Part shown: positions 1 to 64,000 of the stretch, piece by piece | Layout: every line of letters starts with the position of its first letter | Position numbering within the stretch: the first letter of the stretch is position 1 | Origin: Candidatus Woesearchaeota archaeon | Lineage (GTDB): Archaea; Nanobdellota; Nanobdellia; Woesearchaeales; GW2011-AR4 | Length of the DNA: 64,000 bases | Reading direction: 5' to 3' | Assembly (NCBI GenBank): GCA_016185755.1 | Contig: JACPMX010000010.1 | Coordinates: forward strand, 3,863-67,862 | Made by a program: the position numbers and the translations under genes | Notes under the pieces: model-generated | Databases searched by the model: none | What the model was told of the DNA's origin: nothing | The model's input: only the letters and a program-made list of their open reading frames with translations

Positions 1-165
1 TGGCTTGTTTTTTGGAATATTTTCCTTTCCTTCAACTTTCCTTATCCACGGCCAGTAGACAGCAGGAATTAATATCCTGCCAATAGGGTAAGCCATAAGG
101 CAGAATTATAGGTATCGGGTTAAAAATGTTTTGCTTGGGCTGGAAAAAAGGGAAAAATAAAAAAA

Positions 166-1167
166 TTATTCTACGTCCTTGACCCCTGTCTCGTCAACGT
201 AGAAATTAGCCTCTCCTTCAGGCATTGATGGGCTGTCAATGAGCTTTGCAACCCTTGTTCCCTTCTTGCCTTTTCTTAGGTAAAGCCTGAACGTTGAGGC
301 ATGCGCCACAATATGACCCCCTATGGCCTGTGTTGGATCTCCAAAAAACATGTCGGGCTTTGCCATGACCTGGTTTGTGACATAAACAGCCAGGTTGTAC
401 ATATCGGCTAATTTAGCTAAAACGTGCATGTGCTTGTTCAGCTTCTGCTGCCTGTCAGCCAAAGTTCCTCTCCCGATGAACTCCGCCCTGAAATGGGCTG
501 TCAAAGAGTCTATGACAACAAGCTTTACATTCAAGCCTTGTTTTTTTATCAGGTCTTCAACCTTTTCAGCCAATAACATCTGATGGTCAGAATTGTATGC
601 CCTTGCCACTTTGATGTTTTTCAGCACTTGCTCTTCGTCCAGTCCGGCGCCTTTTGCAAGCTGCTGTATCCTTTCCGGCCTGAAGGTGTTTTCTGTATCT
701 ATGTAGACAGCGACTGCATCTTTGTCAGCGGCCTGTGACTTAACAGCCAGGACATGGCCGATTTGGGTTTTTCCACTTCCAAATTCACCAAAGCATTCCG
801 TTATAGCTCCTGTTTCCAGGCCGCCGCCAATCAATGTGTCGAATGACTTGCTTCCGGTCGGTATCCTTATGACCCTTTCCCTTCTTTTCAGGAGCTCTTC
901 TCCTGACTCGAAACCCATCTCTAAAGAAGACCTGGCCACAGCTATCATTTTTTTGGCCAATGCATCTCCCATGCCGGTTGCCTCTATGAGCTCTGCCGGC
1001 GATGCAACTGCAATGCTCATCAGGTCAGAGTATCCCACTGCTATCAGCTTTTCAGCTGTTGCAGCCCCGACTCCAGGAAGATCGTATATCGTCTTTTCTT
1101 CTTTTTCCATCTTTATTTCTTTTCTTTTCTTTTTTGTTTCCTGCACTTCTATAAGTTCCTGTTCCAT
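166..1167 (-). CDS. radA: DNA repair and recombination protein RadA
   Basis: 333 aa. N-terminal HhH region with DLPGVG. Walker [10 protein letters not shown]. Matches RecA/Rad51-family archaeal RadA throughout its length. Confidence 0.95.
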
Positions 1168-1223
1168 CTAGTATCACCTTTGGTTTTTTATATTTATGTT
1201 TTTTAAAAAAATAAAAAAAAGTC

Positions 1224-1532
1224 TTAAATGACTTCTTCTATTATGTCTTCATCCACCTCATAGTCAGAGGCATTTGCTGTTTCCCTTATCACAAGGTACT
1301 CGTATGCCTTCTGAAGGACCAATGCGGCCTTTGGCAGGTCATTAATTCTCAAAGAATTAGCTGTTTGCCAGACTCCACTCTTGTCTTTATACCTTCTCTG
1401 CAAAGAAACGGTTCTGTAACCTACTGGTTCTCCGCTTCTGCTCTTGCCTTGGTTCTGCCAGACAGTTGCAGTTATAACTCCTGTGCTGAATTTCTTTTCA
1501 GGCACGTTTCTAGTTTCGTTCATTTTCTTCAC
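1224..1532 (-). CDS. hypothetical small protein (102 aa)
   Basis: Single clean ORF with an acidic C-terminus and no recognisable motif. Preceded at 1673-1713 by a TATA box plus the ACCACTGGACA motif on the same strand. Confidence 0.4.
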   Translation of the reverse strand: MKKMNETRNVPEKKFSTGVITATVWQNQGKSRSGEPVGYRTVSLQRRYKDKSGVWQTANSLRINDLPKAALVLQKAYEYLVIRETANASDYEVDEDIIEEVI

Positions 1533-1692
1533 CCATTTGCTATTCGCGTTTTTTTCAAAGCCTCCTTGATTATGGATGCAAAGGTATTAGGCGGATTTAC
1601 GCCATTAACCTGCATTCCCAGAGGCTGGGTAAAATCGCTTTTTACGATTTCAAAAGTATAGAGTACGAGTTTCTTTATATATTCTAGGCAGA

Positions 1693-1713
1693 GATGTCCA
1701 GTGTCCAGTGGTT
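1693..1713 (-). promoter_or_regulatory. duplicated ACCACTGGACA motif (AACCACTGGACACTGGACATC) upstream of a TATA box
   Basis: Plus strand reads GATGTCCAGTGTCCAGTGGTT. On the minus strand it lies 11 nt upstream of TATATAAAG at 1673-1686 and about 140 nt upstream of the 102-aa ORF. Confidence 0.4.
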
Positions 1714-1873
1714 GTGGAATATATATGTTGGAGGAGATAGGAAGCTTAATCTAATCTTCTTTAATTACAAAAGCGCATAGTCTCTCTCGATATACCGGAC
1801 ATTTACCATTACAATAATCCAACGCTTGTAAGCATTTTAAGGAGCAAGATTAACGATTTAACCTAGCCATTCT

Positions 1874-2080
1874 TCACATAGAAATAAGATTATCTACCTG
1901 CAGCTCTTTTAGAATATTGGGATTTCTTTCCTTGACAAACAATATTTCAACCCCTATCACATCACCTTTCTTGTTGAAATCTATCACTGTGTTTTCGTCT
2001 ATCTCTTTCGTCTTGGCAACCTTATCCTTCTTCAGGGATATGTACATTGCATCCGCATCGGAATCATATCTTATTCTCAT
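1874..2080 (-). CDS. DUF2283-family protein (putative antitoxin-like partner)
   Basis: 68 aa. Opens MRIRYDSDADAMYISL, typical of DUF2283. Overlaps the upstream DUF4258 gene by 4 nt (ATGA). Confidence 0.7.
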   Translation of the reverse strand: MRIRYDSDADAMYISLKKDKVAKTKEIDENTVIDFNKKGDVIGVEILFVKERNPNILKELQVDNLISM

Positions 2081-2289
2081 TTTATGAAATAGGAGGTTAT
2101 TACCTTTATATAATTTTCTTTTACATAAATGACTTTGAGAGTGTTGCCATTCAGCCTTTTCACTGCATAAAATTTGCGCCCTTCAACTCTTGTTTCATCG
2201 GGAGCTTTAAGAGCCTCCTCGACCCAGATTTTAGGTATTTTACGTTCCCTTATCTGCTCTTCAGCATGCAGTGTATAACTAATTTTCAT
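2077..2289 (-). CDS. DUF4258-family protein (putative toxin-like partner)
   Basis: 70 aa. Start MKISYTLHAEEQIRERKI and VKRLNGNTLKVIYV are typical of DUF4258. Forms a two-gene operon with the DUF2283 gene. TATA box TTTATAAA at 2313-2320. Confidence 0.7.
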   Translation of the reverse strand: MKISYTLHAEEQIRERKIPKIWVEEALKAPDETRVEGRKFYAVKRLNGNTLKVIYVKENYIKVITSYFIK

Positions 2290-2330
2290 AAAAATTTATC
2301 AAACTTCTATAGTTTATAAATCTCATCCAA

Positions 2331-2344
2331 GAATGTCCAGTGGT
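2331..2344 (-). promoter_or_regulatory. ACCACTGGACATTC motif upstream of the TA-operon TATA box
   Basis: Reverse complement of GAATGTCCAGTGGT. TTTATAAA at 2313-2320 lies 10 nt downstream in the gene direction. The DUF4258 ATG is at 2289. Confidence 0.5.
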
Positions 2345-2346
2345 AT

Positions 2347-3336
2347 CTATCCCTGCAGCCTCTTCATCTCTTCCTCAGGGTTTGGATTTGTATCGACGCT
2401 TTGCACGACAAACTCGAGCCTGTTGAACATGGAATTCTTGTTTGTCCTTCCGTTCAGCTTGACAATAGTCCCGAGCAGGTCGTTCTTCACAGCCTCAAAG
2501 TCGGCAGGATTGTTCTTGAAATTAAGCATCTGCTCCTGGTTCTTGCCAAGCAGTTTTTCAAGCTGGTTCCTGAAAAACACGCACCTTATAGTTTCAGTTC
2601 CGTCATCAAGCACGGAGTTAAGGACATAAGCATAGGCCGGAATCACGTTTCCGTGCTCTGAGCATTCAAACAAGGCTGCAGTCGGTTTTGCCCTTTTTCC
2701 GCATCTCGGGCAGATTTCATAAAACCTTATGTCAAATACCTGCACTATTGTGCCCAGTAATTCAACTTCATTGTCGTTCTCTTTCAGCTCCTTTATCTCC
2801 TTCCTTGTGCCATTCTTGGCTTCGACAGCGACTTCCTTTACAGCCTCTCCTTTCGGATTAATCAATAGTTGCGACTTGTCATTAAGATGAATTTCTTTCC
2901 TTCCGTTATTTTCCCTTACATAGCCGCCGACAACCTTGACAATAAAGCCCTGGCCTAGATTGGCTGCATTATCTGCTTGACTGCCCCACATCACAACCCT
3001 TATCGTTCCTGTTTCATCGCCGACAAGCATGGAAGCGACTTTGCTCAATGAATCTCCCTTCATGAACTCCCTTGTCTCGTAAATCTGCAGAACTTTTCCT
3101 ACAGTCTCCACGTCCCTCATTCCGCTAAGAATGTTCTTTATCTGCAGTTTCCCGCTCAGGGGCTCGAAAATCTTCACTCCAAGCTCGTTCGCAATGATGT
3201 GGGCAGCCCCCTCTTTGCTTATCAGACCTGAAAGCTGCTTCAGCTTCTTCTCTATTCTTTCCTCGATTTCCGATACTGACATCTGCGTCTTCTCGTTTAT
3301 CTTCAGAATTATCTCCTCGTAAGGAATCTTTATCAT
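2347..3336 (-). CDS. rpa: replication protein A (ssDNA-binding, OB folds plus zinc ribbon)
   Basis: 329 aa. OB-fold regions and a C4-type Zn ribbon CPRCGK...CSEHG. Archaeal RPA architecture. Lies next to radA. Confidence 0.8.
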   Translation of the reverse strand: MIKIPYEEIILKINEKTQMSVSEIEERIEKKLKQLSGLISKEGAAHIIANELGVKIFEPLSGKLQIKNILSGMRDVETVGKVLQIYETREFMKGDSLSKVASMLVGDETGTIRVVMWGSQADNAANLGQGFIVKVVGGYVRENNGRKEIHLNDKSQLLINPKGEAVKEVAVEAKNGTRKEIKELKENDNEVELLGTIVQVFDIRFYEICPRCGKRAKPTAALFECSEHGNVIPAYAYVLNSVLDDGTETIRCVFFRNQLEKLLGKNQEQMLNFKNNPADFEAVKNDLLGTIVKLNGRTNKNSMFNRLEFVVQSVDTNPNPEEEMKRLQG

Positions 3337-3425
3337 GGGAGTAGAGGGTGCCGGATTCTTTATAAGTATTTTGGTTTGGTTCGTTGCTCAATGGATTTGG
3401 TAATTTTAAAAATTTTGAAATATAT

Positions 3426-4352
3426 CTATTGTTTTTTAGGGATATAAGCTGCAAACTTCACAACCAAAGGCCTTTCCTTCATCATTCCGTCTGTCTTGTC
3501 ATAAGCCATTATCTTGAAATCCTTCTTTTCAGCGCAAAGCCTGTAAATGCTCTTAGGATTTATGCTGCAGCTTTGGAGCTTGCTTATTTCAACAGGCTTG
3601 TTGCCGGCATCCAAAATAAGGCCGTCCTTTGGATTTTTAAGGTTGTCATTCTCCTGCTTGGCAAAGATTATGGAATTTTGCCCTTTGTAAAGGACGATCT
3701 TTTCCACTGGACCGGGGCCTTCATAGTTGCCGCTTGCGTCATTGAAAAATAGGTTAATATTTGGTGTTCCGTATTGGTTGTAATGGAATACATACCTCGC
3801 TGGTGACCATATTGAAATTCCATTTGTACCTATATCCTGCGACGTCCCGGCATCTGATTCTATCTTTATTTTCTTAAAGCTTGCCTCTTCAAACTTGAGC
3901 TCAAAGTTCTTGTTCAAAAGCCCATAATCCTCTATCTGCCATTTTGTCAATGAGAACTCCTTAGTGCATATGCAATTATTGCTGCCGGAATCAATGCAGT
4001 CCTGGAAGAACTCTGCAAATTCGTAAAGGACTTTTTCAGTCCCTTTGTCGCAGTTCAATGACCATGCAAAAGACTTGTCATTATCATTAATTTCATTCAG
4101 GCACAGGTAAATGTCTTTTTCCTTGGCGCAGCTTGAAATAGAGGCAAATGATTCCTTTATCTTCCTGTAATCATCCAGGCCATAATCAATCTTTGCCCTG
4201 AACGAAGGGTTTATGGAGTAAGTCCCGAGCAGATTGGAATCTTTCTGCCCTGCTGCAACAGCCCCGGTTATTTTATTGGCATCAGTATATACGACAAGCC
4301 CCATCAACAGCGCCGGGATCAGCATCAGCAAAAAAAGGTCTTTTGCTTCCAT
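3426..4352 (-). CDS. secreted hypothetical protein
   Basis: 308 aa. N-terminal hydrophobic signal/anchor LFLLMLIPALLMGLVV. Cys-containing. Last gene of the surface cluster. Confidence 0.5.
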   Translation of the reverse strand: MEAKDLFLLMLIPALLMGLVVYTDANKITGAVAAGQKDSNLLGTYSINPSFRAKIDYGLDDYRKIKESFASISSCAKEKDIYLCLNEINDNDKSFAWSLNCDKGTEKVLYEFAEFFQDCIDSGSNNCICTKEFSLTKWQIEDYGLLNKNFELKFEEASFKKIKIESDAGTSQDIGTNGISIWSPARYVFHYNQYGTPNINLFFNDASGNYEGPGPVEKIVLYKGQNSIIFAKQENDNLKNPKDGLILDAGNKPVEISKLQSCSINPKSIYRLCAEKKDFKIMAYDKTDGMMKERPLVVKFAAYIPKKQ

Positions 4353-4353
4353 T

Positions 4354-5475
4354 TTATGATATTGCCCTTACCTCCTGTCCTGTTTTCTGCTCGAGAGCGA
4401 CTGCCCTGTTGTACCTGTCAGTTCCGCAGCATTCGTAATGCCAAAGCTCTGCAGAATATCTTCTGAAGCCTGCCTTGTACATTACCCCTTCAAGCTCTTT
4501 CCAGTCTGCAACCGTCATTGTTTTTTTGAACCTGACATCAACGGCTTTTCCGCTCATGTGCGGGCATGAAGCAAGCCCCTTATTGGGATTGCAGACATAC
4601 TTTGCTCTTTCCGCATCAGTTGGGAATCTTTGCGCGTATTTTTCAGGAGTCCTTCCTTCCCACAGGTCTCTTTGCTCCTGCTCAGACCTGAAAGCTGAAT
4701 AAACCTCAAGTTCTTTCCCTTTTTCCTTTGCAATCCTTTGCGCATCGGCTGCTTTTTGGTAAGCTTCTAATGTCAGCCTGCATTTGATTCCTTTTGCGCA
4801 CAAATTCTCGTCGCTAAAGTCCTTGAAGCCTGAAATCTCCTGCAGAGTGGGCATCTGCTCCGGGCCGATTATTCTTTTCTCTTCTTTGGGAATTCGCTTC
4901 AGCGTCTCTTCTTTCTTCTTTATGCTTTCATCCTTCAGAATCTCAAATTTCAATGGATCTTTCGAAATACCGATAATTTCTGTGCTGCCCCTTATGTCAT
5001 AGATATAGTTGTTAAGCTGGATTTCTGAAGGGTAATTGGCAATGTATCCGCTGAATTTTTCATTGAACTGCAGCTCAAGGTTTAATTTTATTTTATTCTC
5101 GCTGAAGCAGTCAACACCTTTGTCATTCCATAGGAAATAGCCGTAATATTTTCCGCACTCTTTAATTGGAGAATGCAGGGTTGGGTGCTCTCTTGGAGTC
5201 AGGATTTCGCTTGCATAAACCTCGCTTAATCCCCCGTCTCTCGCAAGGTCGTAAACTGCCTGCTGCAAAGAATACTTTGCTGACTGGTCGATGTAAAACA
5301 AGGCTCCCTCGGCTTTCATGTAAACTTTGAGCAGTGTGAATTGCCTGTCTCCGATCGGGGAGCTGGAAAACGTCCCTGTCTTTGACAAAAGAACAATAAA
5401 CAAGTAAATCAGGATTAATGATGACAGAATAACCAGTAAAGGCAGGAAAAAAAATGATGCTTTTTTATTTTTCAT
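4354..5475 (-). CDS. membrane-anchored peptidase M15 (VanY / D-Ala-D-Ala carboxypeptidase-like) domain protein
   Basis: 373 aa. N-terminal TM segment. C-terminal domain has CPHMSGKAVD (the H-x2-G-x-A-x-D zinc-ligand motif) and ELWH (E-x-x-H), the VanY/M15 signature. Confidence 0.6.
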   Translation of the reverse strand: MKNKKASFFFLPLLVILSSLILIYLFIVLLSKTGTFSSSPIGDRQFTLLKVYMKAEGALFYIDQSAKYSLQQAVYDLARDGGLSEVYASEILTPREHPTLHSPIKECGKYYGYFLWNDKGVDCFSENKIKLNLELQFNEKFSGYIANYPSEIQLNNYIYDIRGSTEIIGISKDPLKFEILKDESIKKKEETLKRIPKEEKRIIGPEQMPTLQEISGFKDFSDENLCAKGIKCRLTLEAYQKAADAQRIAKEKGKELEVYSAFRSEQEQRDLWEGRTPEKYAQRFPTDAERAKYVCNPNKGLASCPHMSGKAVDVRFKKTMTVADWKELEGVMYKAGFRRYSAELWHYECCGTDRYNRAVALEQKTGQEVRAIS

Positions 5476-5966
5476 TTTAGAGGTATATTTTTGGTTGATG
5501 GCTGGGCTATGTCTGATTTAAATGCGACTTCTATCGCTGCGCCATATGCTGGGACAGAGATGACATTTTCAGAGCATCCAAAATGCTGCAGGCTTGAGCA
5601 TCCCCTGCTCTTGAGCTTTTCTCCGTCTATGCAAAAAATGCTGCATTTATTTCCGAAATAATCATCCATGATCTGCATTATGCTCTTTTCAGCTAATTGA
5701 TTTTTCGAGCTGTCAAATCTTGACAATGCTATAAGCTCTGCTATGCTCATTTTTGAGTTGTTTATTTCGACTGGTGTCTTGAGTATATTTATCAAAGAGA
5801 TTGTGTCTGCAACATTGCCTGATTCTTCTGGTATCTGAAAAGTGGCTTTTCCAAGTGTAAGCTTTATCAGCAGGTAAAACACCAGGATGACGAAAGCGTA
5901 GGCTAGGATGGAAAAAAAGTCAAGGAATCCCATTCCCTTTTTTCTAGTTCGGCAAAACTGCATCAA
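5472..5966 (-). CDS. class-III-signal-peptide-like (pilin-like) membrane protein
   Basis: 164 aa. N-terminus RTRKKG/MGFLDFFSILAYAFVILVFYLLI: basic stretch, Gly, then a hydrophobic helix with an acidic residue at +5. This resembles prepilins. Confidence 0.45.
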   Translation of the reverse strand: MMQFCRTRKKGMGFLDFFSILAYAFVILVFYLLIKLTLGKATFQIPEESGNVADTISLINILKTPVEINNSKMSIAELIALSRFDSSKNQLAEKSIMQIMDDYFGNKCSIFCIDGEKLKSRGCSSLQHFGCSENVISVPAYGAAIEVAFKSDIAQPSTKNIPLK

Positions 5967-6459
5967 CAGTAAGCACCCCTTTTTTTATATTATCTTTGTC
6001 TTTTATCAGAACGTAAAAGTTTGTTGAAAGCCCCCTTGCAGCGCCCTCCCCGATTAATTTTGCTTCAACAAGCACTTTTTTCTCTTTATAGAGTGGCTCA
6101 TTGTAATAGGTGGTGTACACATCACCTGACTCAATATCTTCCAGCTCAAGCTTCGCAGATGCCTCCGAATTTACGCTGCCGTAATAAATTGAGTTCAGTA
6201 TGCTGCTTTTGAATTCTTCCGATGAGAATTTTTCCAGGTCTATTGTTCCGATGTACTGCCTTTTAATCTCATCATCAACATGGCTGATATCCTTTGACAG
6301 CAGCAAGCTATGCGTCAGCAATCTTGATTCTGTCTCGAAAACATCTATTTTTTCCTTGATGGCTGCATTTGCAACCAGTGTGATGGAGTAAAACACGAAA
6401 ATTGCAAAGATTATCCTAAAAAAGTTCAGTATGTCGTCCATTGATGCTGTTTTATTCAT
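5944..6459 (-). CDS. N-terminally anchored hypothetical protein
   Basis: 171 aa. TM helix IIFAIFVFYSITLV near the N-terminus. Overlaps its neighbours by 8 and 23 nt, so translationally coupled. Confidence 0.4.
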   Translation of the reverse strand: MNKTASMDDILNFFRIIFAIFVFYSITLVANAAIKEKIDVFETESRLLTHSLLLSKDISHVDDEIKRQYIGTIDLEKFSSEEFKSSILNSIYYGSVNSEASAKLELEDIESGDVYTTYYNEPLYKEKKVLVEAKLIGEGAARGLSTNFYVLIKDKDNIKKGVLTVDAVLPN

Positions 6460-6901
6460 TCCTGCTCACTTTGATTTTTCCTTCGGATTTGGAAAACCTG
6501 AAAGACTTGGCGCCTGCAACAGAATATTTCTCTGTATCAGCATGATTTCTTCCATAATGGTAGTTCTTTGGCATGCCTTCAGCGCCTATCCTTATTGTCG
6601 GTGTTTTGTCATCCTCATACTCTGTGATTTGCAGATTGAATTTTGACAAATCAAGCTTGTTAAAAGAATATTCATAGTCAACATTGCCGGGCGCGCTGTA
6701 GAGAGTGTTCATTAAAAGCGCAATATCCCTGCTCAGAAAAATGTTCTGGAATCCTGTATCGTTCTCTATGGACTTTACATATATTACCATCAATACAACC
6801 ACAAAAAGAAGCAGCGCGGCCATTGCAATATGAATCAGCATCTGCCTTATGGTAACTTGGCTTTTTTTGCTTGAGAAATGCAAAACTGCTCTTTTTTTCA
6901 T
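6452..6901 (-). CDS. N-terminally anchored hypothetical protein
   Basis: 149 aa. TM helix IAMAALLLFVVVLMVIYV after a basic N-terminus. Confidence 0.4.
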   Translation of the reverse strand: MKKRAVLHFSSKKSQVTIRQMLIHIAMAALLLFVVVLMVIYVKSIENDTGFQNIFLSRDIALLMNTLYSAPGNVDYEYSFNKLDLSKFNLQITEYEDDKTPTIRIGAEGMPKNYHYGRNHADTEKYSVAGAKSFRFSKSEGKIKVSRNE

Positions 6902-6935
6902 AATTATTCTTTAGAATTGCACTTTAAATGCTTTT

Positions 6936-7724
6936 CTAATGAGTTGTTCCTTGAGCGCCAGCACCGCCAATAGCTCCGCCGCTTGGCTTAAAATCGCTTT
7001 TTTTGTTTAATTCTCCGATTACAATGAAAATATTTTCCCCTTCCCTGATTTTGTCAAGAGAAACCTGCTTTATTCCCCAGCTGCTGCGCCAGAAGCCGCC
7101 GCATATTCCGTAAAGCACGAGATAATTGTAGCTGGGCCACCTGTTCGAGCTCGGCTTGGCATTGGCTTGGGTGCCGAAAAAATTTGAGTCTCTTGTTGAT
7201 GCCAAAAAGACTATTTTTTCTTCGAATGGCTTGCACTTTACCGGTGCTGCATCCCCTTTAAGGTCAAAATCATTTCCAGACCAGTCTGTTATGCCGCCTG
7301 TGTTTTGGTAGATGCACAGGCATGACTTTGACTGGCATAATTTCGGCCTTGATGTAATTATGCTTTCCCCTGTGCATTCTGTCCTAACCCCATTATCATT
7401 ATAGCTAAAGCCCGCAAGTATGTAGTCATCTGTAATGCTGTACACTGTTGTTTGTGTTGTCACAGCTTTTCTGTCGTTTGCAAGCTCTTTTACCCTGTTT
7501 GACAATGCCTCAAGGTTATTAACTGTTGACTGGTACTCCTGGCCGCTGAGAAAAAGGCCGCTGAGCCTTAAGATGTAATAAAACAATACAGAAAGTATTA
7601 TTATTCCAGCTATAATCTCGATCAGAGTCCATAAAGAAAGGTCTATTATTGATCTTTTGCCTTTGAAAAAAGGTATTTTTGGCATTTCATACCTTGGCAA
7701 CAGGTGCGGCACCGCCTTCAACAC
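6936..7724 (-). CDS. N-terminally anchored secreted hypothetical protein
   Basis: 262 aa. KGKRS then LWTLIEIIAGIIILSVLFYYIL, a pilin-like N-terminal helix. Gly-rich C-terminus. Confidence 0.4.
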   Translation of the reverse strand: MLKAVPHLLPRYEMPKIPFFKGKRSIIDLSLWTLIEIIAGIIILSVLFYYILRLSGLFLSGQEYQSTVNNLEALSNRVKELANDRKAVTTQTTVYSITDDYILAGFSYNDNGVRTECTGESIITSRPKLCQSKSCLCIYQNTGGITDWSGNDFDLKGDAAPVKCKPFEEKIVFLASTRDSNFFGTQANAKPSSNRWPSYNYLVLYGICGGFWRSSWGIKQVSLDKIREGENIFIVIGELNKKSDFKPSGGAIGGAGAQGTTH

Positions 7725-8118
7725 ATCTTCGGTCGCTTGTCATGACAAAATTATCGCAGTCCCTTGCAATCTTGTCATTGTCATTTTTATCGCAGCTTCT
7801 TGGCACATCATCACCATCGCCGTCATGAGTAACATCATTATTCTTGCATCCTGCATCAGAACATACACACGGGTCGCAGTCATCCTTAAGCCCATCTCCA
7901 TCCCTGTCATTGGATTGTGTTAGTACCAATCCCCTTTCCATTGCCCTTTGGGTGTCAAATCCGCATCTCGCGAGCGCTGCCTTGTAAAGCTCAGAAGCGG
8001 TTATTCTTGCAGCTTCTGAGGTAGGCCTTCTTATGAGATTAGTGCCTGTAATCAGGACGAGCACTCCTAAAACAAGCAGTACTATAAATCCGATTCCAAT
8101 AGCCTTTTTATTCATCAT
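7687..8118 (-). CDS. pilin-like protein with thrombospondin-type-3-like Ca-binding repeats
   Basis: 143 aa. N-terminus MMNKKAIGIGFIVLLVLGVLVLI looks like a class III signal. DRDGDGLKDDCD and HDGDGDDV are Asp-rich Ca-binding loops. Confidence 0.55.
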   Translation of the reverse strand: MMNKKAIGIGFIVLLVLGVLVLITGTNLIRRPTSEAARITASELYKAALARCGFDTQRAMERGLVLTQSNDRDGDGLKDDCDPCVCSDAGCKNNDVTHDGDGDDVPRSCDKNDNDKIARDCDNFVMTSDRRCVEGGAAPVAKV

Positions 8119-8119
8119 T

Positions 8120-8374
8120 TCAGCCTCTTAGCGGGTTAATGCAGCATACTTCCTTCTGAGCATTATCTTTTTCAGGGCATGTAAATTCGGTTTTTTCGTA
8201 TTGGCAGCTAGATTCATCAACACATTCTCCGTTCTTGGACTCGCAGGAGAAAGCAGCCTTGCTAAATCCTCCTGATGCATTGCCAAGCATATATATCAAA
8301 ATTACAACTGCTATCAAGGATATCGTTGCTATCACAATTATGTTTATTGGCAATCCCTGCGCTTTTCTTTTCAT
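8120..8374 (-). CDS. class III signal peptide (type IV pilin-like) protein
   Basis: 84 aa. MKRKAQG/LPINIIVIATISLIAVVIL followed by a small Cys-rich globular part. Confidence 0.6.
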   Translation of the reverse strand: MKRKAQGLPINIIVIATISLIAVVILIYMLGNASGGFSKAAFSCESKNGECVDESSCQYEKTEFTCPEKDNAQKEVCCINPLRG

Positions 8375-8619
8375 TTTAAATTAAAAATAATAAAGCTTGG
8401 TAATGTGATAAGCCTGCCAGCGTTTATTATTAAGTTTTTTGTCTTGCCTGGTTCTGGGGTCTTGTCCTTATCAAAGTCAATTGAGCCATATGATGTTCCT
8501 ATCCCCAAAAGCTGTTTTATATAGCCCCCAAAAAATATGGAAATCAAAAAAGCAAGTATTGCTAATATAAGCAGTATAACCCAGAAAGGTACTCCGCTTC
8601 CCTGGCCTTTTCTGTTCAT
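8371..8619 (-). CDS. class III signal peptide (pilin-like) protein
   Basis: 82 aa. MNRKGQG/SGVPFWVILLILAILAFLI. Confidence 0.55.
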   Translation of the reverse strand: MNRKGQGSGVPFWVILLILAILAFLISIFFGGYIKQLLGIGTSYGSIDFDKDKTPEPGKTKNLIINAGRLITLPSFIIFNLK

Positions 8620-8822
8620 GTGAATGCGCCACCAATCGCTTTTCCAAGATTTGCCATCCTGACGCTGATAGGGCCAATCCCAAAATACAGCAATATTATA
8701 AGCAAGATTACCGCTCCCGCTACCCCAAGCGCAAAATAGTTTACATCAGCTTTTCTGTTTTTCATGTTTTTCATTTGTTTTGCCTGCAATATAAATAATT
8801 TATTGTTTGACCGGTATTTCAT
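8616..8822 (-). CDS. small membrane protein
   Basis: 68 aa with a single TM helix ALGVAGAVILLIILLYFGI. Overlaps both neighbours. Confidence 0.3.
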   Translation of the reverse strand: MKYRSNNKLFILQAKQMKNMKNRKADVNYFALGVAGAVILLIILLYFGIGPISVRMANLGKAIGGAFT

Positions 8823-9696
8823 TGCAGTTCAGGCTCTGCAGGCTTTCTGCATCATACGGGATAAAAGACAGAAATGCGGCGTGCTCAAAAGGAACCCCGC
8901 TGAAATACGCCGCGAACCCGGCCCAATAAGTCCCCCCGACAATCATTGCTCCGCCGGTTAGGGAGATAAAAGTTCCTACTGGAACTCCAACAAATGGTGT
9001 TAAGAAAGCTGAAATCACCCCTCCGGCGCCGATGCCAAGCTTGACAACAGCAAATCCAAGGGCGACAGTTCCGACAGCAGGGGCAGTGTATTTTGTTTTT
9101 TCCCAGTAATTTTTGATTTTTTCCTTGCCTTTGATGTAAGTGAATACAACAGCATACTCATTATTTACAGAGGCATCAATCACATCCTCAATTTTCCTGT
9201 TGCCAAGCGAGGCCAGATATTTAGAATACTCCGATTCACCGGGCTTTTCTGTAGTGAATAGCTGCAGATAGTTCAATTTCTCATTTTCTGGATGTGCATT
9301 GCTGAGATAATCTGTGATGCCCTTTACCTTGATGTCTTTGTTAAGGGTTATTCTTGTGCATATTGTGCAGTATACATTGTCGTCTGAAAAAAGCTCCAGC
9401 TTTCCCCTGCCATACTTGTCCCAGCAGTCAAACATCGACGAGGCTATCTGACCCTTGACTGCATTTTCGTCTTTGTCATCTATCTTAAGCTCGATTTTAG
9501 GGCAGTTTATTTTCCCTGAAAAATCGGCATATTTCAGCTTCAGCCTTGAATGGGTAAGCACGCTTGTCTTGCATATCTGCTTTTCAGCTGCCTTGTTATA
9601 AGCCTCTTTGAGGCTTGCCCACGATGTGGCTGCGACAAAAAGTATTAATATAAAAATAACCACAAAAACGAATCCGTAGTTAATTGTATTGTCCAT
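8800..9696 (-). CDS. membrane-anchored secreted protein, paralog A of a tandem pair
   Basis: 298 aa. N-terminal TM. Shares CP(K/R)x(E/N)(L/I)KI and (D/L)CW(D/Y)K motifs with the adjacent 9698-10474 product. Gly-rich hydrophobic C-terminal segment. Confidence 0.5.
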   Translation of the reverse strand: MDNTINYGFVFVVIFILILFVAATSWASLKEAYNKAAEKQICKTSVLTHSRLKLKYADFSGKINCPKIELKIDDKDENAVKGQIASSMFDCWDKYGRGKLELFSDDNVYCTICTRITLNKDIKVKGITDYLSNAHPENEKLNYLQLFTTEKPGESEYSKYLASLGNRKIEDVIDASVNNEYAVVFTYIKGKEKIKNYWEKTKYTAPAVGTVALGFAVVKLGIGAGGVISAFLTPFVGVPVGTFISLTGGAMIVGGTYWAGFAAYFSGVPFEHAAFLSFIPYDAESLQSLNCNEIPVKQ

Positions 9697-9697
9697 A

Positions 9698-10474
9698 TTA
9701 GTTCATTAAAATGTCGCATTCCTCTCTGATTTTATCCTGCTTGCCCAGGCCTATGTAATAGGCTGATGTGTAAGCCTCTGTCTGCTCAACCAGCCACGTA
9801 GGCTTCATCGCCAGAAAATAGATTAAATATCTGCTGTTTGTGTCAAATTTTTGGTCGTCTATTTTTCCAGTTTTTCCGTGTCCATATGGAGTATACTGGG
9901 TCCAGCCGATGCCGCCCCATAAAAGGTACAGATTTCTTTGTGACCTTATCAGATACTCGAAATAGCTGATGGCTTCGTTTGGAATTTTGCTTGATTTAAG
10001 GTAATCATCAAGGCCTTCAAACATTCTTCCTCTTAATTTTTCATCAAATTCTATCTCTGAGCAGATTAGGCACTGGTAATATTTAGAGTCGCTGAAAAAG
10101 ATTGACTGCTCGAGAACGTTTCTGTTGCCTTCTGCCATTTTGTACCAGCAAAGCCTGAGCTCCTCTGCAGCTATTTTGTTTACTTCCTCTTGTGTTAATT
10201 TTCCAAAGCTGTATTTTTTAGAAGTCTTTCCATTCAATTCCACTTTATTTTCAAAGATTTTAATATTTCTTCTTGGGCAGTCAAGCTTTACAACGCTTTT
10301 CCCGAAAAACTTGGTTTGTGCCTGCGCCAAAACGCTCAGCCTGCATGTATCTACATCTGCATTTTCTTTAAGTTGGCCGGCAGTTGAATATGCGAAACTG
10401 AACAAAATTAGGGCGCCGGCCATGACTATTATCAGAACGACCAAAACCTGCGGCTCTACTCCTCTTTTGTTCAT
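9698..10474 (-). CDS. membrane-anchored secreted protein, paralog B of a tandem pair
   Basis: 258 aa. N-terminal TM VLVVLIIVMAGALILF. Conserved Cys spacing matches paralog A. Confidence 0.5.
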   Translation of the reverse strand: MNKRGVEPQVLVVLIIVMAGALILFSFAYSTAGQLKENADVDTCRLSVLAQAQTKFFGKSVVKLDCPRRNIKIFENKVELNGKTSKKYSFGKLTQEEVNKIAAEELRLCWYKMAEGNRNVLEQSIFFSDSKYYQCLICSEIEFDEKLRGRMFEGLDDYLKSSKIPNEAISYFEYLIRSQRNLYLLWGGIGWTQYTPYGHGKTGKIDDQKFDTNSRYLIYFLAMKPTWLVEQTEAYTSAYYIGLGKQDKIREECDILMN

Positions 10475-10682
10475 CTTACTTAAAGATTATGTTCATGGCC
10501 CTTAAAATGATAAATCCCATTACGCCTACTGTAAATAATGCTGCAAGAATGTAAAATAATGTCCTGAGGTTTATTTCAAAGGCTTTTTTGCTGTTAAAAA
10601 TTTGGATGTTATTTATTCTAACCATGCCAAAATACTTCAGAACCGGATATATAAATATGTCGAAATTAAATTTAGAACTGAG

Positions 10683-10964
10683 CTAAGTGCAGCAGCACTT
10701 CTTCCTTACGCCGTCAACAATGACGGAGTAGCCCGGCAATGGAGGCCTTCCTGAGCCGCAATCTGTTGCTGTCTCATCAGTTGCTGATCCGTCTGCATAT
10801 CCTGCTGACTTACAAGCCTGCTTGCAGTCAGTCGCCTCTGAAAGGCCTTTGCTGAAAAGGCCGAGCCTGCCTGTGAAAATCATGAAAAGGACGACAAGAA
10901 CGGCAAGCGCAATGGCTGCTATTATTATCACATTGATGGAAATGCCCTGTGCTTTCTTGCGCAT
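10683..10964 (-). CDS. class III signal peptide (pilin-like) protein, Cys-rich
   Basis: 93 aa. MRKKAQG/ISINVIIIAAIALAVLVVLF. C-terminus KKCCCT. Nearly the same prepilin-like leader as the 8120-8374 product. Confidence 0.6.
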   Translation of the reverse strand: MRKKAQGISINVIIIAAIALAVLVVLFMIFTGRLGLFSKGLSEATDCKQACKSAGYADGSATDETATDCGSGRPPLPGYSVIVDGVRKKCCCT

Positions 10965-11031
10965 ATCTTTGCCTCTTTGACATCTAATCTGTTGAGCAAG
11001 TTATATTTAAATATATCGGAACATGGCATCC

Positions 11032-11502
11032 TCATCCGCAAATGTCGAGTTTTGTGTACATAGTGGCTGTGCTTATCGGTATAGGGAACAGCTTTGACCT
11101 TTTCTCAGCCCCGCACTTCTTTCCGAGCTTTATGAGCGGCTGGTTTGCATCAGTATATGCCAGAAACTCGTACTCCATGTTCCACTTGTCAAATGTGCTC
11201 TCAAATATTTCCTTGGATACAGCCTCTACAAACCTGCATGAATCCTGGCCGTTGTCGCACACTACGCTTCTCGCCTGGGCGCAGTCCTGCAGCAACTCTG
11301 TCATTGTAAGCTGCGAGCAGTCCTTGGCAGCTGTCTTCAGCAGGGTGCTCAGCATATTGGATGCCGTCTCTGAGCTTACGAAGCCTTTCCTGTATTCTGT
11401 AGGGGCCTTGACAACCAGAAACCTGACAACAAAGACTGCAGCCACAAGTATCAAAACAACCACTATGGCCAATCCAAGTATCTCCATCTGGGCTTTTCTC
11501 AT
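11032..11502 (-). CDS. class III signal peptide (pilin-like) protein
   Basis: The ORF track extends to 11631. I place the start at the internal Met, giving MRKAQMEILGLAIVVVLILVAAVFVV. That start abuts the stop of the upstream gene at 11499-11501, so the two are coupled. Confidence 0.5.
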   Translation of the reverse strand: MRKAQMEILGLAIVVVLILVAAVFVVRFLVVKAPTEYRKGFVSSETASNMLSTLLKTAAKDCSQLTMTELLQDCAQARSVVCDNGQDSCRFVEAVSKEIFESTFDKWNMEYEFLAYTDANQPLIKLGKKCGAEKRSKLFPIPISTATMYTKLDICG

Positions 11503-12011
11503 TTTGTCATGGTCTCTATAGTCATTATGCCGAACCCGTGCCTTCTTGCAGCCGGGTCGTATATTGAAATCGGGACATTTGTAACAAACTTGCTCTTGAA
11601 GTCGCTTGTTTTCCTGGAATATAGGTTCCATCTGGCTTCATTCGGGTATATCTGCACTATGCTTACGTTGCTGTACTCAAGCAGGTCATAGTAATAAATC
11701 TCATTTTGCTTCATGAGGCTTTGCGCAGGATCAAGCTTCATGATATCAACGCAGTTGTCAATTATTATATTGTCCCCGCTGCACTGGACTTCAGGCAAAA
11801 ACATCACTCTTTGCGCTATGCCGACAGACTTGAGCTGGGACAGCTCTTCCTTTTCAAGCTCTATATTGCTCTTGATGACTTTTACATAAAAAATGAATCC
11901 TATGATTATCAGTATGAAAAATACGAACAGGACCGCTATAGTCTCCCCTATCTGGATTTGTGATTTAGTAGATAAGGGTGCACGAGTATATCTGCGCATT
12001 CTTGTTTTCAC
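11499..12011 (-). CDS. N-terminally anchored pilin-like protein
   Basis: 170 aa. KSQIQIGETIAVLFVFFILIIIGFIF hydrophobic helix follows a basic N-terminus. Confidence 0.45.
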   Translation of the reverse strand: MKTRMRRYTRAPLSTKSQIQIGETIAVLFVFFILIIIGFIFYVKVIKSNIELEKEELSQLKSVGIAQRVMFLPEVQCSGDNIIIDNCVDIMKLDPAQSLMKQNEIYYYDLLEYSNVSIVQIYPNEARWNLYSRKTSDFKSKFVTNVPISIYDPAARRHGFGIMTIETMTK

Positions 12012-12960
12012 CTGCCAGAATCTTTGCCGATTCTGATATTATATCTGCATTCTCCTTGTTAAAGTCAGGAGCTGCGAGGATTCTGTTTAATTGGGTTAGT
12101 GCACTGTTATAGAATTGGTTGCACTGAACTTGCCTGCTTGAAGTGCCGCTTTGGACAAGTTTCTTTGTCCTTTCAGCGTATATTTTAGTCACAAGGTTGA
12201 GCTTCAAAAATGCATTTTGCATGCTGCATTCATAAGCCTCCAGGGTGTCAGAGTATACTGCAGCAACCAGGGAATTTCTGCCGATATAAATAGAGCTGCC
12301 TCTAGAAAGCCATGAGTTCCCGTTTTTTTGGTAGAATTCTACAGCCCCTTTTTCTGCATCGCCAATAACCCTAAGGGAAGTAACATCCTCATCGCGCATT
12401 TTTCCCAGCGAGCTTGGAAGAGGAATCATTTCCTCAAAAGCCACGATCCTTACCTTGTAGTTGTTGGCATTTACTATTGGGGCAGCTGTTTGATAAAATT
12501 CCTTATTAAGCTCTGCAGGAAGGGTCTTGTTTATCTCCCTTGCAAGGTTGGTATTGCCTATGATTATGTACCTTGCCCCTGTGCTTGTGGCATAAAGAAG
12601 GTTTGTTGCCCTGTACGGCGCGTTGAAAGACAATGTCTGTGTTGTTATCCTGCTTCCCCTGATGGAGCCAGGCGCAAACAAAATAAGGCTCTGGTATTGT
12701 TTTGACACTCCGCCTATTGATATCCTGCCGCAGCCTACATCAATATCCGATTCCGGTATGTTTACTGTGTTTATAGTGTCAGAGCTTATGCCTGCCCCGG
12801 TTATTATGGCTTCTATGCTCTTGAGCACAGCTGCCTTTGTGGATGTTTCTGACACGCTTTTCTGCTTTGCAACTACAACAGTGAAAAAAAGAAGTATGGC
12901 GGCGCCTGCAACCAGCACGAAAAGCCAGTTGAACTGCACTTCAAATCCTTTCTTGTTCAT
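11965..12960 (-). CDS. class III signal peptide (pilin-like) protein, large
   Basis: 331 aa. MNKKG/FEVQFNWLFVLVAGAAILLFF: the G-F junction with an acidic residue at +2 resembles bacterial and archaeal prepilins. Confidence 0.55.
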   Translation of the reverse strand: MNKKGFEVQFNWLFVLVAGAAILLFFTVVVAKQKSVSETSTKAAVLKSIEAIITGAGISSDTINTVNIPESDIDVGCGRISIGGVSKQYQSLILFAPGSIRGSRITTQTLSFNAPYRATNLLYATSTGARYIIIGNTNLAREINKTLPAELNKEFYQTAAPIVNANNYKVRIVAFEEMIPLPSSLGKMRDEDVTSLRVIGDAEKGAVEFYQKNGNSWLSRGSSIYIGRNSLVAAVYSDTLEAYECSMQNAFLKLNLVTKIYAERTKKLVQSGTSSRQVQCNQFYNSALTQLNRILAAPDFNKENADIISESAKILAGENKNAQIYSCTLIY

Positions 12961-12969
12961 TTTGAAAAG

Positions 12970-13458
12970 CTAATTCCATTGCCCCAGCGAAGCATGATTC
13001 CCCTTTCCCTCCAGTTTCAGGCTTATTTTGCCGTTTAAAGCCTTTATGCACAGCACGTCCGGCTCGACAGATATCTTTCCGGCAAAAAATGATTCTTTGG
13101 CTATGTTCTCAACAAGAAAAACATTCTTTCCAGTGCTGGAGAGTATGCTGTCTTTGATTATAGGATCAATGCTGCCCGGAATGTTGGGGCTTTCAAAACT
13201 CTCGACAAAGCATGCCTGCGTATAGCCGGAGCATAATTGAAGGTCTTTTCTCTTTACGCTTCCGAAATCGCTGGATATGCTTTCCACTGCATTCTGCAGG
13301 TCGTTCTTGAACTTGAGGCAGGACACCTGTTCAGCCCTGTTCTTGAAGTTCTGGACTGCGTTATAGCCGTAGACCAGTATGAAAGATATGAGTATTATCG
13401 TCAGTATGTATATGAACACCTGGCTGTAGATTTGCGCCTTGGATTTTTTCGCTGCCAT
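12970..13458 (-). CDS. class III signal peptide (pilin-like) protein
   Basis: I place the start at the internal Met, giving MAAKKSKAQ/IYSQVFIYILTIILISFIL. That start lies 1 nt after the stop of the 1692-aa gene. The longer ORF would overlap that gene by 125 nt. Confidence 0.5.
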   Translation of the reverse strand: MAAKKSKAQIYSQVFIYILTIILISFILVYGYNAVQNFKNRAEQVSCLKFKNDLQNAVESISSDFGSVKRKDLQLCSGYTQACFVESFESPNIPGSIDPIIKDSILSSTGKNVFLVENIAKESFFAGKISVEPDVLCIKALNGKISLKLEGKGNHASLGQWN

Positions 13459-13459
13459 A

Positions 13460-16400
13460 TCATTTTTTTCTCTTGGATTTTGATTTGGCAAGCTCGTAAA
13501 GTTTTCCAATATTGTCCTTAGGTTTTGCGCTTGGCTGCCTTTGCTTGTCTTTTTTTGCAATCTGGGCAAGTTTTGAGATAGCATCCTCTTTTGGCTTCTT
13601 TTGCTCGGGTTTTTTTGTTTCCTTGCTCTCTTTTGGCTGCTCCTTTATGGTTTTTTCCGCAGCTCTAGGTGCGCCGAACGGCTCGAAAAGCTTTGCTCTT
13701 TCCTGCTCTTTCTGCTGCTCTTTCTTTTTTAATGCTTCCCTTATATTTGCATCTTCCTGCTTTTGGATTGTTTGCTTCGCCTGCTGCTGCGGCTGGAAAA
13801 TAGGTTTTGGGTGCTCCTCCCCCTTTGGCATTTCAAATTTTTCTGCTTTTCTTTTGGTTATTGCTTTATGGGCCAGGTATCCAAATCCTGACAGCAGGAG
13901 AATTATCCCTATGGCAAATGCCAATACCTTGGCGAAGCTTGATTTTGGGAAATCGTCAGGGTTTACAGGGCTTGTTCCTGCGTCAATTTCTTCCTTGTCT
14001 GTAAAGCTGTCTTTGTCTGTGTCTGCAGCGTTTGGGTTGGTGCTTTCGCCATAAGTCCTTTGTACATTAAACTCTTCAAGATTTGTAAGCCCGTCAGAAT
14101 CCGAATCCAGCCCTGAATCATTCGGATTATTTGGGTCGAAATTATTTTTAATTTCCCATTCGTCAGGAATTCCGTCGCCGTCAGTGTCTTTTATTCCTGC
14201 GCTTTCCTGCTCGTCAGGAATTCCGTTGCAGTTTGCATCGTTGCTCTGGCACCTTTTGCACGCAGACAGTATGCACTGCAGGCCCTCTCCGCAGTCCTCG
14301 TTAATGCCGCAGCTCTTGTCTTCAGGGCACTTGGATGGGCAGTGCCCTCCGCAGTCAACATCTGATTCGCCCGGGCTTAGCTTGCTGTCGGAGCAGCTTT
14401 CCTGCGGCTTGCAGAATCCAAAGCTGCAGAATCCGCTGTCGCAGTCGTTGCTGCTTGAGCATGCCTTGTTGATTTCGCATTTTCTGCATTGCCCTCCGCA
14501 GTCAACATCGCTTTCTTCCTGATTTTTTGCATTGTCGTCGCATTTTGGGGCTGAGCATATTCCGCTGTTGCAGAAATTCGATACGCAGTCGCTGTTTATC
14601 GAGCATTTTTTGCCTGTGATGCACAAGTCGCATCCGGAGCCGCAGTCCACATCCGGCTCTTTTTCATCTTTTATGCCGTTTGTGCAGTTGAGGGGCTTTA
14701 GGCTTGTGTCCACGGTTATTCCGTCGCTCTCGCTTATATTGCTCGATAGCCCGGCAATGTTCTGCGCCTTGACCCTGAAGAGATACCTGTTGCCGTTCAG
14801 TAGCCCCAGGCTCGTCCCGTTTGGCCTTGTTGCTATTACATATTCATTATTAAGCAGGCTTTTGGTATTATTTAGTACAACTCTTGATGTTCCAGATTCA
14901 ACAATAGAGTAAACATGGGAGATGACTCTGGATTCATTGTCTATGCTGTTCCATTTGACCCTGAGTACATCAGTGCTGAAAGTGAATTCTGGCTTGTCCT
15001 GGAGTGAGCTGCTGTCATTGATGGATAATATTGCCGGCGGGGTCAGGTCTATTGTAAATTCAACCTGCTTCACATCAGAGAATTTCTGCAGGAACTGGTC
15101 CTTGCATACAACATAAAAAGTGTGCTTTCCGGCAGTTGAGCTCAGCTGCCTTGTATGGCTGTATCCGGGCGCTCCAAATATGTCGCCGTTCTGCGCTGTA
15201 TTGTCTGTCTCGGAGAATTTGCATTGTGATTTCTTGTTTGTCTCTATGGCAAGTATAGCACTTGTTGAATTGAAAAATTCCGGCGTATGGGAGATTATTG
15301 AAATTGGAATTGTCAGATCAATCTTGATTTGCACCTCTTTTGCATCTGAAACAAGCTCTGCCCTGTTTTCGCATGCTATGAAGTATGTATGGCTGCTTCC
15401 ATTCCCGGCAGTTATTGGCTGCCTGCTGATAAGCTTGAAATTTCCCTCATCAAATCCCTCAAATTTGCCCTCCATATTGGCAAATTCCTTTGTGGTGGTG
15501 CTGAACTTGCACCTGACAGGCTCGTCCGATTCGACAGCAAACGCAGTTTCAAAAGGCTCCTCAATGATGGGATTTGGGAATGCAAATGCGCTTTTCAGCT
15601 GCGGAATTGTCGGGTCAACGTTAATATCAAACGACTTGAATGTTATGCCCTTTTGGTCTTTGCATCTTATGTTAAGCTTGTGTGCATTTGCATCTCCGCT
15701 CGCTATCTTGCTGAAGCCCAGTATTGTATGGATTGTTCCTGAAGTGTTTGTGAAAGGCTCCATGAACTCGAACTCGAAATTATTGTCAAGCGAGAATCTG
15801 CAGGATGCGTCATTGTCTGTTTCAGCGACAACATCAAAGACTGATTTGGGCGCGACTCCAAACCTCGGCTTTAAAAGGCTGATTACGCCGGGGTTTGCGT
15901 CAACCACAAATGAAACAGAGCCAGTGGCCCTGTTCCTGGCAAAGTCGCTTGCTGTGACCTCAAGATTTTTGTTCCCGTCAGAAATGTTCAAAGTTGCTGT
16001 GAATGCCTTGTTGTCTATAGTGGAAAAAGACTGCTTTATCTCCTCAGAGTTTATCTTGGCTGATTCCAGGCTGACTTCCTTGTCGAATGCAAGCTTTATA
16101 TTTACCGCCGAGGTGTTGACTATGCTGCCGTCAGGGGGGGTTATTTCAAGCAGCGGCTTGCTGTTGTCTATGACTATTATCTGGGATACTGCAGGGTCCA
16201 TGAATATGTTGTTTTTGTTTTTTGCATCCAGCTCTAGCGTGTACTCCCCATTCGGCAGTGTTTCTGCGACCGAAAATGACGCCTTTATATTCAGCTCAGC
16301 GCCGGCCTGCAGGGTGACGATCAATCCTGTTTTTTTGTTCACAAGCCTTGAGTGGGTTATTGCTGCAGGCTCGAAAAACTGCACGTCTATGGCCGGCTTT

Positions 16401-18538
16401 TGATTGCTTGTGAATATTTTGTCAAGGGCTTTTAGGCCGTCTGTCACATTGATGCTCAATATTCTCGGCCCGCCTGTTGTGCTGTGGGCTTCTATCAGCA
16501 GTTTTTTTGCCTCTCCGATGTTTTTTGCAGGGTCTTGGGAATAATACCTCAGTACATTTGTGCCTTCGTTCAATGTGGCAAGCTTGTCCCCGTTGCTGCC
16601 GTCAAAAACATTGAGATTGCTTACTATGGCAATCCTGCCTGTAGTTGAAGTGTTGTAAGGGTGCCCGCCTGCACCGCAAGGCTCGATGCAGAAAAAAGTA
16701 GCGTAGTCCTGCGATGTCTTTAGTATTACGGAGCTGTTGATGCTCGTCCTGTCGTAAATCTGTATGATAAGGCTGTCTATTATCCCTTTCTTGATTATCG
16801 GGAGCAATGTGGTGTTTGGGGCAAAGAAATCAGCCTCGCATGAGCTTGTTGTGCAGTCAGCTTTTGCGTCTCCGTCCGCGTTCTTGGAGCAAGCGCTGTT
16901 TATATTCTGGCATACTTTTATGCCGCACTCATCAAGTGACGGGTTTGTTATCCTGTTGTTTTCGTCATGAGTTATTTGTGCATTGCTGCACTGCTCTGCA
17001 TCATAGTCTTTGCACACTACCTCCTCGCAGTTTTTTGATTTTCCGTTGCGGAAATAGCACATGAAGCTGCCTTCAGATAACGCGTTTGATTTTTCCCTTG
17101 TGCAGAAGTCAAAAACCTCGTTAAATGACCTTAAGTTTTCCAAAGATTGCGTTCCCTTTTCCTCGCACCACTGGCAGTTGTATTCTGTTGTGCTTACGCA
17201 TGCCCCTATCCCGATCTGCTCGGCCAGTTTCTTCCACTTGCAGCCGCCGACCCTGCAGTTGTCCCTGCCGCATGCGTCTTCTGTCTTGTAGTCATAGCAG
17301 CCCATTGAGGGATCGCAGCCGAAGCATGAGTTTACAGCAGAGTGCGACCTGTCATAAAAACAGTACCTGTTTGATTCGCAGTCGTCAAGATTGTAAAACA
17401 GCCCAAACGGGTTCGCTGCATTGTAATTGCAGCTGACCTTGCTCAGGCATGAAGGCTTGTTGTTGCTCACAATGCATATCTGTGTTGGCAGGCATGCCGT
17501 GCCCTCTGCTATGAGCCTGTTTGAAGCGTCGCAGGAGAATGCCTTGTTGAACTTATCGCTGAATTTGTTTTTCACGCCCTGCTGGAAATTTTTTAGGAAT
17601 AGCTCGGGGAAGTTTGTGTTCAGGTAATTACTGTATCTTGTATAGTATGATTCATGTATGCAGAAATTGTTGCTTGCAGGATGGTCCATGCATTCTACAT
17701 TGCCCAATGTGGATGTTTTTGTTATTGTGGGGGTTGCGGTCTGCAGGTTGTACCTTGCCTTGATTTGGTAGGTGTATGTTGTGTCAAACATCAGGTCTCC
17801 TGAAGAGTCCTCAAAAGAATTTGTGTTTGTTATTCCTGCCATAGCGAAGTTTGTGCAGCCGCTGTCCTTGCACCTCATCACATCATATGAGACTGCATTG
17901 CTGCTGCACTCGTCTTTCCATTTAAGCTGGAATTTTTTTTGCCCTTTGGCCGGGATTATTTCAAGATTGCTCAGCTTTGGCAGGTAGCTTGGATTGCTGC
18001 ATCCTACTCCTTCAATAGAGCAGCTCCCCCCTGATTCAGCGCTGTCTGCAGGGCTTGTACACCCAAAATCACCTCCTTCAAAATCAGCGCAGCCATTATT
18101 GTCGTTGTCTATTCCGTCGTTGCACTGCGGCACCGGGCAAACCTGGTTGCAGTTTGTCTGGCCTTTGTTGAACGTCAATCCAGTTCCTTTGCACTGGGCT
18201 TCCGGGGCAATCGAGCCGCCGAGCTCTGAGCAGCAGCAGCCAAGAGAGCACGCGTCAACAGCCAGGCATGCCTTGTTTGGGAAAAAGAATGTTGTTGAGC
18301 AGTCATTGTAGTTTGCAGGTCCATCGGGATTTTGCTGCGACTTGTAATATCCCGGGAAGCTTGTTTCAGGCTTTGGGCAGCATTCTTTGTCCCTTAAAGC
18401 AAGCCTGTCAGCGGAGCATGCAAGCTGGCCGGCACCGGGATTGCTGCAGCATCCAACTTCATCGGCATAAACAGCCTGCAGGCTAATTAAAAATAAAAAA
18501 GCTGAAAATACAATCGCCTCTTTTTTTAATCTTGTCAT
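13460..18538 (-). CDS. giant Cys-rich type I membrane surface protein (adhesin-like) with thrombospondin type 3 Ca-binding repeats
   Basis: 1692 aa. Sec signal peptide MTRLKKEAIVFSAFLFLISLQAVYA. Three repeats of about 95 aa ending in IDLT(I/P)P. Three Cys-rich modules each opening DVDCG(G/S)xC. TSP3-like DTDGDGIPDEWE, DSDSDGLTNLEE and DTDKDSFTDKEE. C-terminal TM VLAFAIGIILLLSGFGYL, then a Lys/Glu/Gln-rich tail of about 130 aa. Confidence 0.8.
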   Translation of the reverse strand: MTRLKKEAIVFSAFLFLISLQAVYADEVGCCSNPGAGQLACSADRLALRDKECCPKPETSFPGYYKSQQNPDGPANYNDCSTTFFFPNKACLAVDACSLGCCCSELGGSIAPEAQCKGTGLTFNKGQTNCNQVCPVPQCNDGIDNDNNGCADFEGGDFGCTSPADSAESGGSCSIEGVGCSNPSYLPKLSNLEIIPAKGQKKFQLKWKDECSSNAVSYDVMRCKDSGCTNFAMAGITNTNSFEDSSGDLMFDTTYTYQIKARYNLQTATPTITKTSTLGNVECMDHPASNNFCIHESYYTRYSNYLNTNFPELFLKNFQQGVKNKFSDKFNKAFSCDASNRLIAEGTACLPTQICIVSNNKPSCLSKVSCNYNAANPFGLFYNLDDCESNRYCFYDRSHSAVNSCFGCDPSMGCYDYKTEDACGRDNCRVGGCKWKKLAEQIGIGACVSTTEYNCQWCEEKGTQSLENLRSFNEVFDFCTREKSNALSEGSFMCYFRNGKSKNCEEVVCKDYDAEQCSNAQITHDENNRITNPSLDECGIKVCQNINSACSKNADGDAKADCTTSSCEADFFAPNTTLLPIIKKGIIDSLIIQIYDRTSINSSVILKTSQDYATFFCIEPCGAGGHPYNTSTTGRIAIVSNLNVFDGSNGDKLATLNEGTNVLRYYSQDPAKNIGEAKKLLIEAHSTTGGPRILSINVTDGLKALDKIFTSNQKPAIDVQFFEPAAITHSRLVNKKTGLIVTLQAGAELNIKASFSVAETLPNGEYTLELDAKNKNNIFMDPAVSQIIVIDNSKPLLEITPPDGSIVNTSAVNIKLAFDKEVSLESAKINSEEIKQSFSTIDNKAFTATLNISDGNKNLEVTASDFARNRATGSVSFVVDANPGVISLLKPRFGVAPKSVFDVVAETDNDASCRFSLDNNFEFEFMEPFTNTSGTIHTILGFSKIASGDANAHKLNIRCKDQKGITFKSFDINVDPTIPQLKSAFAFPNPIIEEPFETAFAVESDEPVRCKFSTTTKEFANMEGKFEGFDEGNFKLISRQPITAGNGSSHTYFIACENRAELVSDAKEVQIKIDLTIPISIISHTPEFFNSTSAILAIETNKKSQCKFSETDNTAQNGDIFGAPGYSHTRQLSSTAGKHTFYVVCKDQFLQKFSDVKQVEFTIDLTPPAILSINDSSSLQDKPEFTFSTDVLRVKWNSIDNESRVISHVYSIVESGTSRVVLNNTKSLLNNEYVIATRPNGTSLGLLNGNRYLFRVKAQNIAGLSSNISESDGITVDTSLKPLNCTNGIKDEKEPDVDCGSGCDLCITGKKCSINSDCVSNFCNSGICSAPKCDDNAKNQEESDVDCGGQCRKCEINKACSSSNDCDSGFCSFGFCKPQESCSDSKLSPGESDVDCGGHCPSKCPEDKSCGINEDCGEGLQCILSACKRCQSNDANCNGIPDEQESAGIKDTDGDGIPDEWEIKNNFDPNNPNDSGLDSDSDGLTNLEEFNVQRTYGESTNPNAADTDKDSFTDKEEIDAGTSPVNPDDFPKSSFAKVLAFAIGIILLLSGFGYLAHKAITKRKAEKFEMPKGEEHPKPIFQPQQQAKQTIQKQEDANIREALKKKEQQKEQERAKLFEPFGAPRAAEKTIKEQPKESKETKKPEQKKPKEDAISKLAQIAKKDKQRQPSAKPKDNIGKLYELAKSKSKRKK

Positions 18539-19719
18539 ATTCTATTGACAGTTACTGTCTGGTAATCCGAAAGGCTGCCGTCGCTGGCTTCGACCCTGAA
18601 ATTGATTTGCGGAATTTCAAGTTTTTTCGGCAATGAGGGGGTTATGGTGAAAGTAATGTTGTCCTCGTCAGGATCCTCCGCCTTCAGCCGGTAATTATCT
18701 AAAAGATCATCTTGTTTTATTTCAAAATTGTGCGGAAATTCAAGTGTGCCCTTCCTTATGTAATAAAGTGCCGGCATCCTGTTCCTCCTTGCAAAAATAT
18801 ACTCGAGCGGCTTTCCGTAAACCAGTGATTTGGCATCTTCTACAATTATGATGTCATCATTGGAAATTTCATTTTTCCTTGTTTTAACTTCAAAAAAATC
18901 CTTGCTGTTTTTTGCATCGCTTATGTCAAATTTTATGTTTTTGATGTCGTTTTCAATCAGCTCTTTCGAAAAAAAGTAAAGGTCCCTGAGCCTTACGCCA
19001 GCATTTGCCGAGAATTCATTCATCTCCGCAAGCTCATTTGTTGCAGGGTTCCTTATTGTTATGGGCATTTTTGTCCTTATGCTGACATCGCCGCTTCCTA
19101 TAGTCACTTCTGTCTTCGAGGGCTGCACCTCAATTTCCAGGCCCTGTTTTTCAAAAGGCTCAAGATTAGCGCAGCTTTCCATGTTCTTGTCAATGAATGA
19201 TTCTATCTGCACCTGGATTGAGTTTGGCCCCTCGGAAGAGTTCAGCGGCGGCATGTTGCTTATCCCGAAAAACCCGTCAAAAATTTCTGCATTTGAAGCT
19301 GCTGTCCTGTAAGGGAATGCCGCCCATGGATAGTCCGGGGCATCTGATGCGTACGGCGCCACCGCAAATTTTGGAGGTAAAATATTATATGCCACTTTGA
19401 AATTGTTGTGGTTGGCAAAAAAAATTCCCTCGTCAGTATCCTGGTAGTCGACCAAAGTTCCGCCCTGGCTCGCATATATGTATCCCCCCTGCCTGCCGAG
19501 CAAAATTATCGCGTCCTTTGCAAGCTTGTCAATGCATTTTGCGGCAAATTCCTTGATCGGCTGCACTTCAGCTGCTGCGTCCTGCGTCCTTTTTATGTTC
19601 TGCTGGCTTTGCTTCCTGACAGCCGATTTTGACAGGTACAGGGCAAGGCTGATCGCGATGAAAATAACCAGGCCTACAATGAGCAGCATCGTGACCTGTG
19701 ACTTCAGCTTCAGCCTCAT
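18535..19719 (-). CDS. N-terminally anchored secreted protein
   Basis: 394 aa. TM VTMLLIVGLVIFIAISLALYL. Overlaps both neighbours by 4 nt. Confidence 0.6.
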   Translation of the reverse strand: MRLKLKSQVTMLLIVGLVIFIAISLALYLSKSAVRKQSQQNIKRTQDAAAEVQPIKEFAAKCIDKLAKDAIILLGRQGGYIYASQGGTLVDYQDTDEGIFFANHNNFKVAYNILPPKFAVAPYASDAPDYPWAAFPYRTAASNAEIFDGFFGISNMPPLNSSEGPNSIQVQIESFIDKNMESCANLEPFEKQGLEIEVQPSKTEVTIGSGDVSIRTKMPITIRNPATNELAEMNEFSANAGVRLRDLYFFSKELIENDIKNIKFDISDAKNSKDFFEVKTRKNEISNDDIIIVEDAKSLVYGKPLEYIFARRNRMPALYYIRKGTLEFPHNFEIKQDDLLDNYRLKAEDPDEDNITFTITPSLPKKLEIPQINFRVEASDGSLSDYQTVTVNRI

Positions 19720-22097
19720 TTCAACCTCAGCTTTGAAGTCAAATCAGGCCATATTGTCTCGGGATTTATATTCGTGAACTGGCTGCCCTGGACAAGAACA
19801 TAATAATTGTTTCCTTCTTTCTTGCACGATATTCCTGATGACACATCTTTCTTCGCCTCGCTGAACTGGTCCAGGAAATTGCATACATCCACGTCAAAGC
19901 CCGAGTATTCAATAACTGCATTCTTGAACCTTGCCCCTTCTATTGTTCCCTTTATTGTCTTGCCGCTGTCCTGTGAGATATAGAGCTTGTCAAATTTATT
20001 TACTCCTTTTAGGTATGACTCGTCAAATGGCGGGGTTGTCACGAGCCTTTTTATTGAATCTATTATATTCCTGATGGGGCCGCCTATAAGCTCGCTGAAA
20101 GGGCCGGATGAATCCTGCCCGGAAGGCACTGTTATTGCGCTTGCGCTGTAGATGAGGCTCTTAAGCTTCTTGTTAAACCACACCTTGTTCGTTGGGTCGC
20201 AAGGGTGGTACTGGCCGTCATCAATCAGGGCATCATCGCAGCTTTCCACTCCGAATATGTTCAGGCTGTCCCCTGTGATTTCCGACAGGTTTTTGTTTAT
20301 GGATGTGGCTGCCGCTATTTTGCTGCCGGTTTTCAAAACGCAGAAATTATTTGATTTGAGGCTTGACAGGATATTTGTTGCTGCAGCATTGGATTCAGTG
20401 AGGTACTGGAGGTCGTTAAGCGTGTTTTCCTTGTTGTCGCAGGAAAGCGCAAAGTCGCCGCTCTTCATTTCCAGCAGCTTCATGGCCAGCAATTTTGTCC
20501 TTGTGGACCATGCTCCGTTCTCGCAGAAATTATCGTCAAAATAGTCTCCTGATTCCAGGCATTGTGTTCGTTCCTCTTTTCCAAAAACATTTGCAAGGCA
20601 TTGTGATTTCTTCGGGCAGAATCCTGAAGCCCCGTCATCAACAGTAAATCTAAGCTCCGATTCTGTCCACTCGCCGTCAATGCACCTGGAGTTTGCGCCT
20701 GTCGGCTGCGCCAATGGATCGTCTCTTTGGTTTTCGGCGCATTTTTCACCATCCCAGCATTCTTCTGCAGCGCAGCAGTCTGCGGCTTGCTTTGGATTTT
20801 GGACTGGTGCAAAGCTGACATGCGCCTTGTCCGTGCCGTCAGTTTGCATCCATTTTTCAGTGTATGAGCAATAATAGTTTTTTCCCGGGTCATTGAAGCA
20901 GTATTCGTGGTTTGTTATCAATGCTGCTCCGGTATGCTTGTCAGCGAGGCTCGATAAGCCGTCATTATTCTTATTGAAATTATTTTTATCAACTGCGCAG
21001 CCATGGAATTCCCCGTTGAAATTCACAACAGACTCTTCGGTGCCTTCAACAAAAGAAACACTTATGACTGGCTTCTTGTCAAAGCATCCGCCTGTCCCTC
21101 CAATGTCATTATAGTTCTCCCCAGGGTCATCATCCTCGCTGCAGCATTTTGTGCCAGTCCATGTGAACCCTGCCTTCTCGCATGTTGCCTTGTTTTTTCC
21201 TATTAGTGTCTTATCTTTGATTTGTGAATTTGGAACATCCAAATCAGTGACAAATTTCCTGTCTGAGCGGCAGTAATAGGTTTTTGCATCATTTGTTGAG
21301 ACTGCATTTGCCGTTATTTCATTTGCAACAGCATTGCCTGTGATTTCATCACGATTTGCAATGGTTTTTTGGGCTGCCTCGTTCTCGGATTTCTCCGGGT
21401 TTACAGATTGCCCTGTTGAGAGCCTTTTCCCGTCAACCCTTGATTTGCATGAGCCGTCGCCGCAGCATTCTACAACTGATTCCCTTCCTTTTCCGATGCA
21501 TACGTACTCGCTGTTACCGATTGTTCTTCTCCAGAATGTGCCGTCGCACTTAATCCAGTTGACTCCGTCAGACAGGTATTCTATTCCTGCGCAGCCTACA
21601 AACCTTATATCCCCCAAATTCGGGGTTGAAGGCAGCCATTGCGCAGATTCTGCGTTTGAATCTATATTGCACAATACCCCTGAGCTTACCTTGCCGCAGT
21701 CTTCTGCATCGTCGCCGCAGCATTTTGCCTTTGCGTTCCAGTCTGTTCCGGCAATGCAGTTGCACGCGCCGCTTGAGTCATCAGGATTGCTTTCCTGAGG
21801 CACTGACTCTGAAACGCCTCTGCAGTCGCAGCCATCGCCTCTTTTGCACTTATTTTCCGGAAGAAAATATCCAAAATCTGCTGGGCCTAATTCTCCGAAT
21901 CCCGCTTTTGCGTCGCCTGTTTTATAGCAGCCTGCGCTCTGTACCGGGCATGGAGGTGGAGGTGGCGGACTTCCCCCTCCTCTTCTTCCCCTTCCTCCCC
22001 CTGCCTCAGCGAAAATTGAAAAAGATGCAAATAGTATTATTGCAATGCATAAGATAGAATAAATCCTAGAACACGTATTATTCTTGCTGCCCGTCAT
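19716..22097 (-). CDS. Cys-rich secreted protein
   Basis: 793 aa. Signal peptide, then a GGGRGRRGGGSPPPPPPCP linker. More than 50 Cys. No C-terminal TM. Confidence 0.7.
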   Translation of the reverse strand: MTGSKNNTCSRIYSILCIAIILFASFSIFAEAGGGRGRRGGGSPPPPPPCPVQSAGCYKTGDAKAGFGELGPADFGYFLPENKCKRGDGCDCRGVSESVPQESNPDDSSGACNCIAGTDWNAKAKCCGDDAEDCGKVSSGVLCNIDSNAESAQWLPSTPNLGDIRFVGCAGIEYLSDGVNWIKCDGTFWRRTIGNSEYVCIGKGRESVVECCGDGSCKSRVDGKRLSTGQSVNPEKSENEAAQKTIANRDEITGNAVANEITANAVSTNDAKTYYCRSDRKFVTDLDVPNSQIKDKTLIGKNKATCEKAGFTWTGTKCCSEDDDPGENYNDIGGTGGCFDKKPVISVSFVEGTEESVVNFNGEFHGCAVDKNNFNKNNDGLSSLADKHTGAALITNHEYCFNDPGKNYYCSYTEKWMQTDGTDKAHVSFAPVQNPKQAADCCAAEECWDGEKCAENQRDDPLAQPTGANSRCIDGEWTESELRFTVDDGASGFCPKKSQCLANVFGKEERTQCLESGDYFDDNFCENGAWSTRTKLLAMKLLEMKSGDFALSCDNKENTLNDLQYLTESNAAATNILSSLKSNNFCVLKTGSKIAAATSINKNLSEITGDSLNIFGVESCDDALIDDGQYHPCDPTNKVWFNKKLKSLIYSASAITVPSGQDSSGPFSELIGGPIRNIIDSIKRLVTTPPFDESYLKGVNKFDKLYISQDSGKTIKGTIEGARFKNAVIEYSGFDVDVCNFLDQFSEAKKDVSSGISCKKEGNNYYVLVQGSQFTNINPETIWPDLTSKLRLK

Positions 22098-22188
22098 AGT
22101 ACCTCTTTTTTGGTTTTAAAGTATGTCAAATATAGGTTTATACTCCAATATCTCCTATTAAAATCTTTTGTTTTTAAATATATGGCAA

Positions 22189-23403
22189 TCACCTGGCAAG
22201 GAATGTTGCTATCTGGCTGGCTGCTCTTGCCGTTTCATTGTTTAAATCCTGCTTTGGGAGAAGCTCCTGTATGTCTCCAAGAATGGTGATGTTGCCATTA
22301 GAAGTTCCAAATTTTATGCCATTTACCGCTGCCTGATATTTGATATGTCTGATGTAATGTTTAATCTCAATTGGCTCAAGCCCCTCTGAAAACCCTTCTT
22401 CTGATTCGGCAAAGCTAGGCTGGCTTCTGTTTTCAAACCTTATTGATGCTATTGCAGGGGCGAGTATGGAGTATTCAAACCCAGCATATTTGGTTGGAAG
22501 CACATCCAGGTCCACACTTATCATTATGTTTGTGATACCTGCTTCCCTCATGTTTCTAATGCTGCCTGACAAAACCGGTTGCCATTTTCCATCCGCTAAG
22601 TTCTTGTCAGAGTATATTTCCATTATCTTGAAAATGTCGTATCTTGTGAAATCCTGGCCAACAGAATATTGTGCCCATTGCTTTGCAGCCTCTGAAGCTC
22701 CAAGAAAGACGATGTAATCTGCATACCCCTCTATGAGCAGCTTTCCAAATATATTTTCTTTCCCTACTATGTTTTCCTTGTCTCTGGTGCCGTATATGTC
22801 AACATGCTCGTCAAAAACGATTATCCCTATTTTTGCGTTTGGATTGATTTCTTTTGCTGCCTTGAAAGTCAGGAGAGACAATCCATGGTCCGTGCCAATG
22901 AATATGTAGCTGGAATATTTGCCTGAAATTAATCTCTTTATGCATGCTGTGATTTTTCCAGCAAATTCCTCAGTTGAGTTGTATATTTCAGTGTCCTTGA
23001 GCATCAATTCTCTGTAATCAGGGCTGCATTCCTCTGCGCTGTACTGCATGATCAGCCTTGTGGTGTTTTCCAAAGAAGAGATGTTGTATTGTATATTCAC
23101 CCTTTCTTTTATGTTTTCAATTTCAGGTTCTCTTGTTTCAGCATCAGGGTTCTGAGCGTGCACTTTAGAAAGCTGCCGGAAGCTCTGCAGCAGGAATTTG
23201 TCGTCTATGTTTTCCGTTATCTTGCCGCTAGCTGCAATATAATCCCGTATATCCCCGGCATATTCAAGGTTTTTGCTCATTGGTTCCTTTTCAAGGCTAA
23301 TCCATACTACAGAAGAAGTTTCTGCAGTATTTTCAGTGATGAATTGCCATGCAAACAAAAGCAGGAAAAATAAAAATGCCAGTGCACATTTGCTGATTTT
23401 CAT
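22189..23403 (-). CDS. secreted arginase/agmatinase-fold (ureohydrolase superfamily) protein
   Basis: I place the start at the internal MKISKCALAFLFFLLLFAWQ signal; the ORF track extends to 23442. IGTDHGLS, FDEHVD and SVDLDVL match the three Mn-binding arginase-family motifs GGDHS, DAHxD and SxDxDxxDP. About 170 extra residues at the N-terminus. Confidence 0.5.
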   Translation of the reverse strand: MKISKCALAFLFFLLLFAWQFITENTAETSSVVWISLEKEPMSKNLEYAGDIRDYIAASGKITENIDDKFLLQSFRQLSKVHAQNPDAETREPEIENIKERVNIQYNISSLENTTRLIMQYSAEECSPDYRELMLKDTEIYNSTEEFAGKITACIKRLISGKYSSYIFIGTDHGLSLLTFKAAKEINPNAKIGIIVFDEHVDIYGTRDKENIVGKENIFGKLLIEGYADYIVFLGASEAAKQWAQYSVGQDFTRYDIFKIMEIYSDKNLADGKWQPVLSGSIRNMREAGITNIMISVDLDVLPTKYAGFEYSILAPAIASIRFENRSQPSFAESEEGFSEGLEPIEIKHYIRHIKYQAAVNGIKFGTSNGNITILGDIQELLPKQDLNNETARAASQIATFLAR

Positions 23404-23422
23404 TTTAAATCCCAAAACGAAG

Positions 23423-23436
23423 CTTTTTATATATAT
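23423..23436. promoter_or_regulatory. palindromic TATA element in a 50-bp divergent intergenic region
   Basis: TTTTTATATATATTT lies between the minus-strand arginase-fold gene (start 23403) and the plus-strand acyltransferase-like gene (start 23454). Confidence 0.35.
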
Positions 23437-23453
23437 TTGCAAAGATTTGGTTT

Positions 23454-24506
23454 ATGGAGCCAAAAAGGTGGGTTGCCCTTGACTGCTTCAAGGCTGCCGC
23501 GATTTTTGTCATGATATCATGGCACCTTTCAATCTGGTGGGCCAATCTGAACCCGGCAGTTGGAAAAAGCCTTCTTATGGTTGGTGTCACGCCGTGGCCT
23601 TACTTTCTCCAGGTTGTTGTTGCCTTTTCCGGCCATTTCGTGATGTCTATACCTGTCATTGCCGGGGCATCGCTGAGATTTTATTTGGATAAGCATGGCA
23701 GCCGGCTAAACAGGAAAAAAGTGATGGCTGCTATAGCAAAAAGGGCTTCTGCGCTTGCTGCCCTTGGATTCACAATGAATTTACTTGCTTTCGGGCCGGA
23801 ATACTGGCATTTATGGAATGTGCTGCAGCTGGTTTCCCTGAGCATGGTTATAATAGCTTTTTTGGCCTTGTACTCTTCGCCATATCTTCTTGCCATATCC
23901 GGCTTCGCGGTGATTTTCTCTGCTCCATTCATGAGGGATTTTTTGCAGGGGGCAGATTACTATCCCGCTTTTGCCCTTGTTGGGGACAGGCTTGGCGACA
24001 ATATATGGTCTTTTTTCCCGTGGTATGGCGTGGTTGTTTACGGCTTCCTGGCTGCGCATCTGTACCTTAGCTTCAAGGCAAAAAAACAAGAAAATATTTT
24101 CAGGGTTGTTCTTGCTTCTGCGAGCCTGTTGATTATTTTTATTGCATTTATTAAGGGCAGTTTCTTTTATGCAGTAGATCTGCAGTATCCTTGGGGCCCG
24201 TTGCTTTTCCAGCCCCATACGCTGACCGTTTTAGCGCAGCTTTCAGTTTTTACTTTATTGATAATGCTGGCGGATGTTATTTCATCCGGAATTAAACTAA
24301 GCAAGTTCGGAATTATTAATGTTTTTTCAAAAGGAATTTTATGGATTTACATTGCCCATATGGTTGTTGGATTCCGCCTCATCGAATTTCTTGTTGATAA
24401 CGGATTCCAAAGCGGCCCGGTGCTGTTTTTTGTAATGGCTTTCATTTTTATGCTGAGCTATGCTGTTGGAGCTGCCTTGGTTTTAAAAAAAGAAAACTCG
24501 TCATAG
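23454..24506 (+). CDS. polytopic membrane protein, acyltransferase-3/DUF1624-like
   Basis: 350 aa with 9-10 TM segments. N-terminal RWVALDCFKAAAIFVMISWH matches the R..lD..R..A...v...H opening of membrane acyltransferase family 3. Confidence 0.45.
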   Translation: MEPKRWVALDCFKAAAIFVMISWHLSIWWANLNPAVGKSLLMVGVTPWPYFLQVVVAFSGHFVMSIPVIAGASLRFYLDKHGSRLNRKKVMAAIAKRASALAALGFTMNLLAFGPEYWHLWNVLQLVSLSMVIIAFLALYSSPYLLAISGFAVIFSAPFMRDFLQGADYYPAFALVGDRLGDNIWSFFPWYGVVVYGFLAAHLYLSFKAKKQENIFRVVLASASLLIIFIAFIKGSFFYAVDLQYPWGPLLFQPHTLTVLAQLSVFTLLIMLADVISSGIKLSKFGIINVFSKGILWIYIAHMVVGFRLIEFLVDNGFQSGPVLFFVMAFIFMLSYAVGAALVLKKENSS

Positions 24507-25097
24507 CCCTTTTGCTTTGCCCATTCCAAGAATTTTGAACATGCTTCCTATATCGTGATGCGCCCTCAGCCCATACGGCTTTTCAGAAAAAGCCCCTATG
24601 GCCGTTTTTGCCCCATACTTATGGCAAAGCCTGATGTTCTGCATCATCCTGCCTATCGTTAAGGATGCTGCTGGCGGATTTTGGCTTACCAGTGAGCTGT
24701 AGGAAAATCCGATTGCTACATTGTTTTTTGCCGCAAGCTCGCATAAAACATGGTTCAGCCCTGAAGCCCTCTGGTGCAGATAATCTTTTCTTGGCACAAA
24801 CTCAAATCCGTAGATGATTTTTATTTTCCTGCTTTCGATGAAAAACCTGTCATTGCCCGAGCTTCTCGCTACAATAAATTTTGAATGCTTCGATGCCGTG
24901 TTGATGTTTTTTTCATTGGCAATGATGCCGATTTCAGCTTCTACGCTGCTTTTTATTGAATCCAGCCTTTCCTGGATTTTTCCCATTTCGAATCCGTCAA
25001 AATCATAAAGAAAATAGAGCTTTTTAATGCCAAGCTTTGATGCTATTTCAATGAACCCTATTTCATTGTTTCTAGGCAGTACAAAATCAGCATCCAT
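24501..25097 (-). CDS. rnp3: RNase P protein component 3 (Rpp30/p30)-like
   Basis: 198 aa. The C-terminal half AIGFSYSSLV...IGRMMQNIRLCHKYGAKTAIGAFSEKPYGLRAHHDIGSMFKILGM resembles archaeal Rpp30 TIM-barrel proteins. Confidence 0.55.
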   Translation of the reverse strand: MDADFVLPRNNEIGFIEIASKLGIKKLYFLYDFDGFEMGKIQERLDSIKSSVEAEIGIIANEKNINTASKHSKFIVARSSGNDRFFIESRKIKIIYGFEFVPRKDYLHQRASGLNHVLCELAAKNNVAIGFSYSSLVSQNPPAASLTIGRMMQNIRLCHKYGAKTAIGAFSEKPYGLRAHHDIGSMFKILGMGKAKGL

Positions 25098-25137
25098 ATA
25101 AATATTTTAGCCGCTTTTTATATAAAGCTATTGCTGC

Positions 25138-25155
25138 TTCCATGCGAAATGAAGG
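25138..25155 (+). promoter_or_regulatory. ORB-like element TTCCATGCGAAATGAAGG followed by a G-string
   Basis: Exact copy of the 18-mer at the cdc6 promoter, followed by GGG. It sits 41 bp upstream of the Rpp30-like start and 193 bp upstream of tbp. Confidence 0.5.
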
Positions 25156-25347
25156 GGGCATATTTCTTCAAAAATCCATTTTGCGATCGCTCTATTTAAA
25201 AACAAAAGTATTTATAAATAAATCCACTTTATAAATATTTATAAAGAAATTACATAAAAAGAGCTGATTTAAAGCCTTATAGGTTTATTGGGGGTGTTTT
25301 AAGGCTTTATCAATGGAATTAACTATTAATAATCGGAGGAATCTAAA

Positions 25348-25902
25348 ATGGTAAAGAAAGAAACCAAAAGAGACATAAAAGTAGTTAATATAGTAGTTTC
25401 TACGTCTTTAAAGCACGATATACCGCTTGAAAAGATGGCTGCGACATTAAGCAACACTGAATACAATCCCGAGCAGTTTCCCGGGCTTGTAATAAGGATA
25501 AAAGAGCCTAAAACATCCGCTTTGATATTCTCAAGCGGCAAAGTGGTCTGCACAGGCGCAAGGTCAATGGACAAGGTGGAGGAGAGCATAAAGAAGATAA
25601 TAAAGAGCCTGGAAAAGATAAATGTGAAGATAACCATAAAGCCTGAAATCAAGATACAGAACATTGTCGCATCAGGCAGCGTTGGCATGGACCTTAACCT
25701 GAATACTTTGGCCATGAAGCTTGAAAATACAGAGTACGAGCCGGAGCAGTTTCCAGGGTTGGTCTACAAGCTGGCTGCTGCAAAGGCAACTTTCCTGTTG
25801 TTTAGCAACGGAAAAGTCGTTTGCACTGGAACAAAAAGCGAGAAGGAAGTGCATGCAGCCCTGGATAAGCTGATTGAAAACCTGAAAAGGGTAAAGGCCT
25901 GA
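25348..25902 (+). CDS. tbp: TATA-box binding protein
   Basis: 184 aa. Two direct repeats, each containing NTEY(N/E)PEQFPGLV and SGKVVCTG. Confidence 0.95.
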   Translation: MVKKETKRDIKVVNIVVSTSLKHDIPLEKMAATLSNTEYNPEQFPGLVIRIKEPKTSALIFSSGKVVCTGARSMDKVEESIKKIIKSLEKINVKITIKPEIKIQNIVASGSVGMDLNLNTLAMKLENTEYEPEQFPGLVYKLAAAKATFLLFSNGKVVCTGTKSEKEVHAALDKLIENLKRVKA

Positions 25903-26076
25903 TTTCAATTTTATTTAATTGGAAATTTAAAAAACGAGAACGGCCTCTGGCTATAAAGCAAATTGAGGCGACCGTTTTTGGATACAAAAGGGGAAGTTTG
26001 AGGGGCACCCATTATTGCTTACGGAGCATGGGTCTCAGCGTTTATTTGAAATTTTGATTTGAAATGAGCATGCCTG

Positions 26077-26090
26077 ACCACTGGACATTC
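26077..26090 (+). promoter_or_regulatory. ACCACTGGACATTC motif upstream of the mcm TATA box
   Basis: Identical 14-mer occurs, in the gene-direction orientation, upstream of the DUF4258 gene at 2331-2344. The TATA-like ATATTTAAAG at 26100-26109 is 9 nt downstream. Confidence 0.5.
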
Positions 26091-26131
26091 CCATGCAAGA
26101 TATTTAAAGGGCAAAAACAAAGTTGGTGATC

Positions 26132-28156
26132 ATGGAAATAAATGCTATAGAGCAGATAAAGAGGTTCCAGGAATTTATAGACAGCAATTACTATAATTCG
26201 CTGCTCGAGAATGCAAGGAAAGGGACCAAGTCGCTGCTTATAGATTTCTCGGAGCTTTCAAAATACGACCCTGATTTGGCTACAGAGCTCCTTGATTCCC
26301 CGGAAGAAACCATAAAGGCAATTGAAAAATCGATTGAGCAGTTTGACGTCGACGGCCTGGCAGATTTCAGGATCCGGTTTAATAACCTGCCCCTGACCCA
26401 GCATGTAATGATAAGAGACATCAGGAGCAAGCACATAAACAGGCTTCTCTTTATAGAAGGGCTGATAAGGCAGAAATCCGATGTAAGGCCCCAGGTCACA
26501 TCTGCAAGGTTTGAATGCCCTATGTGCGGCAACATAATGAATGTGCTGCAGCTTGAAGGCACATTCAAGGAGCCGACAAAGTGCGGCTGCGGAAGAAAAG
26601 GGAAATTTATCATGCTTGACAAGGATCTTGTTGATGCCCAGGGCATCGTGCTCGAAGAGGCTTCTGAAAATTTGCAAGGAGGGGAGCAGCCGAAGCGCAT
26701 AAGCGTTCTTCTGACAGACGATCTTGTCAGCCCGTTGAGCGAGAAAAGGACTTCTCCGGGGAGCAAGGTGCAGGTTTTTGGAATTGTGAAGGAAGTGCCT
26801 ATTATATCAAAATCCGGGGCAAAATCAACAAGGTTTGACCTGATGATTGATGCCAATTACATACAGCCGACAGAAGACACTTTTTATGAAGTCAATATAA
26901 CTGAGGATGAAGAAAAGCAGATTCTCGAAATTGCAAACGATCCTAAAGGCTACGACAAGTTGGTGAACTCGATTGCCCCTTCAATTTATGGCTATGAAAA
27001 GGTAAAGGAAGCTTTATTGCTCCAACTGATGGGCGGTGTAAGAAAAACAAGGACAGACAGCGTGGTGAGCAGGGGTGATATGCATATTTTGCTGGTTGGC
27101 GACCCTGGATCTGGAAAATCAGCATTGCTGAAAAGAATAACGCAAATTGCGCCAAAAGGCCGCTATGTGAGCGGAAAAGGGGTTAGCGGTGCGGGCATTA
27201 CGGCAGCTGTTGTAAGGGACGAGTTTTTGAGGGGATGGGCATTGGAAGCCGGTGCAATGGTCCTCAGCAGCGACGGCCTTGTGTGTGTTGACGAGCTTGA
27301 CAAGATGAGCTCTGAAGACAGGGCAGCTATGCACGAGGCTCTTGAAAATCAGACTGTCAGCATATCAAAGGCAAACATACAGGCCACCCTGATAGCAAGG
27401 ACTACCGTGCTTGCGGCAGCCAATCCGAAATTTGGAAGATTTGATCCTTATGGGGTTATTGCAGACCAGATTGACTTGCCTCCGACATTGATCAACAGGT
27501 TCGACTTGATATTTCCGATAAAGGATTTGCCAGAGGAAACAAGGGACGAGAGAATGGCAAAGCATATCCTTACATTGCATCAGAATCCTGACATACAGGA
27601 GCCTGAGATATCGACTGATATTTTGAGGAAATTCGTGGCTTATGCAAGGCAAAGAGTCTCTCCAAAGCTGACAGAAGGGGCTTTGGAAGAGATAAAGGAA
27701 TTTTACTTGAAGATGAGGAGAAGCGGCAGCGGCGGGGAAAGCGGCATACATGCAGTGCCTATTTCTGCAAGGCAGCTTGAGGCATTGGTCAGGCTGAGCG
27801 AGGCATCTGCAAGGTCCAGGCTGGATGACAGGGTTACAAGAAGGGATTCAAAAAAGGCAATAGAGCTTCTTGATTATTGCCTGATGCAGATTGGGCTTGA
27901 CAAGGAAACCGGAAAGATAGACATAGACAGGCTTGCAACCGGAATAGCTGCAACACAGAGAAGCCACATAATGGTTGTCAAGGACATCATAGGCGAGCTT
28001 GAGGTTAAGCTTGGAAAATCAATTCCTGTAGAGGAAGTTTTTGCCGAGGCAAGAACAAGGAACCTGGACGAGGACAAGGTGGAGGAAGCCCTTGAAAGGC
28101 TGAAGCGTTCGGGTGACATTTTTGAGCCGAAAAGGGGATTTTTGAGCAGGATATAA
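26132..28156 (+). CDS. mcm: MCM replicative helicase
   Basis: Zn finger CPMCGN...CGCG. Walker A GDPGSGKS. Walker B CVDELDKM. Arginine finger region. C-terminal winged helix. The track start at 26123 is TTG, so I use the ATG at 26132. Confidence 0.95.
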   Translation: MEINAIEQIKRFQEFIDSNYYNSLLENARKGTKSLLIDFSELSKYDPDLATELLDSPEETIKAIEKSIEQFDVDGLADFRIRFNNLPLTQHVMIRDIRSKHINRLLFIEGLIRQKSDVRPQVTSARFECPMCGNIMNVLQLEGTFKEPTKCGCGRKGKFIMLDKDLVDAQGIVLEEASENLQGGEQPKRISVLLTDDLVSPLSEKRTSPGSKVQVFGIVKEVPIISKSGAKSTRFDLMIDANYIQPTEDTFYEVNITEDEEKQILEIANDPKGYDKLVNSIAPSIYGYEKVKEALLLQLMGGVRKTRTDSVVSRGDMHILLVGDPGSGKSALLKRITQIAPKGRYVSGKGVSGAGITAAVVRDEFLRGWALEAGAMVLSSDGLVCVDELDKMSSEDRAAMHEALENQTVSISKANIQATLIARTTVLAAANPKFGRFDPYGVIADQIDLPPTLINRFDLIFPIKDLPEETRDERMAKHILTLHQNPDIQEPEISTDILRKFVAYARQRVSPKLTEGALEEIKEFYLKMRRSGSGGESGIHAVPISARQLEALVRLSEASARSRLDDRVTRRDSKKAIELLDYCLMQIGLDKETGKIDIDRLATGIAATQRSHIMVVKDIIGELEVKLGKSIPVEEVFAEARTRNLDEDKVEEALERLKRSGDIFEPKRGFLSRI

Positions 28157-28157
28157 A

Positions 28158-28775
28158 ATGCCAGAGCTAGAGCAGAAAACATTCCAGAGGCAGGTAGCCT
28201 ACAAAATCAGGATTTCCGATATACTTGACAGTTCCTTGAAAAAGGACGAGACTTCTGCAGGCTATATTATTTTAAATGGCATGAACGTGTCAAGAGTCAA
28301 TATAATTGCAACCGTGGTTTATATTTCTGAAGATTCCGGCTTCAGGAGCACCCTGATTGATGACGGCACAGGCAGGATATCATTGAGGGCTTTCGATAAC
28401 TCTAATCTTTTCTCTGCTCTTGAAATAGGGGATGTTGTACTGATGGTCGGGAAAATAAGGGAATTCAGCAATGACAAGTACATCATGCCCGAAATACTCA
28501 AGAAGCTCGGCGATACAGGATGGCTGGGACTGAGAAAAGCTGAATTGGACAGGCTGCCTGATATAAAGGGTGAATCCCAAAAGCCTGATGAGGCAGTAAA
28601 TACCGGCGAGCATATCTATTCATTGATCAGGTCGCTTGACATTGGCGACGGTGTGCCAATAGAGGATATAATTAAGAAATCAAATGATTCTATGGCAGAA
28701 AAAATTATCAGCAGGCTGCTTGAGAGCGGTGATATTTTTGAAGTGAGGCCCGGCATGCTTAAAGTTCTAGAATAA
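28158..28775 (+). CDS. OB-fold nucleic-acid-binding protein coupled to mcm
   Basis: 205 aa. Starts 1 nt after the mcm stop. VNIIATVVYISE...LIDDGTGRISLRAFD...GDVVLMVGKIREF is an OB-fold pattern of RPA/SSB type. C-terminal helical region. Confidence 0.5.
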   Translation: MPELEQKTFQRQVAYKIRISDILDSSLKKDETSAGYIILNGMNVSRVNIIATVVYISEDSGFRSTLIDDGTGRISLRAFDNSNLFSALEIGDVVLMVGKIREFSNDKYIMPEILKKLGDTGWLGLRKAELDRLPDIKGESQKPDEAVNTGEHIYSLIRSLDIGDGVPIEDIIKKSNDSMAEKIISRLLESGDIFEVRPGMLKVLE

Positions 28776-29618
28776 AACCGGAGTTACATATACTTCAAGA
28801 AACGCAGCTGCAATCAGGAATCCTCCTGCTATAAGGATAAGCTCTGTAAAGTCCCTTGTTATTGTGTGGAATTTTTTTGTCTTGAAATGCCCCCTTATCA
28901 GCGCTACCGAGAGTATTCCTCCTGCCAGTCCGCCATAGAAATATGCTATAATTTCAGGTATGCCATGAAGGGAATATTTCAAAAGCCCGAGTGAAACTAT
29001 ATGGAAATAATTCCCTGCTTCAAGCAGGCCAAGTGAGCTTGTATAATTGCTCATGTTCGCCCTTATGAAATTCCCTATTGCAGCCCCTATGACCGTGGCA
29101 TTCCACGACAGTATGAATATGGCTCCGGCCCCGTAAATCAAGGAAAAGAGGATTGCAAATGCAAGCACCTTGAAATTGTTGAAGAATATCTTCCAGAATG
29201 CATTCATGCTGTGTATCACATTTCCTGAAACCTGGTTGTTGATTGCCTGTATCGTGCCGGTCTGCTTGTCAAAAAGCAGGTTGACCGTGGTTGTCGGGAG
29301 CACTGCATACCATAATGCGCATGCAACTGTAATGCCGACAAAAAGGTACATGAAAAAAGATATCGCCTTGTTGTGCTCCTTCAGTATGGCTGATTCCTTG
29401 TCCATCAGCATGTCCTTGCTTTCCTCAAGCTTCATTGTGTTGTAGAATATAGGCAGGGCTGCCATTGTTATCATGAACACCATTATAAGGCTTGCCTCTG
29501 CCCTGAAAATCCACAGCGAGATGAAAATTCCGATTGAGGTGTAAAGAAATCCCATGAAGAACATTTCCCACGGCTTTTTCTCCGCCCTGAAAGGGAACAG
29601 TAAAGACTCGACAACCAT
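28767..29618 (-). CDS. DUF95 / SpoIIM-like membrane protein
   Basis: 283 aa with 6 TM segments. Conserved YFYGGLAGGILS and IAAAFLEVYVTP near the C-terminus. Confidence 0.65.
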   Translation of the reverse strand: MVVESLLFPFRAEKKPWEMFFMGFLYTSIGIFISLWIFRAEASLIMVFMITMAALPIFYNTMKLEESKDMLMDKESAILKEHNKAISFFMYLFVGITVACALWYAVLPTTTVNLLFDKQTGTIQAINNQVSGNVIHSMNAFWKIFFNNFKVLAFAILFSLIYGAGAIFILSWNATVIGAAIGNFIRANMSNYTSSLGLLEAGNYFHIVSLGLLKYSLHGIPEIIAYFYGGLAGGILSVALIRGHFKTKKFHTITRDFTELILIAGGFLIAAAFLEVYVTPVLF

Positions 29619-29753
29619 AGCCGTTTAACTTAAATGGCCAGTTTATATATTTTTTGAATTGCCAGTTTTGCCATCAAAATGTGAGCATCTTAAAGCTGGA
29701 AATATCCAGCAAAAAGGAAATTGCAATGGGAATTTTTGCCTTAAAGAAAATGT

Positions 29754-29771
29754 TTACATGCGAACCGATGG
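29754..29771 (+). promoter_or_regulatory. degenerate ORB-like element TTACATGCGAACCGATGG (14/18)
   Basis: Shares TT-CATGCGAA--GA-GG with the 18-mer. It lies 49 bp upstream of the aIF2-beta start. Confidence 0.3.
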
Positions 29772-29819
29772 CAAAACCGAACTGATATGTAGGTTTTTCA
29801 ATTAACTTTATAAATAAAC

Positions 29820-30251
29820 ATGGCTTGCTTCAGGCCTATGGAAGACTACAAAAAAATGCTCGAGGAAGTGAGGAAAAACCTGCCTGAGGCTGTGTTCCTC
29901 AAGGAAAGGTTTGAGATTCCAAAAGTTCTTGGTCACATGCAGGGCAACAGGACCATAGTCAGCAATTTTCTCCAGATAGCCTCTGCCTTGAGGAGGGATG
30001 CCGACCATCTTCTCAAGTATGTCCTGAAGGAGCTTGCCACCCCGGGCGAGGTCAAGAAAAGCGGTGCATTGATTTTGGGCACGAAGGTTCCTGCCTCAAG
30101 GATAAACGAGAAGATAAGGCAGTATGCAAATGACTTCGTGCTTTGCTTCGAGTGCGGCAAGCCCGACACAAAGATAGAGAAGGAAGGCAGCCTGAGCTAC
30201 ATGAAGTGCACAGCATGCGGCGCGAAGAACATCGTCAAGGCGAAGATTTAA
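29820..30251 (+). CDS. translation initiation factor 2 beta subunit (aIF2-beta)
   Basis: 143 aa. C-terminal Zn ribbon CFECGKPDT...CTACGA. Confidence 0.85.
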   Translation: MACFRPMEDYKKMLEEVRKNLPEAVFLKERFEIPKVLGHMQGNRTIVSNFLQIASALRRDADHLLKYVLKELATPGEVKKSGALILGTKVPASRINEKIRQYANDFVLCFECGKPDTKIEKEGSLSYMKCTACGAKNIVKAKI

Positions 30252-30268
30252 GGGATTTAATTTTAGAA

Positions 30269-30829
30269 TTAATGATGAGTAATAGCATTTTTCCAGATGG
30301 CGTCTTCAAGTACTCCTTCCCTAAATAATCTTTCCAGCTCTCCAGGTGGGCAGTCTTTATCTCTCAAAGATATTCGTAATAAATCCCTATCGGGTTTTTT
30401 GTGAACGTACCCTGCACGTTTCATACATTCAATGATCTCCCCTTCTTGATTAATTGTGTAGCCATCAAATATTATAGTTCTTCTAAATATAATATCATAT
30501 TCAACAACCTGCGATAAAACAAAGGATCCTTTTGCGCTAGGAATTGTTGATTCGGCGTGCTCTATTAGTTTAGCTGCATCAGCCTCACTTCTAACTATCG
30601 AAGGATGGTCTGAAACTTTTATTTTGTTGCTATTTTCAGGTTCCAAAAACCTTCTGACATTTTTCGCGGCCGCAAGAAATCTTCTGAGCTCTTCTCCTGA
30701 TGTTGCCTTGGGATCTAATTTACCTTCCCCAACAGACTCAAAATCTGCACACCAGCCTACATACAAACATAGTTCTGTGTATTCCATAAACTTCAGCAGA
30801 AATAGATAGGGTTTTAAAAACCTACCCAA
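30269..30829 (-). CDS. hypothetical protein downstream of PolD large subunit
   Basis: 186 aa with no recognised motif. Overlaps the DP2 stop by 8 nt. An alternative start is 30787. Confidence 0.4.
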   Translation of the reverse strand: MGRFLKPYLFLLKFMEYTELCLYVGWCADFESVGEGKLDPKATSGEELRRFLAAAKNVRRFLEPENSNKIKVSDHPSIVRSEADAAKLIEHAESTIPSAKGSFVLSQVVEYDIIFRRTIIFDGYTINQEGEIIECMKRAGYVHKKPDRDLLRISLRDKDCPPGELERLFREGVLEDAIWKNAITHH

Positions 30830-33800
30830 ACCACCTGTTCAATCCTTCCTGCCTGTCTTTGTCTTTTCCGAAAACGCCCTCGACCCTGCTTTTTGTCAGC
30901 TCCAGGACCTGCTTGAGATAAGGCGGGAGGTTGTACTTGTCAGACAATGATATTGCCGGCTCAAGGTATTTTATTATCGAGCCCTCGCTTACCGTGAACA
31001 TCAGCTTGCTCCCGCATGCAAGGCATTTCCCGGTAAGCGGCGGCCTCCGGTATTTCTCCGTGCATTTGCTGCACCTGAATTCCTGCATCGAGAACCTCCT
31101 TAAATTGCCTTTGATGTCTCTCAATAAATGCTTCTCTATCACGAGCCTCGCGACATCGGCCGCGTCAACAGCCCTTATCTTGTCCGCAAGCTCCATCTGC
31201 CCCTTTAATTTGTCCTCCATCGAGGGGATGGTCTTGTAAGAAGAGCATTTGACTCCGATGTTTATGTTGCTCACAGGATGGGTATACCATATCCTTCCCA
31301 GCTGGCCTGAATTCATTATGTTTGCAAACCTTTCTATCTTTACATTCCATGGCAGCTCATAGCGCAGCGTTGCCTCGTAAAATTCCAGGGGATACCTGCT
31401 CACAATGTCCACATCAAATATCATGTCGTCAACTTCTGTCGGCACAAGCTTTGATGTCAAAACCAATGGCGCATCCTGCGTCGAGCCTCTTGTGTTTGGC
31501 AGGAACTGCCTTGAGAAATTAAGCAGAACATCCATGAGCAAAGTCACTGATGCTTCGTCCCCGTCGCAGTCCCTTCTTGTTGCAGCGTGCATCAGCGGAT
31601 GCGCATAGAAGGCCTGTGTTTTTGAAAACCCTATTATCCTCCCGACTATGCCCGCTGAAGTATGCGGCGCCAGGGCCACCACCAGGTGCCCCACAAGATC
31701 CTTCCATGATTCCAGGTTATAAAATTTTTCCAGGCCGTAAAGCGACGCCAAAAGCTCGTCTATGAACTGGCTCACGTTGTAGAGTATCTTGTCAGCTCCA
31801 AGTTCCGGAGCGTCTTCGCATTTTGGAAGTATGATATCCTGCGGCTTCAGTTCCAGTATTTGCTCCGCATCTTCAAGCTCATTTTCATAAATGTCCTTGG
31901 TATAGCCCAGATTTTTAAGCTCCTCTACAGAAGTCCCTATCTCTTTTGGCTTGAAATGGGTTATGGGCAGCTGGGTCATGTCATACCTTGTGGTGCCGTC
32001 TTTATTGACAGGCACATCATGCTTTGCCCTCAGGATTCCCTTTGCGAAATGCTCTATGACATGGTCTTTGTTTGACGTGCCCCTTACTCCCTTTATCAGG
32101 TCCGGGTACTGCTGCATGCCTAATTTCTTCAGCGTCTTTTTGAAATAATTGTTTATGTCTATTCTTTGCTTCTTGTAAAGGTCTGCATTTCCATGGGGGC
32201 ATTTTCCATCTGGAACCGTGCCGCATGCGCTGCAGTATCCCTGCCTGCCTGCTTTCTTGTCGCATTGCTCGCAGACGCTGAATATTGTCTCTTTCCTGCA
32301 TCCGCTGCAAAAATATATCGGAAATTCCGCCTCAACCGAGCCGAATTCCATCGCGCTCTGGAAGGACCTCATCTTGCCGCCTTCCTTGCCTATAGGAAAA
32401 AGAGTATGCGGGTCCCCGTCAAGCTTCCTGGCTTTTGCCTTTTCCGGCCTCCCCATCCTTGCCCCGATGAATGTTCCTGACTTGTCCCTCATTTTTATTT
32501 CAGAAATTGAATTTATGATGTCAAGGACATCCTCGAGCTCGCTTGCAATGAGTTTGCTGTGAAATTCATTGTTGCAAATGAATAGCTTATGCAGTATTCC
32601 TGCCGTGTCCCCTTCAATCACCGTAAGTTCATTGTTGATAAAAGTGTGTGGAACCCCTGCCAATTCCAGCACTCTTTTTGCAACTTCGTTTTTTGGCAGG
32701 ACTATTTTTTTGATGTCATCTCCTTCCGATTCTGCCTCCCCTTCTTTCAGCCACTTTGCCAGCTCTATGAAATTTTCCTTTGACAGGGTTTTCCAGTGGA
32801 AAGTGTAGCATGGGTGAAGTGGTATCCCAAGTGCCTGGCTCAGTTTTATTGCAACTCCTGCTGAAGGCTTCTCAAAGAAATAATCTTTGGCCAGTTTTTC
32901 TAGATGCCCTGATTCGATGCCTACCCATTCAGACAGCTTTTCATAATCCACCGAGCCGAATTTTTCGGATATTGCTTTCTCGAATTCCAGTGCCCACCAT
33001 TCCTCGCAATACCCTGCAGGAACTAAAGTATGCGCCCTGTTGAAGAAATCGCCGTAGTTTATCAGTATGTCCCCCAAGAAAATTATTTCCTTGACTGAAT
33101 TGGAATATTGTTTTGCCTGCTGCTCGCTTTCTATCTTTACGACGCTGTTGTCATTCAGCTTTATGATTGGGCCTTCAATTGAGTCACAAACCGTTATGGC
33201 TGTTGCCTTGCCCGGCCTTTCAACTTTCAATTGCGTGCCGATTGCTATGTACTTGTTCAGTATAATCATTGTAGCAGGGTGTATTGCCGTTGCCGAGTAT
33301 CCTGAAGTCCTGCACCTGCCGTATCTCAGCCTCAGACCTCCTGGCATAAGGGGGTGGGTAAGCACCGGCCTTCCGGCAACTAAATCCTGTATGTAAGTGT
33401 AGATTGGGACAATCCCTTTCTTCGCTGTTTTTTCTTTTGCCTTCATTTCTTTTTGCAGATGGACGAATTCCTGCAGGAATGCCCAGTGCTCCAGATTGAA
33501 TTCTTCACCCCATTTTTTGAGTTGTGTCCACACTTTTGCAGCTTTCTGCGCTACACATTCCCCAAGTACAAGGCACGGGCCGCTCCTTATCCTGTTTGTC
33601 TCTATTCTTTCGATGTCCTTGTAATTGGAGACTTCTATGTCTTCTGACGCATCCCCGTCGATCTGCACGGGCAGGTTGCCCACAAGAAATCTTATTTCCT
33701 TTTCGCTTGGAAGATACTGCAGATTTGTGACCCTCTCATGATAATCATAAAGCTCTGTAACCATTCTCCTTATTTCCTTTTCCGACGGGTCATATACATC

Positions 33801-34310
33801 ATATCCCATGGATTTCCTGATGTAATCTGCTATGACGACGCTTGCCGCCCCTGCCGTTCCTCCTGCGCTCCTTATAGGTCCGGAATACATCAGGCAGAAA
33901 TATTCCTTGTTGTCCTTCCTTTTGTTTATCTTCAGGCCTACAAATCCTTCGAGGGGCGATGCCACAATGCCGAGAGTCATGTACGCAAGCCCTATCCTGA
34001 TTCCTGTTTCGATTGCCTCTGTTTGTGTGCCGAATTTGCAGAATTTTTCCTGTGCTGTTTCAAGTGATATTTTAAGCGCAACTCTCCAGTCTAGCTTCCC
34101 GTAGCTTGCCTCAAGTTCTTTTATCCTTTGGGGTATCCCCTTGTTTGTTATTTTAGGCGCTGAAACGCTTACAAGCCCCTCCACCCTTTCTGCCATGTCT
34201 TTTGCAAGCGGTATGTTTACCGTATCTTCGGGATCGTACCCTTTTGCCCTTGCCTCGTTTGCAGCTTTGTATGCTGCATTTACATTTTCAAGTATTCCAG
34301 CCTTCATCAT
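30822..34310 (-). CDS. DNA polymerase II (PolD) large subunit DP2
   Basis: 1162 aa. Cys clusters CSGCRKET...CEQCDK and CSACGTVPDGKCPHG. Full-length match to the archaeal DP2 catalytic subunit. No intein-sized insertion. Confidence 0.95.
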   Translation of the reverse strand: MMKAGILENVNAAYKAANEARAKGYDPEDTVNIPLAKDMAERVEGLVSVSAPKITNKGIPQRIKELEASYGKLDWRVALKISLETAQEKFCKFGTQTEAIETGIRIGLAYMTLGIVASPLEGFVGLKINKRKDNKEYFCLMYSGPIRSAGGTAGAASVVIADYIRKSMGYDVYDPSEKEIRRMVTELYDYHERVTNLQYLPSEKEIRFLVGNLPVQIDGDASEDIEVSNYKDIERIETNRIRSGPCLVLGECVAQKAAKVWTQLKKWGEEFNLEHWAFLQEFVHLQKEMKAKEKTAKKGIVPIYTYIQDLVAGRPVLTHPLMPGGLRLRYGRCRTSGYSATAIHPATMIILNKYIAIGTQLKVERPGKATAITVCDSIEGPIIKLNDNSVVKIESEQQAKQYSNSVKEIIFLGDILINYGDFFNRAHTLVPAGYCEEWWALEFEKAISEKFGSVDYEKLSEWVGIESGHLEKLAKDYFFEKPSAGVAIKLSQALGIPLHPCYTFHWKTLSKENFIELAKWLKEGEAESEGDDIKKIVLPKNEVAKRVLELAGVPHTFINNELTVIEGDTAGILHKLFICNNEFHSKLIASELEDVLDIINSISEIKMRDKSGTFIGARMGRPEKAKARKLDGDPHTLFPIGKEGGKMRSFQSAMEFGSVEAEFPIYFCSGCRKETIFSVCEQCDKKAGRQGYCSACGTVPDGKCPHGNADLYKKQRIDINNYFKKTLKKLGMQQYPDLIKGVRGTSNKDHVIEHFAKGILRAKHDVPVNKDGTTRYDMTQLPITHFKPKEIGTSVEELKNLGYTKDIYENELEDAEQILELKPQDIILPKCEDAPELGADKILYNVSQFIDELLASLYGLEKFYNLESWKDLVGHLVVALAPHTSAGIVGRIIGFSKTQAFYAHPLMHAATRRDCDGDEASVTLLMDVLLNFSRQFLPNTRGSTQDAPLVLTSKLVPTEVDDMIFDVDIVSRYPLEFYEATLRYELPWNVKIERFANIMNSGQLGRIWYTHPVSNINIGVKCSSYKTIPSMEDKLKGQMELADKIRAVDAADVARLVIEKHLLRDIKGNLRRFSMQEFRCSKCTEKYRRPPLTGKCLACGSKLMFTVSEGSIIKYLEPAISLSDKYNLPPYLKQVLELTKSRVEGVFGKDKDRQEGLNRWFG

Positions 34311-34312
34311 TT

Positions 34313-35806
34313 TTATTGCCCGAATTTGAGTATTTTTATGTCTCTCGTCTGCAAATTCACGATCGGGACCCTGCTCGGTTCCGGATTATGCCCAACTTTT
34401 TCCTGGAAGCTGGTCTTGCCCTGCCAGCAGCTTCCGCAGATCAGTGTGGTGTTTCTGTAATTTGCCGTAGCTGTTTTGTGTATGTGCCCGCTCAGGAAAA
34501 AATCAGGGACCTTTTCTATCACAAGCGGGTCTTTCTTGGTGTCTGGGATGTAAAGTGTTGAAAGGTGGGATGGTGCCAAGTGCCTCCTTTTCAGTAAAAA
34601 TTTCATGATTAAGTCTGCCCGGTCATACCCTCCCTGGTTCCTGAGCGAATCCACCTCGGCAACAAAATAGTCAAATGAGTATCCATGGTACATCATCACG
34701 TCAAATCCTGCAAAGTTTGCAGATGAGCTGATGTTGACCATTGAAGGGTTTGACACCATGATTGCATTGTTAAGCTCGTACATCGGCGCTGCAAAGTTTC
34801 TCGACAACGGCGGCTGCGGCTCTGAAATTCTTATTGCATCATGGTTCCCGGGGCAAATTACCAAGGGGATATTATTGGGTATCTGCTTGAGCAGCTCTGC
34901 GCATTCCCTGTATTGCTGGTAGATGTCTTTTATGGAAAGCTCCTTGTCCTGCTCGGGGTAAATTCCGCAGCCGTCAACCAGGTCTCCTGCAATGAATATG
35001 CATTCAACATTTTTTGCTATGTGCCTTTGCTGCTCATTGCCGGCCTCGCAGTTTATCCACCTGAGGAATTTTTCAAAATCGTCGGGCAGGAATTTGGACG
35101 ATCCGACATGAAGGTCTGACAGGAACAGTGCATATTTTTCCTGCTCTGATTTTTTAAGCTCCTTGCTTGAGGGAGTGTCCGGCCAGACAATGCTGTTGGC
35201 GAATATCATAGTTTCCGCATTCACCCCAGTGATCCCTATCACTTCGTCCATAACCAGGTCTTTCGCTTCCTTGAATAGGTCCGGCCTGTTCTTATTGACA
35301 AGAACCCTCTTCCTTCCCGTCGGGTCTTCAAGCATCAAAAGCATATTGCCGTTCTTCGTCACTTGCTTGTCGCTGACCATTCCAATGATTGTTATTTTCT
35401 CTTTCTCTTTTTTGTTCTGTATCTTGTTTAATGAAATTGTATTTTTAAGCTCCTGGTGCTGCTTGAGTATTTTTTCCATTGCCTTGTACCTGTTGTTGAA
35501 GTAATCGGCAAAATCCTGTGTTTCCCTTTTTTTCGGCTCTTCCTTGTGTGAAAAAATGACCTTGACTTTTTCTCCGGTCTTCTCAATATATCCCTCCGCT
35601 AATTTTTCAGGTTGGGGCTCTTCTATAAGCCTGCCGAGCTCCAGGCCCAGCACTGCAGAATCAGTGTGCTTTGATTTGAGCAATTCAAAAAGTTTGGAAA
35701 TATGGTTGTAATCTTTTATCTCCAGCAGCTTGGGGCTGATTAAAACGCCGTTTTTCAGGCACGTGTCTATGATCTCGCGCTTCTTTTTGATGATTTCTTC
35801 CTGCAT
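34313..35806 (-). CDS. DNA polymerase II (PolD) small subunit DP1
   Basis: 497 aa. Calcineurin-like phosphoesterase motifs GDLVD and CPGNHD. N-terminal OB region. Confidence 0.9.
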   Translation of the reverse strand: MQEEIIKKKREIIDTCLKNGVLISPKLLEIKDYNHISKLFELLKSKHTDSAVLGLELGRLIEEPQPEKLAEGYIEKTGEKVKVIFSHKEEPKKRETQDFADYFNNRYKAMEKILKQHQELKNTISLNKIQNKKEKEKITIIGMVSDKQVTKNGNMLLMLEDPTGRKRVLVNKNRPDLFKEAKDLVMDEVIGITGVNAETMIFANSIVWPDTPSSKELKKSEQEKYALFLSDLHVGSSKFLPDDFEKFLRWINCEAGNEQQRHIAKNVECIFIAGDLVDGCGIYPEQDKELSIKDIYQQYRECAELLKQIPNNIPLVICPGNHDAIRISEPQPPLSRNFAAPMYELNNAIMVSNPSMVNISSSANFAGFDVMMYHGYSFDYFVAEVDSLRNQGGYDRADLIMKFLLKRRHLAPSHLSTLYIPDTKKDPLVIEKVPDFFLSGHIHKTATANYRNTTLICGSCWQGKTSFQEKVGHNPEPSRVPIVNLQTRDIKILKFGQ

Positions 35807-35807
35807 T

Positions 35808-37013
35808 TTATGACCTTACATTATCTTCCAGGATTGTTTTTATTTTTGGCAGCACTGTTTCGGAAATTTCAACTGATATTTCCCTTGTCCTGCCGTATCT
35901 TCCCTTCGATATTACTTTCGCGTTGACTATGCCGAGCATGTCAAATTCAGATATGATGTCTGAGACGCGCCTCTGTGTGAGTGTGCTCGTGTTGGTCTTG
36001 CCGCACAATGACTTGTATATCTCATAAACTTCGCCGGTGAATATGCTGTTTCCCCTCCCTTTCCTTAGGGAAAGTATTGAATAAAGCACAAGCTGGTACT
36101 GCTTTGGCTGTGTTGTGACTATGTCTATTATCCTGTCCCGGTCTATTTTTTCCTCTGCCTCGTCTATGTGGCTTATTGTGATTTTTCTGGAATTTTTCCT
36201 GTCAGCCACCTCTCCGGCAACCCTCAGCAGCTCAAGCGCCCTCCTTGCATCGCCGTGGTCCCTTGCAGCATATGCTGCGCATTTTTCCACCACTCCGTGC
36301 TCAAGGACATCCTTGTTGAATGCGAGCTCTGCCCTCTGCTTGAGTATTGCCTGTATCTGCAGCGCGTTGTATGGCGGGAAAACAACTTCTTCTTCAGAAA
36401 GCGATGACCTCACCCTTGGGTCAAGGTTATCAACAAACATTATGTCGTTGGATATCCCGATTATCGAGATTTGTGATTCTGTGTCTTCATTCATCCTTGT
36501 GAGGTTATAAAGGACGCTGTCTCCGGTTTTGTTTATTAGCTGGTCTATCTCGTCCAGAATCAGAATATAGTTCTGCTCGTTTTTGTTTACTGCCCTTAAA
36601 AACGCCTTGTAAATCTCTTCAGTAGGCAATCCCGTAGCCGGCAAGGACTTTCCAAGCTCTGTGGCCAGCTGCGCAATCAGCCTGTATTCCGTGTCTGCGC
36701 TTCTTTTAAGCTTGCAGTTGATATACAAAACCCGGATAGGTATGTTTTCCTTTTCAGCTATTTCCAGCAGTTTTTTTGTTGTGTGCTTGATTGTAAGTGT
36801 TTTTCCTGTGCCGGTTTTCCCGTAAATGAATATATTGGATGGTTTGTCCCTTTTTAGTGCCGGAGCAAGTATATTAGCGATTTGTTTTGTTTGTTCTTCC
36901 CTGTGAGGTATTGTTTCGGGTATATAACCTGATTGAAGCACTTTTTTGTCAAAAAAGACGCTTTCTTTTCTTAGAAATACCTCAAAGAAACCATCCAACC
37001 CCTTTTCAGTCAT
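35808..37013 (-). CDS. cdc6: Orc1/Cdc6 replication initiator
   Basis: AAA+ Walker A IYGKTGTGKT and Walker B LILDEID. C-terminal winged helix. I place the start at the second Met (MTEKG) because the first 11 codons of the track ORF overlap an ORB-like repeat. Confidence 0.9.
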   Translation of the reverse strand: MTEKGLDGFFEVFLRKESVFFDKKVLQSGYIPETIPHREEQTKQIANILAPALKRDKPSNIFIYGKTGTGKTLTIKHTTKKLLEIAEKENIPIRVLYINCKLKRSADTEYRLIAQLATELGKSLPATGLPTEEIYKAFLRAVNKNEQNYILILDEIDQLINKTGDSVLYNLTRMNEDTESQISIIGISNDIMFVDNLDPRVRSSLSEEEVVFPPYNALQIQAILKQRAELAFNKDVLEHGVVEKCAAYAARDHGDARRALELLRVAGEVADRKNSRKITISHIDEAEEKIDRDRIIDIVTTQPKQYQLVLYSILSLRKGRGNSIFTGEVYEIYKSLCGKTNTSTLTQRRVSDIISEFDMLGIVNAKVISKGRYGRTREISVEISETVLPKIKTILEDNVRS

Positions 37014-37017
37014 GCTT

Positions 37018-37035
37018 TTCCATGCGAAATGAAGG
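37018..37035 (+). promoter_or_regulatory. ORB-like element TTCCATGCGAAATGAAGG (copy 1 at cdc6)
   Basis: Identical 18-mer to 25138-25155. It resembles an archaeal origin recognition box of the TCCA-N4-GAAATGAA type, as I recall the consensus. It lies immediately upstream of the cdc6 start. Confidence 0.6.
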
Positions 37036-37065
37036 TATTTAAACATTTCCTTTACTCTCGCTACC

Positions 37066-37083
37066 CCTTCATTTCTTATGGAA
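37066..37083 (-). promoter_or_regulatory. ORB-like element, inverted copy (16/18 match)
   Basis: CCTTCATTTCTTATGGAA on the plus strand is the reverse complement of the 18-mer with 2 mismatches. It is separated from the first copy by 30 nt. Confidence 0.5.
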
Positions 37084-37281
37084 CCGGTTTCTTTTTGTTT
37101 TTTGTTATATGATATAATATCTATCTATATAGAAAATAAATAAGGTAACACAAAAACAAAAAAAAGAAAAAACAAATTCCAATGGAAATAATGGGGTGAG
37201 CACGGTAATTTTTTATTTATTTATCACTTAATAATAATAAAAACAGTAATATTTTTAAACAAAAGACACATACCCAAAAAC
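37084..37281. other. AT-rich tract, putative DNA unwinding element of oriC
   Basis: About 200 bp of roughly 75% AT lying between the ORB pair at cdc6 and the trmB-like gene. Confidence 0.45.
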
Positions 37282-38061
37282 ATGCCCACACCAACAACAG
37301 AAAAACAGCTCAGGAATTTGGGGTTGAACCTTTACGAAGTGAAGATCTGGGCTGCTTTATTGAGCAGGGGGGTTTCCACAGCAGGGGAGCTGAGCGACAT
37401 AGCCAATGTCCCGAGGTCAAGAAGCTATGACGTGCTTGAAAGCCTTGAGAAAAAGGGGTTTGTGATCATGAAGCCCGGAAAACCGGCACAGTATACTTCA
37501 ATACCCCCGAACGAAGCAATTGAAAAAACAAAGAAAAGAGCACGGGAAGAAACAAGGCTGGAAATAAGCAATTTAAACAACCCACAAGGTAAAAAAATTT
37601 TATCAAACTTGAAAAAATTACATGCGCAAGGACTTAAACATGTGGATTCACCAGACCTTTCCGGATCCCTGAAAGGCAGAACCAACATATACAATCATAT
37701 GGAAAACATGTTTAAAAGAGCAAACACCCAAATAATTATAGCAGCGGCACAAAAGGAGCTGGAAAACATTGCAGATCATTTTAATGTGCTCTTTGAGCAA
37801 CTCCACAGGAAAAATATCAAAATAAAACTTTTGACACAGCCAGGCGCAAAAGCCGGAGAGAATATGGCAAGGCTTGCAGGCATGGCAGAAACCACAAATA
37901 TTGGGAGCAATGCAAGATTCTGCATCGTTGACGGCAGGGAAATTATATTTATGGTGGGGGATGGCAATGAAGTCCATCCGGCTTATGATTTTGGGGTATG
38001 GGTGACCACCCCATTAGCCAAAGATATGGAAGAAGTGTGCTTAAGGAAGGTAAATTCATAA
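37282..38061 (+). CDS. TrmB-family transcriptional regulator
   Basis: 259 aa. N-terminal wHTH LGLNLYEVKIWAALLSRGVSTAGELSDIANVPRSRSYDVLESLEKKGFV. Confidence 0.7.
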   Translation: MPTPTTEKQLRNLGLNLYEVKIWAALLSRGVSTAGELSDIANVPRSRSYDVLESLEKKGFVIMKPGKPAQYTSIPPNEAIEKTKKRAREETRLEISNLNNPQGKKILSNLKKLHAQGLKHVDSPDLSGSLKGRTNIYNHMENMFKRANTQIIIAAAQKELENIADHFNVLFEQLHRKNIKIKLLTQPGAKAGENMARLAGMAETTNIGSNARFCIVDGREIIFMVGDGNEVHPAYDFGVWVTTPLAKDMEEVCLRKVNS

Positions 38062-38278
38062 GCAAAAATTTGCTTTGGGAACCACCGCAACCTTTATAAA
38101 TCACCCACTATTTCTTAGACTATAAATTTGCACATTGTTTAAGCAATTAAACAAAGCACATAGCCTGAAAAGATTGCCTTTTCAGTACAGTTGATTAAAC
38201 TGTTTTCTACAAAGGCCGTCAACAAAAGGCTTATTTTGCAGCAAATGACCATTAGACATAATAGTCTGTGACTATAAG

Positions 38279-39250
38279 ATGCCCAGAACAAGACACCCGA
38301 GAGCAGGAAGCATGCAGTTTTGGCCTAGAGTTCGCTCCAGGCAAAGCTATCCTAGGATCAGGAATTGGCCGTCTGCAAAAGAAGCAAAACCGCTTGGCTT
38401 CGCAGGCTACAAGGCCGGCATGACACATGCCCTCATCAACGACGCTAATCCGAACTCACTGACAAAAGGCACTGAAATTTTTTATCCCCTGACAGTCATC
38501 GAATGTCCCCCCATCAAAACTGCTTCTATACGATTTTACAAAAAAACCCAAAATGGGTTAAGGCTTGTTTCTGAAATTATTGCGGATTCGCTTGACAAAG
38601 AAACCGAAAGAAAAATAACGCTGCCCAAGAAAAAGGGAAAAGAAGCGGCAGATTTTGATTTTGTAAGGCTAAGCTGTCATACGCAGCCGAAACTCACCGG
38701 AATAGGGAAGAAGAAGCCTGAAATTTTTGAAATTGCAATAGGCGGAAACAAGGAGCAGCAGCTGGCTTATGCGAAAGAAAAGCTCGGCAAGGATATAAGC
38801 ATAGGCGAAGTTTTCAGGGAAGGACAGCGGCTCGATGCCCATTCATTGACGAGGGAAAAAGGGTTCCAGGGTCCGATGAGGAGGTTTGGAATCCAGCTAA
38901 GGCACCACAAGTCAGAAAAAAGCAGGAGAAACCCAGGGTCTTTGGGGCCATGGAAGGCGCAAGGCCACGTAATGTGGAGGGTAGCGCATGCAGGCAAGAC
39001 CGGCAAGCACCTGAGGACAGAATACAACAAAATAATAGTAAAGATAGGGGAAAAGTCTGATGAAATAAACCCCAAGGGGGGTTTTTTGCATTACGGTCTG
39101 GTAAAGAACCACTACCTTCTTGTCAAGGGATCTATTTCAGGGCCGCAAAAAAGGCTGATAAGGTTTACAGAATCAATCAGGGCTAAAAAAATGATAAGCG
39201 AAGCGCCGCAAATAGCGTACGTCAGCATTGAATCAAAGCAGGGGAGATAA
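38279..39250 (+). CDS. rpl3: ribosomal protein L3
   Basis: FAGYKAGMTH and full-length similarity to the uL3 family. Confidence 0.95.
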   Translation: MPRTRHPRAGSMQFWPRVRSRQSYPRIRNWPSAKEAKPLGFAGYKAGMTHALINDANPNSLTKGTEIFYPLTVIECPPIKTASIRFYKKTQNGLRLVSEIIADSLDKETERKITLPKKKGKEAADFDFVRLSCHTQPKLTGIGKKKPEIFEIAIGGNKEQQLAYAKEKLGKDISIGEVFREGQRLDAHSLTREKGFQGPMRRFGIQLRHHKSEKSRRNPGSLGPWKAQGHVMWRVAHAGKTGKHLRTEYNKIIVKIGEKSDEINPKGGFLHYGLVKNHYLLVKGSISGPQKRLIRFTESIRAKKMISEAPQIAYVSIESKQGR

Positions 39251-39252
39251 AA

Positions 39253-40059
39253 ATGAAGCTTGATGTTTTTGATTCCGCAAAAAACAGGGTTGGAGAGATA
39301 ACCCTGCCGGAGCAGTTCAAAGAAGAAATCAGGCCGGACATAATAAACAGGGCAGTATTGTCCATACAAAGCCACAACAGGCAGCCGTACGCGTCAAGCG
39401 ACGAGGCCGGGAAAAGGTCATCGGCAAAATTATCGAGAAGAAGAAGAGACTACAGGGGTTCATACGGTTTAGGAATTTCAAGAGTGCCGAGGAAAATAAT
39501 GTCCAGGCGCGGTATGAGGATGAACTGGGTCGGCGCATTTGCCCCTGGAACCGTCGGCGGAAGAAGGGCCCACCCTCCCAAAACTGAAAAGATATGGTGG
39601 AAAAAAATTAATGAAAAAGAAAGGTCAAAAGCCATCAGAAGCACTATCTCGGCAACAATCCTGAAGCTGGTTGTTGCTGAAAGGGGCCACAAGGTCCCGG
39701 AGAACTACCCCTTTGCATTGGATGGAAAATTCGAAGAAATGAGCAAGACCAAAAGCGTGCTGGACGCGTTAGTCAAGCTTGGGCTGGCAAATGAATTGGA
39801 AAGAGTCGAGGGGAAAAAAGTAAGGGCCGGGAAGGGAAAATCAAGGGGCAGGAAATACAGGAGAAAAAAAGGGCCGCTGATTGTTGTGTCAAAAACAAAC
39901 CACCTAAGCAAGGCAGTTGCAAATATACCTGGGGTGGACATTGTTGATGTCAAGAATCTTAATGCCGAGCTGCTCGCGCCTGGAGGGAAAGCTGGAAGGC
40001 TTACCCTATGGACCAGCAACGCAATCAGCATTTTGGAGAAAGAAAAATTATTCAGATAA
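39253..40059 (+). CDS. rpl4: ribosomal protein L4
   Basis: uL4 (L1e) family. Position in the conserved operon. Confidence 0.9.
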   Translation: MKLDVFDSAKNRVGEITLPEQFKEEIRPDIINRAVLSIQSHNRQPYASSDEAGKRSSAKLSRRRRDYRGSYGLGISRVPRKIMSRRGMRMNWVGAFAPGTVGGRRAHPPKTEKIWWKKINEKERSKAIRSTISATILKLVVAERGHKVPENYPFALDGKFEEMSKTKSVLDALVKLGLANELERVEGKKVRAGKGKSRGRKYRRKKGPLIVVSKTNHLSKAVANIPGVDIVDVKNLNAELLAPGGKAGRLTLWTSNAISILEKEKLFR

Positions 40060-40060
40060 A

Positions 40061-40321
40061 ATGGACCCGTACACTATAATCAAATACCCTTTGTCGACTG
40101 AAAAATCGATAAGGCTGATGGAAGCCGAGAACAAGCTGATATTTGTAGTAAACAAAAAAGCAACCAAGAAAGAAATCAAGAAATCCATAGAGGACATGTT
40201 CAAGGTCGAAGTTGACAGCATAAATACATTCGTGAATGCTGACGGGGAGAAAAGGGCGTATGTCAAGTTTGCTGCCAAAAATCCGGCGATTGACATAGCC
40301 ACTCAGATGGGGTTGATGTAA
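40061..40321 (+). CDS. rpl23: ribosomal protein L23
   Basis: I place the start at the internal Met, giving MDPYTIIKYPLSTEKSIRLMEAENKLIFVV. The longer track ORF would overlap L4. Confidence 0.9.
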   Translation: MDPYTIIKYPLSTEKSIRLMEAENKLIFVVNKKATKKEIKKSIEDMFKVEVDSINTFVNADGEKRAYVKFAAKNPAIDIATQMGLM

Positions 40322-40322
40322 G

Positions 40323-41042
40323 GTGGGTAAAAATCTTATACAGCAGAAAAGGGGAAAAGGAAGCCCAAGGTACAGGGCGCCTAGCTTTAATTACAAGGGC
40401 AAGGCAAGCTTTTCAAGATATGATGATGGCAAGGCAATAAGCGGGGCAATTACAGACATAGTGCACAGCAGCGGCCACAGCGCCCCCTTGATGGAGCTGA
40501 AATATACGAACGGCGAAATAGGCTTGTTGCAGGCCCCGGAAGGCGTGAAGGTAGGGGACCAGATTGAGGTAGGGACTGATGTTGAAGTTAAAACCGGAAA
40601 CATACTTCCTCTCAAAAGCATGCCTGAAGGCACATCCATCTATAATATAGAGTCAAACCCCGGCGATGGGGGAAAATTTGTAAGGTCAAGCGGTGCATTT
40701 GCAAAGATAATAACAAAGACAAGCGAAGGAATTGTTGTGCAGCTCCCTTCAAACAAGAGAAGAATTTTTTTGCCTGAATGCAAGGCCGCAGTAGGCATCG
40801 TGGCTGGCTCGGGAAGGACGGAAAAGCCATTTTTGAAAGCCGGCAGCAAATTTTATGCAATGAAAGCCAAGAACAAACTATGGCCAAACGTGAGCGGGAC
40901 ATCAATGAATTCAGTAAGCCACCCGTTTGGAGGCTCAAGTTCGCATGCAAAGGGAATACCGACACAATCTGCAAGAAATTCACCGCCTGGGCGAAAAGTG
41001 GGAAAGATAGCACCTAAAAGAACAGGCAGGCACAAGAGGTAG
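40323..41042 (+). CDS. rpl2: ribosomal protein L2
   Basis: uL2 family, with the C-terminal SHPFGGSSSH motif region. Confidence 0.95.
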   Translation: MGKNLIQQKRGKGSPRYRAPSFNYKGKASFSRYDDGKAISGAITDIVHSSGHSAPLMELKYTNGEIGLLQAPEGVKVGDQIEVGTDVEVKTGNILPLKSMPEGTSIYNIESNPGDGGKFVRSSGAFAKIITKTSEGIVVQLPSNKRRIFLPECKAAVGIVAGSGRTEKPFLKAGSKFYAMKAKNKLWPNVSGTSMNSVSHPFGGSSSHAKGIPTQSARNSPPGRKVGKIAPKRTGRHKR

Positions 41043-41044
41043 CA

Positions 41045-41428
41045 ATGGCAAAAAAAGAATTCACTTTCAGGGGGAAGACAATTGACGAGCTTAAGAAGTT
41101 AAGCATGAATGAGCTGTCCCAGCTTTTGGCATCAAGGCAAAGAAGAACTATCAAGAGGGGATTCACCGACCAGCAGAAGATACTGCTCAAAAAGCTGAGG
41201 GCAAACGAGAAAAACATAGAAACCCATTGCAGGGACATGGTAATCCTGCCCGAGATGGTAGGCTCAACAATCAAAGTGCACCAGGGCAAGGAATTTGTCC
41301 CTGTTATGGTGGAGCCTGATATGGTCGGCCATTACCTCGGAGAATTTGCGTTGACAAGAAAAAGAGTTGCGCACAGCGCGCCTGGAATAGGGGCCACAAG
41401 GTCAAGCGCAAGCCTGTCGGTGAAGTAA
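41045..41428 (+). CDS. rps19: ribosomal protein S19
   Basis: GHYLGEFALTRK hallmark. Confidence 0.95.
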   Translation: MAKKEFTFRGKTIDELKKLSMNELSQLLASRQRRTIKRGFTDQQKILLKKLRANEKNIETHCRDMVILPEMVGSTIKVHQGKEFVPVMVEPDMVGHYLGEFALTRKRVAHSAPGIGATRSSASLSVK

Positions 41429-41899
41429 ATGAAAGGGCACACTTTTAGGGAATACCAAAAGGAGCACATGGCAAGGGCCGTGAGCATGGCATTGCCGATA
41501 TCAGTCAAGCAAAGTGTGGAGATATGCAATTATATCAGGAACAAGAACGTTTCCAGTGCAAAAAAGATGCTGCAGGATGTAATAGAAAAAAAGGCAGCAG
41601 TACCGTTCAAAAGATACAATTTCGACCTTGGGCACAAGACAAAAATAGGCCCGGCAAGGTACCCTGAAAAGGCATCCAAAGAATTCATCAAATTGATAGA
41701 CAACGTAGAGGCAAATGCCCAGTTCAAGGGGCTGAACACATCAAACCTCGTGATAGCGCACGCAAGCGCCCACAAGGCCGGCAAGGCATGGCATTTCGGA
41801 AGGAAGTCAAGAAGAAGAATGAAGAGGACAAACCTCGAGATAGTTGTCGAGGAAAAATCAAAAACAGAAAGCAAAGCAGCTAAAGAAGCAAAAAAATGA
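41429..41899 (+). CDS. rpl22: ribosomal protein L22
   Basis: uL22 family. Position in the operon. Confidence 0.9.
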   Translation: MKGHTFREYQKEHMARAVSMALPISVKQSVEICNYIRNKNVSSAKKMLQDVIEKKAAVPFKRYNFDLGHKTKIGPARYPEKASKEFIKLIDNVEANAQFKGLNTSNLVIAHASAHKAGKAWHFGRKSRRRMKRTNLEIVVEEKSKTESKAAKEAKK

Positions 41900-42624
41900 T
41901 CGAAAGAAAATTTGTGGCGCAAAAAATGAAGGAATTCCAGATTGAAGAATACATAACGCAGAGCCTCGAGAACGTAGGCCACAGCCACACGAAAATGGTC
42001 AAGACCCCTTTAGGCGAGAAAATAATAATTTATGCATCAAGGCCCGGGCTTATAGTTGGAAGAAAAGGCCAGAACATCAAGCAGCTGACTAAAACTTTGA
42101 AGAGGAAATTTGACCTTGAGAACCCGCAGATAGAGATAAGTGAGGTGGAAAATCCGAGCCTCGATGCGCATATAGTGTCAGAGAAAATTGTTGACGCACT
42201 GGAAAAATTCGGCTCAGAAAAATTCAAGGCAATAGGGCACAAGATAATGACTGATGTTATGAGGTCAGGCGCCCTCGGTATAGAAATAGTTGTCAGCGGC
42301 AAAGTGCCGAGCTCAAGGGCAAAATCATGGAGGTTTTATTCAGGCTACCTCAAGAAATGCGGCGATATAGCCATCACTGGGGTAAGGAAATCAAATGCGC
42401 AGGCCCAGCTTAAGACTGGGATAATCGGAATCAAAGTCAAGATAATGCCTCCTGACATAAAGCTTCCTGACGACATAGAATTAGTCGAGGAAAAAGAAGT
42501 AAAAGTCGAGGCAGTAAAGGAAGGAGAGGACAAGGCGGAGCAGAAAGAAGCAAAAGAAAAGCCCAAGAGGAGGAGCCCGCGCAAGAAGAAAAATGAAGCA
42601 GAAAGAACTGAAAGCAATGAATGA
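41896..42624 (+). CDS. rps3: ribosomal protein S3 with Lys/Glu-rich C-terminal extension
   Basis: KH domain GLIVGRKGQNIKQL. The C-terminal 45 residues are K/E-rich. Confidence 0.95.
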   Translation: MIERKFVAQKMKEFQIEEYITQSLENVGHSHTKMVKTPLGEKIIIYASRPGLIVGRKGQNIKQLTKTLKRKFDLENPQIEISEVENPSLDAHIVSEKIVDALEKFGSEKFKAIGHKIMTDVMRSGALGIEIVVSGKVPSSRAKSWRFYSGYLKKCGDIAITGVRKSNAQAQLKTGIIGIKVKIMPPDIKLPDDIELVEEKEVKVEAVKEGEDKAEQKEAKEKPKRRSPRKKKNEAERTESNE

Positions 42625-42811
42625 GCAGGACCTTAACAGCAAGGTTGCCGAGCTGAAAAAGGAGCTCATGAAAACATACTCCCAGATAGCTATAGGCACA
42701 ATACCAAAAAGCCCGGGCAGGGTAAAGGAGATGAAAAAAACAATTGCTAAAATTTTCACAATAAACAATCAAAAAATTCGAATGAAGGAGGAACAAAAAA
42801 GGAATGACTGA
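42593..42811 (+). CDS. rpl29: ribosomal protein L29
   Basis: [22 protein letters not shown] matches the uL29 coiled-coil. The start may be the Met at 42617. Confidence 0.85.
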
Positions 42812-43112
42812 AGTATGCCCGATGTGCGGCTTGGTGAAGGAGCTTTGTGTATGCGAGACAATAGCCAAGGAAAGCCAGAAGATTTTTGTTTATATCGAGA
42901 GGAAGAAATTCAACAAGAACTACACGATTGTGGAAGGCATAGACGAAAAGGAGATAGACCTGAAAGAGCTGGCAAAGAAGCTTAAGTCTGAGCTTGCATG
43001 CGGCGGCACAATAAAAGACGGCAAGATAGAGCTGCAGGGCGAGCACAAGCAAAAGGCAAAAAGGATATTGGTTGAGCATGGCTTTGCGCCGGGCAGCGTT
43101 GAGGTAAGGTAA
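42804..43112 (+). CDS. translation initiation factor SUI1 (aSUI1/eIF1 family)
   Basis: 102 aa. Ends [31 protein letters not shown], the SUI1 fold signature. N-terminal CPMCG...CVC. Confidence 0.85.
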
Positions 43113-43128
43113 CACTTTAAGAAATAAA

Positions 43129-43557
43129 ATGGCAAAAGAAGCAAGAAATATAGGAGTTGCTGTGGAAATTCCGAAGCAGGAATGCAGCGATGCAAATTGC
43201 CCCTTCCACGGAAATTTAAGCGCTAGGGGCAGGCAGTTCACAGGCATAGTGGTATCCTCAAAAATGAGAAAGACGGCAGTCATTGAATTTGAAAGGCAGT
43301 ACTTCCTTCCAAAATATGAGAGGTATGAAAAAAGGAGGACATCCATCAAAGTTCATAATCCTGAATGTGTCAATGCAAAAGACGGCGACATAGTAAAGAT
43401 AATGGAATGCAGGCCGCTGAGCAAGACAAAAAATTTTGTAATACTCCAGAAGCTGGGTTCAGAAAAAGGATTCAAGGGAAAAATGGAAGCAAGGGAAATG
43501 TCAAAGGCAGAGAAGCCGAAGAAAGACGAAAAAGCTGAAACGGGGGAGGAATCATAA
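43129..43557 (+). CDS. rps17: ribosomal protein S17 with Lys/Glu-rich C-terminal extension
   Basis: uS17 OB fold FTGIVVSSKMRKTAVIEFER. K/E tail of about 30 aa. Confidence 0.9.
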   Translation: MAKEARNIGVAVEIPKQECSDANCPFHGNLSARGRQFTGIVVSSKMRKTAVIEFERQYFLPKYERYEKRRTSIKVHNPECVNAKDGDIVKIMECRPLSKTKNFVILQKLGSEKGFKGKMEAREMSKAEKPKKDEKAETGEES

Positions 43558-43958
43558 TGCAGCCGCTAAAAGCACGCGTGGCAAAGGCGCTTCCTGTTTA
43601 CAGCAAGATTGAGACATGCGACAATTCAGGGGCTAAAGTAATCAAGGTATTCACGGTCATGGGGTCCAAGACAGTAAAGGGAAGGATATCGAGCTGCGGC
43701 GTAGGTGACTTGGTCATGGCATCTGTAATAAAAGGCAGGCCTGACATGAGAAAACAGGTGGTTTTAGCAGTTATAGTCCGGCAGAAAAAGGAGTATAGGA
43801 GAGCTGACGGCATGAGGATAAAATTTGAAGACAATGCGGCAGTAGTGCTGAAGGATGACAAGGGAAATCCAAAAGGCACAATATTCAAGGGGGCAATTGC
43901 AAAGGAAGCCTGCGAACGATGGCCTGGCATAGCAAAACTAGCAAGTGTGGTGGTGTGA
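43557..43958 (+). CDS. rpl14: ribosomal protein L14
   Basis: uL14 family. CDNSGAKVIKV. Confidence 0.95.
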   Translation: MQPLKARVAKALPVYSKIETCDNSGAKVIKVFTVMGSKTVKGRISSCGVGDLVMASVIKGRPDMRKQVVLAVIVRQKKEYRRADGMRIKFEDNAAVVLKDDKGNPKGTIFKGAIAKEACERWPGIAKLASVVV

Positions 43959-44340
43959 TAGCATGAAAAAATTTTCAAGGGAATGGAAGAGCAGCACAAA
44001 GGCAGGCAAGCAGAAAAAGTACAGGTTTAATGCCCCGCTCCACATCAGGAAAAAGCTTTTGCATTCGCACCTTTCAAAAGATCTCAGGAAAAAATACGGA
44101 AAGAGGAACACCGGCCTGAGAAAAGGAGACAAGGTGAAAATACTGCGCGGGCAGTTCAGGAAGCATGAGGGGAAGGTAGAACGAGTGGATGCAAAAAAGC
44201 TCAGGATATTCGTTAATGGCGTTGAAATGCCGAAAAGGGACGGCACAAAAAAACTGCTTCCCCTGGACCCGTCGAACCTCATGATAACCGAGCTAAATAT
44301 GGATGACAAGCTAAGGCAAAAGACATTGGAGAGGAAATAA
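43945..44340 (+). CDS. rpl24: ribosomal protein L24
   Basis: KOW motif KGDKVKILRGQFRKHEGKV. Confidence 0.9.
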   Translation: MWWCDSMKKFSREWKSSTKAGKQKKYRFNAPLHIRKKLLHSHLSKDLRKKYGKRNTGLRKGDKVKILRGQFRKHEGKVERVDAKKLRIFVNGVEMPKRDGTKKLLPLDPSNLMITELNMDDKLRQKTLERK

Positions 44341-44341
44341 A

Positions 44342-45031
44342 ATGGGAAAAGACCACCTTAAAAGGCTCGCAGCGCCAAAGACCTGGAATGTCAGGAGGAA
44401 GGGGATAAAGTTCATCACCAAGCCGGTGCCGGGCCCGCACAGCATTGAAAAAGGAATTCCGCTGAGTGCGCTGCTGAAGGAAGTGCTTGATTACGCTGCA
44501 ACAACCCGCGAGGTAAAGAAAATACTGCACACAAGCGAAATAAAGATAGACGGAAAGCCGAGAAAAGATTTTAGGTTCCCAATTGGCGTGTTTGACACGC
44601 TGGAATTTAAGGGGACAAATGAATTTTTTAGGATAATAATGGACAAAAAAGGGAAAGTCGGACTGATAAAAATAGGCAGGGAAGAGGCATCGCTCAAGCC
44701 GTGCAAGATAATAGGAAAAAGGCTGGTCAGGGGAAAAACCCAGCTGAATCTTTACGACGGGAAAAACATACTTGTGGATAAAGACGGCTACAAGGTCGGG
44801 GACACAGTGTTACTGTCGCTGCCGGACCAGAAGATAAGCAAGCACTTCAAGCTTGGCAAAAAATCGGCAATATTCCTGACAGGGGGGAAGCACATAGGCG
44901 AGACAGGAAAAGTGGAGGATATTGCAGAGAGCAGGATAATATACAAAAACAAGGATGGGGAGCTCGTCGAGACATTAAAGGACTATGCATTTGTCATTGG
45001 AAGCGACAACCCGATAATTTCACTTGAATAA
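44342..45031 (+). CDS. rps4e: ribosomal protein S4e
   Basis: eS4 family. HLKRLAAPKTW opening. Confidence 0.9.
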   Translation: MGKDHLKRLAAPKTWNVRRKGIKFITKPVPGPHSIEKGIPLSALLKEVLDYAATTREVKKILHTSEIKIDGKPRKDFRFPIGVFDTLEFKGTNEFFRIIMDKKGKVGLIKIGREEASLKPCKIIGKRLVRGKTQLNLYDGKNILVDKDGYKVGDTVLLSLPDQKISKHFKLGKKSAIFLTGGKHIGETGKVEDIAESRIIYKNKDGELVETLKDYAFVIGSDNPIISLE

Positions 45032-45545
45032 GATGGACTCAATGAAGCACATAAAGATAGAAAAAGTGACGCTTAACATTGGCGCCGGAAAGGACCAGTC
45101 AAGGCTAGAGAAAGGAATTGCATTATTGAGGGCAATTACAAATGCCACTCCTATTAAGACCGTGACAAAAAAAAGAATACAGGAATGGGGCCTGAGGCCG
45201 GGGCTCCCTATCGGATGCAAGCTTACGTTAAGAAAAGACAAGGCTGCCAAAATTCTTCCAAGGCTTTTGGACGCAGTCGAAAACAAGCTTATGGAGAGGC
45301 AGTTTGACCATAATGGGAATATAGCATTCGGCATCCCGGAATATATAGAGATCCCCGGGGTAAAATACGACCCAAAGATAGGCATAATGGGGCTTGAAGT
45401 ATGCATAACACTTGAAAGGCCGGGCTTCAGGATAAAGAAAAGAAGGATGCTCCAAAGAAGAATACCGGCAAGGCACAGGATATCCAAGCAGGAAGCCGTG
45501 GAATTCATGGCAAAAAATTTCAACACGATAGTGGGGGCAGAATAA
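45024..45545 (+). CDS. rpl5: ribosomal protein L5
   Basis: uL5 family. Confidence 0.95.
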   Translation: MNKMDSMKHIKIEKVTLNIGAGKDQSRLEKGIALLRAITNATPIKTVTKKRIQEWGLRPGLPIGCKLTLRKDKAAKILPRLLDAVENKLMERQFDHNGNIAFGIPEYIEIPGVKYDPKIGIMGLEVCITLERPGFRIKKRRMLQRRIPARHRISKQEAVEFMAKNFNTIVGAE

Positions 45546-45776
45546 ATGACTTACAGCGACTACAGGAAAGTTTTCAAGCAATTGAAGGAGAAGCCCGTTA
45601 AGATGCAGAAATACATAAAGCACAATTCTCCAAAGCCGAGAAAATACGGAAGATCCACAAAAAAATGCAGAAGATGCGGACGCCCCGGGGGATACATAAG
45701 CAAGTACGGGCTTGGGCTGTGCAGGACATGTTTCAGGGAAATAGCGACAAACCTTGGATTTAAAAAATACAGTTAA
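45546..45776 (+). CDS. rps14: ribosomal protein S14 (zinc-binding type)
   Basis: [25 protein letters not shown]. Confidence 0.9.
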
Positions 45777-45785
45777 GCATTAAAA

Positions 45786-46175
45786 ATGATGAACGACCCA
45801 TTAGCAACCATGATGTCATTGATTTTGAACAATGAGTCAGTAGGAAAATCAGAATGCCTGATAAAGCCGTCTTCAAAAATGATAAGGGAGCTGCTCAAAG
45901 TGATGAAAGAAAACGGCTATGTCGGAGAATTTGAAGAGGTGGAGGACAGCAGAGGCAACTACATCAGGCTCAGCCTGACCGGCAGCATAAACCGCTGCAA
46001 TGTCATAAAGCCAAGGTACAGCGTCAAAGGAACAGGATTTGAAAAATTTGAAAGAAGATACCTGCCGGCAAAAGATGTAGGCATTTTAGTGGTGTCAACG
46101 CCGAGGGGCATAATGACGCATTATGATGCCAAGGCAAAGAAAATAGGAGGAAGGCTTTTGGCCTATTGCTACTGA
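45786..46175 (+). CDS. rps8: ribosomal protein S8
   Basis: uS8 family. Confidence 0.95.
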   Translation: MMNDPLATMMSLILNNESVGKSECLIKPSSKMIRELLKVMKENGYVGEFEEVEDSRGNYIRLSLTGSINRCNVIKPRYSVKGTGFEKFERRYLPAKDVGILVVSTPRGIMTHYDAKAKKIGGRLLAYCY

Positions 46176-46176
46176 A

Positions 46177-46719
46177 ATGAAGGAAAAAATAACGAAAGAA
46201 ATTGAGCTGCCGGAAAATGCAGCGGCTTCTGTGAATGAAAAATTCATCACCATAAAAGGCCTCAAAGAAGTCAAAAGGGAGTTCAGCCAGCGCAGCGTTT
46301 CAATCAGGATAGAGGGCAGGAAGGTAGTGCTTGAATCGAGAAGCGGGACAAAAGAAGACAAGAAGATAATAGGCTCAATCGCAGCTCACATTAAAAACAT
46401 GATCAATGGCAGCCAGAGGGACCATACTTATACATTGAAGATCTGCTCCGGGCATTTTCCGATGAATGTCAGCGTTGCAGGCAGCAAATTCATAATCAAG
46501 AATTTTCTTGGAGAAAAGGTCCCGAGGACCCTTGATTTGAAGGCAGGCGCAGAAGTCAAAGTTGAGGGGGATATAATCCATGTCACAAGCCCGAACAAGG
46601 AAACAGCCGGCCAGGTAAGCGCAGACATAGAGCAGCTCACAAGAAGGCCGGGCTATGATACAAGGATATTCCAGGATGGCATTTACATAACAAACAAGGA
46701 TGGAAAAGAACTAAAATGA
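46177..46719 (+). CDS. rpl6: ribosomal protein L6
   Basis: uL6 two-domain family. Confidence 0.95.
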   Translation: MKEKITKEIELPENAAASVNEKFITIKGLKEVKREFSQRSVSIRIEGRKVVLESRSGTKEDKKIIGSIAAHIKNMINGSQRDHTYTLKICSGHFPMNVSVAGSKFIIKNFLGEKVPRTLDLKAGAEVKVEGDIIHVTSPNKETAGQVSADIEQLTRRPGYDTRIFQDGIYITNKDGKELK

Positions 46720-47273
46720 AGAGGCTTTTGGAAGTCAGGAAGGAATTGAAAGAGAGAAAGCCGGTTTTTATCAGGCAGGACAATCCCAAGAGGATGAAGC
46801 TCAATTACAAGTGGAGAAAGCCGAAAGGAATTCATTCAAAAATAAGGCACAAGTTCAAAGGAAGAAGAAAAATGCCGTCTCCTGGCTACAAGTCGCCAAG
46901 AAAAGTGAAAGGGCTGCACCATTCCGGGCTGAAAATGATTCATGTTTTTTCCGCCAGCGATGTATCAGGAATAAAAAAGGAAAGCGAGGGGATAATAATG
47001 CCAAAATCAGTCGGCATGAGGAAAAGGCTGGGGATACTGGAAAAGGCAAAAGAGCTCAATATCATGGTTCTCAACATAAATGCTGACGAGCACATGGCAA
47101 AAATAAAAGATTTTGTAAGCTCGAAGAGGAAAGGGCAAAAGGCCGCAAAGAAAGAGGAAGTTAAAGAGCTTAAAGAACAGAAAAAGCAGGAAAAGAACCC
47201 CGAGCTAAGCGACGAGCAGAAAAAAGAGGAAGAGAAGAAAGAAAAGAACAGGATATTGACCAAGAAGGTTTAA
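46716..47273 (+). CDS. rpl32e: ribosomal protein L32e with Lys/Glu-rich C-terminal extension
   Basis: NYKWRKPKGIHSK eL32 signature. About 55 aa of K/E-rich tail. Confidence 0.9.
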   Translation: MKRLLEVRKELKERKPVFIRQDNPKRMKLNYKWRKPKGIHSKIRHKFKGRRKMPSPGYKSPRKVKGLHHSGLKMIHVFSASDVSGIKKESEGIIMPKSVGMRKRLGILEKAKELNIMVLNINADEHMAKIKDFVSSKRKGQKAAKKEEVKELKEQKKQEKNPELSDEQKKEEEKKEKNRILTKKV

Positions 47274-47274
47274 A

Positions 47275-47730
47275 ATGCTTGATGTACAAAGAAGACTGGC
47301 TGCCAAAATTTTAAAATGCGGCAGGAACAGGATAAGGTTTGACCCCGGCAGGCTGGATGAAATAAAAGAGGCAATAACGAAAACCGACATAAGGTCGCTA
47401 ATCAGCAACGGGGCAATCTCCAGAAAAAGAGTGCTGAGCACCTCAAGGTTCTGGGCAAGGAAAAAAGCGGCGCAAAAGGCATCAGGCAGGCAAAAAGGGT
47501 TTGGATCCAGAAAGGGAAAAAAGACGGCAAGGCTCGAGCCTAAGAGGGAATGGATAAACAAGATAAGGCTGCAGAGGGGATTCATCAAGTCATTGAGGGA
47601 CAATGAGCAGATATCCGATGAGGCGTACCATGAGCTTTACGCCAAAAGCAAAGGGGGATTTTTCAGGAGCCTGAGGCACCTGAAGCTTTATACAAAAGAG
47701 AGGGAAATGGTCAAAAATGAAGCAAGGTAA
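47275..47730 (+). CDS. rpl19e: ribosomal protein L19e
   Basis: MLDVQRRLAAKILKCGRNRIRFDP opening typical of eL19. Confidence 0.95.
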   Translation: MLDVQRRLAAKILKCGRNRIRFDPGRLDEIKEAITKTDIRSLISNGAISRKRVLSTSRFWARKKAAQKASGRQKGFGSRKGKKTARLEPKREWINKIRLQRGFIKSLRDNEQISDEAYHELYAKSKGGFFRSLRHLKLYTKEREMVKNEAR

Positions 47731-48295
47731 AGTTTTCACAGTTCCTTTCAGGAGAAAAAGGCAGGGAAGGACATACTACAAGAAAAGGATAAGGATACTT
47801 TTATCAAATAAGTACCGGTTTGTAGTCAGGAAATCCCTTAAAAATTTCCAGGCATCGGTGATAGAATACAGCCCAAAAGGCGACAAAGTGCTGCTCACGA
47901 TAAACTCAAATGCCCTGGGCAAGATCGGATGGAAAGGAAGCAGCGGGAACCTGCCAAGCGCATATTTGATAGGCCTTCTCGCAGGCAAAAAGGCAATTGA
48001 AAAAGGAGTCAAAGACGCAATACTTGACCTGGGATTCAACAATTCCGTCAAGGGATCCAGGCTGTACGCAGCGCTTGCAGGAGCGATAGATGCAGGATTA
48101 AAAATACCGTTCAATCCGGAGGTCCTTCCGCCAAAGGAAAGGATCGAGGGGGAGCATATAGCAAAATATGCCCAGCAGCTGAAGAATGACAAGCAGAAAT
48201 ACGATGCCCAGTTTTCAGATTATATAAAGAAAGGAGTCAGTCCGGAAAATATAGCAAAACATTTCAATGAGATCAAGGGGAAAATACATGGCTAA
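47717..48295 (+). CDS. rpl18: ribosomal protein L18
   Basis: uL18 (L5e) family. Confidence 0.9.
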   Translation: MKQGKVFTVPFRRKRQGRTYYKKRIRILLSNKYRFVVRKSLKNFQASVIEYSPKGDKVLLTINSNALGKIGWKGSSGNLPSAYLIGLLAGKKAIEKGVKDAILDLGFNNSVKGSRLYAALAGAIDAGLKIPFNPEVLPPKERIEGEHIAKYAQQLKNDKQKYDAQFSDYIKKGVSPENIAKHFNEIKGKIHG

Positions 48296-49169
48296 GAAAA
48301 AAGAAGAAAAGCCCGAGGAAAAAGAAGTAAAAGTCGAGGCAGTAAAGGTAGAAGAGATTCAGGAGGAAGAGGCAATAATAGAAAAGCCGAAAGAAGGACT
48401 TGCCACAGAAATGGGCGAGGTCAAGGAGCTTGAAGAAGAGATTGTAGAAGAAGTCAAAAAGAAAGGCGCTTTCGAAAAAGAATCATGGAAGCCAAAAACT
48501 TCGCTTGGCATCAGGGTAAAAGCCGGCGAGGTCAGGGATATCAATTATGTGCTGGACAGCAGAATAAAGATACTGGAGCCGGAGATTGTCGATGCCCTGC
48601 TGCCGAACCTCACAACAGACTTGCTAATGATCGGCCAGTCAAAGGGAAAATTCGGCGGCGGCCAAAAAAGGATTTTCAAGCAGACGCAGAAAAAAACGCA
48701 GGAAGGGAATAAGCCGAATTTTGCAACATTCGCTGTTACAGGAAATGAAGACGGCTATGTAGGCGTGGGGTACGGCAAATCAAGGGAAACCGTACCTGCA
48801 AGAGAAAAGGCGATAAGGCAGGCAAAGCTCAAAGTCATAAAGATAAGGAGAGGCTGCGGAAACTGGAGATGCGGCTGCGGCGAAGCCCACACAGTCCCAT
48901 TCATGGTAAAGGGAAAAGCAGGCTCTGTTGAAATCACACTCATACCTGCACCTAAAGGGACAGGCCTGATAGTTGAGAAGGAATGCCAGAAGATACTTAA
49001 GCTGGCTGGCATAAAAGACATTTGGTCAAGGACAGAAGGCCAGACAAGAAGCAAGCTTAACCTGTTGTACGCATGCTTCGACGCATTGCAAAAGCTCATG
49101 CAGTTCAAGATGAACAACAAAAGCGCAGGAATGCTTAGCGTTGCAGAAGGCTCGCTGAAGGCAGCATAA
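48288..49169 (+). CDS. rps5: ribosomal protein S5 with Lys/Glu-rich N-terminal extension
   Basis: uS5 dsRBD plus C-terminal domain. About 70 aa of K/E-rich N-terminus. I place the start at MAKKKEEK. Confidence 0.9.
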   Translation: MAKKKEEKPEEKEVKVEAVKVEEIQEEEAIIEKPKEGLATEMGEVKELEEEIVEEVKKKGAFEKESWKPKTSLGIRVKAGEVRDINYVLDSRIKILEPEIVDALLPNLTTDLLMIGQSKGKFGGGQKRIFKQTQKKTQEGNKPNFATFAVTGNEDGYVGVGYGKSRETVPAREKAIRQAKLKVIKIRRGCGNWRCGCGEAHTVPFMVKGKAGSVEITLIPAPKGTGLIVEKECQKILKLAGIKDIWSRTEGQTRSKLNLLYACFDALQKLMQFKMNNKSAGMLSVAEGSLKAA

Positions 49170-49171
49170 AA

Positions 49172-49612
49172 ATGGACAAAAAGGAAAAACAGCTGGCAGC
49201 AGTCAGGGTAAGGGGAATAACAGAAATAAGGGTCAAGGTAGAAGACACTTTAAGAATGCTCAGGCTTTACAGGAAAAATTATTGTGCAGTTATCCCCGGT
49301 AATGAGACTTACCTTGGCATGCTAAAAATGGCGAAAGACTACATCACATGGGGTGAGATTGACGACGAAACTTTCAGGATTTTAGTAGACAAAAGAGGGG
49401 AAGCCTTTAACGGAAAAGAAAAAGACTCCAGGGGAAAGATAAACTACAATGACTTTGTTGTTGTTGGCAATAAAAAAATAAAGAAATATTTCAGGCTAAG
49501 CCCGCCGGTAAAGGGATTTGGAAGGAAAGGAATAAAGCACTCTTTCCAGCAGGGCGGCGCCCTTGGCTACAGGGGAGATAAAATAAACGATTTGATCAGG
49601 AGGATGGTTTAA
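49172..49612 (+). CDS. rpl30: ribosomal protein L30
   Basis: uL30 (L7e) family. LRLYRKNYCAVIPGNETYLGMLK. Confidence 0.9.
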   Translation: MDKKEKQLAAVRVRGITEIRVKVEDTLRMLRLYRKNYCAVIPGNETYLGMLKMAKDYITWGEIDDETFRILVDKRGEAFNGKEKDSRGKINYNDFVVVGNKKIKKYFRLSPPVKGFGRKGIKHSFQQGGALGYRGDKINDLIRRMV

Positions 49613-49933
49613 ATGTTAAATGAATTAGAAGTAGCAGATTTTATCCAAATGGATTATCAGAATAAGGAAAGAAGAATGGGTTACCATGCTTTTGTTAGTG
49701 GGGACGCATCCGCACAAGAAACCGTGCCTCATGCAAGAGCAGCGATTTTAAGAGCATTAAGAATTATATATGAAGTCCCAACAAGCGATGCGGAATTCGC
49801 TGAACTCATGGCTCGGGAAATGTGCAGCCGGCCAGGCTTTCCAACAGATGAGGTTGTGGAAAGGGCATTAGTTTTAGCCAGGCCTAAATTAGAACAATTA
49901 GAAAGTAGGTTAGTAATTAATGTTGAAAAATAA
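49613..49933 (+). CDS. hypothetical 106-aa protein inserted between L30 and L15
   Basis: The ATG directly follows the L30 stop. No similarity to any ribosomal protein. 10 of 11 Leu codons are TTA, unlike the flanking genes. Confidence 0.45.
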   Translation: MLNELEVADFIQMDYQNKERRMGYHAFVSGDASAQETVPHARAAILRALRIIYEVPTSDAEFAELMAREMCSRPGFPTDEVVERALVLARPKLEQLESRLVINVEK

Positions 49934-49960
49934 ATTGATAAAAATTGTAAGTAATCTAAA

Positions 49961-50413
49961 ATGACAGTCAACAAAAGAAAAAAAAATACAAGGCAGCGCG
50001 GCTACAAGACGCACGGCTGGGGCTCCAAGAAGAAGCACAGGGGGCAGGGCCATAGGGGGGGAAGAGGATTGGCCGGCACCGGGAAAAGGTCAGACGCGAA
50101 AAAACCAAGCTACTGGAAAGAAGACTATTTCGGAAAATACGGATTTGTGAGCAAAACACCCGGCATAAAGATAAGCGCAGTCAACATCAGATTCATCGAG
50201 CAGCATTTTAACAAATTCCTTTCAGGCAAGCTGGTATCCCATGAAGGCGGATTTTATATTGTTGAGCTTGAAAAGCTTGGATTCAACAAGCTGTTGGGTG
50301 ATGGAAAAGTTTCCATGAAATTCAGGATAAAAACCCCGTATGCCTCAAAAGCAGCTGTAGAAAAAGTCAAGCAGGCCGGCGGCGAAGTCATAGGCCTGGC
50401 AGAGTCAAAATAA
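49961..50413 (+). CDS. rpl15: ribosomal protein L15
   Basis: uL15 Gly/Arg-rich N-terminus KKKHRGQGHRGGRGLAGTGKR. Confidence 0.95.
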   Translation: MTVNKRKKNTRQRGYKTHGWGSKKKHRGQGHRGGRGLAGTGKRSDAKKPSYWKEDYFGKYGFVSKTPGIKISAVNIRFIEQHFNKFLSGKLVSHEGGFYIVELEKLGFNKLLGDGKVSMKFRIKTPYASKAAVEKVKQAGGEVIGLAESK

Positions 50414-50443
50414 TTTTAAATCATAGCATACACTGAAACAAAA

Positions 50444-51847
50444 ATGTCTGTCTGGAATTCGATAATCTCCAATCTGCCGGAAGTTGAAGGACCTACGCAA
50501 AAAACGCTTTCTTTCAGGGAGAAATTAAAGTGGACTGGGATTGTGCTTGTGATATTCTTCGTGCTCGGGCTTCTGCCCTTGTTCGGCCTTGGGATAAACG
50601 CCCTTGAGAGATTTGAGACCTTGTCTATAATCCTTGGGGCAGAATTCGGGTCGATAATATCGCTTGGAATAGGGCCCATCGTAACGGCATCCATTGTTCT
50701 GCAGCTGCTCAACGGCTCAGGAATATGGAAATTTGACCTGACAAATCCTGATGGCAAAAGGACGTTCCAGGGGACTCAAAAGCTGCTCGCATTGTTTTTC
50801 ATAATTTTTGAGAGCTCAATCTACGTGTTTTTAGGCGGCCTTGCCCCGGCAGAGCAGTTCATCGGGACTGGATTTTATTTCCAGCTGCAGCTGATACTGA
50901 TATTCCAGCTTTTCCTTGGAGGGCTTTTGATATTGTTTTTGGACGAAGTCGTAAGCAAATGGGGTTTCGGCTCGGGAATCAGCCTTTTCATAGCGGCAGG
51001 TGTGAGCAAGAGCATTTTCCTGCAGGCATTCAACTGGATTGTGCCATCCGGCTCGACTTATCCTCCCGGGGCGATACCTGCATTTTTCGTGAGCCTTGTC
51101 AACGGAGATGTTACAACAGCATTGATAATGGCAGCTGCAGTCATTGCAACAATACTTGTTTTTGTCATTGCAGTTTACGCCCAGGCAATGAAGGTTGAAA
51201 TCCCCCTGTCATTTGGAATGGTCAGGGGGCATGGAATAAGGTGGCCATTGTCGTTCATTTATACTTCTAACATTCCGGTCATTTTAGTTGCTGCGCTGAT
51301 TGCTAACTTCCAGCTTTGGGGGAGGCTCCTGCAGAATGCAGGCTGGCCATTGCTCGGGAGCTTCAGCTCTTCATCAGGCCAGCCGGTCTCGGGATTTGTT
51401 TACTGGCTCCAGGGCCCGGACATTGTGAGGAGCATAATACAGCAGCATACACTGCTTATTGGCTTGGCCCCATATTTGCAGGCACTGTTTTACATGTTTT
51501 TCTTCATACTTGGAAGCGTGGTGTTCAGCATATTTTGGGTGCAGACAGCAGGCATGGATTCAAGATCACAGGCCCAGCAGATGATTTCAAGCGGCCTGCA
51601 GATTCCAGGGTTCAGGAAAGATGAAAGGGTTCTGGAAAGGCTTTTGAACAGGTACATCTGGCCATTGACTATAATGGGCGGGATAACCGTGGGATTTCTT
51701 GCCGCGTTTGCAGACCTGACAGGCGCACTGGGAAGCGGAACAGGGATATTGCTTACTGTGATGATTGTTTATAGGCTTTACGAGGACATAGCAAGGCAGC
51801 ACATGATGGACATGAATCCCATGATGAGAAAGTTCATGGGTGGCTAA
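50444..51847 (+). CDS. secY: preprotein translocase SecY
   Basis: 467 aa, 10 TM segments. Position immediately after L15. Confidence 0.95.
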   Translation: MSVWNSIISNLPEVEGPTQKTLSFREKLKWTGIVLVIFFVLGLLPLFGLGINALERFETLSIILGAEFGSIISLGIGPIVTASIVLQLLNGSGIWKFDLTNPDGKRTFQGTQKLLALFFIIFESSIYVFLGGLAPAEQFIGTGFYFQLQLILIFQLFLGGLLILFLDEVVSKWGFGSGISLFIAAGVSKSIFLQAFNWIVPSGSTYPPGAIPAFFVSLVNGDVTTALIMAAAVIATILVFVIAVYAQAMKVEIPLSFGMVRGHGIRWPLSFIYTSNIPVILVAALIANFQLWGRLLQNAGWPLLGSFSSSSGQPVSGFVYWLQGPDIVRSIIQQHTLLIGLAPYLQALFYMFFFILGSVVFSIFWVQTAGMDSRSQAQQMISSGLQIPGFRKDERVLERLLNRYIWPLTIMGGITVGFLAAFADLTGALGSGTGILLTVMIVYRLYEDIARQHMMDMNPMMRKFMGG

Positions 51848-52594
51848 ATGGCATACTACGATTTTCTTAACATTATTTTTGCCCCGCTGCTTAAGCTGCC
51901 AGTATTGTGGGCAGTCATCCTTTTGTCTTTTATCGTTTCCGTGATCATAATTGTAATCACAAAGTACACAACCAATCAGACTTTGATGAAAAAGCTGAAG
52001 GACGACATGAAAGACTACCAAAAGCAGATCAAGGAGCTGAAAGGAAACCCTTCAAAAGCGATGGAAGTGCAAAAAAAGGCGATGGAATTGAACATGAAAT
52101 ACATGATGCATTCTTTGAAGCCTACAATAATAACATTCATCCCGATAATCCTGATATTCGGCTGGATGAGCTCTACCTTCGCATATGAAGGCATAAAGCC
52201 CGGCCAGGAATTTTCAGTCACAGCCATTTTTGAAAAGAATGCAGCGGGCAACGCCGAATTGATAGCTCCTGAAGGAATAACGCTGAATGGTGAAAAAGCC
52301 CAAAAAATCGAGGATAGCCAATCCACATGGAAACTTAAAGGAGAGGAAGGGCTGCACACCCTTGAAATTAGCTATAATGATGAAAAACAGCAGAAGGATG
52401 TCTTGATAACAAATTCTGAAAAATACATTGAGCCAACAAAAAAAACCGAGGGACAAATTAAGTCAATACAGATAGGCTACAAGCCAAAGAAAATACTTAA
52501 CCTGCTTGGATGGAAGCTAGGATGGCTTGGCACTTATATAATATTCTCAATAATATTCACAATGGCATTAAGAAAGCTGTTGAAGGTTTATTGA
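51848..52594 (+). CDS. DUF106 / EMC3-like membrane protein (archaeal YidC/Oxa1-family candidate)
   Basis: 248 aa. N-terminal TM, coiled-coil K/E region, then two C-terminal TM segments. The start overlaps the secY stop. Confidence 0.5.
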   Translation: MAYYDFLNIIFAPLLKLPVLWAVILLSFIVSVIIIVITKYTTNQTLMKKLKDDMKDYQKQIKELKGNPSKAMEVQKKAMELNMKYMMHSLKPTIITFIPIILIFGWMSSTFAYEGIKPGQEFSVTAIFEKNAAGNAELIAPEGITLNGEKAQKIEDSQSTWKLKGEEGLHTLEISYNDEKQQKDVLITNSEKYIEPTKKTEGQIKSIQIGYKPKKILNLLGWKLGWLGTYIIFSIIFTMALRKLLKVY

Positions 52595-52595
52595 T

Positions 52596-53066
52596 TTACT
52601 CCTTAAAGTAGTGCTTAACCACTTCAGAAAATTTTTCTATTATTTTTGAATCAATTTTAGTGTACCTATCAGTCTCTAATGGAAACAATTTCTCTGTTTT
52701 TAGAAAATTCTCTATGTAGTTTATCAAAAAATGAGGCTTTGTGGGTATTACCAATAGGATTCTGGCTTCTTTCCAAAATTCAGCATATTTGTTTAATCTG
52801 CTCTTTTGTATATCGCCGTTGCCTGAATATTTGACTTCAATTAGCTGGACAGACCCACTTGGGCTCACAACAAGAAAATCCGGAATGCTCTTTATTCTTT
52901 CAAGCGTGTCGCTGCCTTGAAGCTCTCTTCTGTTTTGGGATAAATTTTCAAGAACAGCTTCGTACCCAAACCTATAAACCATGTATCCGCTTTTCTTAAA
53001 CATCTCTTCAATTAAAGTCTCAGCAATCCGACCTTTAACTACATTAGAAGCAAAGTCATATCCCAT
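52596..53066 (-). CDS. PD-(D/E)xK nuclease, Hjc-like (possible Holliday junction resolvase)
   Basis: 156 aa. G..AE.LIEEMF..GYMVYR then IPDFLVV...LIEVK, the PD...E.K catalytic motif. Confidence 0.4.
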   Translation of the reverse strand: MGYDFASNVVKGRIAETLIEEMFKKSGYMVYRFGYEAVLENLSQNRRELQGSDTLERIKSIPDFLVVSPSGSVQLIEVKYSGNGDIQKSRLNKYAEFWKEARILLVIPTKPHFLINYIENFLKTEKLFPLETDRYTKIDSKIIEKFSEVVKHYFKE

Positions 53067-53067
53067 T

Positions 53068-53559
53068 TTAGGTGCAAATCCCTATTTTCTCGGCCTTGAT
53101 TGAATTCTTCGGGCAGATTTCTGTGGATTGCCCTGATTTTACCTTCGGTATGAACTGCACCTGCTTTATGTTGCCGAACATTGAGAAATCGTATGTAACT
53201 TCCTTGTCCTTCTTGTCGTATAATGAGCCTTTCCTGATTAGGATATTGTCAATGTCAAAAAGCCTTGTTCCCTTGTCCCCTACAATCCAGATTGCAAGCC
53301 CGCTGATATCCATATTTCCCGTGTTGTCAAGTATGAAGTTTATGTAGCCGTTTTGGCCAAACCCCCCGAAGCAGACTTCCCCAACATCAAGGTCTCTTGT
53401 CTTGATTTCAACGCCCCTGCACAAGTCCGTGGATTTCCCAAGATTAAGGTTCAGGCCCCAGTTCATCACGACAGAGCCGAGGGCAACGGCAAAAGCTATG
53501 AGAAGCACAGTGGCTATTAATGGCGATACCCCTTTTTTTGAACTGTAAAATTTTAGCAT
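53068..53559 (-). CDS. archaeal type IV pilin-like protein (class III signal peptide, DUF1628-like)
   Basis: 163 aa. SKKG/VSPLIATVLLIAFAVALGSVV matches the classic archaeal prepilin leader. It would be cleaved by a PibD/FlaK-type peptidase. Confidence 0.7.
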   Translation of the reverse strand: MLKFYSSKKGVSPLIATVLLIAFAVALGSVVMNWGLNLNLGKSTDLCRGVEIKTRDLDVGEVCFGGFGQNGYINFILDNTGNMDISGLAIWIVGDKGTRLFDIDNILIRKGSLYDKKDKEVTYDFSMFGNIKQVQFIPKVKSGQSTEICPKNSIKAEKIGICT

Positions 53560-53636
53560 ATCTTCAAATTTGCTTTGAAGTATTCATATTTAAACATTAT
53601 GCTAACCTTTTTAAATAGCTAAACTTTCCCAAGACC

Positions 53637-53900
53637 ATGCCAAAGCCAAGTTTAAGGTCGAGGAGCCTTAGAAGGGTATTCAGGAAAGTGCCTGGAAACA
53701 GGGTTAGCCTGCAATACAAGAAAAAGAAGCCGAAATCCGCAAGATGCGGAGGCTGCGGCGCCGTGCTGAAGGGCGTTCCAAGAGAGCTTCCTTTCAGGAT
53801 GAGAAACATGGCCAAGACAAAGAAGAGGCCTGAAAGGCCGTTTGGCGGAGTCTTGTGCAGCAGATGCATGAGGCAGCAGATAGTCAGTAAAATAAGATAA
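53637..53900 (+). CDS. rpl34e: ribosomal protein L34e
   Basis: Zn-binding CGGCG...CSRC and a basic N-terminus. Confidence 0.85.
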   Translation: MPKPSLRSRSLRRVFRKVPGNRVSLQYKKKKPKSARCGGCGAVLKGVPRELPFRMRNMAKTKKRPERPFGGVLCSRCMRQQIVSKIR

Positions 53901-54025
53901 ATTTCATAATATTAATGAATATTTGCCGAAGGCAGATTGAATTAGCAAAATAAAATATAAGAATTAACAAAGAAATCACTTGGGCAGATGGTGACACTGC
54001 TCGTTTAGGGTGATCGGAGGGAAAA

Positions 54026-54547
54026 ATGATTGAAATCGGAAGATTGGTTGTTAAGACTGCTGGAAGAGATGCTGGAAAAAAAGCAGTCATAGTTGATATT
54101 CTTGATGACAAGTTTGTTCTTCTGGACGGCGAGACAAGAAGAAGGAAATGCAATGTCGTCCATATTGAATCTCTTGACAAAGTCCTGAAGATAGAAAAGA
54201 ATGCCGGTCATGACGCTGTCGCCGAAGCACTGAAAGAGCTGGGCATAGAGGCAAGAGTCTCAAAGCCGAAGCAAAAGACAGCAAGGCCAAAGGCAAAGAG
54301 AAAGACACAGGAGCAGATAAGGGAGCAGAAAGAAGAAAAGAGAAAGCTAATGGATGTTTTCAGGCCAAAGAAGAAAGATGAGAAGGCTGAGAAAGAAGAG
54401 TCTTTGGAAGCGAAGGCAGGCTTAACAGAGGAGAAAGAAGAAGCAAAACCGGAAGAAAAGAAGACAACTGAGAAAGCAGAAAAACCGAAAGAAACAAAGC
54501 CGAAGAAACTTTCTCCAAAGAAAACCGCTCCAAAGAAAAAGGAGTGA
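54026..54547 (+). CDS. rpl14e: ribosomal protein L14e with long Lys/Glu-rich C-terminal extension
   Basis: KOW-like GRLVVKTAGRDAGKKAVIV, then about 100 aa of K/E-rich tail. Confidence 0.8.
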   Translation: MIEIGRLVVKTAGRDAGKKAVIVDILDDKFVLLDGETRRRKCNVVHIESLDKVLKIEKNAGHDAVAEALKELGIEARVSKPKQKTARPKAKRKTQEQIREQKEEKRKLMDVFRPKKKDEKAEKEESLEAKAGLTEEKEEAKPEEKKTTEKAEKPKETKPKKLSPKKTAPKKKE

Positions 54548-54553
54548 TTTTAT

Positions 54554-54859
54554 TTATTTTAATAATTTATCATAATTTTCTTCAATTTTTTTATTTATGC
54601 CTTTTAACTTATCAGTTCTGGATTTGATAGGGTTTTTAAATATATAGCCTAATATACCCAATAAAAGAAAATAAAATGAGGCTGCAAATCCTTTACTTAA
54701 TAGTGTATCTACTGCTATAATAACTGATACACCAATTGCAGCAATCCCAATAGTAATCGTCACTGAATATATCAAAAACTTATCTATTTCAAATTGTAAA
54801 GTATCTTTATCATGTTTAAGTTTCTCAATAATTATTTTTATTTCCTTTGAGTTTTTCAT
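54554..54859 (-). CDS. small membrane protein
   Basis: 101 aa with two TM helices. Overlaps the pheT stop by 4 nt. Confidence 0.4.
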   Translation of the reverse strand: MKNSKEIKIIIEKLKHDKDTLQFEIDKFLIYSVTITIGIAAIGVSVIIAVDTLLSKGFAASFYFLLLGILGYIFKNPIKSRTDKLKGINKKIEENYDKLLK

Positions 54860-56514
54860 CTCTGCTCCATCACTTCAAACAGTTCTGTCAAATTCAATTC
54901 CAAAGCAGCAACCGGCATCTCAAGTCCCCAATTCGAAAGAACTTGAGGGTTAATTTCCCCAAGATAAGCGAATTTCTTGCCTTTCACAATAGCCCTTCCA
55001 ACCCTTCCTTCGATGAATGAATTATGCTCCGCTTCTTCAATGTCATAGCTTAACCCAAAGCACCTCATTATGTAGTCAAGCGCCTGTCTCATGTCCGTGT
55101 AGTTTACATCTTCATGGGAAGAGGCAATTGCAATCCTGTGGCTCTCAAAAATCTCATCACCTTTCCTTGAATTTACCAAGCCCTGCTCAAAGATTTTTTG
55201 AGGAAATTCAACGTGCTTGTTCTTGGAGAAGACCTCCATTAAGTTTGGCAAAAGCCAGCTCCTCACAACAGAGTAAGTCTCTGACATGTAGTCATCTATC
55301 TCAATAGTGCCAAAATCCTCAATGTTCATCTTCCTGTAGAGTATTTCCTTGTTTGTCAATATCGCGCTCAATACTTCCTGATAGCCCAGGCCAACAACAA
55401 TCTCCCTTATCTTGTCAATGAATTCATTCAATTTGAAAGTCGAGCCGTGCGTGAATGTTGTCAGTGGAAGTTCCTTTATCTTGTCAAAGCCATAGGCTAT
55501 CCCAATGTCCTCGATGACATCATAAGGGTGCAAAATGTCATTCCTGTAAGCCGGGATTTTCACTTTCCAGTCGCTGAAGTCATATTGCGCCTTTTCAAGC
55601 AGATGCTTTATTTCACTTTCCTTCAGCTCCAATCCAAAAAGATTCTTTATCTGCTCGCTTTTGATTTGGATGGACTCACTTTTTAAATTTGGCATCGTGA
55701 TTTTCTTGTCAGGGTATTTTGCCTCAACGGAATAAATCTGGAAGCCCCTGTCATGAAGCGCATAGGCAAATATGCTTGCAGCAAGGTTGACAGCTTCCTC
55801 GTCAATTCCAGTCGCCTCAAAAAACAGGTCTTCATCCCCAATCTCAAGCTTCCCTGTAAAATTAGAGTTTATAATCGGGACAAAGCTCATCACCTCGTTT
55901 TTGTCGTCTATCAGCACAGGATATTTCTCAAAGCCCTCAAGCACCCATGCATAGTCCTTCCCTTTCGGATGCTCAGCCAGGATTTCTTTCAAATTCATCT
56001 TTGCCTTGAATTCCAAAGGCACGAATTCTATTGACAAAGGATCAACAGCCTTGTAATGCACCGGAAATTTCAGCCTTCTGTAAGAATACAGTCCAATTGA
56101 AACCTTCTGCCTTCTCCTCCCATAGCTCTCGCAGAATTTTTCCTGCAATTGCACCATCTGCTTTATCAGGTAATCATCCATCTTTTTTCCTTTTGCAGCG
56201 AAGCATGCAATATATGGCCTGTAATTCATCACAGACTTGTCAACTATCACTTGATAATCTCCTTTGTTCACTTTTATTTCCGGAATGCCTTTCTGCAGGC
56301 CGAGAATTCCCCTGAGCAGGCGTGCAAATCCCTCAGCGCTCCACAAATAAGGAAGGTTCGTGTCCCCAAAATCAATCTTGGCTTCATCAGTCTCTTCATC
56401 ATAGCCTTCAAAGTCACCCTTGCCGCAGTGCGCAAGCTCATGAAGCTCCTCAACTGTTATTTTCCTACCTGTCAAATGCTGCAGGTCCCTCAATGAAAAA
56501 GCTATTGTCGGCAT
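54856..56514 (-). CDS. pheT: phenylalanyl-tRNA synthetase beta subunit (archaeal type)
   Basis: 552 aa with B3/4 and B5 domains. Follows pheS. Confidence 0.9.
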   Translation of the reverse strand: MPTIAFSLRDLQHLTGRKITVEELHELAHCGKGDFEGYDEETDEAKIDFGDTNLPYLWSAEGFARLLRGILGLQKGIPEIKVNKGDYQVIVDKSVMNYRPYIACFAAKGKKMDDYLIKQMVQLQEKFCESYGRRRQKVSIGLYSYRRLKFPVHYKAVDPLSIEFVPLEFKAKMNLKEILAEHPKGKDYAWVLEGFEKYPVLIDDKNEVMSFVPIINSNFTGKLEIGDEDLFFEATGIDEEAVNLAASIFAYALHDRGFQIYSVEAKYPDKKITMPNLKSESIQIKSEQIKNLFGLELKESEIKHLLEKAQYDFSDWKVKIPAYRNDILHPYDVIEDIGIAYGFDKIKELPLTTFTHGSTFKLNEFIDKIREIVVGLGYQEVLSAILTNKEILYRKMNIEDFGTIEIDDYMSETYSVVRSWLLPNLMEVFSKNKHVEFPQKIFEQGLVNSRKGDEIFESHRIAIASSHEDVNYTDMRQALDYIMRCFGLSYDIEEAEHNSFIEGRVGRAIVKGKKFAYLGEINPQVLSNWGLEMPVAALELNLTELFEVMEQR

Positions 56515-56515
56515 T

Positions 56516-56701
56516 TTATTTTATCAGGCTTTTCCTGAATTTTTCAATCTCGTTAATCTCTATTTCCGGAAATAATCCGCTATAATCGCATTTCCTGCAT
56601 TTCTCCGGTGTCGGCATAAGCATATCAACAAAATTTGTCCTAACAGGCAAGTCTATGCTTCCGCATTTCGGGCAGATTTTTGTGTATTGTGCATCAGCCA
56701 T
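56516..56701 (-). CDS. small zinc-ribbon protein between pheS and pheT
   Basis: 61 aa. CPKCG...CRKCDYSG. Abuts both flanking genes with gaps of 0-1 nt. Confidence 0.5.
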   Translation of the reverse strand: MADAQYTKICPKCGSIDLPVRTNFVDMLMPTPEKCRKCDYSGLFPEIEINEIEKFRKSLIK

Positions 56702-58219
56702 TCAAACCACTTTTGCGTTTCTCAAAAACCCAAGGTCATGCGAAAATAATTGCCTTATATCCTTGATTCCTAGCTTGAACATCGCAATCCTGTCTATCCC
56801 GATGCCCCAGGCCAAAACAGGAACTTCCCTTCCGAGCAGCGGCTTCACGACTTCCGGGCGGAAAATTCCCGAGCCGCCAAGCTCAATCCACCCAAGCTCG
56901 GGATGCTTTGCATGCAATTCTGCGCTCGGCTCCGTGAATGGAAAATACCCCGGAGTTATCTTAATCTGGTCGGTTTCTGCAAATTCCTCAGCAAACATTT
57001 TCAGCACACTTTTAAGGTGCCTGAAGTTTAACCCCTCTTCTATAATAATTCCCTCTGTCTGGTTGAATTCAGGGAAATGAGTTGCATCAACAACGTCATA
57101 CCTGAAGCACCTTGAAATCGCAAAATATTTTCCCGGGATCTCAAGCCCTTTTGATGCAAGCATCCTTGCGGAAGAGGCTGTTCCCTGCGTCCTCAGCATG
57201 TGCCTGTGGGTCCTTTTTGCATCAAAATCATAGCGCCAGCCCCTTGATCCTGTATCAATCCCATTTTCATGAGCTTCCTTCACTTTCTTCACAAGAGCCT
57301 CATCCAGCTTTCCGTATTTCGGCTCCTTTATGTAATAAGCCTGGTGGATGTCCCTTGCAGAATGGAACTGCGGCATGAACAATACATCCATGTCCCAGAA
57401 ATCAGTCTCTACTATAGGGCCCGTCATCTCCTTAAAGCCAAGCGCTATAAATTTCTGCCTGACTTCATCAAGAAATCTTCTGTAATGCTGTTTTCTGCCA
57501 CCAAAAATCGAGGGGACGTTGATCTTGACGTCAAACCTCCTGAATTTCTTGCCCTTCCAAGCGCTTGTCTTTATCAATGAGGGGCTTAATTTCTCAATCA
57601 AATCATCTTCAATCTTTTCCTTCAGCAGCTTTTTTCCTGTTTCTGTCAGCTCTGCGCTTATTATTTTGGACATCTCAACTTTTATAATTCTCTTTCTTTT
57701 CCTTAGATTGTCAAGAACAAACCTTTCCTCTTCATTCAAAGAAAGCAATTCCTTCGGAAAGCTCTCTTTCAGAAACTGTTCTTCAGGAAACCCATGCTTC
57801 ATCAAGTGCTTTCCGTCATCTGTTATGGTGGCAGCAAGCTCCTTTCCCTTTTCTATCTCAATTGCAGCTTTTGACTTCAGTGCGCCAATGGAGATTGCCA
57901 TTTCCTCATTGCTCAGGCCTGTTTTTTTTGCAATCTCAGGAATTGTTGTTTTCTTGTCGATTGCTTCAAGGAATTTCCTTTCAGGAAGGCCTTCTTTTAG
58001 GTATCTCCTCCCGTTATCGTCCAGCACCACTAATTCTTTCTGCTGCTCCTTCAATTTCACAACATTCTTGTTCTGCAGCCACTGCAATGCCCTTGAGACC
58101 TCGACATCCTTCAATCCTGTCACTTTCATGATGTCATGGAAAGAGCTGAAATTATCAAGAACCCTCAAAACTTTCCTTTCAACAGGATTTAAGCTTTCTG
58201 CTAATTTTTTAGTGTCCAT
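56702..58219 (-). CDS. pheS: phenylalanyl-tRNA synthetase alpha subunit
   Basis: 505 aa. Class II core motifs FRPE and HFPEFNQTEG. N-terminal winged-helix repeats. Confidence 0.9.
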   Translation of the reverse strand: MDTKKLAESLNPVERKVLRVLDNFSSFHDIMKVTGLKDVEVSRALQWLQNKNVVKLKEQQKELVVLDDNGRRYLKEGLPERKFLEAIDKKTTIPEIAKKTGLSNEEMAISIGALKSKAAIEIEKGKELAATITDDGKHLMKHGFPEEQFLKESFPKELLSLNEEERFVLDNLRKRKRIIKVEMSKIISAELTETGKKLLKEKIEDDLIEKLSPSLIKTSAWKGKKFRRFDVKINVPSIFGGRKQHYRRFLDEVRQKFIALGFKEMTGPIVETDFWDMDVLFMPQFHSARDIHQAYYIKEPKYGKLDEALVKKVKEAHENGIDTGSRGWRYDFDAKRTHRHMLRTQGTASSARMLASKGLEIPGKYFAISRCFRYDVVDATHFPEFNQTEGIIIEEGLNFRHLKSVLKMFAEEFAETDQIKITPGYFPFTEPSAELHAKHPELGWIELGGSGIFRPEVVKPLLGREVPVLAWGIGIDRIAMFKLGIKDIRQLFSHDLGFLRNAKVV

Positions 58220-58246
58220 ACCAAAGCAAAAACATAAAAATAGCCT

Positions 58247-58759
58247 TTAATGAAGTTCCATCTGCACATAGTGCGCTATAAGGTCGCACACTTCTTCCGG
58301 CGATAAGCCTGATGTGTCAATTGTGTAGTCAGAGGCTCTTTTGTATTTGTCCTGGCACTCGTCAAGAATGCCCTTCATCTTGTCTATGTAATTCTTCTTC
58401 ATGAAATCAGCCTTTTCCTGGCCCTTCCTTATCCTCATCTCTATGACCTTTGGGTCGCACGTCAAAAACACAATCAGCCCGTTCCTTTTGAGGTTTATGA
58501 TGTTCTCGTTTCTTAGCACAGCCACGCTGCCGGTGTCAAATATGCACTCGTCAAGGCTGCTCAGTTCATCTATGACATCAGACTCTATCTCAAGCGCCTT
58601 GTCCCAGCCGTATCTCTTGACGAGCCTGTCAACGCTTAATTTTGTCTTTTTTGCTATTTCTTCGTCAGTGGAAACAAGCTTTTTCCCAAGCGTCCTTGCA
58701 AGCAGCCTTGAAACGGCAGTTTTGCCCGTCCCCCCGAACCCCATCAATGAAATGTTCAT
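58247..58759 (-). CDS. P-loop kinase, shikimate kinase (AroK)-like
   Basis: 170 aa. Walker A GFGGTGKT. STDEEI...FDTGSVAVL...LIVFL has the same spacing as the AroK/NMP-kinase fold. Confidence 0.5.
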   Translation of the reverse strand: MNISLMGFGGTGKTAVSRLLARTLGKKLVSTDEEIAKKTKLSVDRLVKRYGWDKALEIESDVIDELSSLDECIFDTGSVAVLRNENIINLKRNGLIVFLTCDPKVIEMRIRKGQEKADFMKKNYIDKMKGILDECQDKYKRASDYTIDTSGLSPEEVCDLIAHYVQMELH

Positions 58760-59025
58760 TTTGCCTGTTTTATATTATACATTATTTATTCTTTTTGTTT
58801 TTTGTAGTTTTATCATGCGAAGACAATGAGATTAGCAGTTTTTAAGGAAGCTAATCAGTGCTTAAAGAAGAAAAAAATGTATGTGAAGCTCGAGAACAGC
58901 CTGTAGAATGCAAACCCAATCCTTGCCATCGCGTTTTCGATCTTTTTCATTTTGATTGGTAAGTCGAAGTGATATTTAAATGTTGCGGGAAAAGGCATAT
59001 AATGTAAATATAGAAATTAATATAA

Positions 59026-60162
59026 CTACTTTAAGTGTATCTCAACAATATCCCTGTCTTCCAGGGCATGCTCGAGCCTTCTTATAGGCATTCCCGGGAA
59101 TCTCGACGATTTCCCCCATATTCTTGCAAACCTGAATTTTGATATGAAGTCCTTGTGCAGCTTCATGCACACCTCTTTCATTGTATTCCCTTTTCTCATT
59201 ATCAAAGGAACGTCCATATCGGCCTTTTTCCCTATTTCCTTGCAGTAAACCCTGATGAACTCAAGCTTCTTGAAGATTAAATCTTTAAGCTCGTTTGTGT
59301 TTACTTTGTTCTCTGCCGAGATGCAGATGTCAGGCTCTACAATGGACTTTATCCTTTCCAGCTCTTCCTTGTCGACCATGTCTATCTTGTTCAGCACAGT
59401 TATCCCGGGCACGTATTTCTTGTTGCCCTCAATCACATCAATCAGCTGGTCATCGGTTATGTCTTCCCTCACCACAACGCTTGAATTCTCAAGCCTGAAC
59501 TCTTTCAAGATGTTTTTTATGGTTTCCTCTGTTATCTTTGTCAGCTTGACAGTCAAGCCAAGATCAATTCCACCTCTCAGTTTTTTTGCAATCTTCACTT
59601 GCGGCGGCTTCTGGTTTATCCTTAACCCTGTTTCATAGATTTCTTTTTTTACAACCTCAAGATGCTGCGGGTTGAAAGCATCAAGCAAAATAATGACTAA
59701 ATCAGCGCTCTGCGCGCACGCTAAAACTTCTTTCCCCCTTCCCCTTCCTGTCGCAGCTCCCTCCACGATTCCCGGCACATCCAATACCTGTATCTGTGCA
59801 TGGTTATATTCCAGCAATCCCGGGATGCAAGTCAAAGTGGTGAATGCGTAAGCTCCAACCGGAGAGTTTGCGTTTGTTATCGCATTTAACAAAGTTGATT
59901 TCCCAACGCTTGGAAAGCCAACCATTATGACAGTCGCATCCCCCGTCCTTCTTACAGAAAATCCTTCCTGCTTCCCCTTTGAAGAGGCCTTTCTTTGGTA
60001 TTCCTCCTTTAATTTCGCTAATTTTGCCTTTACCAAGCCAATATGAGCCTGTGTCTTCTTGTTGTACTTTGTAGTTGAGAGCTCTTCCTCTAATTCCTTT
60101 ACCTTCCTGTCATATGCAGACTCGTGGGATTTAGCATCCTTTATGTTATACTGCTGCGCCAT
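59026..60162 (-). CDS. DRG-family (Obg-like) GTPase with TGS domain
   Basis: 378 aa. G1 GFPSVGKST, G3 DVPG, G4 NKID. C-terminal TGS domain. Confidence 0.85.
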   Translation of the reverse strand: MAQQYNIKDAKSHESAYDRKVKELEEELSTTKYNKKTQAHIGLVKAKLAKLKEEYQRKASSKGKQEGFSVRRTGDATVIMVGFPSVGKSTLLNAITNANSPVGAYAFTTLTCIPGLLEYNHAQIQVLDVPGIVEGAATGRGRGKEVLACAQSADLVIILLDAFNPQHLEVVKKEIYETGLRINQKPPQVKIAKKLRGGIDLGLTVKLTKITEETIKNILKEFRLENSSVVVREDITDDQLIDVIEGNKKYVPGITVLNKIDMVDKEELERIKSIVEPDICISAENKVNTNELKDLIFKKLEFIRVYCKEIGKKADMDVPLIMRKGNTMKEVCMKLHKDFISKFRFARIWGKSSRFPGMPIRRLEHALEDRDIVEIHLK

Positions 60163-60199
60163 ACGGTAAAGATTAAGAAAAGGTTATAAAAAGGTTTGT

Positions 60200-60898
60200 T
60201 TGGAAAAGATATTTAAACAAATAAACAATCAAATCAATATGTTAGAAGGAATTGAAGCATTGTCAAAAGATGTGTTATATATAATTATTTTTTTAGTTCC
60301 AGGTTATATAGGATTTCAAACAACATTAATGATTTTTTCAGTATTATTCAAACCATTTAAATATCGTTCAAAGAAGATATCTACTTTAGATAAGGCAATA
60401 ATTTCTATTTTATGGAGTGCATTAACTTTTGCAATAATGTTCAATGTTTGGGAAATTGAACAACTTTTTAGTTCAGTAAACATTAAAAACATGGCCCTAA
60501 TGGTAGTCATATCAGTAGGAATCGCAGAATTTATTTCTATAGGTTTCTGGATTTTGTTTTTAGTCATCTTTGGATTTAATACCATATTGGACTTCATAAC
60601 TTATAGTGATAAAACCTTGCCTTTTATCTCGCTTCCAAGGCTAAAACTAATATGGTCTAAGCATTATCAGAATCTTCAAAAAATCCTTTCTGATGATAAC
60701 TATTATGAACTATACTCATCTGCAGCAAACAAAAAAATTATTTCTTTACATCTTATAAATGGGAAAACTTTAAAAGGTATAGTTATAAAAGAAAAGGTCA
60801 TAGATATAACTCAGTTTAAATTTGATGTAGGCAATGAAATATTCATCATCAGTTTAGAAGATGTATACAATATCTCCATCCCTAAAAATCCTCAGTAG
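60200..60898 (+). CDS. membrane protein, AT-rich gene of atypical composition
   Basis: 232 aa with 4 TM segments. Visibly lower GC than its neighbours. Confidence 0.4.
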   Translation: MEKIFKQINNQINMLEGIEALSKDVLYIIIFLVPGYIGFQTTLMIFSVLFKPFKYRSKKISTLDKAIISILWSALTFAIMFNVWEIEQLFSSVNIKNMALMVVISVGIAEFISIGFWILFLVIFGFNTILDFITYSDKTLPFISLPRLKLIWSKHYQNLQKILSDDNYYELYSSAANKKIISLHLINGKTLKGIVIKEKVIDITQFKFDVGNEIFIISLEDVYNISIPKNPQ

Positions 60899-60902
60899 TT
60901 TT

Positions 60903-61553
60903 TCATTTCCTCTTCGGAACTTTCTCCCAATCCTCTAAGAACTTTTTAATCCCAACATCAGTCAATGAGTGCTTGAACAGCTGCTCGAAAACAGAATAAG
61001 GCACTGTTGCTATGTCTGCTCCTATTTTGGCGGCGTCAAGAACATGGATTGGATTCCTCACAGAGGCAACAAGTATCTGTGTAGTAAACTTGTAATTGTC
61101 ATAAATCAGCTTTATATCTTTTACCAGCTCCATCCCCGGCTGGCTGATATCATCCAATCTGCCGACAAAAGGGCTTACGATAAAAGCCCCTGATTTTGCT
61201 GCTAACAAAGCCTGGTTTGCGGAAAAAACTAAAGTGACATTGACCCTTATTCCCTTTTTTGTTAGCCTTTGGCAGGCTTTCATGCCCTCAACAGTCATCG
61301 GAACCTTGACAACAATGTTCTTTGCAATCTTTGAAAATGCAATCCCTTCTTTAACCATTCCGTCAGCATCAAGGGAAACGGTCTCTGCGCTTACAGGACC
61401 TTTGACAATTGAGCAGATTTCTTTTAAAGTTTCGTTATAATCACGGCCTGCTTTCATGATCAAGGATGGATTTGTAGTAACTCCATCGCAATTGCCAGTT
61501 TCAGCGGCCCGCTTTATCTCAGAAACATCTGCAGAGTCGATAAAGATTTGCAT
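60903..61553 (-). CDS. transaldolase / fructose-6-phosphate aldolase (short Tal/FSA type)
   Basis: 216 aa. [14 protein letters not shown]...GVTTNPSL, with the Schiff-base Lys region. Confidence 0.85.
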
Positions 61554-61590
61554 TCTAATGAGTAAGCCGTTATTATTTTAAAACCTTTCC

Positions 61591-62019
61591 CTATATGCTG
61601 ACCAGAACAGAGCCAATCACAATCAGCACAGCCCCTGAAATTATCCTAAAAACCTGGGAAACATCCGGGATTTCCTTCAAAAATATTATTCCAAGAAGTA
61701 CGGCAAGTATGGTGTTTGTATTATAGATTGGAGCAAGCTGAGATACATTTCCTCCTTTTGATATGGCAATAGCAATTGCCAAAAATCCAAGCCCCCAAAC
61801 AACTCCTGCAATCATGGCTAAACTGCCTGATTTCCATTCAAAGCTGAAACTTGGTTTGAAAACAAACAATATGCTGAACAATAAGACTATTCCAAGCCCG
61901 AACACGAAGCTGCCATAGTAAGGCGAGAAATTTCCTTTCTGCGCAGCAACCTTATAGACGATAGTATTAATCGCAAAAAACACCGATGCAGCAATCCCGT
62001 ATAAAATCCAGTTCTGCAT
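61591..62019 (-). CDS. EamA/DMT-like small membrane transporter
   Basis: 142 aa, 4 TM segments. Single EamA-like half domain. Confidence 0.5.
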   Translation of the reverse strand: MQNWILYGIAASVFFAINTIVYKVAAQKGNFSPYYGSFVFGLGIVLLFSILFVFKPSFSFEWKSGSLAMIAGVVWGLGFLAIAIAISKGGNVSQLAPIYNTNTILAVLLGIIFLKEIPDVSQVFRIISGAVLIVIGSVLVSI

Positions 62020-62020
62020 T

Positions 62021-62953
62021 TTATCTTTTCTTTACAAATCGAATAACTTCTTCAGCAATCGATTCAGCATCTAGCCCATACTTCTTGTACAATTCATCCG
62101 GCTTGCCGGATTCTGCATATTTGTCCTGCAGCCCGATCCTTTTCATTCTGCATGGGAAGTTTTCGCTCAAGACCTCTGCAACAGCCGATCCAAGGCCACC
62201 AATAACGTTATGGTCTTCTGCCGTTACAACGCAATTAGTTTTTTTGGCCAGCTCTATAACGAGATTATTGTCAAGCGGCTTTATTGTATGGATGTTGACA
62301 ACATAAACTTTTATTCCTTCTTTTTCAAGTATCTCAGCTGCTTTCAAAGCCTCGTGAACTAAAGTGCCTGTAGCGAAAATTACAGCATCCTTCCCCTGTT
62401 TCAGAACTTCTCCTTTTCCAATCTCAAACTTATAGTCTGCTTTATGGATAACAGGCACAGGATTCCTGTGCATCCTCATGTAAGAAGGTCCCTTGTAATC
62501 AGCCAATGCAAAAACCATTTTTTCAGCCTCGACTGAATCGCATGGCTGCAGCACAATCATGTTCGGCAAAGCCCTGTAAATGGCAATGTCCTCTATAGCC
62601 TGTGCAGATTTGCCGTCTTCCCCTGTAAAAATTCCCGCATGCGAGCCTGCTATTTTGACGTTCAGCTTATTCCTAGAAACAATATTTCTTATAAATTCGT
62701 AAGCCCTCTCGCTGAAGATGGCGAAGGTGCTTGCATACGCTATTTTGCCGGAAAATGCAAGCCCTGCAGCAGCCCCAATCAAGTCCTGCTCGGCAATCCC
62801 CATAGAGAAAAACCTGTCAGGGAACTGCTTTGCAAAGTACTCGCTCCTTGTGCTGTCGCTCAGGTCAGCGTCAAGAGCAACAACATTCTGGTTTTGCTTT
62901 CCCAGTTCGAGCAAAGCCTTTCCATAGCCGTCTCTCGTTGCAAGTTTTTCCAT
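62021..62953 (-). CDS. transketolase, C-terminal (pyrimidine-binding) subunit
   Basis: 310 aa. Matches the C-terminal half of transketolase. Split-gene arrangement. Confidence 0.85.
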   Translation of the reverse strand: MEKLATRDGYGKALLELGKQNQNVVALDADLSDSTRSEYFAKQFPDRFFSMGIAEQDLIGAAAGLAFSGKIAYASTFAIFSERAYEFIRNIVSRNKLNVKIAGSHAGIFTGEDGKSAQAIEDIAIYRALPNMIVLQPCDSVEAEKMVFALADYKGPSYMRMHRNPVPVIHKADYKFEIGKGEVLKQGKDAVIFATGTLVHEALKAAEILEKEGIKVYVVNIHTIKPLDNNLVIELAKKTNCVVTAEDHNVIGGLGSAVAEVLSENFPCRMKRIGLQDKYAESGKPDELYKKYGLDAESIAEEVIRFVKKR

Positions 62954-63049
62954 TTTTTGATTTTTATTATAGGATTTTATTAATGAGTTTTTCGTTAATG
63001 TTCAACCGTTAATGAATTTTCTCGATTTATTTTTGTTTAAATCCGTTGC

Positions 63050-63892
63050 TTACCTAAACTTTTTAACATCTATCTTATCAATCTCCTCAATAGCTTTATT
63101 GTACTCTTCATCATTTGGAGTTTTGCCGTGGAATTTGTGGTTCAGCTCCATGAAAGAAACGCCTTTTCCCTTGATAGTATTTGATATGATTATTGTAGGC
63201 TTCTTGTTTTTCATTTTTGAAGCCTTGTCAAGCGCCTTTACAATCTGCGACATGTCATGGCCGTTTATGTCAATCACGTTCCATCCGAATGCCTTCCATT
63301 TAAGCCCGGCATTGCCGATGTCCATTACATCCTTTACCTTGCCAGTCTGCTGCACCTGGTTCTTGTCAAGAATTACAATAAGATTCTCAAGCTTATAGAA
63401 GGATGCAGCCATCGAGGCTTCCCAAACAGCGCCCTCTTGGGCTTCTCCGTCGCCTATCATTGCATACACGCTGCAGCTTTTCCTGTCAAGCCTGCATGCC
63501 AGCGCAATTCCGAGGGCAAAGCATATCCCCTGCCCAAGCGCCCCGCCGGCAAAATCTATTCCAGGAGTGCTTAATTCAGGATGTCCCTGAAGCATGCTGT
63601 TTATTTTCCTATAGCTTCCTAATTCAGATTTCGGAAAAAATCCCCTGTCAGCCAAAACAGCATATATTGCAGGGCTGCAATGCCCCTTGCTGAGCACAAA
63701 CCTGTCCCTGTCGCCCCAAAGAGGATTTTTAGGATCAACTTTTAACTTGTAATGATAAAGGCCAACCATCACATCTATTGCGCTTAAAGATCCGCCTGGA
63801 TGCCCGGACTGGGCATGGTAAACCATGGTAAGAATTTCTTTTCTAAGCTCCTTTGCCTTCTGCTTAAGCTCCAAGACAGCTTCTTTTGCCAT
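63050..63892 (-). CDS. transketolase, N-terminal (thiamine diphosphate-binding) subunit
   Basis: 280 aa. ThDP-binding GDG...N motif region. Confidence 0.85.
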   Translation of the reverse strand: MAKEAVLELKQKAKELRKEILTMVYHAQSGHPGGSLSAIDVMVGLYHYKLKVDPKNPLWGDRDRFVLSKGHCSPAIYAVLADRGFFPKSELGSYRKINSMLQGHPELSTPGIDFAGGALGQGICFALGIALACRLDRKSCSVYAMIGDGEAQEGAVWEASMAASFYKLENLIVILDKNQVQQTGKVKDVMDIGNAGLKWKAFGWNVIDINGHDMSQIVKALDKASKMKNKKPTIIISNTIKGKGVSFMELNHKFHGKTPNDEEYNKAIEEIDKIDVKKFR

Positions 63893-64000
63893 AGGCCTGT
63901 AGAATTACCATTATCTTTTATACTTTTGCATTAAAATAAAATCAAAAATAAAAGAATTATCTCTTGATTGCTTCTGCTGCCGGCTTCATGTTTTTCCATG

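Follow-up and report, generated by a model that had tools for sequence, protein, structure and literature searches.

Woesearchaeota are abundant DPANN archaea; to our knowledge none of their members has been cultured. The 64,000-nucleotide stretch of DNA analysed here (the window) contains an uninterrupted open reading frame for a giant surface protein of 1692 amino acids (13460-18538, on the minus strand, as are its domains and the partner genes located below), and the question raised by this locus is what such a protein does at the cell surface and with which partners. In the sections below, we consider the integrity and spread of the gene, the organization of its product, and the genes that accompany it, before weighing the functions that they suggest.

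An intact gene and a variable family

A reading frame of this size may be an artefact, made of smaller genes fused by a frameshift or by misassembly, and one MAG does carry the orthologue broken into pieces of 1068 and 559 amino acids. That split orthologue is, however, the exception, probably due to a sequencing frameshift, whereas the full-length protein, its domain order unchanged, is found on more than 70 independent contigs that come from different samples. Because these full-length homologues are collinear end to end, with an alignment occupancy of ~1.0, the artefact is effectively refuted and we assign it a negligible probability; the gene is a single, intact one. The homologue set, in which the domain layout is kept, comprises 76 proteins of 31-73% identity that are collinear across the full length, all of them named after an uncultured archaeon and, where the source name is more specific, after Woesearchaeota. 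At E<=1e-30, a broader search with a profile of the N-terminal head matched 318 cluster representatives, including FN3-array proteins that match the FN3 part only; among those checked, each named representative belongs to Woesearchaeota.

An earlier note on this DNA had predicted positional orthologues with a variable number of repeats, and these were found: homologue lengths range from 1.6 to 3.5 kaa and vary solely through expansion of an array of Cys-rich modules, every insertion in the longer proteins falling at reference positions 1279-1305 and consisting of such modules. The giant itself contains 84 Cys (enough for 42 disulfides), 137 Lys, 161 Ser and 131 Asn, and the count of 84 Cys is fixed among homologues of ~1680 amino acids. 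This is a protein family without annotation; its DVDCGG module and its two head domains, A and B, all described below, add at least three sequence families that lack a Pfam or NCBIfam model, and literature searches yielded no paper describing the giant family or its gene cluster.

Organization of the giant protein

The outline drawn by the earlier note from the letters alone, namely a Sec signal peptide, three repeats of about 95 residues, three DVDCG(G/S)xC modules, thrombospondin-type-3-like loops and a single C-terminal transmembrane (TM) helix, withstood the analysis, which adds to it a Cys-rich head and two FN3 domains that were absent from that account. The signal peptide (residues 1-25; 18464-18538) reads MTRLKKEAIVFSAFLFLISLQAVYA and is followed by DE; as read from the sequence, it has the n-h-c layout and an AxA-type site, is hydrophobic from about residue 7, and is rendered by AlphaFold2 as a helix of low confidence, the junction A/DEVGCC (the slash marking cleavage) being kept across homologues.

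In the AlphaFold2 model (residues 1-590, pLDDT 82.7), the conserved Cys-rich head is built from three predicted parts. Domain A (residues 26-185; 17984-18463) has 19 Cys, which are invariant or almost so, contains the motif QCNDGIDNDNNGCADFEGGDFGC, and reaches a pLDDT by block of ~69-92; FN3 domain a, with a predicted FN3 fold, follows at about residues 186-280 (17699-17983); and domain B (residues 281-572; 16823-17698), a mixed alpha/beta unit with 28 Cys, many of them invariant, is modelled at a pLDDT of mostly 76-95 and carries the conserved motifs NPFGLFY, YCFYDRS, CYDYK and KNADGD. Domain A had no sequence match in the PDB and its listed fold matches were all of FN3 type, and domain B had no PDB relative by sequence profile and none among the fold matches listed, so that the PDB profile search and those matches gave no clue to function from the head folds. 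The head is among the best-conserved regions of the protein, and this is more in keeping with a conserved partner or ligand than with the fast-evolving tip of a host-specific adhesin. The short Asp/Cys motif of domain A occurs in bacterial proteins too. A viral origin was also considered and set aside, the IMG/VR search having given no relatives except a short Asp/Cys motif.

The head is followed by an extended rod. Three putative Ig-like beta-sandwich domains occupy residues 573-884 (15887-16822), of which 573-757 are assigned by layout only and ~758-884 have family support in the form of sub-threshold Pfam matches to Big_3_3 (758-814, 25.4 bits), Glucodextran_B (795-880) and Big_13 (836-880, 16.6 bits), the cut-off of Big_13 and Big_3_3 being 27 bits; Big_13 rises above threshold in the homologues P0054 (40.3 bits) and P0138 (28.4 bits). 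Three tandem repeats with two Cys apiece come next (R1-R3, residues 885-1166; 15041-15886), and profile-profile alignment with hhalign finds each of their segments, 885-976, 977-1076 and 1077-1166, homologous to the other two (probability 94-98%, E 2e-7 to 5e-13). It also aligns residues 796-884 with 1077-1166 at a probability of 87%. FN3 domain b (residues 1167-1282; 14693-15040) is predicted at a pLDDT of 87-96, within a model of residues 1160-1692 that averages 76.8; Foldseek relates it to FN3 domains (E 6.6e-6 to 1e-3), its profile matches titin FN3 (E 1.7e-11), and the giant protein contains the seven-strand beta-sandwich, superposable on solved FN3 domains, that defines this fold.

Nearer to the membrane lie three Cys-rich modules of the form E(S/T)DVDCGGxCxxC...C..N.DC.S..C....C (residues 1283-1438; 14225-14692), which hold 26 Cys and mark the site at which the array expands. 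They begin with DVDCGSGC at 1296, DVDCGGQC at 1344 and DVDCGGHC at 1393, have 8 Cys per 43-residue module window, and are modelled at a pLDDT of 82-92. No Pfam or NCBIfam family covers them, and as EGF, Dickkopf or DPY modules they find weak matches at best in PDB profile searches (the Dumpy DPY module at E 0.033, Dickkopf-1 at E 0.5); the DUF4215 or Myxococcus-type repeat (CGNGxxDxGExCDDG, >=27 bits) is absent from the window protein, and the extra modules of homologues of ~2000-2700 amino acids are weakly DUF4215-like (18.6 bits in P0054). The region of Ca-binding type that follows (residues 1439-1535; 13934-14224) contains the DxDxDGxxDxxE motif three times, as DTDGDGIPDEWE (1451), DSDSDGLTNLEE (~1478) and DTDKDSFTDKEE (1506), at positions that are nearly invariant across the family. 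Pfam PF18884 (TSP3_bac) scores 20.5 bits on the window protein (E 4.2e-4; gathering cut-off 25 bits) and 35.2, 46.7 and 52.1 bits on the homologues P0138, P0043 and P0054, and the profile of the region bears a likeness to binary toxin B, in its Ca-binding domain, and weakly to the Ca-binding region of the Bap protein (E 0.018-0.038). The same loops had been said to recur in the 143-aa neighbour (7687-8118), which does have one canonical DxDxDGxxDxxD loop (DRDGDGLKDDCD); its second is looser, and the protein has no Pfam match.

Besides the signal peptide, the Kyte-Doolittle window exceeds 1.6 only at the single TM helix (residues ~1536-1557; 13868-13933), modelled by AlphaFold2 as a helix at 1534-1563, and from its HKAITKRK flank and the positive-inside rule we infer that the C-terminus is cytoplasmic. 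The predicted cytoplasmic tail (residues 1558-1692, 135 aa; 13463-13867) is Lys-rich, as the earlier note had it, but the share of K, E and Q was put too low at roughly 40%, residues 1561-1692 being 25% K, 13% E and 11% Q, 49% in all. Three conserved tail helices, ...IREALKKKEQQKEQERAKLFEPFG (1598-1622), EDAISKLAQIAKK (1651-1663) and IGKLYELAK (1677-1685), correspond to AlphaFold2 helices at 1592-1617, 1653-1665 and 1676-1691, and the family consensus reads E.LKKKEEQK..ER.KLFE.FG and KEDVF.KLKEIAK (motifs KLFExFG and EDVFxKLKxIAK). The TM helix and a tail of 65-350 aa are present in 70 of the 76 long family representatives, and their loss in most orthologues was looked for and not seen; the tail is the least conserved region overall, at 31-40% identity to the reference. 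For the suggested contact of the tail with cytoplasmic partners, this retention and the conserved helical motifs beyond a biased composition provide indirect support. The tail helices were also considered as membrane-binding amphipathic helices; their hydrophobic moments are mixed (0.29-0.61) and not decisive, and the idea was dropped.

A conserved cluster of pilin-like genes

The giant gene is the third of seven core genes, whose products run in the order 793, 394, giant, 162, 331, 166 and 156 amino acids. At least 18 loci, drawn from species-representative genomes as well as other assemblies, keep this collinear order, with identities falling as low as 23-30%. This conserved cluster with type-IV-pilin-like proteins, which the earlier note had overlooked, combines the giant with one Cys-rich protein that is secreted and five others whose N-termini are type-IV-pilin-like, and BLASTP shows no homology of the giant to its neighbours there; it lies in a core genome region adjoining replication and RNase P genes, and the gaps that were checked, on both sides of the giant and at the next two junctions, are overlaps or at most 9 nt.

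The first gene, for the 793-aa secreted Cys-rich protein (19716-22097), overlaps the next by 4 nt and has collinear relatives upstream of the giant in ~20 loci; its product has no Pfam, NCBIfam or PDB match. The second partner (394 aa; 18535-19719) has the class-III-like N-terminus LKS/QVTMLLIVGLVIF, and its stop overlaps the start of the giant gene (ATGA), directly upstream of which it is found in 24 of 27 loci; a PDB sequence-profile search gave nothing significant for it. One nucleotide past the giant stop begins the gene for the 162-aa pilin-like partner (12970-13458), whose true start is probably Met43 of the listed reading frame (SKA/QIYSQVFIYIL), its orthologues, collinear in 22 loci, beginning MKAQIYSQ.... 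The 331-aa pilin-like protein (KKG/FEVQFNWLFVLVAG; 11965-12960), likewise collinear, has 187 homologues, all unnamed or hypothetical and from Woesearchaeota or Nanoarchaeota, and no PDB relative by sequence profile, and the core ends with collinear pilin-like proteins of 166 aa (TKS/QIQIGETIAVLF; 11499-11999), assigned by its N-terminal pattern, and 156 aa (RKA/QMEILGLAIVVV; 11032-11502). The last of these scores 17.2 bits (E 0.0027; cut-off 20) against TIGR02537, the archaellin/type IV pilin N-terminal domain, and Pfam and NCBIfam scans of all neighbours gave nothing but this sub-threshold match.

Beyond the core, a small 93-aa pilin-like protein (KKA/QGISINVIIIAAIAL; 10683-10964) is a candidate major subunit, with one to three copies of ~90-aa pilin paralogues standing downstream of the core at four loci (L001, L003, L004 and L006), and at the distal end of the cluster lies a protein that joins a pilin-like N-terminus to a VanY/M15 peptidase domain (4354-5475; Pfam VanY 26.5 bits, Peptidase_M15 26.2 bits; zinc motifs CPHMSGKAVD and ELWH) with orthologues at the equivalent position in the first three of those loci. 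Class-III-like N-termini (a short basic N-terminus, a [KR][GAS] cleavage site and an N-terminal hydrophobic helix of ~20 aa) are found in 14 of 17 cluster genes but in only 2 of the 48 genes elsewhere in the window (Fisher p 1.2e-9); the giant, with its Sec-type signal, lacks this pattern. It is for the N-terminal pattern, apart from two weak TIGR02537 matches, that the partners are considered putative pilins. A canonical type IV pilin occurs elsewhere in the window (TIGR02537, 28.1 bits), and the 64 kb contain no TFF ATPase, platform protein or prepilin peptidase. Woesearchaeota strongly express archaellin and type-IV-type genes in situ (PMC11606122), and a groundwater study has described type IV pilus components as missing from DPANN genomes (10.1101/2020.05.14.094862).

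Proposed function, alternatives and parallels

Since the giant keeps the same seven-gene, pilin-like context, it probably belongs to a cell-attachment apparatus that has not been described before. We tentatively favour the view that it serves a conserved surface apparatus of Woesearchaeota as its stalk or adhesin subunit, anchored in the membrane, a reading to which we give somewhat less than an even chance. The earlier note had called the protein adhesin-like; the analysis supports a giant type-I membrane protein with a Cys-rich ectodomain of Ca-loop type and a Lys-rich cytoplasmic tail, while the word adhesin is drawn from architecture and neighbours. From the membrane outward, the ectodomain presents the Ca-loop region, the three DVDCGG modules, FN3 domain b and the three repeats, then the probably Ig-like segments and the head. 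Exported by its Sec-type signal peptide, the protein would hold this head some tens of nanometres off the membrane on a rod that relatives would lengthen by added Cys modules; a prepilin peptidase would process the pilin-like partners, and these would assemble at the stalk or along it, in a manner that resembles bacterial type IV pili, where the non-pilin adhesin PilY1 acts together with four minor pilins; the tail would fix the complex to a cytoplasmic or membrane-face partner; and the whole structure would mediate contact with another cell or a surface. Several points count against such a stalk or adhesin, among them the absence of the assembly genes from the 64 kb, the groundwater study on DPANN genomes, the reliance of the pilin assignment on the N-terminal pattern save for two weak TIGR02537 matches, and head folds that gave no clue to function. 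A well-conserved head is also unusual for a host-specific adhesin, and a protein fixed in the membrane, unlike PilY1, has no way of riding at the tip of a pilus.

One alternative is that the giant is itself a PilY1-like pilus adhesin, freed or pulled from its TM anchor after export and displayed on a fibre of small pilins that is primed by four or five of the conserved minor-pilin-like proteins. The bacterial operon fimU-pilVWXY1E combines several minor pilins with one large non-pilin protein that has a Sec signal and Ca-binding sites, and the archaeal cluster parallels this logic at the level of the operon, with its pilin-like partners followed by ~90-aa pilins. PilY-like adhesins have been reported in some archaeal TFF subsystems (2026 preprint, 10.64898/2026.04.22.720090). 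The retention of TM helix and tail in nearly all representatives argues, however, for permanent anchoring; the stretch from the Ca-loop region to the TM helix showed no conserved cleavage motif, no PilY1/PilC beta-propeller (Neisseria_PilC) was detected at E<=1 in Pfam or NCBIfam, and the partners, which are archaeal like the giant, have no detectable homology to bacterial minor pilins. We consider a pilus-borne adhesin decidedly unlikely. An S-layer or general envelope-scaffold glycoprotein, anchored by its TM helix and forming the cell wall with its neighbours incidental, would also account for a large protein with a signal peptide, an Ig/FN3 array and a C-terminal anchor that recurs widely among Woesearchaeota assemblies and is encoded in the core genome beside genes for replication and RNase P. 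Among archaeal S-layer proteins, the haloarchaeal glycoprotein and tetrabrachion, for example, have a similar general layout; like the giant, the S-layer or stalk proteins tetrabrachion and SlaB have a signal peptide and an extended ectodomain held by a TM anchor at the C-terminus. Against this stand the absence of any Pfam or NCBIfam S-layer, PGF-CTERM or C-terminal sorting-signal match at E<=1; the Cys-rich composition; a long conserved cytoplasmic tail, not an S-layer feature, with 135 residues after the TM helix where sorting signals have a few basic residues; and N-glycosylation sequons that are not enriched (16 observed versus ~20 expected from composition). The giant is, moreover, translationally coupled to pilin-like genes within the seven-gene operon, as would be expected of a stoichiometric complex rather than of a lattice protein made in bulk, and separately annotated S-layer genes are among the top transcripts of Woesearchaeota MAGs (PMC11606122), and we regard a cell-wall role as unlikely.

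The tail raises a further alternative, in which the giant acts mainly as a contact- or mechano-sensing receptor, with binding or pull at the head relayed through the TM helix to tail helices that recruit a cytoplasmic effector. The tail motifs are conserved in sequence and not in composition alone, are predicted to be helical, and terminate a type-I layout like that of metazoan adhesion receptors; Pfam and NCBIfam reveal, however, no recognizable signalling domain or phosphorylation module in the tail, the conserved cluster includes no kinase or regulator gene, and the tail is the part that diverges most, so that primary signalling seems to us quite improbable. Returning to the anchored stalk or adhesin, the pilin-like M15 peptidase at the cluster end suggests bacterial cell walls as a target, and a bolder and rather doubtful extension is that the core, the small pilins and this peptidase form an undescribed archaeal organelle, consisting of an adjustable-length stalk stiffened by disulfides and Ca, a type-IV-pilin-like base and a Lys-rich tie to the cytoplasm, that captures and perhaps breaches bacterial hosts; if this were true, the hosts of Woesearchaeota could be sought by means of the conserved head. 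More immediately, one conserved module that unites a giant anchored protein, a pilin-like set and a cell-wall peptidase can be named as a concrete candidate for the attachment machinery. It provides the head to fish for partner cells, the tail motifs to fish for cytoplasmic partners, and the variants in stalk length as a natural experiment.

Several known systems share parts of this layout. Other ultrasmall, host-dependent DPANN archaea have giant surface proteins, such as the SPEARE proteins of Nanohaloarchaeota, which are secreted or membrane-bound and thought to mediate host contact; the giant differs in being smaller, from another lineage, devoid of protease, lectin or nuclease domains detectable with Pfam or NCBIfam, and fixed in place in a pilin-like operon. 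With giant Ca-dependent adhesins of bacteria (Bap, SiiE, LapA type) it has in common tandem Ig-like domains and acidic loops of Ca-binding type, but those proteins are T1SS-secreted or sortase-anchored, lack a cytoplasmic tail and are not Cys-rich. Thrombospondin and COMP likewise place small disulfide modules before DxDxDGxxDxxE loops, although the giant has only three loops, of the TSP3_bac type recognized in its homologues, Cys modules that are not EGF by any profile, and no thrombospondin C-terminal domain, and there is no sign of common descent. The beta subunit of integrins, metazoan type-I receptors, resembles it in layout alone, with no homology of sequence or fold past FN3: a head, an FN3/Ig rod, a stalk of modules with ~8 Cys, a single TM helix and short tail motifs recur in the same arrangement, and the giant is an archaeal case of a type-I architecture that is receptor-like and has conserved motifs in its cytoplasmic tail.

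Domain organization of the giant surface protein

The giant protein is encoded by a reading frame at 13460-18538 (-) that is open over 1692 codons, and an identical protein, HYX08_04005, is recorded as hypothetical in a Candidatus Woesearchaeota MAG; the gene content of the window is archaeal, with RadA, RPA, RNase P p30, MCM, PolD, Cdc6, and a ribosomal protein/SecY block. The protein has a type-I topology, in which a conserved Cys-rich head is followed by a rod with FN3 domains and three repeats and, on the membrane side, by a stalk of variable Cys-module number, Ca-type loops, a transmembrane helix, and a motif-bearing tail. The signal peptide and topology were assigned by rule from the sequence, and the domain map combines profile matches with AlphaFold2 models built from family alignments for residues 1-590 (pLDDT 82.7) and 1160-1692 (pLDDT 76.8). 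The Sec-type signal peptide (residues 1-25), hydrophobic from about residue 7 and ending in ...VYA↓DE, precedes a head composed of Cys-rich domain A (26-185), a first FN3 domain (a, ~186-280), and Cys-rich domain B (281-572). Three putative Ig-like domains (573-884, with Big_13/Big_3_3 type matches over ~758-884 only) lead into three repeats of ~95 aa that together cover 885-1166 (885-976, 977-1076, and 1077-1166; mutually homologous at hhalign probabilities of 94-98%) and a second FN3 domain (b, 1167-1282). There follow three Cys modules (1283-1438), whose DVDCG(G/S)xC motifs lie at 1296, 1344, and 1393, a Ca-loop region (1439-1535) with three DxDxDGxxDxxE loops within 1451-1517, the single C-terminal hydrophobic transmembrane helix (~1536-1557), and a Lys-rich tail (1558-1692; 25% K, 13% E, 11% Q). 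The signal, repeats, modules, loops, helix, and tail had all been described in the earlier note, and every one was found where it had been placed.

Among known families, the giant has FN3 folds, and TSP3_bac and Big_13 membership holds at the family level, in homologues; no membership was found in the type IV pilin, PilY1, S-layer/PGF-CTERM, or EGF/Dickkopf/DPY families, nor, for the giant itself, in DUF4215. For domains A and B and for the DVDCGG module, neither Pfam nor NCBIfam offers a family, and sequence-profile search brought up no PDB relative; none of the three is among the fold matches listed, which are almost wholly of FN3 type. The 84 cysteines fall into blocks with even counts when domain A and the first FN3 domain are pooled (22, 28, 2, 2, 2, 2, and 26), and these counts would therefore fit full disulfide pairing. 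The Asp/Cys motif QCNDGIDNDNNGCADFEGGDFGC (18062-18130 (-), residues ~137-159) has further matches in Myxococcota, Peribacteria, Patescibacteria, and other groups, with 40-65% identity over ~35 residues; it is probably a small metal-binding motif of wide occurrence.

A protein family with a variable stalk and a conserved anchor

A search among 5.8 billion proteins returned 76 homologues, 31-73% identical; where their sources name them, they are all listed as hypothetical and assigned to Woesearchaeota, Nanoarchaeota, or Nanoarchaeia. Because nearly all are full length, the fusion of smaller genes that the earlier note had named as a refutation fails, and the giant is one gene; an artefactual ORF is effectively excluded, and the simplest account of the split copy of the orthologue in one MAG is a frameshift in its assembly. 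Almost all homologues of ~1680 aa have exactly 84 cysteines, with 118-120 in the ~2000-aa forms and 191-204 in the ~2700-aa forms. All length differences arise where the Cys-module array starts, at reference positions 1279-1305; there the long forms add either extra DVDCGG modules (19 in the homologue P0138) or modules of a second, DUF4215-like type, CGNxxxDxGExCDG. A further large protein secreted by Woesearchaeota (1608 aa; 3740-8566 in the related locus L005), which lacks a C-terminal transmembrane helix and tail, has the giant-type N-terminal CC.NP domain and DVDCGG module arrays; such modules are therefore shuffled among secreted proteins in this lineage.

Among 1.84 billion cluster representatives, a head profile matched 318 proteins at E<=1e-30, some of them FN3-array proteins matching the FN3 part only; ten matches were looked up, and all named ones are Woesearchaeota. 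The strong conservation of the head suggests that it binds a conserved ligand or one of the partner proteins rather than a fast-changing host epitope. Among the 76 representatives that reach 1400 aa or more, 70 keep a C-terminal transmembrane helix followed by a Lys-rich tail of 65-350 aa. Overall, no part is less conserved than the tail (31-40% identity to the reference, versus 50-70% for the ectodomain); the tail alignment contains two conserved elements, E.LKKKEEQK..ER.KLFE.FG and KEDVF.KLKEIAK, the latter in 1-4 copies. The tail helices modelled by AlphaFold2 (1592-1617, 1653-1665, and 1676-1691) fall exactly on these elements, a coincidence that supports the tail binding a conserved partner or the membrane face.

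No description of the family or its gene cluster was found in the literature searched. We rate the giant as belonging to an already-known kind, that of giant adhesin-like surface proteins in symbiotic, ultrasmall archaea; distinctive are its new head and module families, its stalk-length variation, its conserved cytoplasmic tail, and its fixed place in a pilin-like operon.

A seven-gene core with pilin-like partners

The giant gene is the third of a tightly packed (-) block, whose seven-gene core extends over 11032-22097 (-). The 793-aa gene (19716-22097) overlaps the 394-aa gene (18535-19719) by 4 nt, as does the latter the giant gene, and the 162-aa gene lies 1 nt downstream of the giant, followed by genes for 331, 166, and 156 aa (11032-13458). 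A mechanically listed 204-aa ORF (12970-13584 (-)) overlaps the 3' end of the giant by 125 nt; orthologues place its real start at Met43 (13458), 1 nt past the giant stop codon, and the listed ORFs 11032-11631 and 11499-12011 are likewise over-extended at the N-terminus. Translational coupling of the giant with its partners is probable. The partners were compared by tblastn with 27 related loci (NCBI, ENA, and GTDB species-representative genomes), and gene order is identical in each of the 27 whose contig reaches far enough. The four downstream partners were all found in 18 loci, with identities as low as 23-30%, and the core is collinear in at least 18 loci, some of them from species-representative genomes and some from other assemblies. 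No partner has a Pfam or NCBIfam family. The first gene, with relatives in ~20 loci, encodes a secreted Cys-rich protein with a Gly/Arg and then a poly-Pro stretch, GGGRGRRGGGSPPPPPPCP, after the signal peptide, and it has no family or PDB match. The genomic association of the giant with this protein and five pilin-like proteins is obligate.

The surface-protein cluster lies within ~10 kb of a replication neighbourhood (26123-37046: MCM, an OB-fold protein, both PolD subunits, and Cdc6/Orc1), which recurs in loci L001 and L003. Several genome records titled 'uncultured Methanosarcinales archaeon' (L008, L010, L011, L015, L016, and others) contain the full Woesearchaeota cluster in the same order, and are probably mislabelled in their taxonomy.

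A short run of basic residues opens five of the six partners, all except the secreted 793-aa protein, and is followed by K/R-[GAS], usually a Gln, and then a ~20-residue hydrophobic helix (KS↓QVTMLLIV, KA↓QIYSQVF, KG↓FEVQFNWLF, KS↓QIQIGETIAV, and KA↓QMEILGLAIV). Judged from sequence, this pattern is a predicted class III (type IV pilin) signal; a Gln at +1 is typical of EppA-processed pilins in Methanococcus. The N-terminal pattern was seen by eye in ~22 of 25 orthologues of these five partners from five divergent loci, and in the window a class-III-like pattern marks 14 of 17 cluster genes versus 2 of 48 others (Fisher p 1.2e-9). HMM support for the partners as pilins is thin, the 156-aa partner scoring 17.2 bits against TIGR02537, under the cut-off of 20. 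A canonical, UpsA-like (E 1.8e-8) archaeal type IV pilin, KKG↓VSPLIATVLLIAFAV (53068-53559 (-)), adjoins the SecY/ribosomal block, far from the cluster, and passes this model with 28.1 bits; the organism therefore has standard prepilin peptidase substrates. According to one groundwater study, DPANN genomes have no type IV pilus components (10.1101/2020.05.14.094862); TFF systems are reported in some DPANN (10.64898/2026.04.22.720090), and archaellin/type-IV expression is reported to be high in Woesearchaeota (PMC11606122). The core is followed 3' by ~90-aa pilins, one to three in number, and by more genes of the pilin-like type, among them one for a 143-aa protein (7687-8118 (-)) with a weak orthologue in locus L004 only. 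The recurrence of TSP3-type loops claimed for it stands for one canonical loop, DRDGDGLKDDCD; the second acidic loop is looser, and Pfam is silent.

Proposed assembly and its alternatives

A giant of this size, anchorage, and ubiquity could be an S-layer or envelope scaffold; this is unlikely, being at odds with the operon coupling and the tail, and the giant matches no S-layer family, while Woesearchaeota have separately annotated S-layer genes (PMC11606122). The operon logic would also agree with a PilY1-like adhesin borne on a fibre, a reading that conflicts with the conserved transmembrane anchor and to which we give slightly less credence. A contact-sensing receptor, for which the tail motifs speak, appears the most doubtful of these three, as the cluster holds no regulator and no signalling domain was found.

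Tentatively, and at a little under even confidence, we favour an anchored stalk or adhesin with a contact function, at whose base pilin-like partners assemble. The giant would project from the membrane by some tens of nanometres, a rough estimate in which each beta-sandwich domain is taken to span ~4 nm; the partner pilins, once processed, would assemble at or along its base, and the tail would secure the assembly from the cytoplasmic side. The closest parallel is the minor-pilin/PilY1 set of bacteria. The whole assembly may serve cell-cell or cell-surface contact, and bacterial walls are a candidate target because of an M15 peptidase in the cluster: a 373-aa protein (4354-5475 (-)) has a pilin-like N-terminus, KKA↓SFFFLPLLVIL, fused to a domain of the VanY/M15 D-Ala-D-Ala peptidase type whose zinc motifs (HxxGxAxD and ExxH) are intact. 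Such a peptidoglycan-type peptidase, encoded by an archaeon, hints at bacterial partners, and its orthologues stand at the end of the cluster in L001, L003, and L004 as well.

Follow-up and report, generated by a model that had tools for sequence, protein, structure and literature searches.

Here we describe a short promoter element, CCACTGGACAT (the box), which probably (at roughly 75%, in our estimate) acts as a cis-regulatory element of a replication and repair gene set in a clade of Woesearchaeota. The box precedes three promoters in the window (the whole 64-kb stretch of DNA analysed here, from the genome of an uncultivated Woesearchaeota (DPANN) archaeon), and at least ~150 promoters carrying a box and a TATA box are present in related genomes altogether. 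It very probably represents the docking site of a regulator of DNA-maintenance genes. To our knowledge, very little has been learned of how genes are regulated in DPANN archaea, which cannot be cultivated on their own, and among archaea in general we are aware of a single DNA-damage regulon for which both motif and regulator are defined (Orc1-2, Sulfolobales). No paper giving the box sequence in an archaeal context was found in the literature, nor any on DPANN promoter motifs or regulons. The box would allow the genes of the replication and repair programme of these organisms to be predicted from the DNA itself, and provides an 11-bp bait for finding the regulator.

An earlier note on the window had drawn attention to a 14-mer common to the promoters of mcm and of a DUF4258/DUF2283 pair, with a tandem form before a small ORF beside radA, and all of these sites are confirmed (Table 1). 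On its own the shared 14-mer says little, as we estimate that some 15 repeats of this kind would arise by chance in 64 kb on both strands, and a 3-mismatch search of the window with the 14-mer gave 6 matches versus 3.7 expected, which is not significant. The constrained common unit is best described as (A)CCACTGGACAT. The element proposed earlier is therefore real as a common element but not conserved over all of its 14 bp, as its final 'TC' is part of a variable pyrimidine-rich linker. The 10-mer core CACTGGACAT is significant; it occurs 3 times in the window versus 0.09 expected, a number reached in 0 of 100 shuffles, and all three cores are followed after exactly 12 nt by a TATA box of the form TWTWTAAA. 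Only 46 TWTWTAAA sites are present in the window, and the number of cores at one fixed offset from them is 3, compared with 4e-5 expected. The distance of 9-11 nt given previously describes the same geometry, counted from the end of the longer 14-mer. In box C the two copies overlap, with an offset of 7 nt.

Table 1. Boxes, TATA boxes, genes and origin-related features of the window discussed in the text.
Feature	Position	Strand	Remarks
Box A, 14-mer ACCACTGGACATTC	26077-26090	+	TBP-mcm intergenic region; core CCACTGGACAT at 26078-26088
Spacer A, 12 nt	26089-26100	+	box A to TATA box; pyrimidine linker plus BRE position
mcm TATA box TATTTAAA	26101-26108	+	23 nt to ATG at 26132
mcm, replicative helicase	26132-28156	+	Pfam MCM, MCM_OB, MCM_lid, MCM_WH_arc; target of box A
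OB-fold gene	28158-28775	+	Pfam tRNA_anti-codon/RMI2 OB fold; begins 2 nt after mcm stop
Box B, identical 14-mer ACCACTGGACATTC	2331-2344	-	core 2343-2333; begins 3 nt past stop codon of RPA-like gene
DUF4258/DUF2283 TATA box TTTATAAA	2320-2313	-	12 nt 3' of core B; 23 nt to ATG at 2289
DUF4258 (2077-2289) / DUF2283 (1874-2080) module	1874-2289	-	Pfam; target of box B
Tandem box C, ACCACTGGACACTGGACATC	1692-1712	-	upstream copy CCACTGGACAc 1711-1701; downstream copy CACTGGACAT 1703-1694
Small-ORF TATA box TATATAAA	1681-1674	-	12 nt 3' of downstream copy of box C
Small-ORF leader, ~150 nt	1524-1673	-	between TATA box and ORF; sequence blocks conserved across family
Small ORF, 99 aa	1224-1523	-	four strands, then long helix, acidic tail; target of box C
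radA	166-1167	-	Pfam Rad51; 56 nt downstream of small ORF, same strand
Full ORB	25138-25157		p30/TBP spacer, 0.9 kb upstream
Origin beside orc1	37047-37281		inverted ORB copies flanking AT-rich unwinding element
TrmB-like gene	37282-38061		adjoins origin

Loci of relatives were fetched through MCM, and are thus unbiased by the box pattern (~29 genomes, 555 kb of Woesearchaeota DNA). The box is located upstream of mcm at the same distance in 26 of the ~29 genomes, with MCM identities down to 67%, and the mcm TATA box and its distance are the same as in the window, while the promoter flanks around the conserved box have diverged and are unalignable. The box at the mcm promoter is evidently conserved under selection across many species. 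Lineages that lack the box include L013, L017, L021 and L217-219. Enrichment at promoters, on which the earlier note had staked its proposal, is very strong: 32 of the 34 copies of CACTGGACA in the 555 kb of related DNA point towards a TATA box, and no exact match is present in control loci of Methanobacterium (0.88 Mb). The box-like matches in the latter lie inside the coding region of a metallophosphoesterase (GHTH motif) at one orthologous position, and were rejected. A scan of viral contigs for the box plus TATA box gave two matches of the same sequence, which are chance-like, and the element is therefore not considered viral.

The geometry of these promoters is rigid. In the MCM-fetched loci the box stands 12 nt (20 sites) or 14 nt (7 sites) from the TATA box, with nothing at 13, 15 or 16 nt and single 2-mismatch matches at 11 and 25 nt; over all sites listed, the 12-nt distance occurs 119 times, the 14-nt distance 35 times and 13 nt twice. 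Start codons usually lie ~20-26 nt beyond the TATA box, with longer leaders in some families. The box, which is on the coding strand, accordingly occupies positions of about -53 to -43, directly 5' of the BRE and about two helical turns from the TATA centre, and the suggestion that it lies just beyond the BRE, as an operator might, is borne out by the 12- or 14-nt distance and the fixed orientation. The BRE (the TFB recognition element) abuts the TATA box (about 6-7 nt) and is purine/A-rich. The box is not itself a BRE, since that position is filled by the spacer, which in box promoters reads YYNY-GCGT-RARR and is unusually G+C-rich, compared with [A/C]AWWAAA in 99 control promoters. The 10-mer core is near-invariant, with ~150 exact sites versus a handful of variants. 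Neither the box nor its surroundings contain a palindrome or dyad, and inverted copies are not enriched. A palindromic second operator within the 12-nt spacer was considered and rejected, because among all pairs of spacer positions only 13/20 covaries, and this is not a mirror pair. Extra direct copies of the box are present in 12 loci, at offsets of 7 or 15-16 nt, including 7-nt-offset tandems at 6 loci.

A metagenome scan yielded at least 120 further promoters with box and TATA box. Because only exact boxes followed by a consensus TATA box were accepted, degenerate sites and TATA variants are under-sampled. The downstream genes were clustered and confirmed by Pfam, and represent a sample from many species rather than the regulon of one genome. 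Most are involved in DNA metabolism, and the remainder are mostly selfish elements. Replication genes include mcm, an RFC-like gene, ribonucleotide reductase (RNR) and an Orc1/Cdc6 paralogue, while repair and recombination genes include a Cas4-like PD-(D/E)XK nuclease, Hef, a Hel308-like helicase, a Y-family polymerase, RadC, Nre, an RNase_H_2-family exonuclease and a radical-SAM/HhH protein. The selfish elements comprise LAGLIDADG, HNH, TnpB, a transposase, integrases, DNA methylases and TA pairs. Among the matches listed, Cas4/PD-(D/E)XK and LAGLIDADG recur most (at least 13 each), followed by the small ORF (at least 5) and by RNR, Bro-N, RNase_H_2 and TnpB (at least 4 each). The box thus marks a functionally coherent gene set, which would be co-regulated as judged by the shared promoter element, and the selfish elements appear to have adopted the same promoter, a case of archaeal mobile elements borrowing a host regulatory signal. 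It also flags several proteins as candidates for DNA maintenance, including the small ORF beside radA (>1500 clusters), the stand-alone Cas4-like nuclease, the RNase_H_2-family exonuclease and the radical-SAM/HhH protein. The idea that mcm, a TA module and a radA-adjacent ORF share a regulon gains support from the replication, repair and mobile genes behind these ~150 promoters.

Within the window, the box would drive mcm (together with the following OB-fold gene, probably co-transcribed given the absence of an intergenic gap), the DUF4258/DUF2283 pair and the small ORF upstream of radA. The DUF4258/DUF2283 module also lies behind a box in a relative (L119). Pfam confirms RadA and the RPA-like OB-fold protein in the window. 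The upstream region of radA contains only TTTTTAAA and no box, and control of radA by the box might be exerted solely through read-through from the small ORF, which is uncertain. The rpa gene and the orc1-PolD operon of the window likewise have no box of their own. The missing box at radA, rpa and orc1-PolD counts against a damage regulon, because such genes would be expected there. Ribosomal, tRNA-synthetase and pilus genes of the window also lack a box.

We propose that the binder of the box is a sequence-specific protein, monomeric on single boxes and arranged head-to-tail on tandem ones, which probably exerts positive control by helping to recruit TBP/TFB, so that the gene set would be turned on together during replication or DNA stress. 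Recruitment of TBP/TFB is the most likely mode of action because the box lies just 5' of an atypically G+C-rich BRE region and its distance to the TATA box is rigid. Archaeal activating sites next to the BRE include those of Ptr2 (Methanocaldococcus) and TFB-RF1 (Pyrococcus) and the GvpE UAS (Halobacterium). Like these, the box lies in non-coding DNA directly 5' of the BRE/TATA, stands at a defined distance and accompanies a BRE that is off consensus, and it is conserved at orthologous promoters of a coherent gene set. The known sites are mostly dyad-symmetric or dimer-bound and serve few operons, whereas the box is asymmetric and near-invariant, and serves a large regulon plus mobile elements.

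The box may instead be the operator of a LexA/SOS-like repressor, which would sit by the BRE and block loading of TFB/TBP until a damage or replication signal arrives. In bacteria, damage regulons include SOS (LexA), the Deinococcus RDRM/DdrO system and mycobacterial PafBC, which have palindromic operators and sigma-70 promoters. The gene content behind the box is SOS-like and shares with these regulons translesion polymerases, nucleases, helicases, nucleotide supply, TA modules and integrases, and mobile elements exploit the host signal in both; the box abuts the BRE position, and the near-consensus TATA boxes might make the promoters strong unaided. However, the bacterial systems belong to another domain of life with another transcription machinery, and the box, lacking a dyad in or around it, does not resemble a LexA-type SOS box. 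Well-studied archaeal repressors usually overlap the BRE/TATA or the start site, while activators typically bind upstream of the BRE. Moreover, a steric block would need neither a rigid 12/14-nt distance nor a fixed orientation, and a BRE region so rich in G+C suggests that TFB binds weakly and requires support. We consider repression doubtful, although it deserves some weight.

A further possibility is that the box belongs to the core promoter and is recognised, in place of a separate regulator, by a specialised basal factor such as an alternative TFB or TBP or an accessory subunit. Box and G+C-rich BRE would then form one extended recognition site, comparable in archaea to the promoters of alternative sigma factors. 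Sequence as nearly invariant as that of the 10-mer, over ~150 sites in many species, is found more typically in core-promoter elements than in ordinary operators, and the rigid TATA distance and orientation, a BRE region unlike that of ordinary promoters (GCGT-RARR versus [A/C]AWWAAA) and the adoption of the whole promoter by selfish elements fit equally. Against this, a TFB or TBP paralogue was not seen near any of the sites, the sole TBP found being the 97-99% conserved gene upstream of mcm. At 12-14 nt from the TATA box, the box lies farther out than the TFB helix-turn-helix is known to extend along the BRE. The two spacing classes and the tandem boxes are better suited to a separate DNA-binding protein, and a specialised basal factor is unlikely.

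It is highly improbable that the box is a mini-ORB at which the initiator Orc1 binds, and that it marks origins or initiator-loading sites near mcm and radA instead of controlling transcription. In its favour, the box matches the clade ORB core TCCAcAGGAAAT at 9/12 positions (CCA-N3-GA-N-AT is shared, and both are asymmetric and polar), a full ORB is found 0.9 kb upstream, and mcm is clustered with orc1 and PolD in the window. However, the ORBs of the window read TTCCA-N3-GAAAT-NAN-GGGG, and the box departs from this consensus in lacking the G-string. At the real origin beside orc1, inverted ORB copies flank an AT-rich unwinding element, an arrangement seen at no box site. The fixed partner of the box is a TATA box, always 12 or 14 nt away, with the box aimed at the gene; it precedes >100 unrelated genes, mobile elements included, and positions that vary in the ORB are invariant in the box and vice versa. 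This geometry largely refutes the mini-ORB reading.

That the three copies arose by chance or are remnants of duplication or insertion (a target-site duplication of the TA cassette, or a mobile promoter cassette) is barely credible: boxes B and C are direct repeats either side of the DUF4258/DUF2283 module, the region 5' of the small ORF differs between genomes and many box-driven genes are mobile, but the copies share only the box and TATA box within unrelated flanks, those of mcm and the small ORF are kept at orthologous sites across many species whether a TA cassette is present or not, single copies precede conserved chromosomal genes, unlike transposon ends or target-site duplications, and chance is excluded by the core and fixed-offset counts given above. 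As the sole explanation this reading is refuted, but inserted cassettes likely bring or acquire their own box promoter.

For the regulatory site that we favour, the best candidate binder is a second Orc1/Cdc6 paralogue, whose winged helix (wH) has diverged. In Sulfolobales, the non-initiator Orc1/Cdc6 paralogue Orc1-2 activates damage-response promoters through the DDRE (5'-ANTTTC-3' within the consensus AATAGTTTCRGWDTACTCWS) (Sun et al. 2018, PMC6061795). Both systems are archaeal, with a short asymmetric motif at DNA-damage or DNA-transaction genes, tens of bases before the start codon (PMC6061795), and the type of protein that is the binder there is here preceded by a box in several lineages. 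The systems differ in motif, CCACTGGACAT being unrelated to ANTTTC, and in lineage (Thermoproteota there, DPANN here). Sulfolobales targets include ups pili, the ced DNA importer and tfb3 (PMC6061795), while the Woesearchaeota box precedes replication and repair enzymes and mobile elements. The Sulfolobales regulon is damage-responsive with a defined binder, whereas that of the box is read from sequence alone.

In three lineages (L193, L214-216, L220-221) the box stands in the promoter of the Orc1/Cdc6 paralogue itself. In L213, L157 and L091 one or two boxes lie within 1 kb downstream of the paralogue, at what is one syntenic locus rather than independent cases. Among five lineages sampled by homology, two have no box near it. 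The paralogue aligns end to end with the origin-linked Orc1 at 31% identity, and its wH domain gives no match to Pfam Cdc6_C. The 9/12 match between the box and the clade ORB core also speaks for this candidate. We tentatively suggest that this diverged paralogue could be the self-regulating master of the replication and repair regulon, reading a promoter box derived from the ORB, a proposal to which we give a minority share of our belief; its link with the box may simply reflect its being a further replication gene under the same control. If the proposal is true, the paralogue would be the DPANN counterpart of Sulfolobales Orc1-2, the use of initiator paralogues as global regulators of DNA-transaction genes would be ancient or recurrent in archaea, and homing endonucleases, TnpB, integrases and TA modules would exploit this circuit in the way that such elements exploit bacterial SOS. 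The TrmB-like gene adjoining the origin was also considered as a regulator and rejected, being found beside orc1 in only two relatives and having no link with the box.

The small ORF 5' of radA is 100% identical to NCBI HYX08_03895 (from a 78-kb Woesearchaeota contig) and belongs to a large, uncharacterised family (1013 homologues; 1544 clusters at 50% identity) without a Pfam match. Its AF2 model (pLDDT 88) gave no significant fold match in a Foldseek search of the PDB, with nothing below E = 0.06 and Pur-alpha matched weakly. Assignment to a PC4/Pur-alpha/Whirly type was rejected, as no Pfam or PDB sequence match was obtained even with a 54-sequence profile and the resemblance is topological only. 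Despite the conserved blocks of its leader, no consensus RNA fold was found there, and an Rfam scan of the whole window returned no RNA family. The gene order small ORF-radA is conserved. The family recurs behind the box at least 5 times among the metagenomic matches listed, in addition to the window and L203, and the box is conserved at small-ORF promoters in 7 species, with a tandem identical to box C before the orthologous small ORF of another species (L203-L212). What precedes the small ORF differs from genome to genome, being the TA module in the window and DpnI in L203.

On the evidence of sequence comparison, the box is a selected promoter element of fixed orientation and distance that defines a gene set. 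Its 10-mer core CACTGGACAT is followed after exactly 12 nt by a TATA box at all three window sites, which precede mcm, the DUF4258/DUF2283 pair and a 99-aa small ORF 5′ of radA. The 14-mer reported in the earlier note is exact at two of these sites and occurs in tandem form at the third, and Pfam confirms the genes named there (mcm, DUF4258/DUF2283, RadA and RPA-like). By itself, a repeated 14-mer would be nothing unusual in a 64-kb stretch, and a search of the window with 3 mismatches gives a count that is not significant. The 10-mer core is observed three times against 0.09 expected (0 of 100 shuffles gave three); TWTWTAAA has only 46 sites on both strands, and cores at one fixed offset from it number three, with 4e-5 expected. 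Within the window, the box is absent from all ~30 translation genes, the pilus cluster, tRNA synthetases and metabolic genes, and from radA, rpa and the orc1-PolD operon.

Positions of features in the window
Feature	Position	Strand	Remarks
Box 14-mer ACCACTGGACATTC	26077-26090	+	exact match
Box 14-mer ACCACTGGACATTC	2331-2344	-	exact match
Tandem box ACCACTGGACACTGGACATC	1692-1712	-	
TATA box TATTTAAA	26101-26108		after core
TATA box TTTATAAA	2320-2313		after core
TATA box TATATAAA	1681-1674		after core
mcm	26132-28156		Pfam
DUF4258/DUF2283 pair	2289-1874	-	Pfam
RadA	166-1167		Pfam
RPA-like OB-fold protein	2347-3336		Pfam
Small ORF	1224-1523	-	
Small ORF leader	1524-1673	-	
RPA-like gene/small ORF gap	1713-2346	-	
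Probable replication origin	37047-37281		AT-rich stretch about 37090-37175
ORB at orc1 origin	37064-37083	-	
ORB at orc1 origin	37177-37196	+	
ORB at orc1 origin	37018-37037	+	
orc1/cdc6-PolD DP1-DP2 operon	30822-37046	-	
TrmB-like gene	37282-38061		
First codons of orc1 longest ORF	37011-37046	-	longest-ORF start 37046
TATA box TTTAAATA	37036-37043		
Likely true orc1 start (Met12)	37013		
RNase P p30/TBP intergenic region	25098-25347		
ORB with G-string	25138-25157	+	
Probable surface-appendage cluster	3426-23442	-	
373-aa ORF in this cluster	4354-5475		

MCM relatives from the genome collection place the window within Woesearchaeota (DPANN). About 30 related MAGs share 57-91% MCM identity; in 26 of ~29 related genomes CACTGGACA(T) stands in the mcm promoter at an equal distance to TATWTAAA, and the bases flanking the box show no conservation. 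In three genomes seemingly without it (L001, L009 and L016) the box lies further upstream, because a G+C-rich insert splits the promoter from the ATG. This insert is 60-100 nt long, contains internal repeats (L001:9950-10000, L009:9870-10000, L016:9870-10000) and could represent either a structured 5′ UTR or a small mobile element inserted there. Enrichment at promoters, whose absence the earlier note had set beforehand as the refutation test, is clearly present: CACTGGACA occurs 34 times in 555 kb of Woesearchaeota DNA (~4 expected from length), and 32 copies are aimed at a TATA box. These loci were fetched by protein similarity and are therefore unbiased by the box pattern. Allowing up to 2 mismatches, the spacing from box to TATA box in them is 12 nt (n=20) or 14 nt (n=7), with none at 13, 15 or 16 nt and one 2-mismatch match each at 11 and 25 nt. 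The outgroup, a block of Methanobacterium loci (0.88 Mb, MCM identity ~46%), contains no exact match, and its 2-mismatch matches were rejected as positions within a phosphoesterase gene.

The constrained unit is (A)CCACTGGACAT; 57% of sites have the leading A and 94% have the first C. The core is fixed by the search pattern in the metagenome set, and is exact in 22 of 27 mcm promoters fetched without reference to that pattern. In the spacer, a pyrimidine-rich linker leads into a BRE position unusually rich in G+C (consensus YYNY-GCGT-RARR); 99 ordinary promoters from these genomes have [A/C]AWWAAA there. The box has no palindrome and no inverted partner, and a palindromic operator in the spacer was ruled out. 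A further copy in direct orientation accompanies roughly one site in ten; it either overlaps the box with a 7-nt offset (as before the window small ORF and the orthologous gene in another species) or lies 15-16 nt upstream. With a 12-nt spacer the centres of box and TATA box are ~21.5 bp apart, equivalent to two helical turns, so that a bound protein would face TBP/TFB. What is unusual in the box is its near-invariance, the strict 12/14-nt rule and its wide adoption by selfish elements.

The pattern CCACTGGACAT-N12-14-TWTWTAAA, which requires an exact box, matches at least 120 loci in metagenome contigs from many organisms; viral contigs gave only two matches of one identical sequence, which are chance-like. 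Among the metagenome matches listed, 13-nt spacing occurs in only 2 of ~123, and with this class as the measure of noise a few per cent of the matches would be due to chance. Behind each promoter the first substantial ORF was called, the products were clustered and representatives were checked with Pfam, giving a list pooled over many genomes (genome loci being fetched as ~20-kb pieces). The metagenome loci include the Cas4/PD-(D/E)XK nuclease (~283 aa) and LAGLIDADG endonucleases, some HTH-fused (at least 13 each), the small ORF family (at least 5, plus the window and L203), ribonucleotide reductase with ATP-cone, Bro-N proteins, RNase_H_2-family (PF13482) exonuclease and TnpB (at least 4 each), MCM (at least 3, with 22 in genome loci), tyrosine integrases and N6/N4 DNA methylases (at least 3 each) and radical-SAM + HhH proteins (at least 2). 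Single cases among the matches listed are Hef (helicase + ERCC4), a Hel308-like helicase, RadC, an RFC-like clamp-loader subunit, a Y-family polymerase, an HNH nuclease, a DuOB protein, an IS240-type transposase, a ComF-like protein, AbrB and RHH antitoxin-like proteins and a second DUF4258/DUF2283 module (L119). HNH_repeat proteins are found at three loci directly 3′ of mcm (L001, L009, L010), and Nre at L220, a separate homology-fetched locus outside the metagenome scan. The functional flavour attributed to the gene set, that of a DNA-damage or replication-stress regulon, is borne out by these genes, which combine replication (mcm, RFC, RNR, Orc1 paralogue) with translesion and repair functions.

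The box is best described, as far as sequence allows, as a promoter-proximal regulatory box that marks out a regulon of DNA-transaction genes. A sequence-specific protein would bind it as a monomer, with head-to-tail arrays at tandem boxes, and, directly upstream of the non-consensus BRE, is predicted to contact TFB/TBP. Positive control by recruitment would be the favoured mode, because sites upstream of BRE are typical of archaeal activators, steric repression needs no such rigid geometry, and the BRE region looks weak. LexA-style repression via the box is a serious rival. Alternatively, the box may be recognised by a specialised basal factor within an extended core promoter, a reading for which the near-invariant core speaks. 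The signal may be DNA damage, replication stress or cell-cycle phase; the gene mix fits any of these.

The putative binder could be a second Orc1/Cdc6 paralogue, acting as a self-controlling regulator with altered specificity, a rather doubtful assignment. This protein (~355 aa) is encoded in three of the 120 box-fetched loci listed, each time within 1 kb of the box, which in one of them (L193) lies in the paralogue's own promoter. Among five lineages then sampled by homology, the box is in this promoter in two (L214-216, box + 12 nt + TTTATATA + 24 nt + ATG; L220-221, box + 14 nt + TTTTTAAA + 24 nt + ATG), two boxes lie just downstream in one (L213, which shares its syntenic locus with L157 and L091), and the box is absent in two. 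From end to end the paralogue can be aligned with the origin-linked Orc1 (31% identity; hhalign probability 99.9%); its C-terminal winged helix has no Pfam Cdc6_C match, whereas the origin-linked protein matches at 2e-28. Such features would be expected of a self-controlling regulator with altered specificity, for which the Sulfolobales Orc1-2 (PMC6061795) is a precedent, and equally of just one more replication gene in the regulon. The paralogue is widely conserved in Woesearchaeota (L157:638-1705, L091:9378-10448, L193, L213-L223), often with the box before it or a box-driven short ORF ('..T(I/Q)xNLFF..', leader ~100-220 nt) after it, and beside GINS51 or Sua5 in some lineages.

The closest known system is the Sulfolobales Orc1-2/ANTTTC damage regulon, whose logic may be the same; however, the box differs from it in motif, lineage and targets, and the motif places it outside that regulon. 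Ptr2, TFB-RF1 and GvpE represent archaeal systems with upstream activating sites, which the box resembles in position, and the bacterial SOS regulon is similar in gene content, including TA modules and mobile elements. No paper was found in the literature on the box sequence in archaea or on any DPANN regulon. The commonest ORB core of the clade, TCCAcAGGAAAT, equals the box at 9 of 12 positions, but the box lacks the G-string and the invariant positions differ between the two, so the box is not an origin element.

The small ORF invariably sits directly before radA in the same orientation, making read-through into radA possible, and lies behind a box promoter in seven species. Its product is 100% identical to a 'hypothetical protein' in NCBI from a 78-kb contig of a Woesearchaeota MAG, and its very large, uncharacterised family comprises 1013 close homologues and 1544 clusters at 50% identity. 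It has no sequence match in Pfam or PDB; the confident AF2 model (pLDDT 88) runs from four strands through a long helix to a disordered acidic tail, and has no significant match to solved folds, Pur-alpha appearing weakly. The 100-150-nt leader contains conserved blocks (ATAATCAAGGRG, TGAAA-N-AAAA-GCGAyAAGCAA, GAGGTG; window, L085, L086, L096, L131, L152, L203), gives no consensus structure by RNAalifold and may serve in protein binding or in the control of translation. The tight radA linkage, box promoter and long conserved-block leader make the small ORF a good candidate for a maintenance factor that binds DNA or RNA.

Genes of homing-endonuclease type (HNH_repeat, LAGLIDADG, HTH fusions) have the box promoter followed by a conserved ~150-nt leader, which starts CTAATTCT..., contains GAAAAAGAGAACACGCAAAACTG and may be a mobile unit or non-coding RNA (L001:12066, L009:12052, L010:8637, L112:5851, L116, L130, L168, L188, L197, L201); a second class has TCATTTACATAGTT after the TATA box. 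MCM matches are interrupted at residues 408/327 in several relatives (L022-L031, L063), and RNR products of up to 1598 aa cluster with LAGLIDADG proteins, which suggests that mcm and RNR genes of the clade contain inteins. The gap separating the small ORF from the RPA-like gene differs in content between genomes (compared with L203-L209), holding DUF4258/DUF2283 here and a DpnI restriction gene with small ORFs in L203, and resembles a hot spot for insertions, with cargo that brings its own box promoter. The probable surface-appendage cluster, from which the box is absent, encodes many small proteins with N-terminal hydrophobic pilin-like segments and very large secreted proteins (1692 and 793 aa).

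The probable origin, located between the orc1/cdc6-PolD operon and the TrmB-like gene, is of textbook form, with inverted ORBs (TTCCA-N3-GAAAT-NAN-GGGG) around an AT-rich stretch. The first codons of the orc1 longest ORF contain a canonical TATA box and an ORB-like sequence, and its ATG reads ATA in the relative L001; the longest-ORF start is probably too far upstream, Met12 (22 nt after this TATA box) being the likely true start. Outside this origin, the full ORB in the p30/TBP intergenic region adjoins an AT-rich stretch 0.9 kb upstream of the mcm promoter, has counterparts at the equivalent place in L002, L020 and L029, and could mark either a second origin or a TBP promoter under Orc1 control.

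Follow-up and report, generated by a model that had tools for sequence, protein, structure and literature searches.

Where does chromosome replication begin in the Woesearchaeota? DPANN archaea are uncultivated, and hardly any work has addressed how their replication is controlled. In a 2026 preprint, ORC1 (ORC1/Cdc6 is single-copy in the Nanobdellota) was the point to which 208 complete genomes of this group were rotated, with the origin itself left undefined there (bioRxiv 10.64898/2026.05.13.725050). An earlier note, made from the sequence alone, had proposed a candidate replication origin at positions 37014 to 37281 in a stretch of DNA from a Candidatus Woesearchaeota archaeon (GCA_016185755.1, JACPMX010000010.1:3863-67862). 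The whole stretch, 64,000 nucleotides long, is referred to here as the window. We analyzed this intergenic region together with its surroundings and its equivalents in related genomes. At 268 bp, the region is short in comparison with many archaeal origins. Our conclusion is that 37014-37281 probably constitutes a chromosomal replication origin of the oriC1 type, intertwined with the promoter from which its own initiator operon is transcribed; that it fires is what we infer from its sequence and its conservation.

The genes on either side of the region are the following.
35808..37013, minus strand: orc1/cdc6 initiator gene (401 aa; Pfam Cdc6_C, Cdc6_lid, and AAA domains)
34313-35806, minus strand: gene for the small subunit of PolD, DP1 (Pfam)
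30822-34310, minus strand: gene for the large subunit of PolD, DP2 (Pfam), in one operon with orc1 and DP1 (30822..35806)
37282..38061, plus strand: divergent gene for a TrmB-family (TrmBL2-like) wHTH protein (Pfam TrmB), followed by the L3/L4 ribosomal-protein operon

The Pfam matches to Orc1/Cdc6, DP1, and DP2 confirm that, as the earlier note had stated, cdc6 stands beside both PolD subunit genes. Judged by its full-length AAA+, lid, and wH domains and by its equivalog-level similarity, the window Orc1 is an initiator of the Orc1-1 clade. It scored 510.7 bits against NCBIfam NF001625 (the ORC1 equivalog; cutoff, 501), and its best PDB matches were S. solfataricus Orc1-1 (2QBY_A; 1e-106) and A. 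pernix ORC1 (2V1U; 1e-99), with Orc1-3 a much weaker match (2e-47). The wH recognition helix, TQRRVSDII, is identical in Sso Orc1-1. Both 2QBY_A and 2V1U are ORB-binding initiators that were crystallized on ORB DNA.

The position of the orc1 start codon determines how the upstream elements are to be read. The two arms of the inverted repeat had been described as flanking the cdc6 translational start, which is not borne out: the supported start is the ATG at 37013. It yields the 401-aa product that matches the NCBI Woesearchaeota ORC1 protein P0001 (100% identity and equal length), and it agrees with the lengths of homologues (400 to 402 aa). The Woesearchaeota ORC1 label is carried by hundreds of relatives with 78 to 85% identity to the window Orc1. 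An alternative ATG at 37046 abuts the conserved TATA box of the operon, and the sequence around it shows no coding conservation. With the start at 37013, both reported arms therefore lie upstream of the gene.

For the comparative analyses, a genome collection was scanned with Orc1, which gave 80 loci from Woesearchaeota/Nanoarchaeota MAGs (Orc1 identity of 57 to 84%). The gene order orc1-DP1-DP2 is kept in these related loci (DP1 in 78 and DP2 in 69 of the 80). The upstream neighbor of orc1 is nearly always divergent and was either trmB-like (38 of 80 loci) or the L3 operon (17 loci) in many of them.

The repeat reported earlier was recovered in full. The 18-mer TTCCATGCGAAATGAAGG at 37018-37035 on the plus strand has an inverted copy at 37066-37083 with two mismatches (TTCCATAAGAAATGAAGG on the minus strand). 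Its resemblance to the archaeal origin recognition box (ORB) also holds, but the core spacing of four nucleotides given in the earlier note does not: the core reads TTCCA-N3-GAAATGAA. With up to three mismatches allowed, the 18-mer matched three times in the window, compared with 0.12 matches expected, and none of 100 shuffles gave three. A degenerate 20-nt pattern combining the ORB and its G-string gave five matches in the window, compared with 0.64 expected. The 64-kb window was also scanned with a 24-nt ORB weight matrix (PWM) that had been trained solely on boxes from other species. Exactly four places in the 64 kb reached 20 bits, three of them in the gap upstream of orc1, and the runner-up scored 12.4 bits. 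These four boxes are as follows.
37018..37035, plus strand: ORB-a, TTCCATGCGAAATGAAGG, promoter-proximal and without a full G-string (PWM, 22.2 bits at 37017-37040)
37063..37083, minus strand: ORB-b, TTCCATAAGAAATGAAGGGGT, with a full G-string (PWM, 32.7 bits at 37061-37084, the best in the window)
37177..37197, plus strand: ORB-c, TTCCAATGGAAATAATGGGGT, at the right boundary of the AT-rich unwinding tract (PWM, 27.5 bits at 37176-37199)
25138..25158, plus strand: ORB-d, TTCCATGCGAAATGAAGGGGG, an exact copy of the 18-mer (25138-25155) plus GGG (PWM, 25.2 bits at 25137-25160)

Both the third ORB (37177-37197) and the exact fourth copy of the 18-mer (25138-25155) were absent from the earlier note.

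An AT-rich intergenic spacer might produce such similarities by chance, and the 13-nt core taken alone is compatible with this explanation: at one mismatch or fewer, it matched 15 times in the window (12.3 expected), which is no significant enrichment. The significance of the ORBs thus derives from the full 21- to 24-nt box and not from the short core. One exact core match, at 5126, has no G-side and reaches less than 10 bits; it apparently lies in coding sequence and was dismissed. For the full boxes, chance is contradicted by the shuffle controls, by scores of 22 to 33 bits from a cross-species matrix over a background of at most 12 bits, and by the conservation of position and orientation in approximately 80 species. 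We regard the chance explanation as already refuted, with a negligible probability.

Between and around the three boxes upstream of orc1 lie a promoter and a strongly AT-rich tract.
37036..37043, minus strand: orc1 operon TATA box, TTTAAATA, with a BRE-like GAAAAT in front of it and located 22 nt before the ATG
37084..37176, no strand: AT-rich duplex-unwinding element (putative DUE), 93 bp and 80.6% AT, composed of a T-rich half, a central palindrome, and an A-rich half
37120..37137, no strand: central palindrome, TCTATCTATATAGAAAAT (clade consensus, TTTTCTATATAGAAAA; core at 37123-37134 with one mismatch)

ORB-b and ORB-c are inverted relative to each other, with their TTCCA ends facing inward to the DUE and their GGGGT strings pointing outward. 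Together they bracket the DUE, and the orc1 TATA box lies between ORB-a and ORB-b. Comparison among species supports the idea of an origin upstream of cdc6-DP1-DP2 well, but the pair of boxes around the DUE is ORB-b/ORB-c and not the ORB-a/ORB-b pair first proposed. The AT-rich tract of about 200 bp that had been described next to the repeat was readily recovered: 37084-37281 (198 bp) is 77.8% AT, compared with 56.4% for the window, and only 0.09% of 198-nt windows are equally AT rich. For the 93-bp putative DUE, the corresponding proportion of 93-nt windows is only 0.16%. As the AT region of an origin, however, the tract stands in part, its first 93 bp being the putative DUE and the rest holding ORB-c and the trmB-like promoter region. 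The 145-nt core at 37058-37202 is a single long dyad, though an imperfect one, and folding it as a single strand gave a z-score of -4.5. An Rfam search of 24.0 to 38.5 kb at an E value of ≤1 gave no match in either intergenic region, so a known noncoding RNA is not the explanation for these regions.

The same arrangement recurs in almost all of the 80 loci, in which the order before the orc1 ATG is box C (-), an AT-rich gap, box B (+), the TATA box, and box A (-), the letters denoting the equivalents of ORB-c, ORB-b, and ORB-a. Box B lies at about -70 in the sense orientation to orc1 (62 loci). Box C is antisense and lies at -180 to -470; the core scan located it in 44 loci, and the PWM recovered it in most. 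Box A equivalents, with the consensus TTCCAnAnGAAATgnAGG-TATTTAAA, lie at -17/-27 from the ATG, again antisense to orc1 (54 loci in the core scan). The spacing of 53 bp between ORB-a and ORB-b is strictly conserved. In the remaining 590 kb of these loci, only 13 places reached 16 bits with the PWM, mostly farther upstream in a few species with expanded origins. AT-rich DNA lies between inverted B and C boxes in 69 loci. This B-C gap has a median length of 125 bp and a mean AT content of 83.5%, compared with 63% for the loci as such, and in the orc1 orientation it is T rich beside C and A rich beside B in 54 of 66 to 68 loci. At the sequence level, then, everything that characterizes an Orc1-1/ORB (oriC1-type) archaeal origin was found here: an adjacent orc1 gene, repeated ORBs consisting of a dyad and a G-string, an inverted pair of them around an AT-rich DUE, and a conserved layout.

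The ORB-like repeats might instead be bound by another protein, for example the adjacent TrmB-family regulator, their likeness to ORBs being accidental. TrmB-family proteins bind dyad sites, and such a gene is the divergent neighbor in 38 of the 80 loci. However, the boxes persist where no trmB gene is adjacent (e.g., in loci L012, L017, L020, L021, L024, L029, and L031), and the wH recognition helix of Orc1 is identical to that of Sso Orc1-1. The motif also equals the experimentally bound Pyrococcus core, TTCCA-N3-GAAATGAA, together with the G-string (PMC1904270). Binding by a protein other than Orc1 is accordingly a highly improbable account of the boxes.

If Orc1 is the protein that binds, ORB-a calls for a separate reading, as it lies within the promoter. 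In an alignment of 36 species, the column block aAAAt.TTTAaATACC is conserved at the orc1 TATA box. The usual distance from an archaeal TATA box to the transcription start site is about 26 nt, and the orc1 TATA box is located 22 nt before the ATG; a leaderless mRNA is therefore predicted. ORB-a runs directly into the TATA box on its G-side, and the resulting junction, AGG-TATTTAAA, is conserved as well. Because it is located between the TATA box and the leaderless start, ORB-a is probably an Orc1 autoregulatory operator. Orc1 bound at ORB-a would shut off transcription of orc1-DP1-DP2, akin to the action of DnaA boxes in the dnaA promoter.

This reading can be extended to all of the boxes, which would then be only transcriptional operators for the divergent orc1-PolD and trmB promoters, with replication starting elsewhere or without a fixed origin. 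The bracketing of the orc1 TATA box by ORB-a and ORB-b at a strict spacing of 53 bp fits this idea, as does the presence of an ORB without an inverted partner before the TBP-MCM promoter (discussed below), which makes Orc1 a plausible transcription factor in the lineage. Promoter-regulating Orc1 paralogues that are not initiators are also known (Orc1-2; PMC9738581). What operators alone leave unexplained is the inverted ORB-c, which lies 90 to 150 bp off across a DUE-like tract of 81 to 84% AT, and the T-rich/A-rich dyad with its palindrome, which is found only at the locus upstream of orc1. Furthermore, the geometry equals that of functionally dissected origins (PMC12141716, PMC3936714). Only a single Orc1 per genome has been reported for the phylum, so that its initiator site has to lie somewhere, and the 64 kb contain no other cluster. 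We therefore consider it unlikely that the boxes serve transcription only. As the ORB motif is also present at another, probably regulatory, site, part of the signal at ORB-a/ORB-b could nevertheless be purely transcriptional.

With the region read as an origin, the center of its DUE deserves attention. When the 125 nt upstream of orc1 were aligned for 36 close species, TTTTCTATATAGAAAA appeared as an invariant block within an otherwise variable DUE. The palindrome is centered on 37128.5 and the ORB-b/ORB-c pair on 37130; measured from the palindrome center to the TTCCA ends, ORB-b is 45.5 nt away and ORB-c 48.5 nt. Palindromes were counted by the 12-nt core with one mismatch or fewer. By this count, 56 of 75 loci have the core exactly once upstream of orc1, namely, 36 of 36 loci with an Orc1 identity of at least 74% and 20 of 39 more distant loci. 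Elsewhere, it occurred five times in approximately 1.05 Mb (three hits in the other 590 kb of the same loci and two in 462 kb from unrelated loci). In relatives, the distances from ORB to palindrome cluster near 45/55 and 49/60/70 nt. Helical phasing of these distances peaked at 10.5 to 11.5 bp (R = 0.55 to 0.68) with every locus counted, although these loci are phylogenetically related, and was not significant on unique distances (P ~ 0.1). The phasing is thus suggestive only. A full-text literature search for the palindrome returned nothing relevant.

The strictly conserved 14- to 16-bp palindrome, at the exact center of the DUE, most probably serves to bind a dimeric accessory protein between the two helicase-loading sites. 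The product of the divergent trmB-like gene offers itself as a lead only. Its best NCBIfam match is TrmBL2, a nucleoid protein, over the N-terminal part only and below the cutoff. In the distant clade, the palindrome was found with an adjacent trmB-like gene in 11 of 17 loci versus 2 of 16 (P = 0.004, uncorrected for phylogeny), and it is also present in loci without an adjacent trmB gene. We therefore name the TrmB-like protein as a candidate palindrome-binding factor and claim nothing beyond that.

The fourth box, ORB-d, lies between the genes for RNase P p30 (minus strand) and TBP (plus strand). The features of this locus are as follows.
25195..25218, plus strand: promoter-like block, TTTAAAAACAAAAGTATTTATAAA, about 35 nt downstream of ORB-d and upstream of TBP
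25348-25902, plus strand: TBP gene (Pfam)
26123-28156: MCM gene (Pfam)
28158-28775: OB-fold gene (Pfam)

A second set of 80 metagenomic loci was found with TBP, and 72 of them contained enough upstream sequence. The synteny of TBP and MCM is nearly universal in the 80 TBP loci; p30 is not a conserved neighbor. One or two ORBs were present within 450 nt upstream of TBP in 51 of the 72 loci, always in the TBP sense and never inverted. The block TTTAAAAACAAAAGTATTTATAAA is identical in 10 of 11 aligned species, with diverging flanks, and at four mismatches or fewer it was found in 44 of the 80 TBP loci.

Could the true origin, or an additional one, be located here at 25.1 kb? The locus has an exact copy of the 18-mer with a G-string, its ORB is kept in 51 of 72 loci beside a helicase gene, and an adjacent 93-nt stretch is the most AT-rich of the window (82.8%). 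It also coincides with a local minimum of the cumulative skew. Over the 64-kb window, the cumulative GC skew has its window-wide minimum at 36 to 38 kb and a near-equal one at 22 to 25 kb, and the skew tracks the gene strand. It is positive over 25 to 29 kb, to the left of the proposed origin, and the coding-strand skew of co-oriented versus head-on genes in the window revealed no consistent replication component. The AT skew of the window follows gene orientation as well, so that skew favors neither position. The arrangement of the locus speaks against an origin. There are one box or two direct boxes, never an inverted pair; the AT-rich side is the G-string side, the opposite of the oriC arrangement; a central palindrome is missing; and the AT-rich DNA holds the invariant promoter-like block about 35 nt past the ORB, for which a regulatory site is the better fit. 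We consider an origin at 25.1 kb decidedly unlikely.

Owing to the missing inverted partner, the missing palindrome, and the AT-rich DNA on the G-string side, a predicted Orc1 regulatory site on the TBP-MCM operon fits ORB-d better than a second origin does. An initiator titration locus of the datA or oriC2D type was also tried for ORB-d and rejected, given one box in the window, one or two in relatives, and no dense cluster. The conserved ORB upstream of TBP-MCM suggests an initiator that doubles as a regulator of the replication machinery. Such a double role is well known for DnaA; for an archaeal initiator Orc1, we found no report of it in the literature searched.

Given the sequences of the origin locus, their significance, their conservation, and their geometry, how might the origin upstream of orc1 work? 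We infer a mechanism from model archaeal origins. That Orc1 binds its boxes, that MCM is loaded, that orc1 is autorepressed, that the palindrome has a function, and that the origin fires all belong to what we propose. Monomers of the single Orc1-1-type initiator would bind to ORB-b on the minus strand and to ORB-c on the plus strand, each in a fixed polarity that places the winged helix on the TTCCA...GAAA dyad beside the DUE and the AAA+/ISM on the outward GGGGT string. On the two inverted boxes, ATP-bound Orc1 would bring two MCM hexamers to the 93-bp, 81% AT tract. Melting would begin within this tract, and forks would depart both ways, co-oriented with the orc1-PolD operon to the left and with the trmB/ribosomal-protein operon to the right.

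The palindrome and the additional boxes can be joined into one tentative reading, which we consider possible and put forward with some reserve. The center palindrome TTTTCTATATAGAAAA of the Woesearchaeales, about 45 to 50 bp (or this distance plus whole helical turns) from each inverted ORB, would be essential and bound by a dimeric factor between the MCM loading sites, as a DPANN counterpart of ucm/UBP (described below), the factor perhaps being the TrmBL2-like product of the neighboring gene. The one Orc1 might in addition regulate transcription, of orc1-PolD through ORB-a over the promoter and of the TBP-MCM-OB-fold operon through ORB-d. If this is true, the expression of the helicase, the polymerase, the initiator, and TBP would be wired to the occupancy of the origin.

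To our knowledge, and in the literature searched, there is no earlier description of an oriC1-type origin from the Woesearchaeota. A 139-bp origin model with three boxes and one palindrome, applicable to about 80 species, may serve to orient genomes, to interpret growth estimates derived from coverage, and to design in vitro experiments on Orc1/MCM loading. The less ordinary features are ORB-a, a likely autoregulatory operator; the lineage-specific center palindrome; and the conserved ORB at TBP-MCM. Comparison with origins known from other archaea was based on published sequences and descriptions; a full-text literature search with an A. pernix ORB sequence gave unrelated papers only.

The locus resembles the oriC of Pyrococcus and the Thermococcales in that cdc6 is followed by DP1 and DP2 and the core, TTCCA-N3-GAAATGAA, is identical (PMC1904270; PMC4010727). 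An inverted pair of long ORBs with G-strings is also shared. On the reverse strand, the P. furiosus boxes are printed as TTCCAGTGGAAATGAAAC...GGGGGG for ORB1 and as TTCCAGTGGAAATGAAACTCTGGGGGG for ORB1 and ORB2 (PMC1904270). The G-string is 5 bp nearer to the core in our locus (GAAATGAA-GGGG, compared with GAAATGAAACTCT-GGGG in Pyrococcus). The Pyrococcus origin extends over about 800 bp, with two AT-rich regions, numerous 13-bp mini-ORBs, and a second cluster of ORBs within dp1 (PMC1904270; PMC4010727), whereas our locus has three boxes only, in 268 bp. A cluster like that in Pyrococcus dp1 is absent, the PWM score remaining at or below 12 bits across DP1 and DP2 of the window.

In the minimal oriC1 of Haloarcula hispanica, both ORBs and both G-strings are essential, and inner conserved inverted elements modulate activity (PMC3936714). 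The AAA+ domain contacts its G-strings, CCCCCC on the left and GGGGGGGG on the right (PMC3936714); their outward direction was deduced from the mutagenized sequences given in the legend of a figure. The halophile G-strings are longer than those found here, and the haloarchaeal inner elements are G-rich repeats beside each ORB that act as an enhancer, unlike the central AT palindrome of our locus. The boxes outside the inverted pair have parallels as well. ORB-a is comparable to the DnaA boxes of the dnaA promoter, in that initiator boxes are located in the promoter of the initiator itself, and ORB-d is comparable to datA and oriC2D as an initiator site away from the origin (PMC3936714). Compared with oriC2D, which has 11 ORBs (PMC3936714), ORB-d has one or two boxes directly before a promoter and no high-capacity cluster, and this low box number argues for a regulatory site rather than a titration sink.

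Of the three ORBs in the oriC1 of Sulfolobus (Saccharolobus), ORB2 and ORB3 form an inverted pair on either side of the DUE within a core of 130 bp, each of the two being essential (PMC12141716; Robinson et al. 2004, as cited there). Sulfolobus has three origins, compared with one initiator and presumably one origin here, and the third ORB of our locus differs in that it is embedded in the orc1 promoter, with the TATA box on one side and the start codon on the other. Midway in the Sulfolobus DUE is ucm, an essential 11-bp motif that UBP binds; this protein is reportedly confined to the Sulfolobales and Desulfurococcales (PMC12141716). The motif at the center of our DUE is instead a perfect palindrome of 14 to 16 bp (in the clade consensus) that is specific to the Woesearchaeales. 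It resembles ucm by position, as an analogue rather than as a member of the same kind. Sulfolobus oriC1 and our locus have in common that they lie directly upstream of an orc1-1 type gene and comprise three ORBs, with an inverted pair around an AT-rich DUE and a short conserved motif midway in it. The cores are similar in size as well (139 bp at 37061-37199, compared with about 130 bp), and the Sulfolobus initiator is the closest solved relative of the window Orc1 (2QBY_A).

The TBP-MCM-OB-fold operon is preceded by a solitary origin recognition box (ORB, a predicted Orc1 site) and by further elements. The features from this box to the end of DP2 are as follows.

25138-25158, + strand: solitary ORB (ORB-d), an exact copy of the ORB-a 18-mer plus GGG, upstream of the operon
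25195-25218: AT-rich block TTTAAAAACAAAAGTATTTATAAA upstream of TBP, invariant in the cross-species comparison
25233-25246: second TATTTATAAA repeat, upstream of TBP and 25 nt farther downstream
about 25283-25325: stem in the TBP 5' leader, AGCCTTA...GGGGGTGTTTTAAGGCT
28158-28775, + strand: gene for an OB-fold (RPA/RMI2-like) protein, directly 3' of MCM
30269-30829, - strand: 186-aa open reading frame overlapping the end of DP2

Among the metagenomic loci collected with TBP (L081 to L160), the ORB was kept in 51 of 72 related loci, with the box in the TBP-sense orientation in every case. About 12 TBP loci carried two direct copies with a spacing of roughly 84 bp (or 34 bp). This pattern suggests that TBP/MCM expression is regulated by Orc1.

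The AT-rich block was found in 44 of the 80 TBP loci and had the same sequence across species despite diverged flanks. This conservation far exceeds what a plain promoter needs; TBP autoregulation is one possibility. The leader stem, which had no match in Rfam, showed one apparently compensatory change in relatives (AGCCCTA/TAGGGCT; L085 and L088) and may be a leader RNA element. An SD-like GGAGG lies ahead of the TBP ATG. The 25- to 37-kb region as a whole forms a replication-gene island (TBP, MCM, the OB-fold gene, aIF2-beta, DP2, DP1, and Orc1). The 186-aa reading frame had no match in Pfam or NCBIfam.

At the other end of the island, the proposed origin upstream of orc1 has a divergent neighbor.

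37282-38061, + strand: gene for a TrmBL2-like wHTH protein (259 aa), adjoining the origin

Of 80 species, 38 have such a divergent gene beside the origin, and in the distant clade (less similar Orc1) its presence correlates with the palindrome at the center of the AT-rich DUE (P = 0.004, uncorrected for phylogeny). Distant Woesearchaeota lacking the palindrome (L038, L042, L051 to L053, L056, L072, and L076) usually have another divergent neighbor of 336 to 628 aa (about 620 aa if full length), beginning M..KxKTTxEIxxxxxxIDQxIGQ, which looks like a Lon-type ATPase/protease. Their gaps between ORB-b and ORB-c are longer (250 to 330 bp). Additional strong ORBs (20 to 29 bits in the cross-species weight matrix) lie 860 to 3,000 nt upstream of orc1 in L044, L045, L050, L058, L075, and L077, which suggests that in some lineages the origin has been expanded or split or that a gene has been inserted inside the origin region.
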